Shown: positions 1 through 32,000, counted from the stretch's first letter. The stretch: 32,000 nucleotides of DNA from Nostoc sp. PCC 7120 = FACHB-418 (GCF_000009705.1 NC_003272.1:1290001-1322000), one strand, 5' to 3'. Notes: generated from the letters alone by a model not told the origin. A program made the numbers and translations.

Positions 1-2267
1 GCATACCCACCAATAATTTTCCAACCTGGTAATATTTCGCCAGCAATATCTAACTCAATACCTTGACTTCTTTGTTCACCTGTCTGAATCAAGAAGCCTG
101 GATTGTCCGGATCGTTGCTGAGTACATTAGATCGGGTGATTTGGTAAAAAGCCAAGGTGGTTGACAACTTCCTATCTAGCCAGTCTCCTTTGATCCCCAC
201 TTCGTACTGAGTACCACGTTCTGGCTGAAATAGCCGTTGATCGAAGCTGGTTCCTACTACTTGCGTAAATGAGCGGCTGTAGCTTCCATAAAGAGAGATG
301 TTTTTAGTGGGTTGGTATACTAAGCCAATCCGAGGGCTAAAGGCTTCATCTTGCAGGAAATTTATAGTCTCACCATTATCATCTTCTTGTTTTTGGCTAA
401 TAATATCAAAGCGTCCACCCAACAAAATTTTGAAGTTATCTGCTAATGTCATTTGGTCTTGCAGGTAGATACCCAGTCCATCAGTATTAGAAATGAAGTT
501 TGAACTTGGAGCGGATGAACCAATTGTCTGAGTTCCATAAACAGGATTGAACAAGTTGATTGGCTCTATTGCAAAATCTTGAGTATCACGGTTTCTGGTG
601 TCATCTCTTAATAAATCAAAGCCAAACAGCAATTTGTGTGCGATGCTACCTGTCTTAAAATCACCAACTACGTTGGTGTTTAATACGTAAACATTTCGCG
701 TACTTTCCAGCGATTGTGCAAACCGCACCAATGTCCGATTGTCTTCTAGCAACTCCAGTGGAAAGATAGCTTCATTTTGATACTCTTGGAATGCCGCCCG
801 GAGGGAATTGCGAAACTGCCAATTTTCGCTAAACCTATGCTCAAAGTTGTAGCCAAGACGGTAAACTTGGCGGTCATTTTTGTCAAATGATGGTTCGTTA
901 AGATTGCGACTTAGAGGAATTTCACCCTCAGGATTTGGCAAAACTGTACCCAGAGCAGGTAAGCCGTTATAGTTAGGATTCTTCGTAGATAGGTACTCTG
1001 CCTCCAAGGTTAGATTCGTATTTTTGTCAATCAACCATGTAAGAACCGGTGAGATAAAATACCGCTCATTATCAACGAAGTCAATGAAACTCCCAAGCTT
1101 GGAGGCCGATGCAGTCAGGCGATAGAGCAGCGTGTCATTGTCTCTGTTCAATGGCCCTGTCAAATCAACCCTACCCTCGTAAATATCAAAACTACCGACA
1201 GTACCTTCAATTTCATAAAACGGACTACTGAGAGGTTGTTTTGTGACAATATTGACTGTACCGCCTGGTGAACCCGATCCAAATAGCGCACCGGCCGGAC
1301 CTCTAAGAACTTCAATCCGTTCAATGTTAGCAACACCAGAACCTGCTGTGCCGATTGTTTCATCCCGGATTCCGTTGCGGAGGAAACTTTGACTGGAAAA
1401 TCCACGAAAATTAAAGCTTTCAAATGCAGATACAGGTGCGTCTTGAGAAATTACACCTGGTACAGCCCGTAAGGCATCGGTTACACGTTGTACTTGTTGA
1501 TCCTTTATAACTTCCTCAGGAACCACTTGAATGGAAAAAGGAGTATCACGGATAGGTGTGTTAGTTCTCGTCCCCCCCGTAGCATCCTCTACTTTATAAC
1601 CATCTTGCTCACCGGTTACCACTAGTTCAATTGGTTCTTCTGATTCTGCTGATGGTTGTTCTGGTTGAACTTGGCTTTCTGGTTGTGCTGGTGTAGGAGC
1701 AGTAGGTGCAGCAACTTCAAAAATTAAACCTTGATCACTATCAAACAACTCTACAGAGGGTACACTCGCTTCACCAGTAACTGTAACTCGAATAGTATTT
1801 GCATCTTGATTAGTTACAGTTACTTCCGTAATTCCGTTTATGGGATTTTCTTGACGAAATATACTACCACCAGATAGGCGCAATTGGGCATTGGGGATGT
1901 CAGCAATATAGGCGTTCCCCTCATTTCTACCGGATACTTGCAGTTGATCCCCTTTGGTAGTTTGGAAAATTATATCTAGCCCTTTTTGGGAAGGATTAAC
2001 TTGCACTCCCGTCACTTCGATGACTGAAACAGCAGGTGATGAACTCGGTGGAGGCGACTGTGCTAGCCATTGGACGCTTTTGGAGCGATCTATCTGATAA
2101 ATTCGTGGCTGCTTGGTAATTATTGTGTTGATTGCTTGATTGCTTGTCTGATCTGAGGTAGTCTCTGTTTCTGTACTTTTTATCTCTTGACTCAAAGTTG
2201 GAGCTATTAACGACAACGTAAACGAGCCTGTAAACAACAGACTTTGAAGTAACAATTGCAGTCTCAT
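1..2267 (-). CDS. TonB-dependent siderophore receptor with an N-terminal AMIN-like domain. Partial: the C-terminus lies beyond the window start.
   Basis: This ORF is missing from the track because it has no stop inside the window. My manual translation of the minus strand from the ATG at 2267 gives MRLQLLLQSLLFTGSFTLSLIAPTLSQ (signal peptide). An AMIN-like segment follows (VIEVTGVQVNPSQKGLDIIFQTT...ITEVTVTNQDANTIRVTVTG). Then comes a plug domain (TPFSIQVVPEEVIKDQQVQRVTDALRAVPGV...IERIEVLRGPAGALFGSGSPGGTVNIVTK) and beta-barrel repeats. The frame stays open to position 1. Confidence 0.9.
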   Translation of the reverse strand, partial: MRLQLLLQSLLFTGSFTLSLIAPTLSQEIKSTETETTSDQTSNQAINTIITKQPRIYQIDRSKSVQWLAQSPPPSSSPAVSVIEVTGVQVNPSQKGLDIIFQTTKGDQLQVSGRNEGNAYIADIPNAQLRLSGGSIFRQENPINGITEVTVTNQDANTIRVTVTGEASVPSVELFDSDQGLIFEVAAPTAPTPAQPESQVQPEQPSAESEEPIELVVTGEQDGYKVEDATGGTRTNTPIRDTPFSIQVVPEEVIKDQQVQRVTDALRAVPGVISQDAPVSAFESFNFRGFSSQSFLRNGIRDETIGTAGSGVANIERIEVLRGPAGALFGSGSPGGTVNIVTKQPLSSPFYEIEGTVGSFDIYEGRVDLTGPLNRDNDTLLYRLTASASKLGSFIDFVDNERYFISPVLTWLIDKNTNLTLEAEYLSTKNPNYNGLPALGTVLPNPEGEIPLSRNLNEPSFDKNDRQVYRLGYNFEHRFSENWQFRNSLRAAFQEYQNEAIFPLELLEDNRTLVRFAQSLESTRNVYVLNTNVVGDFKTGSIAHKLLFGFDLLRDDTRNRDTQDFAIEPINLFNPVYGTQTIGSSAPSSNFISNTDGLGIYLQDQMTLADNFKILLGGRFDIISQKQEDDNGETINFLQDEAFSPRIGLVYQPTKNISLYGSYSRSFTQVVGTSFDQRLFQPERGTQYEVGIKGDWLDRKLSTTLAFYQITRSNVLSNDPDNPGFLIQTGEQRSQGIELDIAGEILPGWKIIGGY

Positions 2268-2316
2268 TGATTTCCTCACACCAGGATAAAACACGTTAGT
2301 AACTATGGCTTAGAAG

Positions 2317-2335
2317 CTTAATGAAATTTATTAGC
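2317..2335. promoter_or_regulatory. Candidate Fur box upstream of the TonB-dependent receptor
   Basis: The 19-mer cttaatgaaatttattagc matches the E. coli Fur consensus GATAATGATAATCATTATC at 13 of 19 positions (counted by hand). It lies about 50 nt upstream of the receptor ATG at 2267. The surrounding sequence is AT-rich, so a chance match is possible. Confidence 0.25.
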
Positions 2336-2633
2336 AACTAACTTATTTTCAATTAGACTATACATATTATCAAGATTTAGCAATACCTTCGCCAAAAAAA
2401 GAGTATGAAGATGTAGGGCTACCGCTACCGTCTTAAGCGGCTACAAAAAGGGCTGGAATGCAGACAGAATAAGCTTTGTAGCTCTTTAACCTTGTTGATA
2501 AGCAAGGAAGCTTATTAGGATTTAATATTAATAACTGGGCTACTAACTCGCTTGTTTCTTCGATAAAATTGACTCAGTTAGCTCCATATAATCAGATATA
2601 AAAACTATTAGTCCACCAAGCTAATTTTGCTAA

Positions 2634-2942
2634 GTAATACCTCTAATTGGTAAACTAGCCAAAAACAGGGGTGTAAGAGGGTGTTTCAATCTTGCTTACG
2701 AAGACGCTGCGCCAGCCGCCTTAATTGGAGCTAGCAATCATTTTGAAGTGGCGATCGCTACAGCCGTGATGCTGTTTGGGTTGAACTCTGGCGCTGCACT
2801 CGCCACAGTCGTGGGTGTTTTAATTGAAGTTCCCGTCATGTTGATGTTAGTCGAGTTATGCAAACGCACAGCATCTTGGTTTCCACGCCAACCGGAAAAG
2901 GCAACTTTACGAGATCCGCGCTGTATCACTTCTTTTCACTGA
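2634..2942 (+). pseudogene. acr3: C-terminal remnant (about 100 codons) of an ACR3-family arsenite efflux permease
   Basis: The open frame after the TAA at 2631-2633 reads ...[60 protein letters not shown]..., which is the conserved C-terminal TM region of Acr3 permeases. No upstream coding continuation exists. A full-length gene would have to start inside the receptor gene. Confidence 0.75.
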
Positions 2943-3274
2943 GGTAGTTTCAAAGCGTCTCGCAAAGCTTCTATTTGTTCTGGTATCAGTCGATAGTAAA
3001 TCCAAGTACCCCGGCGCTCTTTTGCCAACAAACCAACTTCATACAACACCTTGAGGTGATGGCTGACTGTCGGTTGAGACAATCCCAAAGGTTCTGTTAA
3101 CTCACACACGCAGGCTTCACCGCTTGGCTGATTAGCGATAAAACTCAGCAGTTGCAAGCGAGCGGGTTCTCCCAACACTTTAAAGATAGCGGCGGTTTGT
3201 ACTGCTTCTTCATGCTTGATAAATCCTGAAAGTACCGATTTACAACAGTTAAACATTGGTTGAGGAAAGTTCAT
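2936..3274 (-). CDS. arsR: ArsR/SmtB-family arsenic-responsive repressor
   Basis: wHTH core [44 protein letters not shown] carries the CVC As(III)-binding motif. I prefer the start at the internal ATG ([13 protein letters not shown], 3274). The upstream extension to 3343 would be encoded by the operator-like palindromes. Confidence 0.85.
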
Positions 3275-3280
3275 ACTTTT

Positions 3281-3300
3281 ATATTGACATCTATCAATAT
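3281..3300. promoter_or_regulatory. Operator-like palindrome 1 in the arsR/arsI divergent region
   Basis: atattgaCATCTAtcaatat has 7-bp perfect inverted arms (ATATTGA/TCAATAT). It lies 7 nt upstream of the preferred arsR ATG. Confidence 0.5.
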
Positions 3301-3326
3301 ATCTGGCAACATATTGATGAAGACAA

Positions 3327-3346
3327 ATATTGATAGATATCAATAT
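3327..3346. promoter_or_regulatory. Operator-like palindrome 2 in the arsR/arsI divergent region
   Basis: atattgataGAtatcaatat has 9-bp perfect inverted arms and shares the ATATTGA/TCAATAT core with site 1. It lies 26 nt upstream of the arsI ATG. A further half-site, catattgatga, is at 3310-3320. Confidence 0.5.
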
Positions 3347-3371
3347 TTAAATATTACTAGGAGAAAAACTC

Positions 3372-3824
3372 ATGTCCGTTATGAAAACACACGTAGCCTT
3401 AAATGTCACCAATATTGAGAAGTCTGTAACATTTTATAGAGCCATGTTTGGCTTAGAACCAGTCAAGTATAAAACCGACTACGCTAAATTTGATATTCCT
3501 AACCCAGCCTTAAACCTGACACTGAATTTAACTAATAATGTGCAGATTGGTGGTGCATTGTCTCATTTAGGTGTACAAGTTGAAAGTACTCAAGAAGTAC
3601 AATCAGCTATCGAACGATTTAACGAAGCAGGACTAGATTTATTTACAGAGGATAATACTGATTGTTGCTACGCTTTACAAGACAAAGTATGGGTAACAGA
3701 TCCAGATGGGAACCGTTGGGAAGTTTTTGTGGTAAAAGTAGCAGATACAGCGCCAGAAAAGAATCTTGCAACAGTAAGTTCTTCTGGGGAAATTCAGGCT
3801 GTCAAGAAGTCATGTTGTGCTTAG
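3372..3824 (+). CDS. arsI: ArsI-type C-As lyase (glyoxalase/extradiol dioxygenase fold)
   Basis: 150 aa of the VOC/glyoxalase family. It has H7, H65 and E117 as a candidate Fe(II) triad and the vicinal cysteine pair C98-C99 (TDCCYAL) characteristic of ArsI. It sits between arsR and arsC. An aggag RBS is upstream. Confidence 0.8.
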   Translation: MSVMKTHVALNVTNIEKSVTFYRAMFGLEPVKYKTDYAKFDIPNPALNLTLNLTNNVQIGGALSHLGVQVESTQEVQSAIERFNEAGLDLFTEDNTDCCYALQDKVWVTDPDGNRWEVFVVKVADTAPEKNLATVSSSGEIQAVKKSCCA

Positions 3825-3888
3825 ATAATAACGATATTTAACAGAGGCGAAAATCGTCTCTGTTTATCTTCTGTAAGAGGGAGAAATC

Positions 3889-4284
3889 ATGAAAAAAGTA
3901 ATGTTTGTATGTAAACATAATTCTCGGCGATCGCAAATGGCAGAGGGCTTTACTAAAATATTAGGTAAAGATAATATCGCTGTGACTAGTGCAGGTTTAG
4001 CCGTTAGTCAGATAGATCCATTTGCCATAGAAGTCATGTCAGAAATTGGGATTGATATTAGTAACCAGACTTCTAAGCCTTTAGAAAATTTCCATCCAGA
4101 AGAGTATGACGCAGTAATTTCCTTATGTGGTTGCGGTATGAATTTACCAGAAGCTTGGGTATTACGAGATATATTTGAAGATTGGCAACTTGATGATCCT
4201 CAAGGAGAATCTATAGAAACTTTTCGCCGTGTGCGTGATGAGATTAAAGAAAGAGTGGTAAAGTTAATCGCATTACTCAACTAA
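3889..4284 (+). CDS. arsC: Arsenate reductase, LMW-PTPase type
   Basis: P-loop motif C8-KHNSRRS, plus C80 and C82 (SLCGCG). This is the same three-cysteine layout I recall for the Synechocystis glutaredoxin-coupled ArsC. Confidence 0.85.
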   Translation: MKKVMFVCKHNSRRSQMAEGFTKILGKDNIAVTSAGLAVSQIDPFAIEVMSEIGIDISNQTSKPLENFHPEEYDAVISLCGCGMNLPEAWVLRDIFEDWQLDDPQGESIETFRRVRDEIKERVVKLIALLN

Positions 4285-4383
4285 ATCAAAGCCTTTTGAT
4301 TAACGCTTCTAGTACTAAACTGTATTTAATTAGGAGATAGGAAAGAATTTCTCCCTCATCTCCATCTCTGCGCCTCTACGTGA

Positions 4384-5811
4384 TTAAATTCTCCTAAAAT
4401 TCAACTGTTCCTCAGTAACCCAGATACCATGAAAACCGTAAGGTACTCGTTGGGGAAGTAGCACTCGCGCTATCGGTTCACTATTAATATCTTGGGCATT
4501 TATAACAACTAATTCAGAACTCTCTTCACCAGTATCGTAAACGTAAGTAATTAACCAGCCATCATCCTCAACTGTTGCACCAGGACGAGGTACAAAAACA
4601 GCTTCACTCCCATAACGTCCCTGTCCATATTCATAATTTTGAGACTTAGCATTGCTGAGGTCGTATTTAATTAAACCCTCAAACAAAGGTATAGAACCTT
4701 TTGCTAACCGACTAGTGTAGCCGTATTGCGTTGGTTGTCCTAAGAAATTTTCATTGATACGGGGAAATTCTGAGGCGACATCATCCAGCATTTCTTCATG
4801 TACTTTTCCAGTTTTGAGGTGAAAGCGCCAACGATGTAAACGGGGAATGTCTGCTTCTGGGTCGGTTTGGGAATCAGGGGAAGCTAGAACAGTAGTAGAA
4901 CGCATGGGACAAGCAAAAAGTACTACTTCGTCTTTGTCTTCGTAGGCGTTGAGAGTGTGGAAAACGTAGCAAGAGGGAGCTTCAAACCAGCGAATCTGAC
5001 TATTGTCGCCATGACGGGGTAGAATACCAAAGCGACTAGGGCGATCGCTCTCAAACATTAGCATGGGTTCTCCCCGTTGCATCCGTTCTACACTAAAAGT
5101 CAACGGTAAATCCATAAAAATTGTGTAGTTGGCAGTGATAGCAAAGTCGTGCATCATCACCCCCATAGGTAAATCTATAGGTACTGTTCGCACCAGTTCT
5201 CCTGTTGCGGAAACTACGCTGTAGTGTAGATATGGTGGTGCAAATGAGTAGCCGAAAAACATCATTTCCCCTGTCACTGGGTCTACTTTAGGATGGGCGG
5301 TAAAAGCAGAACTTAGCTGGTTATTGTAGGTATACTCACCAATGCTTGCTAAATCGGGAACTTGAATTGCGTAAGGTGCGCCGCCTTCCCATAATGCTAA
5401 TAGTTGTCCTGCGTGCCAGATGAGGGCAGTATTACCAGTGTTTCTGCTAGGGAGTTCTGTCTGGGGTGGTTCCATCAATCCTGTCCAGATGGCTTGACCC
5501 GCCTCATGTTCAATTTGCCATCTTTGAGTGCGGACGTAGCGATTGCGATAAGTAGCTTTACCGTTGCTAATTCTGACACCGTGTAACATCCCATCACCAT
5601 CAAACCAGTGATATTGTCCGATGGGTGTCCATTGGGGGTTCGGGCCGTTGCGGACAAACATCCCTGATAATTCCGGAGGTAGTTCACCGATAACTTTTAA
5701 GGTGTCAGTAGTAATTTCTTCGTGGACAGGTGCAAAATTACCCTCTAGATAGGGATTGACGGCTGTTGTGGTCATGGTGTTGGATGAGAAAGTGAGTGAA
5801 TCTTTTACCAT
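4384..5811 (-). CDS. Carotenoid cleavage dioxygenase (RPE65/CCD family)
   Basis: 475 aa with the N-terminal NPYLEGNFAPV motif. All four iron-ligand histidine contexts are present: FTAHPKVDP, MMHDFAIT, YVFHTLNAYE and PYGFHGIWV. The start could instead be the ATG at 5775 (MTTTAVNPY). Confidence 0.9.
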   Translation of the reverse strand: MVKDSLTFSSNTMTTTAVNPYLEGNFAPVHEEITTDTLKVIGELPPELSGMFVRNGPNPQWTPIGQYHWFDGDGMLHGVRISNGKATYRNRYVRTQRWQIEHEAGQAIWTGLMEPPQTELPSRNTGNTALIWHAGQLLALWEGGAPYAIQVPDLASIGEYTYNNQLSSAFTAHPKVDPVTGEMMFFGYSFAPPYLHYSVVSATGELVRTVPIDLPMGVMMHDFAITANYTIFMDLPLTFSVERMQRGEPMLMFESDRPSRFGILPRHGDNSQIRWFEAPSCYVFHTLNAYEDKDEVVLFACPMRSTTVLASPDSQTDPEADIPRLHRWRFHLKTGKVHEEMLDDVASEFPRINENFLGQPTQYGYTSRLAKGSIPLFEGLIKYDLSNAKSQNYEYGQGRYGSEAVFVPRPGATVEDDGWLITYVYDTGEESSELVVINAQDINSEPIARVLLPQRVPYGFHGIWVTEEQLNFRRI

Positions 5812-5919
5812 CTTAGCGATTGTGTTCCGCCCACTGTGCTTTCTAATACCCAGGTTAGCCGTCCACAGACATTAACTAATTGTTCGCATTCTGACATTGA
5901 AAATAAGTGAGAATCAAAA

Positions 5920-6558
5920 GTGAGCCTAAATCTTTATTTACTTCGTCACGGACAAACAGAATGCAGCCGTAATAATGCCTTTTGCGGTTCAATCGACTCA
6001 TCACTGACCCCAGAAGGTTTGGAAATGGCAAAAGCTTTTGCGTCTACCTATAGTTCAGTCTCTTGGACAGCTATTTTTTCCAGTCCCATGCAGCGAACTA
6101 TGGACACAGCCAAACCTTTAAGTGAAGCAATAGGAATTAAACCAGAACTGCGGGATGGTTTAAAAGAAATTAATTACGGCCAATGGGAAGGCAAAACCCC
6201 AAAACAAATCAACCAAGAATACCACGATGATTATATTCGCTGGTCGGCTGACCCTGCGTGGTATGCTCCTACTGGCGGAGAAATGGCTATCACAATTGCA
6301 TCTCGCGCTATGGGAGTAATTGAAGAAATTAAACATCTGTATACTAGTGGCAATGTTTTGGTAGTTTCTCACAAAGCCACCATTAGAATTATTTTGTGCA
6401 GTCTGTTAGGAATTGATGTTGGACGTTTTCGCTATCGTTTAGGATGTCCAGTCGCTTCAGTTAGTCTTGTAGAATTTACTGCTCACGGCCCCATTTTACA
6501 GATGTTAGCCGATCGCACTCATTTAAATGAGCATTTACGCAACTTAGCGGGAACGTAA
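5920..6558 (+). CDS. Histidine phosphatase family protein (phosphoglycerate mutase-like)
   Basis: LYLLRHGQTE catalytic RHG motif at the N-terminus, plus VVSHKATIR (second His). GTG start. Confidence 0.85.
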   Translation: MSLNLYLLRHGQTECSRNNAFCGSIDSSLTPEGLEMAKAFASTYSSVSWTAIFSSPMQRTMDTAKPLSEAIGIKPELRDGLKEINYGQWEGKTPKQINQEYHDDYIRWSADPAWYAPTGGEMAITIASRAMGVIEEIKHLYTSGNVLVVSHKATIRIILCSLLGIDVGRFRYRLGCPVASVSLVEFTAHGPILQMLADRTHLNEHLRNLAGT

Positions 6559-6651
6559 ACTAATCCCCAGTCCCCATTTTCCATACAACAGGGCAGCAAT
6601 GGCTAATAATATAAGAAGGCGCTTCACACTTCTTAATTATTTAGTTTTACT

Positions 6652-8160
6652 ATGGCCAGAGATTTACGAGGATTCATTAAAATTTTAGAAGAAAGAGGAC
6701 AATTACAGCGAATTTCCGCTTTAGTTGACCCAGATTTAGAAATTGCAGAAATTTCTAATAGAATGCTGCAAAAAGGTGGGCCGGGCTTATTATTTGAAAA
6801 TGTCAAAGGCGCATCTTTCCCCGTTGCTGTCAATTTAATGGGAACGGTGGAGAGGATATGCTGGGCGATGAATATGCAGCATCCCCAAGAATTAGAGACT
6901 CTGGGTAAAAAGCTGAGTATGCTGCAACAACCAAAACCACCCAAGAAAATTTCTCAGGCGATAGATTTTGGTAAAGTGCTGTTTGATGTGTTGAAAGCGA
7001 AACCGGGACGGGATTTTTTTCCGGCTTGTCAGCAAGTGGTAGTTCAAGGTGATGATGTAGATTTAAATACGTTACCTTTAATACGTCCTTATCCTAGTGA
7101 TGCTGGCAAGATTATTACCTTAGGACTAGTGATTACTAAAGATTGTGAGACAGGTACGCCAAATGTGGGGGTGTATCGCTTACAACTGCAATCCAAGAAT
7201 ACGATGACCGTACACTGGTTATCCGTGCGGGGTGGGGCGAGACATTTACGCAAAGCTGCTGAACGTGGTAAAAAATTAGAGATTGCGATCGCCCTTGGTG
7301 TAGATCCCTTAATTATCATGGCAGCCGCCACACCCATTCCTGTAGATTTATCAGAGTGGCTATTTGCTGGATTGTACGGCGGTTCTGGTGTGCAGTTAGC
7401 CAAATGTAAAACTGTAGATTTAGAAGTTCCCGCAGATTCCGAGTTTGTCTTAGAAGGAACCATTACACCAGGGGAAATATTACCAGACGGCCCCTTCGGC
7501 GACCACATGGGCTATTATGGCGGCGTGGAAGATTCTCCCTTGATTCGCTTCCAGTGCATGACCCACCGCAAAGACCCGATTTATTTGACTACATTTAGCG
7601 GTCGTCCACCCAAAGAAGAAGCGATGATGGCGATCGCACTTAATCGCATTTATACCCCAATTCTACGGCAACAAGTCTCAGAAATTGTTGATTTCTTCCT
7701 GCCAATGGAAGCATTGAGTTACAAAGCTGCGATTATTTCCATTGATAAAGCATACCCTGGACAAGCAAGAAGGGCAGCCTTAGCTTTTTGGAGTGCTTTA
7801 CCCCAATTCACATACACCAAATTCGTCATTGTCGTCGATAAAGACATTAACATTCGTGACCCGCGTCAAGTAGTATGGGCGATTAGTTCCAAAGTTGACC
7901 CCACACGGGACGTATTTATTCTCCCGAATACACCATTTGACACCTTAGATTTTGCCAGTGAAAAAATTGGTTTAGGTGGACGTATGGGAATTGATGCAAC
8001 TACTAAAATTCCCCCAGAAACAGACCACGAATGGGGTGCGCCTTTAGAATCTGATGCAGATGTAGCAGCGATGGTTGAACGACGATGGGCTGAGTATGGT
8101 TTAGCAGACTTGCAATTAGGAGAAGTTGACCCCAACTTGTTTGGTTACGATATGAAATAG
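6652..8160 (+). CDS. ubiD: UbiD-family (prFMN-dependent) decarboxylase, probably in plastoquinone biosynthesis
   Basis: 502 aa. The N-terminus DLRGFIKILEERGQLQRI is typical of UbiD. Family-like blocks run along the whole length (NVGVYRLQ, HWLSVRGGARH). Confidence 0.9.
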   Translation: MARDLRGFIKILEERGQLQRISALVDPDLEIAEISNRMLQKGGPGLLFENVKGASFPVAVNLMGTVERICWAMNMQHPQELETLGKKLSMLQQPKPPKKISQAIDFGKVLFDVLKAKPGRDFFPACQQVVVQGDDVDLNTLPLIRPYPSDAGKIITLGLVITKDCETGTPNVGVYRLQLQSKNTMTVHWLSVRGGARHLRKAAERGKKLEIAIALGVDPLIIMAAATPIPVDLSEWLFAGLYGGSGVQLAKCKTVDLEVPADSEFVLEGTITPGEILPDGPFGDHMGYYGGVEDSPLIRFQCMTHRKDPIYLTTFSGRPPKEEAMMAIALNRIYTPILRQQVSEIVDFFLPMEALSYKAAIISIDKAYPGQARRAALAFWSALPQFTYTKFVIVVDKDINIRDPRQVVWAISSKVDPTRDVFILPNTPFDTLDFASEKIGLGGRMGIDATTKIPPETDHEWGAPLESDADVAAMVERRWAEYGLADLQLGEVDPNLFGYDMK

Positions 8161-8175
8161 AACGCCAATTACGCA

Positions 8176-8497
8176 TTAACGTGACGTGAGTTAACTTGAG
8201 TTCGATGACCTCTCTCCAAACCCCTCTCTCTTGAAAAGTTCTGATCGGAGGAAACCTCCTCTCAGACTTTTCGCTCCTACTCGGCTACGGTGTACACACA
8301 TCTTTGTGCTGGGTGCAAAATGTGGTTTGATCCCCCTAAATCCCCTTAAAAAAGAGGACTTTGATTCTTTTTCCCCCTTTTTTAAGGGGGCTAGGGGGGA
8401 TCAAAAGGTTATGGGGCTAGGTTATTAGACTTGTGTGTACACCGTAGGACGTGGAGAGGTTTGGAGAGTTGTTTTTTAGATTCGTCAAATCACGTTA
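8176..8497. repeat. Nested imperfect palindrome (Russian-doll MITE-like structure) downstream of ubiD
   Basis: Concentric inverted repeats, from outside in:
- ttaacgtga (8176-8184) with tcacgttaa (8489-8497).
- ctctccaaacc.. (about 8212-8228) with ..ggtttggagag (8454-8468).
- acggtgtacacaca (8287-8300) with tgtgtgtacaccgt (8432-8445), a perfect 14 bp pair.
- An inner 74-bp element at 8329-8402 with gatccccc termini. Confidence 0.7.
8329..8402. mobile_element. 74-bp palindromic element with gatcccccta...tagggggatc termini, copy 1
   Basis: gatccccctaaatcccctt...aagggggctaggggggatc. A second, clearly related 74-bp copy is at 22349-22422. Confidence 0.7.
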
Positions 8498-8911
8498 AGG
8501 CAATGCTAGTCCGCAATTAAATATACTAAGTAAATATTCTCGCCGTCTAATTCCAAAATCAGATAGGCTCCTCACAACTTCCTCAAATTTTTTTTATAAA
8601 TTGTCAGTGTAGGCAAGCCAGTCTTTGTGTAACAACTAATCAGCGAAGTTGGGAATTCCGCCATCATACCACTATAATTTGGCATTTTTAAATCAATTTT
8701 TAGCTGCATCTTAAATATTTTTAATCTGGCGAAAATTTTATACAATTACCAAATTTGTTAAACAGTAGAAAGTTACTGAAAACTTGAAGTAATACTTTTT
8801 ATCCAGAAGCATTCTTAATCTATATTGGTCACATGAGCAATCTTCAAAATCAAGCAAAATGTTATGTATTACAAAATTTACAGATAACTCACTATCAAGG
8901 AGGTGATGATA

Positions 8912-9295
8912 ATGGATACCGTTAGAAAGATTAATAACGAGTTAGCGATCGCCGGACAAATTACACCCATTCAGTTCCAAAAAATCACTGAAGATGGTTA
9001 CAAATCAGTGCTAAATTTGCGATCGCCTGATGAGAAAGGATTACTCGATAATGAACAAGATAAGCTTGAGTTTTTAGGACTACGCTATATTAATTTTCCT
9101 ATGAAATTTGAAGAGATTAATAATCTAACCACACTACAAATATTACAAACAATTAATGAACTGCCAAAACCTCTTCTAATTCATTGTGATAATTCTATTC
9201 GTTCCTCAGTTTTAGCACTTTTATATGTAGCTACCAAACAAGGTATCACATTTGAAAAAGCTTTAGAATTAAGCAGTAATTTAGGTTTGATATAG
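8912..9295 (+). CDS. DUF442/PTP-fold (beta-lactamase hydrolase-like) phosphatase-like protein
   Basis: The IAGQITP...YKSVLNLRSPDE pattern and the HC-DNSIRS cysteine loop are typical of DUF442. SD aaggagg lies at 8897-8903, so the ATG at 8912 has better spacing than the track start at 8903 or the ATG at 8906. Confidence 0.65.
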   Translation: MDTVRKINNELAIAGQITPIQFQKITEDGYKSVLNLRSPDEKGLLDNEQDKLEFLGLRYINFPMKFEEINNLTTLQILQTINELPKPLLIHCDNSIRSSVLALLYVATKQGITFEKALELSSNLGLI

Positions 9296-9481
9296 GAATC
9301 CGATTTGATTATTGAAAATATCTAAGTATTTGTAGTTCAAAACCGAACTTGTGTCCCGCTACGCTAACGCCCCTAGTGGCTGTATTTAATTGCGAATTGC
9401 GTAAAGCCTGCGGCATAGCTGCGCTTAGAGCGTAGTGGGACGTTACCATTGCGAATTGGGAATTGGATTTAAACGTAAGTC

Positions 9482-10690
9482 CTAAAATATATGTGAGGCA
9501 AATCCGATCGCTCCTCCTGCCAGCACTAACCAGGCAGAATTGATTTTAAATCGGAATACAGCGATCGCACTCACAATTGCCAAAATAATGGTTAACCAAT
9601 CCACTAGTGCGGTTTGTCCCAAGGTGTAAGTTACACCTGCCATTAATCCCAGGGAGGCTGCGTTCACGCCATCGAGAAACCCACTAGCCCAAGGAGATTG
9701 ACGCAACTTAGTCACCCAAGGGTTAACTATCCACACCAGTATAAAAGCTGGTAAGAATATACCGATAGTACCAGCGATCGCTCCGGCATTTCCTGCCAAC
9801 AAGTATCCAATAAATGTGGCAGTAGTAAACACAGGCCCCGGTGTAAACTGTCCAATGGCTATCGCATCTAGAAGCTGCTGTGATGTCAGCCATTGGTTGC
9901 GTTCAACTAAATCCCGTTGTAGAAACGCCAGCAACACATAACCACTACCGTAAAGAATACAGCCAATCTTCAGAAAGAAGAGAAACACACTTACCCAAGT
10001 GACTGATGTGACGACTGCTGTTGTTGTCCCAACTTGAGCGAGAATACCTGAGAATGGCAGTAAAAATGCTCCGGTGATACGCCCCCTATTTTGCCAATTC
10101 TTCAGCACCATAACGGCGATACCTAGCAAAATTAGCAGCAAAATTTCATTCAATCCGGCAAAGTAGGCGGCTACAGCTACCACTCCAGCGATGCGTGTCG
10201 GTAAGTCTTTAGCTGCTTTTTTACCCAGATTCCACACGGCTTGCAGCACGATCGCTATAATTACAGGTTTAATCCCATAGAGTAGCCATCCCACCTGTGG
10301 CACAGTTTGATAACGTGCATAAATGGCGGCTAATGTCCAAACGATGATCATGGCAGGGAGAATAAAGCAACTACCCGCTACCAATAAACCACGCCACCCG
10401 CCTTGTTCGTAGCCTATGTGTATAGCTAATTCCGTCGAGTTGGGGCCGGGAATCAAATTTGTGATTCCCAACAAATCCAGCAGTTTCTCGCGGCTCATCC
10501 AGCGACGGCGATTTACCACCTCACTATCCATCATGGCAATATGAGCAGCTGGGCCACCAAAGGCGATCGCCCCCAGTCGCAAAAATACCACCGCTAATTC
10601 TCTTAATCGCTGCTGTTGTTGTTTGGGAGTGAGAGCATGATAGGAAACCGCTTCCTGCTCTTGTTGAAAGTCCTCAGCTTCCTGTGTCAC
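9482..10690 (-). CDS. chrA: Chromate ion transporter (CHR family)
   Basis: 402 aa polytopic membrane protein. It has a duplicated CHR domain signature (FLRLGAIAFGGPAAHIAMM and a second half with GQFTPGPVFTTATFIGY). Confidence 0.9.
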   Translation of the reverse strand: MTQEAEDFQQEQEAVSYHALTPKQQQQRLRELAVVFLRLGAIAFGGPAAHIAMMDSEVVNRRRWMSREKLLDLLGITNLIPGPNSTELAIHIGYEQGGWRGLLVAGSCFILPAMIIVWTLAAIYARYQTVPQVGWLLYGIKPVIIAIVLQAVWNLGKKAAKDLPTRIAGVVAVAAYFAGLNEILLLILLGIAVMVLKNWQNRGRITGAFLLPFSGILAQVGTTTAVVTSVTWVSVFLFFLKIGCILYGSGYVLLAFLQRDLVERNQWLTSQQLLDAIAIGQFTPGPVFTTATFIGYLLAGNAGAIAGTIGIFLPAFILVWIVNPWVTKLRQSPWASGFLDGVNAASLGLMAGVTYTLGQTALVDWLTIILAIVSAIAVFRFKINSAWLVLAGGAIGFASHIF

Positions 10691-10780
10691 TGTAATTTTC
10701 CTGATTAATCAAGTTGATGGTTAATATTATCAACCCAGATCAATCCCAGCTAAAGCAATTTTTAGAAGGCCTTTCTTAAA

Positions 10781-10912
10781 TATATAGGACTTACGTAACT
10801 GGCATATTATTTTAAGTTTGTAGTAAGGACTTTAGTCCTCAAAATAAGGGCTTTAGCCCTTACTACAAGCAAAAAATAAGATTTTTGTGACAATTGCGTA
10901 AGTCCTGATATA
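10781..10912. mobile_element. MITE-like element with TATAT(C)AGGACTTACG terminal inverted repeats, copy A
   Basis: The left end tatataggacttacg (10781-10795) pairs with the right end cgtaagtcctgatata (10897-10912). The interior has hairpins gtagtaaggactttagtcct / agggctttagcccttactac. The 74-aa ORF at 10807-11031 is an artefact of this element. Confidence 0.6.
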
Positions 10913-11069
10913 GTGCCGATTTCCCAGGCATAGGTTGGATTTAGCACACCGCAAAAATATTGGGTTTTGGCTTTCCTTTCGGAAGGAAATATCTGCACAT
11001 TACTGGCTATCCAACCTACAATTTTCTGCATGATTTTAGCTTTGCCATTTAATAGGTTCAGCTAAACAT

Positions 11070-11303
11070 TTATCTAGGATGAATATGCCGTCTAGGCCCC
11101 CAGCCTGGATTGACAATAGTTGCTAACTCTTCTTCACTCAATTTACTAATTTCGTTCTCTAGTTCTTCAACCGTGAAGTCATAACCTTCTTCTTGAGCAA
11201 TCTTGATAAAAGCTTCCGGGTTATTTGTTGCTTGGAGTCTTTCTCTTAACGCTTGATTTTCCTTAACAGCTTTTAACAGTTCGGCAGCATTTTGCTGTGT
11301 CAT
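11070..11303 (-). CDS. Nif11-like small protein or leader-peptide-type precursor (77 aa)
   Basis: AAELLKAVKENQALRERLQATNNPEAFIKIAQEEGYDFTVEELE...LSEEEL matches the Nif11-like leader domain pattern. It is followed by a 13-aa basic Pro/His-rich tail, NPGWGPRRHIHPR. A ggagat RBS-like sequence is upstream. Confidence 0.7.
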   Translation of the reverse strand: MTQQNAAELLKAVKENQALRERLQATNNPEAFIKIAQEEGYDFTVEELENEISKLSEEELATIVNPGWGPRRHIHPR

Positions 11304-11368
11304 AGTATTTATCTCCTATCTTAAATATCAGATTTTAAGTTAGAGCCAATGCTATTGAAGGCTCAATC

Positions 11369-11514
11369 TATATAGGACTTACGTATGAAAACTAAAGATT
11401 AAGGGTTTGGAGAAGGATATAGGGGTTTAGGGGTATAAATGTTTGAAACCCTTACACCCCTAAACCCTTACACCCAGTCTCAACAGACAACCTGTGTGCG
11501 TAAGTCCTACTATA
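11369..11514. mobile_element. MITE-like element with TATATAGGACTTACG terminal inverted repeats, copy B
   Basis: The left end tatataggacttacg (11369-11383) pairs with the right end cgtaagtcctactata (11499-11514). The interior (aagggtttggag...cccttacacccctaaacccttacaccc...ctcaacagacaacctgtgtg) is colinear with the inverted copy C at 30138-30282. Confidence 0.7.
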
Positions 11515-11996
11515 ATTTAGATAGTTGCACTATTTTTAATTATTCGTCTTGTACCGATAGAAATAAAAATGATGAATAATACCGAGAAAAATATTGTTTT
11601 TGAGCTTTTATTATTCGCAGATACGGAAATCTAAATCAAGAATGTAATGGCTAGATAATACTTTTAATATAATCCCGATACCATATCTAATACAGGTTTT
11701 AAGTATAATCTGGTATGATTTTGTTGAAAATACCAATGTATGCAGGATTAAAATAATAAGTATTTATACATTGTGTTAATGTATTTAAAGATTATTTGTT
11801 TTTAAAGCTCCATTATTTATGGGGATAGATGAAACATAATTAAACTGGTAATAGAGGCACAATATTATCAAAAATAATATCTATATTTTGTATGATTTTT
11901 CCTAAAATCAGAAATTTCCAATGAAAAGGTGATTACACTCTCGGCAACTAATGCTAGAGTTTCAGGAAATTCATCGGCACTGTTCAGCGAGTATCC

Positions 11997-14192
11997 ATGC
12001 TGAAAAAACTACAAAAAAAGCAAATTTCTATAATCGCTGGTGCGGCACTGTTTGCCTTTTCAGCTGGGGCGATGGTGTCAGCACCTGAGATTGGTAAATT
12101 CTTGGGGCAATGGCTCAATGTGACTCAAAGTCAACCCCAAGATTTATCCGAAGCAAGTAGGGCGAAATCAGATGTATTTCCACTGATATCACAATCGCCG
12201 ACGGAACGAGCAGCCAAACTAGCAGAACTCTCGCAAAACTCCCGATCGCCAGATCGAGAAAGAGCGCGTTATCTGTTGGCGAGTGATTATATTGACACCA
12301 AACAAGGCCAAAAAGCCCTGGAATTACTCACGGGTTTAGAGAAAAGCTATCCTGTTCTGGCACCCTACATCTTACTAAAACAAGCACAAGCACAGGATTT
12401 ATTAGGGGAAGATGGCAAAGCTTCTGACTTGAGGCGACAAGTATTAAAACAGTATCCCAAGGAAGCGGCGGCGGTAAAAGCTATATATCTGATTGCTCAA
12501 CCAAAGCTACAAGATACAGCGATCGCGCAATTTCCTTCCCATCCCCTCACCTGGGAGATAATCAGGAAGCGCTTGTCAGAAAATCCCAATCAGCCACAGT
12601 TACGGTTAATCTTGGCTCAATATGCTTATACCCAGCCAGGGATAGTAGGGGTGTTAGACGAGCTAGGAAAACAGACAAATCTCAAACCCCAAGATTGGGA
12701 AGTGATTGGTACAGCCTACTGGGAGAACAATCAATTTCTCAAAGCGGCGAACGCTTACGCCAAAGCACCCAAAACAGCCCGTAACCTCTACCGGACTGCA
12801 CGGGGATGGCAAGTAGGCGGGAAAAATAGAGAACAAGCAATCTCTACTTATAAGCAACTAGTACAGCAGTTTCCTGATGCACGGGAAACAGGACTTGGCT
12901 TGGTACGGTTGGCAGAAATGGCAAAAAGCAACAAAGATGCCCTACCCTATCTCAACCAAGTAATTGCTAAATTCCCTGAACAAGCAAGCCAGGCGTTGGT
13001 AAAAAAAGCCGAAATCCTCACAGCCCTTAAGGATGAAAAAGCAGCCCAACAAACTTGGCAACAACTCATTACCAAATATGCCAAATCTAATGAAGCCGCC
13101 GAATATCGGTGGAAAATCGCTCTAGAGAAAGCCAAAGCCAGAGATTACACCAGCGCTTGGAAGTGGGCGCAACCAATTGTTGTCAACAACCCTAACAGTA
13201 TTTTGGCTCCCAGGGCTGGTTTTTGGTTAGGTAGATGGGCAGCAACACTAGGAAAACAGCAGGAAGCTCAAACTGCTTACGAGTACGTGATTAGCCAGTT
13301 TCCTTACTCTTATTATGCCTGGCGATCGGCAAATCTATTGGGGTTGAATGTCGGCAACTTTGATAACGTCCGTCAACTCACCCCAGAAGTAGTTCCTTAT
13401 CAGCGCCCCATCCCTCCCACAGGTTCCCCAGCCTTCCAAGAATTGTATTTACTGGGTCAAGATCGTGATGCGTGGTTGCAATGGGAGACAGAATATCTTA
13501 ATAAACAAGAACCCACAGTAGCAGAACAATTCACCGAAGGCTTGATGCGGTTAGCGAGGGGTGAATATCTGTCAGGAATTAACCTGATTTCCAAATTAGA
13601 AGACAGGGAAACACCAGAAGAACAAGCCGAATATCAGGCCTTAAGTAAACAGATTACCTACTGGCAAGCCCGTTACCCGTTTCCCTACTTGAAAGAAATT
13701 GAAAAATGGTCATCTGAGCGAGAACTTAATCCCTTGCTAGTTACCGCCTTAATGCGCCAAGAATCGCGGTTTGAAGCGAAAATCAAATCCGTTGTCGGCG
13801 CGACTGGCTTAATGCAGGTAATGCCCGATACAGCTAAGTGGATAGCATCAAAAATTCCCTTAGATATCAAGACCATTAATTTAGAGAATCCCAATGACAA
13901 CGTGATGCTAGGGACATGGTATTTAGATTATACCCATGAGAGGTATGGCAATAATTCCATGTTAGCGATCGCTAGTTACAATGCTGGCCCAGGTAGCGTC
14001 GCCCGATGGTTGAAAACTCTACCCAATCAAGACCCAGATGAGTTTGTCGAAGCCATCCCCTTTAATGAAACCAGAGATTATGTCCGTCAGGTATTTGGTA
14101 ACTATTGGAATTATCTGCGACTATATAATCCTGAAATTGCCAGCATCGTAGCTAAATATTCCGCCGAACAGCCGAAATTGCCGGAAAATTAG
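11997..14192 (+). CDS. slt: Soluble lytic murein transglycosylase (Slt70-like: superhelical TPR-like N-domain plus SLT catalytic domain)
   Basis: N-terminal signal/anchor (ISIIAGAALFAFSAGAMVSA). C-terminal SLT motifs LMRQESRFEAKIKSVVGATGLMQVMP (catalytic Glu) and AIASYNAGPG. Confidence 0.9.
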   Translation: MLKKLQKKQISIIAGAALFAFSAGAMVSAPEIGKFLGQWLNVTQSQPQDLSEASRAKSDVFPLISQSPTERAAKLAELSQNSRSPDRERARYLLASDYIDTKQGQKALELLTGLEKSYPVLAPYILLKQAQAQDLLGEDGKASDLRRQVLKQYPKEAAAVKAIYLIAQPKLQDTAIAQFPSHPLTWEIIRKRLSENPNQPQLRLILAQYAYTQPGIVGVLDELGKQTNLKPQDWEVIGTAYWENNQFLKAANAYAKAPKTARNLYRTARGWQVGGKNREQAISTYKQLVQQFPDARETGLGLVRLAEMAKSNKDALPYLNQVIAKFPEQASQALVKKAEILTALKDEKAAQQTWQQLITKYAKSNEAAEYRWKIALEKAKARDYTSAWKWAQPIVVNNPNSILAPRAGFWLGRWAATLGKQQEAQTAYEYVISQFPYSYYAWRSANLLGLNVGNFDNVRQLTPEVVPYQRPIPPTGSPAFQELYLLGQDRDAWLQWETEYLNKQEPTVAEQFTEGLMRLARGEYLSGINLISKLEDRETPEEQAEYQALSKQITYWQARYPFPYLKEIEKWSSERELNPLLVTALMRQESRFEAKIKSVVGATGLMQVMPDTAKWIASKIPLDIKTINLENPNDNVMLGTWYLDYTHERYGNNSMLAIASYNAGPGSVARWLKTLPNQDPDEFVEAIPFNETRDYVRQVFGNYWNYLRLYNPEIASIVAKYSAEQPKLPEN

Positions 14193-14241
14193 GGAATTGG
14201 GGGTTAGGAATTTTATAGCAGTTGACTGTTGCCTGTTAATA

Positions 14242-14268
14242 GTTGACGGTTGACAGTTAACCGTCAAC
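14242..14268 (+). terminator. Stem-loop downstream of slt (candidate terminator)
   Basis: gttgacggtt (14242-14251) pairs with aaccgtcaac (14259-14268), a perfect 10-bp stem with a 7-nt loop. It is 50 nt after the slt stop. There is no clear U-tract. Confidence 0.4.
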
Positions 14269-14510
14269 AAACCATATAAATGATATCCATTTATATGTAT
14301 AAATTAGTACTTATTGCCCTTGCCTTAGCGCAAAGTAATTTAATTAACTTTTAACTACATTTAATAATAAGTATAAATACTAAATAAACTAAAATATATA
14401 TACATACTATTAGGTAATTCTTATGCCATAAATACTTTAGGCTATGAGATAATTAAACGCAGAAAAAATTTGACCAAAAATCTAAATTTTATTTTTAGGG
14501 GTAAACAGTT

Positions 14511-15893
14511 GTGGGGTTTAATCCTGAGCTTTGCCGTAACGAAAGCGAAGTTGAAAGCAAACTGATTGTGCAATATTTATTACCGCAGCTAGGATATACT
14601 CCAGACACTTGGCATCAAGAAATTGCAGTTGGTAGCATTCGATTAGATTTTTTAGCCTTTGCTGCACAAGTCCTTCCCTTTGTTTTAGATGCTAACTCGC
14701 CATTGAGTGTGGTGATGGAAGCAAAGCATCCTAAGCAAAATTTAAATAATCATGTTCCCAGACTCAGGCACTATTTAACCAGTCTGAATGTTAGGTATGG
14801 TTTATTAACTAATGGTAAGGAGATAAGAATTTATGAAAAGGTTAAAAATGATGTTCAGCTAGTTTTCCAGTGTTCTGGGAAGGAGGTTGAGATAAAGTTA
14901 GAGGAAATTCAAGATTTAATCGGTCGAGAAAGTCTAAAAGAAAGACAGTTAATCGATCAATCAAAAATTAATCAAGTCGAAGTCAAAGAAAAAAAATTAC
15001 AGAATCAGGGTCAACATAGTATGAAAACAATTGCCATTTATCATAATAAAGGTGGTGTTGGTAAAACCACTGTTGCTGTCAACCTTGCGGCAGCATTAAG
15101 TAAGAAAGGGAAAAAAGTACTTTTGATTGATATAGATTCTCAGGCAAATACTACTTTTGCAACAGGACTAATTAAATTTCAATTTGATGAAGAAGACGAT
15201 TTACGTAATCAGAATGTATCAGATTTACTAGAATCAGCCGACTTTAATTTTATATCAGATGTTAAACGTCAATCTCACTATTTTAATAATCCAGAAATAG
15301 ATGTTGTTCCTTCTCACATTAACTTAATTGATAAGCAAGATAAACTAAATCAAATAGCAGTTAGTAGACCTCGGTTAATTTCTAAACTCAAAATCGTAGA
15401 AAATGATTATGACATCATAATTATTGATACTCCCCCGTCAAGAGACTATTATGCTCAAGTTGCACTGATTGCTTCTGATTATTTGATCATTCCTTCAGAT
15501 TTAAAACCATTTGCCAATCAGGGCTTGCCAACAGTGAAAAATTTTGTTAATGAGATTAATGAATATAGAGTAATGATGGGAAAATCAGCACTCCAAGTAA
15601 TAGGAGTTCTTGCTTCTAAGATTTCAACTAATGCTAAATTTTTGCAGTACACTTTTCCAAAACAAAGGGATGTAATATCTGAGCGATATGGCTTACCTTT
15701 GATGGAAGCGGTTATTTATGATAGAACTTCTCTATCAGAATGTATGAATAATTCTATGACTATTGGAGAGTTAGAATATCCAGATCCTAAATCAATTATT
15801 AAGTATGCAGAAACAAAAGCCAATGCCCAACAATCTGCTATGGAATTTGAGGTATTAGCTAAAGAAGTGTTAAACAAAATAGGAGTTAATTAA
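14511..15893 (+). CDS. Fusion protein: N-terminal HsdR_N-like PD-(D/E)xK nuclease-fold domain plus C-terminal ParA/Soj-family ATPase
   Basis: Residues 1-110 read ESEVESKLIVQYLLPQLGY...IRLD46FLAF...VVME70AK72...YGLLTNGKEIRIY. This is the type I restriction enzyme R N-terminal domain pattern with an intact D...ExK.
Residues 171-460 read MKTIAIYHNK180GGVGKT (deviant Walker A), LLIDIDSQAN (A') and IIIIDTPP (Walker B).
GTG start. AT-rich codon usage. Confidence 0.8.
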   Translation: MGFNPELCRNESEVESKLIVQYLLPQLGYTPDTWHQEIAVGSIRLDFLAFAAQVLPFVLDANSPLSVVMEAKHPKQNLNNHVPRLRHYLTSLNVRYGLLTNGKEIRIYEKVKNDVQLVFQCSGKEVEIKLEEIQDLIGRESLKERQLIDQSKINQVEVKEKKLQNQGQHSMKTIAIYHNKGGVGKTTVAVNLAAALSKKGKKVLLIDIDSQANTTFATGLIKFQFDEEDDLRNQNVSDLLESADFNFISDVKRQSHYFNNPEIDVVPSHINLIDKQDKLNQIAVSRPRLISKLKIVENDYDIIIIDTPPSRDYYAQVALIASDYLIIPSDLKPFANQGLPTVKNFVNEINEYRVMMGKSALQVIGVLASKISTNAKFLQYTFPKQRDVISERYGLPLMEAVIYDRTSLSECMNNSMTIGELEYPDPKSIIKYAETKANAQQSAMEFEVLAKEVLNKIGVN

Positions 15894-15895
15894 AT

Positions 15896-16654
15896 ATGAA
15901 GTTTTATACTGTTGATGTAAAAAATATTTCTTCTGACGTACCTGCTTCCAATTTTGTAAATGATGAGTTGAATAGCCTAGCTGATAATATTATTGTAAGC
16001 GGGGGACTTATTAAACCATTAATTTTAAAAATGTCAGGTTTAGAAGCTTATACCGTAGTAGACGGACATTTTGAATATTATGCTGCTGTGAGAGCTAGAG
16101 AAAAAAATCCTCGCCAATGTGAAATGGTCAATGCTTTTGTTATTGCACCCAATAATGAAGATAATATATCTAAGCAAGTAGCAGCTTTTAAAGAATTAAA
16201 CTTTTCAGATAAAAATCATTTAACAATAGAGCATAAAAAAGAAGTAAACAATTTAGAATCAAGTATAGTAAATCAAAAACTAGATTTATTTACAAAACAA
16301 ATTGATGATTTAAGATCAGAACTAGTACAAGAAAGACTAGAAAGACAGAAATTATATGAAGCTATAAAGGTAATTGAGAATCAAATACCTAAACAGATCA
16401 CACCATTGGAAGCATTTAATAATCTTAATTTATTGGAACTTACATTTAGGTTAAGAACATCTGGGTTTACTGATAAAAAAGCTGCTCAAGTTGTTGAGAG
16501 TCTTGATAAAGAACGTAAAAAGAGAAAATTTGAATCCTTGAAAGATGTAACAGAACGAGTAACCATTGCAAATGGTAAAAAACGAGTGAAGGGGATAAGC
16601 GGCGATAAAATGGTAGATATTGTTGATACTTGGTCACGTATCTTATTCACTTAA
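15896..16654 (+). CDS. ParB/Srx-fold N-terminal domain protein with a central coiled coil and a C-terminal ComEA-like helix-hairpin-helix
   Basis: The start lies 2 nt after the upstream stop, with an aggag RBS.
LNSLADNIIVSGGLIKPLILKMSGLEAYTVVDGHFEYYAAVRA aligns to the ParB box (L..SI...G...P..V.....Y.II.GERR.RAA), but the arginines are absent.
Residues about 125-165 are heptad-like (DDLRSELVQERLERQKLYEAIKVIENQ).
The C-terminus NNLNLLELTFRLRTSGFTDKKAAQVVESLDKERKKRKFESLKDVTERV...GISGDKMVDIV resembles ComEA HhH. Confidence 0.6.
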   Translation: MKFYTVDVKNISSDVPASNFVNDELNSLADNIIVSGGLIKPLILKMSGLEAYTVVDGHFEYYAAVRAREKNPRQCEMVNAFVIAPNNEDNISKQVAAFKELNFSDKNHLTIEHKKEVNNLESSIVNQKLDLFTKQIDDLRSELVQERLERQKLYEAIKVIENQIPKQITPLEAFNNLNLLELTFRLRTSGFTDKKAAQVVESLDKERKKRKFESLKDVTERVTIANGKKRVKGISGDKMVDIVDTWSRILFT

Positions 16655-16699
16655 CTTTTATCTATATCTGGGTTTTAATGATAATTTAGGGCTAGTAAT

Positions 16700-16906
16700 A
16701 TGGATAATCTAGAATCCAAAATTATTGAAATTCTAAAGCATGGCACTCCATTAAGAGCAGTAAATATCGCTCAGATGCTAGGAGTAGAAAGACGAGAAGT
16801 AAGCATAGCCAATACCGCTTATCAAAAAGGACAGTTAAGCTTTTGGAAGGCTAATCGTTTAACGATCGCACTAGTATCTGTTGCCTTAAATCTTGATACA
16901 TTCTAG
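16700..16906 (+). CDS. Small winged-helix-like ORF (68 aa), possibly decayed
   Basis: LESKIIEILKHGTPLRAVNIAQMLGVERREV looks like helices 1-3 of a small wHTH. The C-terminal 35 aa have no recognisable character. The ORF end overlaps the convergent GT2 gene by 4 nt. Confidence 0.35.
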   Translation: MDNLESKIIEILKHGTPLRAVNIAQMLGVERREVSIANTAYQKGQLSFWKANRLTIALVSVALNLDTF

Positions 16907-17859
16907 TTTGATTGCCTCAACTTCATCAACTTTAATTTTACCGCCCTACCCCAGACTTTAGGTATAGCGTATATTTGCCAGAGGATCAGATTCCACAAAT
17001 ACCCATATTGCGGATAACATTTAAGCAACAATAAGTCTGCTATTACGTGTAATCTAGTTTCTTTTAAGGAATTATCTCTAACAATATATCTAATTTGTTC
17101 TGGTTTTGGTGTAGCGTGACCAATTATGACTTCTTTTTCATAGAATTTTGCTTGCACAAATAAACCCAGCATTCTATCCAAATTCCATAAAGGAATCCAA
17201 GTTAAAGCACCAAAAATATTCATTGCGGTTGATAATTCGTAGAGTGCAGCTTTCACTCGCTCTGTTTTCCAAATTCTGTTATTAAAGTTTTCAAAATGAA
17301 TCCCGCTTTGGTCTTTTCTTTGATGCCAGGGGAAGATTATATGTCTAATATCTACCGATTTATCTAAGGGAGCGATGGGAACTTCTAATAGACCTTTGTA
17401 GTTCCCTTTTTGGAAGGGAAAAGGATTTTCCGGTGTTTTCTTACATATTTCTAGTTGTTCAACATCAGGATTTGGCTCCCAATCTTTTTGAATTCGTACT
17501 TCATCGGTATATTGAATATTTTCAATCTTTAATCTTAAAACCCAACTTTCAGGAAAGAGCCGGAAATATTTAAATGTTAAATCTAAAATATCAGGATGAA
17601 CATAATCATCATCATCTAATGCGAGAACATACTCACTTTCAACGTTGAGTAAACCTGTAAATCTTTGAATCACTTCACCTTTATAGGGACTTCTGAGATT
17701 CTTTATCCTAGAATCATCTATATTTCTAATAGTTCCTTCCGGTGGATAAACTAAAATAAATTGGACATTTCCTTGAATTTTTAATAATTGCTCTAACCAA
17801 TAATCTGTAAAATTGCCGCGTGTTGGAGTAACAATTGTTAAAAGAGGGTTGCTATTCAT
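16903..17859 (-). CDS. Family 2 (GT-A) glycosyltransferase
   Basis: N-terminal LLTIVTPTRGN and an acidic DxD-type motif (LALDDDDYVHPD). AT-rich. Confidence 0.75.
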   Translation of the reverse strand: MNSNPLLTIVTPTRGNFTDYWLEQLLKIQGNVQFILVYPPEGTIRNIDDSRIKNLRSPYKGEVIQRFTGLLNVESEYVLALDDDDYVHPDILDLTFKYFRLFPESWVLRLKIENIQYTDEVRIQKDWEPNPDVEQLEICKKTPENPFPFQKGNYKGLLEVPIAPLDKSVDIRHIIFPWHQRKDQSGIHFENFNNRIWKTERVKAALYELSTAMNIFGALTWIPLWNLDRMLGLFVQAKFYEKEVIIGHATPKPEQIRYIVRDNSLKETRLHVIADLLLLKCYPQYGYLWNLILWQIYAIPKVWGRAVKLKLMKLRQSN

Positions 17860-18037
17860 ATATGGATTTCTTGAAAGCTTGACTACAAATACTAATTACT
17901 GGAAAGGTTTAAAAAATTATTTTCTGCTAAGAATAATAGACTAAATGAGTAATTTATTTTCAGAAATATCAACTTTTACAAGATACATCATACAGGTAAT
18001 AAAATGTATTTATTAAATAAAGGAGTATAACAATTAT

Positions 18038-19267
18038 ATGCGAATCCTGATGCTCTCTTCTACCTTTCCTTATCCGCCTAGTCGTGGTGGTACGGAAATT
18101 AGAACTTTTAATTTACTTAAATACCTCCAGCAAAATCATGATGTGACTTTAGTGACGCAGTATAACAAAAGCGTGACAGATGCTGAAGTGGCAGAACTAC
18201 GTAAATATGTCAGTGAACTGCTGATTTTTCCCTTACCACCGGAACCCCAGTCGAAAAATGCCGTTGCTAAATTGTTAGGGAAAACTGGACGTTTTCTAGA
18301 GTCAGTGGGGAAGGCGACACCACCCAATGTTCTTTATCGCTATTCGCCAGAAATTCAAGCTTTAGTTGATAGTTGCGTTCAAGCTAAAAAATATGATGTG
18401 ATTACTTGTGAACATAGTGTGAATGAAATTTATATCCGCCCAGAATTTCGTCATAGTGTAACTACCGTTGTAGACGTTCACAGTTCAGTTTATGGCTGGA
18501 TTCGTGACCATTTAGAAATGGGTGCAGCACAGAATGTAATACGCGATCGCCTATATCTTTCTCTGGTGCTGAAGCGTTACGAACAGCGATACTGTAGTAA
18601 ATTTTCTCAGATTGTGGTGACAACCCAAGACGATCGCCAGGAATTTCTCAAACTCCGCCCCGATATTGATATTAAAGTCATTCCCAACGGTGTAGATTTA
18701 GAATTGTTTCCCAATCGTTGCCAAGACCCAGCCGGACATAGTTTAATCTTTGTGGGGGCAATGGACGCTTCTCATAACATTGATGCAGCACGTTTTTTTG
18801 CTGTCGAAGTTTTACCACAACTACAACAGCGTTATCCTGACGCGACATTTAGTATTGTCGGCGCTAGACCAACGCCAGAAATTGAAAATCTCAAGAATAT
18901 TCCAGGGGTAATAGTTACCGGTCGTGTGGCTTCGATGGTAGATTATCTGCATCAATCTACCGTGTGTGTAGTGCCGTTACGTACAGGCTTTGGCATTAAA
19001 AATAAAACTTTAGAAGCAATGGCGGCTGGTGTGCCTGTAGTAGCTAGCGATCGCGGTTTAGAGGGGTTAGCCGTTGATGGTGATAATACAGCTTTAGCAG
19101 CATTGCGAGCCAATAAGCCAGCAGAATATGTTGACGCTATTAGTCAATTATTTGAGAATACCCAACTGCGATCGCAATTATCCCACAATGGCAGAAAACT
19201 AGTAGAAGCTGAATTTACCTGGGAGATAGCTGGTATGCGTTATGAGCAAGTTTGTTTGAATAGGTAA
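18038..19267 (+). CDS. Family 4 (GT-B, Glycos_transf_1) glycosyltransferase
   Basis: MRILMLSSTFPYPPSRGGTEIRTFNL N-terminus. C-terminal half has LIFVGAMD...GRV...VCVVPLRTGFGIKNKTLEAMAAGVPVVAS (E-x7-E region). Confidence 0.9.
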   Translation: MRILMLSSTFPYPPSRGGTEIRTFNLLKYLQQNHDVTLVTQYNKSVTDAEVAELRKYVSELLIFPLPPEPQSKNAVAKLLGKTGRFLESVGKATPPNVLYRYSPEIQALVDSCVQAKKYDVITCEHSVNEIYIRPEFRHSVTTVVDVHSSVYGWIRDHLEMGAAQNVIRDRLYLSLVLKRYEQRYCSKFSQIVVTTQDDRQEFLKLRPDIDIKVIPNGVDLELFPNRCQDPAGHSLIFVGAMDASHNIDAARFFAVEVLPQLQQRYPDATFSIVGARPTPEIENLKNIPGVIVTGRVASMVDYLHQSTVCVVPLRTGFGIKNKTLEAMAAGVPVVASDRGLEGLAVDGDNTALAALRANKPAEYVDAISQLFENTQLRSQLSHNGRKLVEAEFTWEIAGMRYEQVCLNR

Positions 19268-19270
19268 GTG

Positions 19271-21478
19271 TTATTGATGCAGAGAATTAAGAGATGCGAT
19301 CGCCTGGGGTGGAATATTCGTAAACCGGATGACAAACAAATCTGCATCAGATTGTTTCATCACCTTGGCATATATGTCTGCTGTTGCGAGTTCTGGTTTA
19401 TGTAGTAACTTGAGCTTGAGATTAGCTAATTTTTCTAAAGTATGGGGTGAGTGTAGCAAGGCTTTTTTTTCAGAAACGCTGACTAATTCACCCCGAAATA
19501 CTTCACCAACTGCCTGTTTACCTTGCAACACTTGATATTCCACAGGTACAGGTGATTGCAATTTCACCATCAGATCATTATCTTCTGGTAAAGACAGGTT
19601 ATATGCACCACCGATACCACTAATTTCATATATGGTGATTGGTTCCTTAATTCCCTTGGGTTCGATTTGCATTTGTCCAGCAATTTGCAAATCAGTATTA
19701 GCATCTTGGCGAGTATTTTCGGAAATTAAAATTTGTCCTCCTACAGTGTAAGTCTCAATGCGGGCAGCTAGATTTACGTGACTACCAATAACTGTATATT
19801 GGGCGCGTTTTTGTGAGCCAATATTGCCGGCGACAACTTCACCCGTGTTAATCCCAATGCCCATTTCTAGCTGGGGTAGGTTCATTTGGTGAGTTTTTGC
19901 ATTCACCTGCTGCATCGCTCGTTGCATGGCGATCGCACAGGCGATCGCTCTTTGGGAGTCATCAGGGCGACAAATAGGCGCGCCGAACATGATGAAAATC
20001 CCATCGCCGATAAACTCATTAATTGTGCCTTTATATTGGTTAATCACATCTGTCATTACCCCCAAATACAGATTGAGAATCTGCACCACTTGTTCAGGGG
20101 ATAATTGTTCAGACATGGCAGAAAAGCCGCGCAAGTCGGAAAATAACAGCGTTACCTTACGCCGTTCACCACCTAACTTTAAACCTGATGGAGTTTCTAG
20201 GATATTGGCGAGGACTTCATCAGTTAGGTAGCGTCCGAGGTTTTTTCGCATTTCCCCGGCGCTTTGGGCGATGTAGAGAGTAACAGCGATCGCTGATCCG
20301 CCAAATGCTAGCAAAGATGGGACAATGGGAATCCACCAACCAGCGACAAACGCCAACAAGCTACCAGCAATTACAACGCCACCAATCAGGGGAATACCCA
20401 CAGCTAAAACAATCTTTTGATTTTTACTACTGCGTTGCTGCCAACATAAACTAGCCCCAATAATCGACCAAACTAAAATTAACAGCCATTCCCCAGTCTC
20501 AGGTAAAGTCTGAATTTGGGGGCGACTATCCAAAGCTGCACTCAAAATTTGGCTGACTAAATTAGCGTGAATTGTCACACCCGCCATTCGTTCTGGGGGC
20601 GTAAATAAATTACTGCTGTATGGTGTGTAGAATATATCTTTCAAACTCTCAGCCGTTGCCCCAATTAATACCACCTTTCCCCGCATCAAGTCTGCTGGAA
20701 TCTGCTTCTGTTGCACTTGATTTAAGGTAACGGTGGTAAATTGCTGGATGCGTCCCCGGTAATTTAACAGGATTTGATAACTCCGTGCATCGGCGCGGAC
20801 ATAACCCCCATCATTAGCCTCAAAAATTGGGAATACCCCGTGATTTAACTGCAAATAATTAGGGTTACTAGCGGCTGGCTTTTCAGTAATCTTTTCCGGC
20901 TTTAAGTACAGCAATGCCAATTTTAGGGCAAAACTTTCGAGAACATCTTCCTCATTAACATTGACATACAGCAATCCCCGGCGAATCTTCCCATCCCCAT
21001 CTAGTGGTAAATCATTGGAACCAATTTGGTTATTTTCCTTAAGTACTGGAGCCGCATTCACAGCCGAACTATCTCTAGTGTCAGAGAGTTTCTGCACCCC
21101 AATCAAGTTAGGCGTGGATGCAAACAATTTAACTAAAGTTTCATGCCCAGGATTAACAGGTAAATCACGGTAAATATCTAACCCGATCGCCCGTGGTTGT
21201 TGTTGTTTAATAGTATCTAATACGCTAGCCATTGCGGCATCAGACATCGGCCATTGTGTCTGTTTGCGGACATCCGCCTCATTAATCTCGACTATCACAA
21301 TGCGGGTGTCTGGCGGTTCTGGTGGACGCAGCAAAAAAAACTGGTCTAATGCTGCTAACTCTAGTAACTGCAACAGACCTGTCAACCGTAGACCAATCAC
21401 CAGAATTGTCATACTCGGAACCGCAAATACAACCCCGCGCCATTGCCAAAATAGGGGTTTCAGCTTTGCCCAGATCAT
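19271..21478 (-). CDS. cyaA: CHASE2-sensor class III adenylate cyclase with an uncharacterised C-terminal extension of about 110 aa
   Basis: An N-terminal TM is followed by a periplasmic CHASE2-like region (IVIVEINEADV...IGLDIYRD...LIGATAESLKD.FYTP), a TM cluster, then a CYCc domain (VTLLFSDLRGFS...NEFIGDGIFIMFGAP...GIGINTGEVVAGNIGS...YTVIGSHVNLAARIE). I set the start at the ATG at 21478 because it forms an ATGA overlap with the upstream gene's stop. The gene symbol comes from my recollection of Anabaena cyaA architecture. Confidence 0.85.
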   Translation of the reverse strand: MIWAKLKPLFWQWRGVVFAVPSMTILVIGLRLTGLLQLLELAALDQFFLLRPPEPPDTRIVIVEINEADVRKQTQWPMSDAAMASVLDTIKQQQPRAIGLDIYRDLPVNPGHETLVKLFASTPNLIGVQKLSDTRDSSAVNAAPVLKENNQIGSNDLPLDGDGKIRRGLLYVNVNEEDVLESFALKLALLYLKPEKITEKPAASNPNYLQLNHGVFPIFEANDGGYVRADARSYQILLNYRGRIQQFTTVTLNQVQQKQIPADLMRGKVVLIGATAESLKDIFYTPYSSNLFTPPERMAGVTIHANLVSQILSAALDSRPQIQTLPETGEWLLILVWSIIGASLCWQQRSSKNQKIVLAVGIPLIGGVVIAGSLLAFVAGWWIPIVPSLLAFGGSAIAVTLYIAQSAGEMRKNLGRYLTDEVLANILETPSGLKLGGERRKVTLLFSDLRGFSAMSEQLSPEQVVQILNLYLGVMTDVINQYKGTINEFIGDGIFIMFGAPICRPDDSQRAIACAIAMQRAMQQVNAKTHQMNLPQLEMGIGINTGEVVAGNIGSQKRAQYTVIGSHVNLAARIETYTVGGQILISENTRQDANTDLQIAGQMQIEPKGIKEPITIYEISGIGGAYNLSLPEDNDLMVKLQSPVPVEYQVLQGKQAVGEVFRGELVSVSEKKALLHSPHTLEKLANLKLKLLHKPELATADIYAKVMKQSDADLFVIRFTNIPPQAIASLNSLHQ

Positions 21479-22242
21479 ATTTTTTTGGCAATTTCCGACT
21501 TGCAGCAATCGAGTAGAGGTTCAGAGGCGATCGCATTTAATTGAACTGACTGTAAAAATTGCCGCCAGTTTACGAAGTAAGTTGGATTCTTGGGTTCACG
21601 ACGGCGTAACTGCACCAAACTAGCCAACGCTTCATGCCAAATTCCCGCCTCTGCATAGATAGAGGGTAACTTTCTTGCATCTGCCTTGGCTAACGCCCGT
21701 GATAAAGATGATTCTGGTTGAATCCGTTCTACCCAACCATCAACTGTAGGATTAGTACTAAAATCTGGCAGATCACAAACCAACGTTAAGTACCATCGGT
21801 AACTTTTACCTATTTCTAATGGGGGTGAATTTGGCGGTAGAGTATAGCTGATGATGCCAGTTTTATTAGGTAGTTTGAGCGTGGTTTCATAAAATATTTT
21901 TTTGTCAGCATCATTCAACAGCACCAAATCAGCCGTTTTCGCTGAAGATGATGGGATAGACCAAAACAAAGTTGGACGTTGGGCAAGTGTCAACCCTAAT
22001 TTATTTCCAGGGATAAGGGGAGTGATGGACTTATTCCCGGTAATGCAGGAGGAACCACGGCTAGAACCGCCAGCACTAACAGGAGGGCCTTGCCGTTTTG
22101 GGGGTTTAAAAGCTTGACTAATTTGCCAACCCTTTTGGGTATGGGATGACTGCGCCTGTGTCTTCTGTATCGTTGCAGCAGAAAGCGGTAAGCAGTTCAA
22201 AGTCAGGAAAAAGGCGACAACAGATAAATGATTACATCTCAT
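21475..22242 (-). CDS. DUF928 family secreted protein
   Basis: Signal peptide (SVVAFFLTLNCLPLSAA). Family-typical blocks: PPKRQGPPVSAGGSSRGSSC, LTLAQRPTLFWSIP, IGKSYRWYLTLVCD, VDGWVERI, IYAEAGIWHEALASLVQLRR. Its TGA stop overlaps the cyclase ATG. Confidence 0.7.
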   Translation of the reverse strand: MRCNHLSVVAFFLTLNCLPLSAATIQKTQAQSSHTQKGWQISQAFKPPKRQGPPVSAGGSSRGSSCITGNKSITPLIPGNKLGLTLAQRPTLFWSIPSSSAKTADLVLLNDADKKIFYETTLKLPNKTGIISYTLPPNSPPLEIGKSYRWYLTLVCDLPDFSTNPTVDGWVERIQPESSLSRALAKADARKLPSIYAEAGIWHEALASLVQLRRREPKNPTYFVNWRQFLQSVQLNAIASEPLLDCCKSEIAKKI

Positions 22243-22348
22243 GATTTGTAGAAATGCTCTAGTGTGAGTTTGAAAAGATGCGGGACTTGTGCAAAGCGAT
22301 ACTTAGAGGATGCTTGAAAAGTCCCTGACAATGTATCAAATACTTTCA

Positions 22349-22422
22349 GATCCCCCTAAATCCCCCTTCAAAAGAGGGACTTTGATTGTTGTTCCCCTTA
22401 AAAAAGGGGGGTTAGGGGGATC
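22349..22422. mobile_element. 74-bp palindromic element with gatccccc termini, copy 2
   Basis: gatccccctaaatcccccttcaaaagagggactttgattgttgttccccttaaaaaaggggggttagggggatc. It has the same length and architecture as 8329-8402. It is flanked by an imperfect outer inverted repeat: cttagaggatgcttgaaaagt (about 22301-22321) with acttttaaaacaacctcttag (about 22451-22471). Confidence 0.7.
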
Positions 22423-22617
22423 AATAAGTGCTTAAAATCACAGCTAACTACTTTTAAAACAACCTCTTAGTAGAAAGGTAGACACTCACCTGGTTACATC
22501 AAGTGTTCCCAAAATTCAGCCCAGACTTGTATCAGTTCAAAATTTTAAATAATTCCGGCGGAAGTTACCTGTTTCGCTTCTTTTCGGGTGGATAACTCAT
22601 GTTTGCTCATTTGTTTT

Positions 22618-22860
22618 TTAAAATTTTTGCTTAATATTCCTACCTTCTATATCTAAAGATATATGCCATAAGAAATAGGTAATAAAACTATTATTTTGTA
22701 GATATCTAAAAATTTTACTAGTAACTACTTCAGAGACTAAATAGCGGCTATGATTTCCTAAGCAGCCATCATGAACCACCCACACCAAAAGGGATGAAAA
22801 AGCTTTCTTTCCTTCTATTTTTAGCTTTCTGTCTTCTGCCTTGTTTAAGTCAGCCGTCAT
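22618..22860 (-). pseudogene. Possible decayed fragment of an IS630/Tc1-like DDE transposase C-terminus
   Basis: SLLVWVVHDGCLGNHSRYLVSE loosely resembles the (I/L)VWDNxxxHxSxxV block. ITYFLWHISL loosely resembles NPIExLWxxLK, but the acidic residue is lost. The ORF is AT-rich and isolated in an 840-bp intergenic region. Weak by-eye similarity only. Confidence 0.2.
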
Positions 22861-23083
22861 GTATTGCCTACAGAAAAATTAAAGAAAATATTTATTCTGT
22901 CTATTTTTGGTGTCTTTATGCTGCAATATTTCTCACCAATAAGTGTTAGAAATAGCATTTTTTATCTAGCATGGGACAGGGATTAAGAACTCCTGAGGAT
23001 ACAGCAAGATAATATTTCTACTCAAATTACTCTCAAATATTTGTGGGGGTAAAAATAAACGGTAATTTCTAAAGGGCTAGACT

Positions 23084-26000
23084 ATGGCAACCGAACAGTT
23101 AACTAGAGAAAGCGATGAATTAGACTTAAAACAGCTATTAAAAACCTTAACTGCTGTCAAAAAAGGTGATTTCTCTGCTCGGATGCCCATAGACCAAACA
23201 GGTGTAGCTGGTAAGATAGCCGATACGCTCAACGATATTATTGACCAGAATGAGCGCATGGCAGCAGAGCTAAAGCGCATTAGTAATGTTGTGGGCAAAG
23301 AAGGCAAGATTACTGAACGGGCTTCTTTGGGAAATGTGCGTGGTTCTTGGTCAGATAGTGTTAATTCTGTCAATACTCTCATTACAGATTTAGTCCAGCC
23401 GACGGCAGAAACTACGCGGGTAATTCGGGCTGTAGCTAATGGGGATTTATCACAAACGATCGCCACAGAAATTGATGGTAGACCCCTAAAAGGTGAATTT
23501 CGCCAAACTGCCAATATAGTTAACACGATGGTGACGAGGCTGAGTTCCTTTGCGGGTGAGGTGACGCGGGTAGCCAGAGAGGTGGGAACTGAGGGGAAAC
23601 TAGGGGTGCAAGCCGAAGTCCAAGGTGTGGCGGGGACTTGGAAAGACTTAACTGATAATGTCAACCTGATGGCGGGGAACCTCACCGGACAAGTGCGGAA
23701 CATTGCGGAAGTGGCGACGGCGATCGCTAATGGTGACTTATCGAAGAAAATTACTGTGGATGTGAAGGGGGAAATTCTGGAGTTGAAAAACACCGTCAAT
23801 ACAATGGTGGATCAACTTAACTCCTTTGCATCAGAAGTTACACGGGTGGCGCGGGAAGTAGGGACGGAAGGGAAGTTAGGCGTACAAGCAGAAGTCAGAG
23901 GGGTGGCGGGTACTTGGAAAGACTTGACAGATAATGTGAATTTGATGGCGGGGAACCTGACAGCCCAGGTAAGAAATATTGCCGAGGTGACAACGGCTGT
24001 AGCTAATGGTGACTTGTCGAAGAAAATTACTGTCAATGTCAAGGGCGAAATTTTGGAGTTGAAAAACACCGTCAATATCATGGTGGATCAACTTAATTCC
24101 TTTGCATCAGAAGTTACCAGGGTAGCGCGGGAGGTAGGCGCGGAAGGAAAATTAGGCGGTCAAGCAGAAGTCCGAGGGGTGGCGGGTACGTGGAAGGATT
24201 TGACTGATAGCGTCAACTTCATGGCGGGGAGTTTGACGGCGCAGGTAAGAAATATTGCCGAAGTGACAACGGCGGTAGCTACTGGCGATTTGTCGAAAAA
24301 AATCACCGTGGATGTGAAGGGCGAAATTTTGGAGTTGAAAAACACTATTAATACAATGGTGGATCAACTTAATTCTTTTGCATCAGAAGTTACAAGAGTG
24401 GCGCGGGAAGTAGGGACGGAGGGGAAACTAGGCGTACAGGCGGAAGTGCGCGGGGTGGCGGGGACGTGGAAGGATTTGACCGATAATGTGAATTTGATGG
24501 CGGGTAACCTGACGGGACAGGTGCGGAATATTGCCGAAGTAGCGACAGCGATCGCCAATGGTGACTTATCGAAAAAAATTACTGTGGATGTGCGGGGCGA
24601 AATTTTCGAGTTGAAGAACACCATCAATATCATGGTGGATCAACTGAGTTCCTTTGCATCGGAAGTTACTAGGGTGGCGCGGGAAGTAGGCAGCGAAGGA
24701 AAGTTAGGTGTACAAGCCGATGTTCGGGGTGTGGCGGGTACGTGGAAGGACTTGACCGACAGTGTAAATTTCATGGCGGGGAGTTTGACGGCACAGGTAA
24801 GAAATATTGCGGAAGTGACGACGGCGGTAGCTACTGGCGACTTATCGAAAAAAATCACCGTCGATGTGAAGGGCGAAATTCTCGAATTAAAAAACACCGT
24901 CAACACGATGGTAGATCAACTCAACTCCTTTGCGTCGGAAGTCACCAGGGTAGCGCGGGAGGTGGGAACAGAAGGGAAATTGGGCGTACAAGCAGAGGTG
25001 AAGGGCGTAGCGGGGACGTGGAAGGACTTGACCGACAGCGTTAACTTTATGGCGGGGAGTTTGACAGCCCAGGTAAGGAACATTGCCGAGGTGACGACGG
25101 CTGTAGCCAATGGCGACTTGTCGAAAAAAATCACCGTGGATGTGAAAGGGGAAATTCTGGAGTTGAAAAACACTATTAATACAATGGTGGATCAACTCAA
25201 TTCCTTCGCCTCAGAAGTCACCAGGGTAGCGCGGGAGGTAGGCAGCGAGGGGAAATTGGGTGTACAAGCCTACGTCCGGGGTGTGGGTGGTACGTGGAAA
25301 GATTTGACAGATAACGTTAACTCGATGGCGGGGAACCTCACAGCCCAGGTCAGAAATATTGCCGAAGTCACGAAGGCGGTAGCCAATGGCGACCTGTCGA
25401 AGAAAATCACCGTGGATGTGAAAGGGGAAATCCTCGACTTAAAGAACACTATTAATACAATGGTGGATCAACTCAGTTCCTTTGCCTCAGAGGTGACGCG
25501 GGTGGCGCGGGAGGTGGGAACCGAGGGCAAATTAGGCGGTCAAGCCTTGGTGCAAGGTGTGGCGGGGACGTGGAAAGATTTGACTGATAACGTCAACTCA
25601 ATGGCGGGGAACTTGACAGCCCAAGTGCGAGGGATCGCCAGAGTGGTGACGGCGGTGGCGAATGGCGACTTGAAACGCAAACTGATGTTAGATGCCAAAG
25701 GGGAAATTGAAACCTTGGCGGAGACAATTAACGAAATGATTGACACCCTAGCCACCTTTGCCAATCAGGTGACGACAGTGGCGCGGGAAGTGGGGATAGA
25801 AGGAAAATTAGGTGGTCAAGCCAAGGTTCCAGGGGCGGCGGGGACATGGAAAGATTTGACCGACAACGTAAATGAGCTAGCGGCTACCCTCACCACCCAA
25901 TTAAGAGCGATCGCCGAAGTGGCTACAGCCGTCACCAAGGGCGATTTAACCCGTTCCATCGCTGTAGAAGCCCAAGGAGAAGTGGCAATTCTCAAAGACA

Positions 26001-28882
26001 ACATTAACCAGATGATTGCCAATCTGCGGGAGACAACCCAGAAAAATACCGAACAAGATTGGTTAAAGACCAACCTCGCCAAATTCACCCGGATGCTGCA
26101 AGGTCAGCGCGACTTAGAAACCGTATCAAAACTCATTCTCTCAGAACTTGCACCACTGGTAGGCGCACAACACGGCGTATTCTACTTAATGGAAGGGGCA
26201 GAAAATCAAAGCTACCTACAACTACTCAGCACCTATGCTTACCGGGAACGCAAACATCTAGCTAACCGCTTCCAATTGGGTGAGGGTTTAGTTGGACAAT
26301 GTGCTTTAGAAAAAGAGCGCATTTTGTTAACGGAAGTGCCGAGTGATTATGTAAAAATTAGCTCTGGTTTAGGCGAAGCCAACCCCCTAAATGCAGTAGT
26401 CTTACCTGTATTATTTGAAGGACAAGTGACGGCGGTAATTGAACTAGCCTCCTTCCGCCGCTTTAGTGAAATTCATTTGACATTCTTCGACCAACTCACC
26501 GAAAGTATTGCGATCGTTCTCAACACCATCGCCGCCTCGATGCGTACCGAAGAACTACTCAAACAATCCCAATCCCTCGCCGAGGAACTACAAACCCAGC
26601 AAAGCGAACTCCGCGAAACCAACCAGCGTCTAGAACAACAAGCCCAATCACTCAAAGCTTCAGAAGATTTACTACGAGGACAACAAGAAGAACTACAGCA
26701 AACCAACGCTGAGTTAGAAGAAAAGGCAGAATTGTTAGCTTTACAGAAAAAAGAAGTAGAGAGGAAGAATCGGGAAATTGAACAAGCCAGAAGGTCTTTA
26801 GAAGAGAAAGCCGAACAACTCGCCCTCTCATCCCGCTATAAGTCTGAATTCTTGGCGAATATGTCCCATGAACTGCGGACACCTTTAAACAGCTTATTAA
26901 TATTGGCGAAATTGTTGACAGATAACGTCGATAGTAATTTGACAGCTAAACAAGTCGAATACAGCCAAACAATTTACTCAGCCGGTAATGAACTATTAGC
27001 ATTAATTAACGACATTTTGGATCTAGCCAAAATTGAATCGGGAACTATGTCCATCCATGCGACCCCAATTCCCTTGTCAGAGTTGGCTGAACAAATTGAA
27101 CGCGGCTTTGGGCAAATAGCGCAAAATAAAGGACTGACTTTTGCAGTCGAATTAGCCCCTGAGTTACCAACCACCGTTAATACAGATATCAAACGCCTAC
27201 AACAGGTATTAAAAAATCTCCTCTCCAACGCCTTTAAATTTACAGAACGTGGAGAAGTCCGCCTCAGGATTGAAGTAGCCAAGCCAGGATGGAATCCCAA
27301 CCAGCAACCCTTAAACCCGGCTCAAAATGTCATTGCTTTTGCTGTAAGTGATACAGGTATTGGCATTGCAGCCGATAAGCAAAAGATTATCTTTGAAGCA
27401 TTCCAGCAAGCTGATGGTACTACCAGCCGTAAATACGGCGGTACGGGATTAGGCTTGTCTATTAGTAGAGAAATTGCTCATCTTTTGGGTGGTGAAATCA
27501 AACTTACCAGCCATCCTGGTCAAGGTAGTACATTTACCTTCTATTTACCGCAATTTAGTCCTGAATCTACGTTGAACCATGCAGACGCGATAAATCGGTT
27601 TGGTGCTGAATCTACGTTGACCCAAATAGACGCGATAAATCGCGTCTCTACAGGGTACGACTCAATTGTTTTTGACGATCGCACCACAATTACCAATCCA
27701 TCAGCAGATAATAACATTCTGCTAATTATCGAGGATGATGTTAATTTTGCCCGTATCTTAGTAGATATGGCACGACAACACGGGTTCCAGGTACTCACTG
27801 CCCAAAGTGGTACAGCCGGACTGAAACTAGCCAAAGACTTTCAACCAATGGCGATTTTATTAGATATCCGCTTACCGGAAATGGACGGTTGGACAGTCCT
27901 AGACCGCTTGAAACATGACCCCACTACCCGCCATATTCCCGTACACATCATGACCGTGGAGGAAGGAAGGCAACGGGGTTTACAATTAGGGGCGATCGCC
28001 TATTTACAAAAACCAGTCACCAGTGAAGCCATATCCGAAGCCTTAGACAAAATTAGAGGTTTCGTAGAACGCCGGGTGAAAAATTTACTAGTGGTTGAAG
28101 ATGACGAACTACAACGTCAAAGCATTGTCGAACTGATTGGTAACAGTGATGTAGCCACAGTTGCTGTCGGTACAGGTGCAGCCGCCTTAGAAGCGATTCG
28201 TACCCAGCAGTTTGATTGCTTAGTCCTTGATTTAGGCTTACCTGACATGACAGGTTTTGAACTCATGGAACAGATTAAGCGAGAAGCCAACGGCGCAACC
28301 TTACCAATTATTGTTTACACCGGCAGAGAAATCAGCAAAAATCAAGAAACAGAACTCAGACGGATTGCTGAGACAATTATCGTCAAAGATGTGCGATCGC
28401 CCGAACGTCTCCTAGATGAAACCGCCTTATTCCTCCACCGCGTCCAAGCAAACTTACCCACACCCAAACGCGAAATCCTCGAACAACTCCATTCTCAAGA
28501 TTATTCCTTAGTTGGTAAAAAAGTTTTAATTGTAGACGATGATGTCCGCAACATCTTCGCCCTCACCAGTATGCTGGAACGCTACCAAATGCAGGTGATA
28601 TATGCTGAAAATGGTAGAGAAGGAATTAGTTTATTAGAAAATACATCAGATATTGATGTGGTGTTAATGGATGTGATGATGCCCGAAATGGATGGTTACG
28701 AGACAATGCAATTGATTCGGAAAAAAGAGCAATTTAAAGCCTTACCTATTATTGCCCTCACCGCCAAAGCCATGCAAGGCGATCGCGATCAGTGCATCGC
28801 CGCCGGCGCTTCTGACTACATCGCTAAACCAGTGGATACAGAACAACTACTGTCTTTATTGCGAGTTTGGCTCTATCGTTGA
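23084..28882 (+). CDS. Poly-HAMP / GAF hybrid sensor histidine kinase with three C-terminal receiver domains (1932 aa)
   Basis: Domain order:
- A diverged HAMP pair.
- Nine 92-aa HAMP-pair units.
- GAF ([25 protein letters not shown]...[17 protein letters not shown]).
- A long coiled coil.
- H-box ([14 protein letters not shown]), N-box ([12 protein letters not shown]), G1 (DTGIGI) and G2 (GGTGLGLSI).
- REC1 ([12 protein letters not shown]), REC2 ([12 protein letters not shown]) and REC3 ([12 protein letters not shown]...TAKAM). Confidence 0.95.
23543..26026 (+). repeat. Nine in-frame tandem repeats of exactly 276 bp (92 aa, HAMP pair) inside the kinase gene
   Basis: Units start at 23543, 23819, 24095, 24371, 24647, 24923, 25199, 25475 and 25751. 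Each begins (S/N/A)(S/T)FA(S/G/N)(E/Q)VT(R/T)VAREVG and ends ...(M/Q)(V/I)(D/A)(Q/T/N)L. Units 1-7 are near-identical and units 8-9 are more diverged. I verified the boundaries against the nucleotide sequence at 23543, 23819 and 26026. Confidence 0.95.
27563..27647 (+). repeat. Duplicated 35-nt motif with a hairpin core, embedded in-frame in the kinase-REC1 linker
   Basis: gaatctacgttgaaccatgcagacgcgataaatcg (27563-27597) and gaatctacgttgacccaaatagacgcgataaatcg (27608-27642) are 45 nt apart. They encode [12 protein letters not shown] and [12 protein letters not shown]. The second copy completes the hairpin agacgcga-taaa-tcgcgtct (27628-27647). Confidence 0.8.
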
Positions 28883-29368
28883 CGACAAAGTTTTTCCCTG
28901 TATAACTAAAACTGAACAATGAGCATGATGCAACACGTAATTACTCACACTACCTAATAAAAACTCACTGAGTCCAGCACGGCCACGCCTACCAACCATA
29001 ATTAGGTCGGCCGGCCAGCTAAGGGCTATTTCACATATTGTCCTACCTGGATCACCCATCTTTTGGGTAAATCCAGTTTTCACACCGATATTAATCGCTG
29101 CGTCAGTGAGCGATCGCAACCACTCTAGTTTTTCCTGTTTAAGTTTTTCCCAATGCTGGATATAGTTATCCATTGATTCTGTTTGCCAACCTGGGTAAGT
29201 TGTATCTGGTTGCAAAAATATCGGAGTAATATAGGGGTCTTCCACAGGAGATATAACGTGCAGCAACATGATTTCAGCGTTGCTTGCTTTGGCTAAATTT
29301 ACACCCTGCTCAAAAATATGTTGTCCTATCTCAGAGTTTTCTACTGCTACTAAAATTTTCTGATACAT
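28856..29368 (-). CDS. Universal stress protein (UspA family)
   Basis: [10 protein letters not shown]...AEIMLLHV at the N-terminus. C-terminal ATP-binding motif [35 protein letters not shown]. The 3' end overlaps the kinase 3' end by 27 nt in convergent orientation. Confidence 0.9.
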
Positions 29369-29446
29369 AATATAAAACCCCTATTTTACTTAAGTATGAT
29401 TAAGCTAATTCACGTCTAAATTGCATAACTACTAATAAGTACGTAG

Positions 29447-29463
29447 GGTGGGCATTGCCCACC
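29447..29463. repeat. GGTGGGCA/TGCCCACC palindrome downstream of the HCP gene, with a partial second copy at 29477-29488
   Basis: ggtgggcattgcccacc has 8-bp arms. It lies between the HCP stop (29528) and the usp start (29368). It may be a small dispersed repeat or a weak terminator. No U-tract. Confidence 0.4.
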
Positions 29464-29527
29464 ACCACCATAATAAGGTGGGCATTGCTATGTGTATTTC
29501 AAAAATTATGAATCCTATCGGAAAACC

Positions 29528-30019
29528 CTAAATTTCCGCACCCGCTTTTGCTTCAGCACCCATTGGGGAAACGTAATCACGGAAAAGAGTAATCTGTTGT
29601 TCAAAACCTAAGCCTTTAATTCCTTCCAACAGTTCTTGGGATTCTGAAGACAGTTTATAATCGGCAGGAAAAGGAACTATGGTTGCATTATCCATTCCTT
29701 GAGATAAAAGATACCAAAACAGTAGCTTAGTGGTATCACCCAGAGAGCCGTATTCGCGGCTGAGTTGGTTATCTACACGCCGAATTAAGTCGCGTTGTAG
29801 TTGCAATTGCTGTTCATGATTCAATTCTTTGACTTGATTAAATAAACCTTCGGCAATTGCTGGGGAAACAGTGCTAGCACCAGGGGCTGCTGGTGTAATT
29901 GCACCACCCATTTCTTTGTAGATAAACCAAAACAAAGCCAATTGTTCGTCTACATCCAATTTCTGCCATGATTGGACATATTTACGAATAGTGGGATCGT
30001 TTGTTTGTGTAAAAGTCAT
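29528..30019 (-). CDS. hcp: Helical carotenoid protein (stand-alone homologue of the OCP N-terminal domain)
   Basis: LDVDEQLALFWFIYKEMGGAITPAAPGAS, KLLFWYLLSQGMDNATIVPFPADYKLS and GLGFEQQITLFRDYVSPMG align with my recollection of the OCP NTD (EDQLALIWFAYLEMGKTLTIAAPGAA, KLGFWYRLGELMEQGFVAPIPAGYQLS, GLESGQQITVLRNAVVDMG). Confidence 0.9.
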   Translation of the reverse strand: MTFTQTNDPTIRKYVQSWQKLDVDEQLALFWFIYKEMGGAITPAAPGASTVSPAIAEGLFNQVKELNHEQQLQLQRDLIRRVDNQLSREYGSLGDTTKLLFWYLLSQGMDNATIVPFPADYKLSSESQELLEGIKGLGFEQQITLFRDYVSPMGAEAKAGAEI

Positions 30020-30137
30020 AATGATTGCGGTTGGTATAAACGACTGTCATTAGCAACCGTAACAAACAGAGATCAGGTGTTTAACCCTACTCAGGACATA
30101 AGTAACTCGACCAAAAAGAAGAATAATTCAGGAAACA

Positions 30138-30282
30138 TAAATAGGACTTACACACACAGGTTGTCTGTTGAGATCGGGTGTAAGGGTTTCAAAGATTTAT
30201 ACCCCTACATCCCTACATCCCTACACCCCTACACCCTTTTCCAAACCCTTGATCTTTCGTTTTCATGGGTAAGTCCTATATA
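30138..30282. mobile_element. MITE-like element with the AGGACTTAC terminal inverted repeat family, copy C (inverted relative to copy B)
   Basis: taaataggacttacacacacaggttgtctgttgag... is the reverse complement of the right end of copy B. ...ccaaacccttgatctttcgttttcatgggtaagtcctatata is the reverse complement of the left end of copy B. It lies between the GST stop (30298) and the HCP start (30019). The 103-aa ORF at 29972-30283 is an artefact. Confidence 0.7.
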
Positions 30283-30297
30283 AATTCCCCCCATACT

Positions 30298-30996
30298 TCA
30301 GCGCTGAATAGTGTTCGCAGACTGATTAAATAACAAGTTTCGGGACTTTTCAATATCTAACGCCTGATTTTTAAAGGCTTCGGCTTTTTCATAGGCGCGA
30401 ATTACTGCCGGACGTATTTGAATTGTCTCGAACCAACGTTTGAGATGGGGGAAACTGTCTAAATTTTGGCTTTGGCGTTCATAAGGCACAATCCAAGGAT
30501 AAGCGGCGATATCGGCAATAGAGTATTCACCAGCGACAAACTCTCTATCTGCAAGGCGTTTATCCAACACTGCATACAAGCGCCCTGTTTCATTGACGTA
30601 GCGGTTAATGGCATACTCAATTTTTTCAGGTGCATAAGTACTAAAGTGGTGGTTTTGTCCAGCCATTGGGCCTAGTCCTGCCATTTGCCAGAATAGCCAT
30701 TGTAGAACCTCTGTACGTCCCCTAATATTTTGGGGGATGAATTTTCCAGTTTTTTCTGCCAAATACAACAAGATAGCGCCAGACTCAAACACAGAAATCG
30801 CTGCACCCCCGTCTGCTGGTTCATTGTCAACAATGGCTGGGATGCGATTATTCGGGGATATTTTGAGAAATTCTGGCTGGAATTGGTCGCCAGCACCGAT
30901 ATTTATGGGAATGATGTTGTAGGGTAAGCCGACTTCTTCTAAGAAGATAGTGATTTTGTGGCCGTTCGGGGTTGTCCAATAGTAAAGGTCAATCAT
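30298..30996 (-). CDS. yfcG: Nu-class glutathione S-transferase / GSH-dependent disulfide reductase (YfcG-like)
   Basis: MIDLYYWTTPNGHKITIFLEEVGLPYNIIPINIGAGDQFQPEFLKISPNNRIPAIVD...FESGAILLYLAEKTG...LQWLFWQMAGLGPMAGQNHHF is near-colinear with my recollection of E. coli YfcG. Confidence 0.85.
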   Translation of the reverse strand: MIDLYYWTTPNGHKITIFLEEVGLPYNIIPINIGAGDQFQPEFLKISPNNRIPAIVDNEPADGGAAISVFESGAILLYLAEKTGKFIPQNIRGRTEVLQWLFWQMAGLGPMAGQNHHFSTYAPEKIEYAINRYVNETGRLYAVLDKRLADREFVAGEYSIADIAAYPWIVPYERQSQNLDSFPHLKRWFETIQIRPAVIRAYEKAEAFKNQALDIEKSRNLLFNQSANTIQR

Positions 30997-31116
30997 GGTT
31001 GTGTCTTTGATTTTGTTTGTTTTCGCACCGAGATTTTAACTGTTTTACTCCTGACTACGGCTTTCTCAGGCTGTTATCTTTGATCAGATCAATTACAAGC
31101 CAATGAGAACTTGATA

Positions 31117-31497
31117 ATGAGACTGCATTACAACAAAACTTTCGGTTATATGTTCATTCCCTTAGGGTTATTAAATTTAACTTTCGGTAGCATTCTCATG
31201 GTTAGAGGTCAATTCAGCATTAGCGTCATCATTGGAATTATCATCATCTTTTTAGGGTGGGCATACTGGCATAAGCCTTATATCACCGTCGAAGATAAAC
31301 AATTTATTATTCACACACCTTTAGGATGGCCACAACGCGTCTACGGTTACAATGCTCCTGAAGACGTAAAAATAGCGCACAAGCAGATATTACTCAAACA
31401 AGACGGTGAGTGGAAACGCTTACCTATTTCCAAATTAATTATGCAGCCACAGGATTGGTTGACGTTGCAAAAGCGATTTGGTGAAGACAGGGGCTAA
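31117..31497 (+). CDS. Hypothetical small membrane protein (two TM helices plus a soluble tail)
   Basis: Two hydrophobic segments (YMFIPLGLLNLTFGSILMV, ISVIIGIIIIFLGWAYW) are followed by a beta-rich tail of about 70 aa. I moved the start to the ATG at 31117; the track start at 31111 is TTG. No family recognised. Confidence 0.5.
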   Translation: MRLHYNKTFGYMFIPLGLLNLTFGSILMVRGQFSISVIIGIIIIFLGWAYWHKPYITVEDKQFIIHTPLGWPQRVYGYNAPEDVKIAHKQILLKQDGEWKRLPISKLIMQPQDWLTLQKRFGEDRG

Positions 31498-31518
31498 AGA
31501 AGGGAAATATTTTTATAA

Positions 31519-31560
31519 ATGCGATCGCTTCTCACGGATAATTAGGCGATCGCATATTTT
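31519..31560 (+). terminator. HIP1-based stem-loop followed by a T-rich tract (candidate intrinsic terminator)
   Basis: atgcgatcgc (31519-31528) pairs with gcgatcgcat (31546-31555), a 10-bp perfect stem. It is followed by atttta. It lies 22 nt after the stop of the 31117-31497 gene. Confidence 0.5.
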
Positions 31561-31593
31561 ATATACAGGCTTAACTTTTTTATATAAATAAGT

Positions 31594-31621
31594 GTAGGGT
31601 TGTGCAAGTGTACAACCCTAC
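31594..31621. terminator. Perfect 10-bp stem-loop between convergent genes
   Basis: gtagggttgt (31594-31603) pairs with acaaccctac (31612-31621). It lies 23 nt downstream of the minus-strand NDH-2 stop at 31644. On the minus strand it is followed by the T-rich sequence acttatttatat. Confidence 0.45.
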
Positions 31622-31643
31622 GACGGAATTAATCATGAAACCA

Positions 31644-32000
31644 CTAGACATTTAGTGGCTGTCTATTGTTGGCTGCTGAGTAATTATTTGTATCGTTGCT
31701 ATCGTCAAAATTGTTGGCAAATGCTAGTGATTCTTTTCCAGTAATCAATCTTGAGCCACGTTTGCGAGTGATGTAGTTCCACGCCCACTGAATCATGACT
31801 AATAGTTTGCTGTCAAACTCAATGAGGAAGTAGATGTGAATCAATAGCCAGAACGCCCATGCAGAGAAGCCTTTCAACTTGAGCAAGCCTAAATCTACAA
31901 CGGCTGCATTTTGCCCAATCATCGCTAGGCTACCGTGATCATTATATTTAAAGGCTGGCAGAGTTTTCCCTTGCAAGCGTTTTTTAATCAATTTGGCGAC
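31644..32000 (-). CDS. ndb: Type II NADH dehydrogenase (NDH-2), C-terminal part. The N-terminus lies beyond the window end.
   Basis: FKYNDHGSLAMIGQNAAVVDLG..LKGFSAWAFWLLIHIYFLIEFDSKLLVMIQWAWNYITRKRGSRLIT is the typical NDH-2 C-terminal membrane-anchor region. The frame stays open upstream of the track's TTG 'start' (..VAKLIKKRL), so the ORF continues past 32000. Confidence 0.8.
   Translation of the reverse strand, partial: VAKLIKKRLQGKTLPAFKYNDHGSLAMIGQNAAVVDLGLLKLKGFSAWAFWLLIHIYFLIEFDSKLLVMIQWAWNYITRKRGSRLITGKESLAFANNFDDSNDTNNYSAANNRQPLNV

Follow-up and report, generated by a model that had tools for sequence, protein, structure and literature searches.

ParA-family ATPases assemble into ATP-sandwich dimers that bind nonspecific DNA, and ATP hydrolysis by these dimers is stimulated by their partners. 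In type I and type IIG restriction enzymes, DNA is cleaved by heads of the HsdR_N type. To our knowledge, no described system has a restriction-type nuclease head fused to a ParA switch, and no description of the gene pair analyzed here was found in the literature. The pair lies in a 32,000-nucleotide stretch ("the window") of the 6.41-Mb chromosome of Nostoc sp. PCC 7120. It resembles chromosomal ParABS (Soj/Spo0J) in having a ParA near Soj, with a deviant Walker A motif, and a coupled downstream partner with a ParB/Srx-fold N-terminal domain. It differs from ParABS in several respects: i) the ParA bears an N-terminal PD-(D/E)xK head; ii) the partner lacks the GERRxRA patch and an HTH, the presumed DNA binder being an (HhH)2 or SAP/HeH tail; iii) no parS array was found in 14100-17000; and iv) the ATPase and partner are hypervariable, even when the genomes compared are nearly identical. 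The features of the locus are:

14497 to 14501, + strand: Shine-Dalgarno-like AGGGG, 9 nt 5' of the fusion GTG, read from the sequence
14511 to 15893, + strand: fusion gene, 460 aa, GTG start, encoding a PD-(D/E)xK head, a variable linker and a Soj-like ParA ATPase (ORF and Pfam)
14511 to 14930, + strand: head, residues 1-140 of the fusion, HSDR_N/HSDR_N_2-type PD-(D/E)xK, the constant part of the fusion (Pfam, alignment)
14646 to 14726, + strand: putative catalytic codons D46 (14646-14648), E70 (14718-14720) and K72 (14724-14726) (alignment)
14931 to 15020, + strand: low-complexity linker, residues 141-170, of varying length, pLDDT <50, holding the left cassette boundary
15021 to 15893, + strand: ParA/Soj-type ATPase, residues 171-460, deviant Walker A K180GGVGKT at 15048-15068, the variable part of the fusion (Pfam, Foldseek)
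15896 to 16654, + strand: partner gene, 252 aa, translationally coupled (ORF)
15896 to 16180, + strand: partner residues 1-95, ParB/Srx-fold domain with the arginine patch replaced (profile and structure match)
16253 to 16384, + strand: partner residues 120-163, one long helix (DSSP and pLDDT of the model)
16391 to 16654, + strand: partner residues 166-252, ComEA/DUF655-like (HhH)2 module with a beta-hairpin insertion (profiles, helix pattern)
16700 to 16906, + strand: remnant of an accessory third gene, 68 aa (sequence comparison with other loci)

ORF calling places both genes where the original prediction had them, separated by 2 nt in PCC 7120; in 44 of 56 orthologous loci they overlap by 1 nt (TAATG). 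The N-terminus of the fusion protein, M-x-FNPExCRNESEVE, is kept in all orders, and this conservation, together with the upstream AGGGG, supports the GTG start. The 443-aa NCBI annotation of the fusion protein is therefore truncated. Within each of the sequence types described below, dN/dS is 0.09-0.29 for the pair, reflecting purifying selection. Both ORFs are genuine, conserved genes and chance ORFs are excluded. The GC content is 33.6% in the fusion gene and 30.2% in the partner gene, against 41.6% in the window, so the low GC noted earlier is real. The foreign origin that had been read from it is not upheld, as all orthologous cassettes have ~34% GC against 41.5% in their flanks and lie in housekeeping synteny; low GC is a trait of the whole family and does not signal recent acquisition. 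A repeat search of 14100-17000 gave neither an iterated repeat family nor a parS-like array. A single 27-bp palindrome occurs in that interval, at 14242-14268, directly 3' of the upstream gene.

Pfam searches place the head among restriction-type domains. With the full-length fusion, HSDR_N_2 is matched over residues 17-117 at 27.2 bits (cutoff 25) and HSDR_N at 25.7 bits (cutoff 25.1); with the isolated head the scores are 27.9 and 30.2 bits, respectively. Both families are matched by all 11 of 11 diverse cyanobacterial heads. There is a weaker MmeI_N match as well as weak Cas4 and PDDEXK_3 similarity. An alignment of 11 sequences from different orders shows no variation at D46, E70, A71 and K72, and the catalytic-type residues are kept even in distant members with 25-38% identity, including Thermosynechococcus. 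The PD-(D/E)xK signature therefore does not appear dead in homologues, as judged from alignments, and D46, E70 and K72 are candidate catalytic residues. The predicted secondary structure (H11-26, E38-40, E67-71, H78-91, E96-100) has an order that fits alpha-beta-beta-beta-alpha-beta, residues 44-64 having a pLDDT below 50. The model of the fusion has a pLDDT of 63 and its Foldseek matches are taken up by ParA, the head having no match of its own; a PDB sequence search with the head gave no significant match. Relatives of the head on plasmids and in haloviruses are type IIG enzymes and N6-methylases (30-35% identity), and the nearest mobile-element relatives are type IIG enzymes. Methylase, HsdS and helicase domains are found neither in the two proteins nor among the recurring neighbours. 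The linker that follows carries an in-frame stop in Planktothrix agardhii.

The remainder of the fusion is a ParA. AAA_31/ParA is matched over residues 171-352 at 179 bits, and the deviant Walker A K180GGVGKT with its signature lysine shows little or no variation among members of 25-100% identity, nor do the Walker A' and Walker B aspartates (D207/D209 and D306), with the degenerate P0371 as the sole exception. The top Foldseek matches are Soj, ParA and pSM19035 delta (probability 1.00, E ~1e-10, TM by target up to 0.76). It is well supported that this Soj-like ATPase carries every ATP-binding and dimerization motif of ParA. By analogy with other members of the family, it would dimerize upon binding ATP and bind DNA nonspecifically.

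The partner begins with a ParB/Srx-fold domain. ParB_N scores 21.9 bits in the PCC 7120 protein, under the 26.3 cutoff, and matches 32 of 32 partner homologues (best E 1.4e-8). The AlphaFold model (pLDDT 82) matches ParB, Noc, KorB, PadC, SerK and Srx with Foldseek probability 1.00 and E of 4e-6 to 1e-2. In an alignment to Noc, the GERRxRA CTP-binding patch (GxxRxxA) reads GHFEYYA/DGHFEYYA, and the replacement is kept family-wide. Profile search detected no HTH or RHH centromere-binding family in the partner. A segment disordered in the predicted model (residues 104-121) precedes the long helix, which is probably a coiled coil or dimerization element. The tail is matched by HHH_6 in 30 of 32 members (best E 3.9e-4) and by DUF655 in 26 of 32 (2.2e-5), all below curated cutoffs. 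It also resembles AF1531 (2i5h) at E 0.03, and the helix pattern of the model is consistent with (HhH)2. This tail presumably binds DNA in a sequence-nonspecific manner. In Planktothrix a Rho_N/SAP/HeH tail stands where others have the (HhH)2-like module. Pfam, Foldseek and alignments bear out the domain calls of the original prediction: an HsdR_N-like head, a complete ParA, and a partner with a ParB/Srx fold and a ComEA-like HhH. Its statement that the architecture departs from canonical ParABS is likewise borne out by the GHFEYYA patch, the absence of an HTH and the failure to find a parS-like array.

With its ParA-family ATPase and, downstream, a small partner containing a central helix, the pair recalls McdAB, which occurs in the same phylum and which cyanobacteria use to position carboxysomes (PMC7182216). 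Positioning of non-DNA cargo, carboxysomes or another organelle, with the partner as cargo adaptor, is nevertheless very improbable here. Cyanothece McdA is among the structural matches of the fusion, but Soj and ParA structures rank higher. McdA has no nuclease head, and McdB has no ParB-family similarity (PMC7182216), whereas the head of the present partner is a folded ParB/Srx domain and its tail is of the HhH type. Carboxysome genes are found neither in the window nor among the recurring neighbours.

The fusion has more than 100 orthologues in Nostocaceae, with 77-97% identity, and related loci number 443 in a species-representative genome set. Fusion and partner are conserved neighbours, as predicted, being adjacent in 79 of 80 Nostocaceae loci and also in Planktothrix, Trichothermofontia and Thermosynechococcus. 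The evidence is good that across cyanobacteria the pair forms a two-gene operon on the chromosome, with translational coupling. A search of 72,556 plasmids gave no partner hits and no same-family head hits, so the homologues are not plasmid partition loci, and no viral relatives of the pair were found in IMG/VR. The recurring neighbours are PurD, a HAMP-PAS histidine kinase, a Zn-ribbon protein, GT2, an epimerase, an MFS transporter and an SDR. This housekeeping synteny is conserved in Nostocaceae; in PCC 7120 the usual upstream part is lost. There are no defence genes in the window and the recurring neighbours, with PurD, the histidine kinase and glycosyltransferases among them, are not of the defence-island type, contrary to the neighbourhood expected earlier.

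The third gene is accessory, found in 17 of 80 loci by tblastn and in 12 loci by clustering. In other loci it encodes a protein of 226-251 aa whose N-terminus is winged-helix-like; a low-complexity linker follows, and the C-terminus is a hydrophobic helix. The PCC 7120 remnant is truncated at its end and has lost, in frame, an internal stretch between two "RREV" motifs.

The low GC against the surroundings, the lost upstream synteny and the degraded third gene might be taken as marks of a partition or maintenance module left behind by an integrated plasmid, ICE or prophage that has since decayed, one of the roles first proposed. This explanation is extremely improbable and effectively refuted. 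The pair is phylum-wide, neither gene is disrupted and both evolve under purifying selection, low GC is common to all orthologues, and integrase, transposase or tRNA-type boundary genes are absent from the recurring neighbours. Adjacency of the two genes on chromosomes, the lack of plasmid or viral relatives in the collections searched and the housekeeping neighbours rule out a decayed mobile element, a plasmid partition locus and residence in a defence island.

The ATPase domain and the partner together form a sharply bounded ~1.6-kb hypervariable cassette set on a constant head and constant flanks. Nucleotide identity along the locus goes from 94-100% to 40-84% and back to 88-100% with sharp edges. 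On the left the edge falls within the fusion gene, around its nucleotides 500-700, and the variable segment takes in the third gene. For example, between the window and T. variabilis, identity is 96.9% for Slt, 95.6% for GT4 and 97.1% for the head, against 72-84% for the ATPase and 50.8% for the partner. Between genomes the flanks and head are ~93-99% identical. Partner identity is bimodal, either 30-50% or 70-99%, and correlates with that of the fusion (rho 0.82). The correlation resides in the ATPase domain (median identity 51-71%, rho 0.78-0.85 with the partner); the head has a median identity of 93% between Nostoc genomes and a rho of 0.03 with partner type. The flanking kinase is 88-100% identical and its identity is uncorrelated with that of the cassette (rho 0.04-0.06). 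At synonymous third positions, identity is 87% in the head regardless of type; for the ATPase domain and partner it is 57-60% when different types are compared. There are at least five deeply diverged cassette types, which co-vary mutually and do not follow the genome. It is well supported that several ancient, co-inherited types recombine onto the constant head and flanks. The correlation between fusion and partner may reflect physical linkage in a swapped block instead of functional co-evolution.

Divergent swappable types with a constant nuclease-like head are typically seen in genes that are in conflict with viruses. They are unexpected in a repair enzyme, which weighs on the reading of the pair as a DNA repair, recombination or uptake module. 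There, a structure-specific nuclease under ATP control would be brought to DNA by a ComEA-like HhH protein, e.g., to process transforming DNA as it comes in or to resolve intermediates between chromosome copies. The ComEA/DUF655-like tail of the partner, the weak Cas4 and PDDEXK_3 similarity of the head and the conserved chromosomal locus are in keeping with such a role. The head, however, is nearest to restriction-enzyme heads, and no recombination or competence genes occur near the pair, in the window or among the recurring neighbours. This role is improbable.

The same cassette types bear on an atypical, cyanobacteria-specific system for nucleoid organization or distribution of chromosome copies. 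ParA gradients would form on the polyploid nucleoid, with the HhH-bound partner as activator and the head as an extra DNA-binding or processing module. The pair is phylum-wide and chromosomal, at one locus amid housekeeping genes, and is absent from plasmids and phages. The ATPase is nearest to chromosomal Soj, the partner combines a ParB fold with DNA-binding motifs, and the genes are translationally coupled. There is also a gap to fill, cyanobacteria being reported to lack classical ParA/B/S (review, PMC7766704). Against this stand the divergent swappable alleles within ~98%-identical genomes, the lack of an HTH or CTP-binding motif in the partner and of a parS-like array in 14100-17000, and the strict conservation of the catalytic triad, unexpected if the head merely bound DNA. 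We know of no housekeeping segregation proteins that occur as deeply divergent, swappable allelic types in ~98%-identical genomes. Nucleoid organization is the main competitor of the reading favoured below, possible though on the unlikely side.

A link to a virus comes from the partner. The best PDB match of its profile is A4 gp27 (9K3A_B, E 5.5e-9), above Noc and Spo0J, and partner residues 1-95 are homologous to residues 1337-1406 of gp27 of Anabaena phage A-4L, with ~40% identity. A-4L is the only phage match among 50,697 records searched in both directions. The gp27 ParB-like domain has no other phage relatives in these searches, its closest relatives being the host partner family. gp27, an ejection protein, makes contact with the DNA of the phage (PMC12002296). 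The domain scores 57.8/54.3 bits against the host's own partner type and 37-53 against other types, a slight margin. ParB/Srx domains are common in injected "polyvalent" phage proteins for other reasons (Iyer et al. 2017, PMC5512222). gp27 carries one such domain and is in this respect like those proteins. DdrB-like versions keep an active-site arginine (PMC5512222); in gp27 and the partner it is replaced, the patch reading DNHAIYE in the former and DGHFEYY in the latter.

The reading favoured here, tentatively, is that of an ATP-gated, DNA-bound nuclease under the control of its cognate partner and engaged in conflict with phage or foreign DNA. The cassette alleles and the partner-like domain of gp27 lend indirect support to the earlier idea of a defence or nucleoid-tethered nuclease. 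The mechanism that we infer would run as follows. Upon binding ATP, the fusion ATPase would dimerize and bind DNA nonspecifically, like other ParA proteins; the dimer would pair two nuclease heads on the DNA, producing an ATP-gated nuclease. The cognate partner would be held on DNA by its HhH tail, and contact of its ParB-like head with the ATPase would trigger ATP hydrolysis and release. Such release would limit the dwell time of the nuclease on partner-coated, resident DNA, and partner-free DNA, such as an entering phage genome, would stay exposed to it. Discrimination of self from non-self through partner coating is speculative. Phage pressure on the ATPase-partner interface would diversify that interface and not the DNA-facing head, and the partner-like domain of gp27 could be an example of such pressure.

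As a rule, defence systems have a patchy distribution and gather in islands. To be kept across the phylum at a single locus with housekeeping flanks is unusual for a defence system and counts against the defence reading, as does the PADLOC result, which goes no further than a partial P-loop match. A stronger version of the favoured reading is doubtful: a new class of immunity in which a ParA switch gates a restriction-type nuclease, the partner coat spares resident DNA, phage injects a partner mimic (A-4L gp27), and balancing or diversifying selection keeps several specificity types.

The pair is an uncharacterized, phylum-wide ParA-ParB-like pair in a group reported to be without classical ParABS (PMC7766704), and is therefore a candidate either for organization of the polyploid nucleoid or for a new immune mechanism. 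The constant head with its swappable ATPase-partner types makes it amenable to clear experiments. PCC 7120 and A-4L, which infects this host, are a ready host-virus pair, both genetically tractable. If the pair is a defence system, it is relevant to cyanophage ecology and to the engineering of Anabaena/Nostoc strains.

Among known systems, the type I HsdR and type IIG (MmeI-like) enzymes are alike in the head, with HSDR_N and HSDR_N_2 above cutoff and the D...ExK triad conserved. They differ in that their heads sit on an SF2 translocase or a methyltransferase, whereas here the head sits on a ParA dimerization switch, with no HsdM, HsdS or methylase genes near the pair. The hsd alleles of E. 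coli, deeply divergent allelic genes at a fixed chromosomal site in the immigration control region, share with the pair a fixed syntenic site, deeply divergent alternatives and sharp boundaries against conserved flanks. They set a precedent for a defence locus that is both syntenic and hypervariable. The proteins are different, and in the present pair one boundary falls inside a gene, giving a constant head with variable ATPase-partner modules. In PADLOC-DB 2.0 neither protein has a full-length match and the partner has no hit; over residues 114-212 the fusion matches PDC-M28B in part, at the P-loop (E 2.7e-10). Apart from that hit no named defence family is matched, in agreement with the original prediction. 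Gabija GajA, Septu PtuAB, PARIS AriAB and Wadjet are alike in concept, an ATP-dependent DNA-binding or dimerizing module being coupled to a nuclease. In those systems ATPases of the ABC, OLD or SMC type are combined with TOPRIM or HNH, and in the present pair a ParA/MinD-family ATPase is combined with a PD-(D/E)xK head.

The original prediction placed a restriction-nuclease-headed ParA ATPase (the fusion) directly ahead of a ParB-like partner gene, and both open reading frames were found where it put them, with a gap of 2 nt:

14511..15893, + strand: fusion ORF, 460 aa, GTG start
15896..16654, + strand: partner ORF, 252 aa, 2 nt after the fusion

Pfam confirmed that an HsdR_N-like domain is joined to a ParA ATPase. 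The fusion matches HSDR_N_2 at residues 17-117 (27.2 bits; cutoff 25), HSDR_N (25.7 bits; cutoff 25.1) and AAA_31/ParA at residues 171-352 (179 bits); the head scanned by itself scores 30.2 bits with HSDR_N and 27.9 bits with HSDR_N_2. Diverse cyanobacterial heads match both families in 11/11 cases, with MmeI_N, PDDEXK_3 and Cas4 weaker. D46 (IRLDF), E70-A71-K72 (EAKHP) and T100-N101 are invariant in a cross-order alignment. The Asp, the E-x-K and the Walker A, A' and B residues are kept in members down to 25-38% identity, among them Thermosynechococcus tll1395; the D46/E70/K72 signature of the predicted PD-(D/E)xK fold is conserved. The head profile gave just one spurious designed-repeat match among PDB sequences, and Foldseek with the full fusion model returned ParA matches exclusively.

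The GTG start is backed by the conserved N-terminus M-x-FNPExCRNESEVE and an AGGGG Shine-Dalgarno sequence; therefore the 443-aa NCBI model WP_199315781.1, which begins 17 codons late (window 14511-14561), is truncated. The residues it omits, FNPELCRNESEVESK, are among the family's most conserved. The locus tags alr1370-1372 were dropped for this region; alr1372 is a TIGR02452-family protein. Promoter and terminator scans stayed at chance level. A near-perfect 27-bp palindrome without a T-run (GTTGACGGTTGAC-A-GTTAACCGTCAAC) lies at window 14242-14268, 50 nt past the stop of the flanking SLT gene and ~240 nt 5' of the fusion start; a terminator and an operator are both possible roles.

The ParB/Srx fold proposed for the partner N-domain was borne out by Foldseek, which matches it to Noc, ParB, KorB, PadC, SerK and sulfiredoxin (probability 1.00), and by ParB_N, which is sub-threshold in the window's own partner (21.9 bits) yet matches 32/32 homologues. 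HHH_6 is found in 30/32 homologues and DUF655 in 26/32. The AlphaFold model (pLDDT 82) has a compact N-domain (residues 1-95), disorder at residues 104-121, a single long helix at residues 120-163 and, at the C-terminus, a helical module into which a beta-hairpin is inserted. When the partner is aligned by HMM to Noc, 'GHFEYYA' takes the place of the CTP-binding 'GERRWRA', a replacement conserved across the partner family; the partner is therefore not a CTP-clamp ParB. It has no HTH either, and so departs, as had been claimed, from the arginine-patch, HTH-containing ParB. The Planktothrix partner ends in a Rho_N/SAP/HeH motif, not HhH; this swap implies that what stays constant is a ParB-like head joined to a nonspecific DNA-binding tail of one kind or another.

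Members of the head family are found in Nostocales, Planktothrix, Microcoleus, Trichodesmium, Pseudanabaena and Chamaesiphon, as well as in Chroococcidiopsidaceae, Trichothermofontia and Thermosynechococcus. This phylum-wide distribution is based on named fragments plus inspection of four distant loci, the head-domain homology search having returned mostly gene fragments. Across species-representative genomes, 443 related loci were identified, of which the closest 80, all Nostocaceae, were analyzed in detail. The check on whether the two genes are conserved neighbours came out clearly: they are adjacent in 79/80 Nostocaceae loci, the single exception being a contig end, and also in Planktothrix, Trichothermofontia and Thermosynechococcus. 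Stop and start overlap as TAATG in 44/56 loci, and 11 have the 2-nt spacing.

Several distant loci show variations. In Thermosynechococcus vestitus BP-1, a 262-aa gene (L085:6361-7149) lies downstream of tll1395 with an 8-nt overlap; its product has an HhH-like C-terminus (…VPGLTIDEAQVVIGRLERYRKHQGGRKFCSVDEL…), which is all that hhalign recognised; Pfam gave no match at all, and neither method detected a ParB head. The partner head may have been replaced in this lineage or be very divergent. The Planktothrix agardhii fusion gene (L081:6001-7503) has one in-frame linker stop (…QLTEN*SQS…), seen on several contigs, that leaves a 193-aa head and a separate 290-aa ATPase restarting at MKVIAVYHNKGG; unlike it, another Planktothrix (P0268) reads through. 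A full-length distant relative with 29% identity (P0371, L086:5001-6431), apparently from outside cyanobacteria, sits on a 5.7-Mb ENA contig that also carries multihaem cytochrome and CheX genes. Its motifs are degenerate (head Asp to Asn, head Lys lost, Walker A GK to GT) and it has no partner gene downstream. Two other relatives, P0352 (650 aa) and P0363 (1066 aa), carry ~220 and ~760 extra residues N-terminal to the fusion-like region.

The window is part of the 6.41-Mb chromosome of Nostoc/Anabaena sp. PCC 7120. The fusion and partner families were found on none of 72,556 plasmids and in none of 2.9 million viral contigs, which rules out plasmid origin and prophage or viral carriage. De novo clustering of flanking ORFs gave a conserved Nostocaceae context of PurD, a HAMP-PAS histidine kinase, a Zn-ribbon protein, the cassette (ATPase domain plus partner), GT2 and a 339-aa gene, and overturned a 'no synteny' result obtained with the window's own neighbours. 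The PCC 7120 locus is rearranged on the upstream side only; the remainder of the window is ordinary chromosome. Chromosomal residence, conserved context and the lack of plasmid relatives refute a plasmid-partition role, and a defence-island setting is not supported by neighbours such as PurD, histidine kinase, Zn-ribbon and GT2. The low GC that had been taken as the mark of a foreign block is common to all orthologues (34.0% in orthologous cassettes vs 41.5% in flanks). A decayed integrated element, refuted by the conserved Nostocaceae context and the lack of plasmid or viral relatives, fits less well and is hardly credible.

In T. variabilis, the orthologues of the flanking genes SLT (11997-14192) and GT4 (18038-19267), ABA22661 and ABA24296, are separated by ~1,600 protein accessions; this puts the PCC 7120 cassette at a rearrangement junction. 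A weak GT2-like gene (16903-17859, - strand; Pfam below cutoff) within the low-GC block (33.9%) has the position of the conserved GT2 of other Nostoc loci and is similar to that of one locus alone (L044, 59%). A 68-aa ORF 3' of the partner (16700-16906) is what remains, after an internal deletion, of an accessory third gene, full-length at L024:9175-9855 and L045:9175-9930, whose product has a winged-helix-like N-terminus, a low-complexity linker and a hydrophobic C-terminal helix; this gene lies inside the variable segment in about 12-17/80 loci of several cassette types. Farther downstream, a 1932-aa hybrid histidine kinase (23084-28882, + strand) with ~10 tandem HAMP/HAMP_2 repeats, a GAF domain, HisKA/HATPase and three receiver domains coincides with a stretch where GC and AT skew are both strongly positive (GC skew up to 0.35).

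The cassette was compared among 53 loci sharing the flanking kinase (88-100% identical). Its divergence is uncorrelated with that of the kinase (fusion, rho 0.06; partner, rho 0.04). The fusion and the partner diverge in step, with a strong correlation (rho 0.82) that may come from their being linked in one swapped block. Partner identity is bimodal, 30-50% or 70-99%, and single-linkage grouping gives at least 5 types (sizes 36, 21, 13, 4 and 2, plus singletons). One cassette boundary falls inside the fusion gene:

Head, residues 1-140: median identity 93%, rho with partner type 0.03
ATPase domain, residues 169-end: median identity 51-71%, rho with partner type 0.78-0.85

Synonymous third-position identity of the head is 87% within or between types, the same as in the flanks; between types the ATPase domain has 57% and the partner 60%, so the variable segment is made up of alleles that diverged long ago, not just of fast-evolving protein. 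Cross-type nucleotide profiles have sharp edges. Two such loci, L022 and L056, are 94-100% identical upstream, a level that holds to about nt 600-700 of the fusion gene; identity then falls to 72-84% over the ATPase domain and to 40-63% over the partner, and returns to 88-100% ~170 nt past the partner stop. The window and its close relative T. variabilis show the same pattern: Slt 96.9%, GT4 95.6% and head 97.1%, vs linker 73%, ATPase 72-84% and partner 50.8%. Within types dN/dS is 0.09-0.29 for both genes, indicating purifying selection. Cyanobacteria have been described as lacking classical ParABS (PMC7766704), and the main rival explanation is an atypical nucleoid-organisation system. It accounts for phylum-wide, housekeeping-like retention but leaves the allelic types and the strictly conserved catalytic triad unexplained; we consider it possible, if rather doubtful.

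In the PDB, the partner profile matches no ParB best, but 9K3A chain B residues 1337-1406 (E 5.5e-9, vs 1.8e-4 for Noc). This chain is gp27 (1717 aa; gene at 2038-7191 of KF356198.1) of podophage A-4L/A4, which infects Anabaena, and its residues ~1337-1406 share ~40% identity with the ParB-like head of the partner. gp27 is one of four ejection proteins in the pre-ejectosome and contacts phage DNA; its ParB-like domain goes unmentioned in the structure paper (PMC12002296). A-4L was the sole match of the partner in 50,697 phage records, and no other phage relatives of the gp27 domain were found. Its closest relatives are the host partner family, which suggests capture from a host, and it may be a host-derived mimic; its top score is with PCC 7120's own partner type, a weakly positive result given the marginal lead. 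Since injected 'polyvalent' proteins often have ParB/Srx domains (PMC5512222), the domain could have another role.

The architecture, conservation, chromosomal residence, two-gene coupling, cassette polymorphism and phage homology are established by the analysis. They are read here, tentatively, as signs of an ATP-gated nuclease working in four steps, a reading we favour while putting it short of probable. ATP-driven ParA dimerisation on DNA would pair two restriction-type nuclease heads; the DNA-bound cognate partner would reset the ATPase; phage interference would target the ATPase-partner interface, which would diversify for that reason; and the DNA-facing head would remain constant. A role in repair or DNA uptake fits less well and is unlikely; a McdAB-like role, which also fits less well, is very unlikely.

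The combination had been put forward as belonging to no named system, and this stands: PADLOC and NCBIfam gave no system-level or equivalog match for fusion or partner, and literature searches (fusion, gene pair, PDC-M28, cyanobacterial ParA surveys) found no description, nor was gene-specific literature recovered for the PCC 7120 locus. There is a realistic, though minor, chance that the pair is a categorically new immune mechanism. Fusion and partner are classified among the systems of a ParA-type ATPase plus partner. The immigration-control locus of E. coli, a fixed locus with allelic hsd families, is a precedent for a syntenic, hypervariable DNA-targeting locus.
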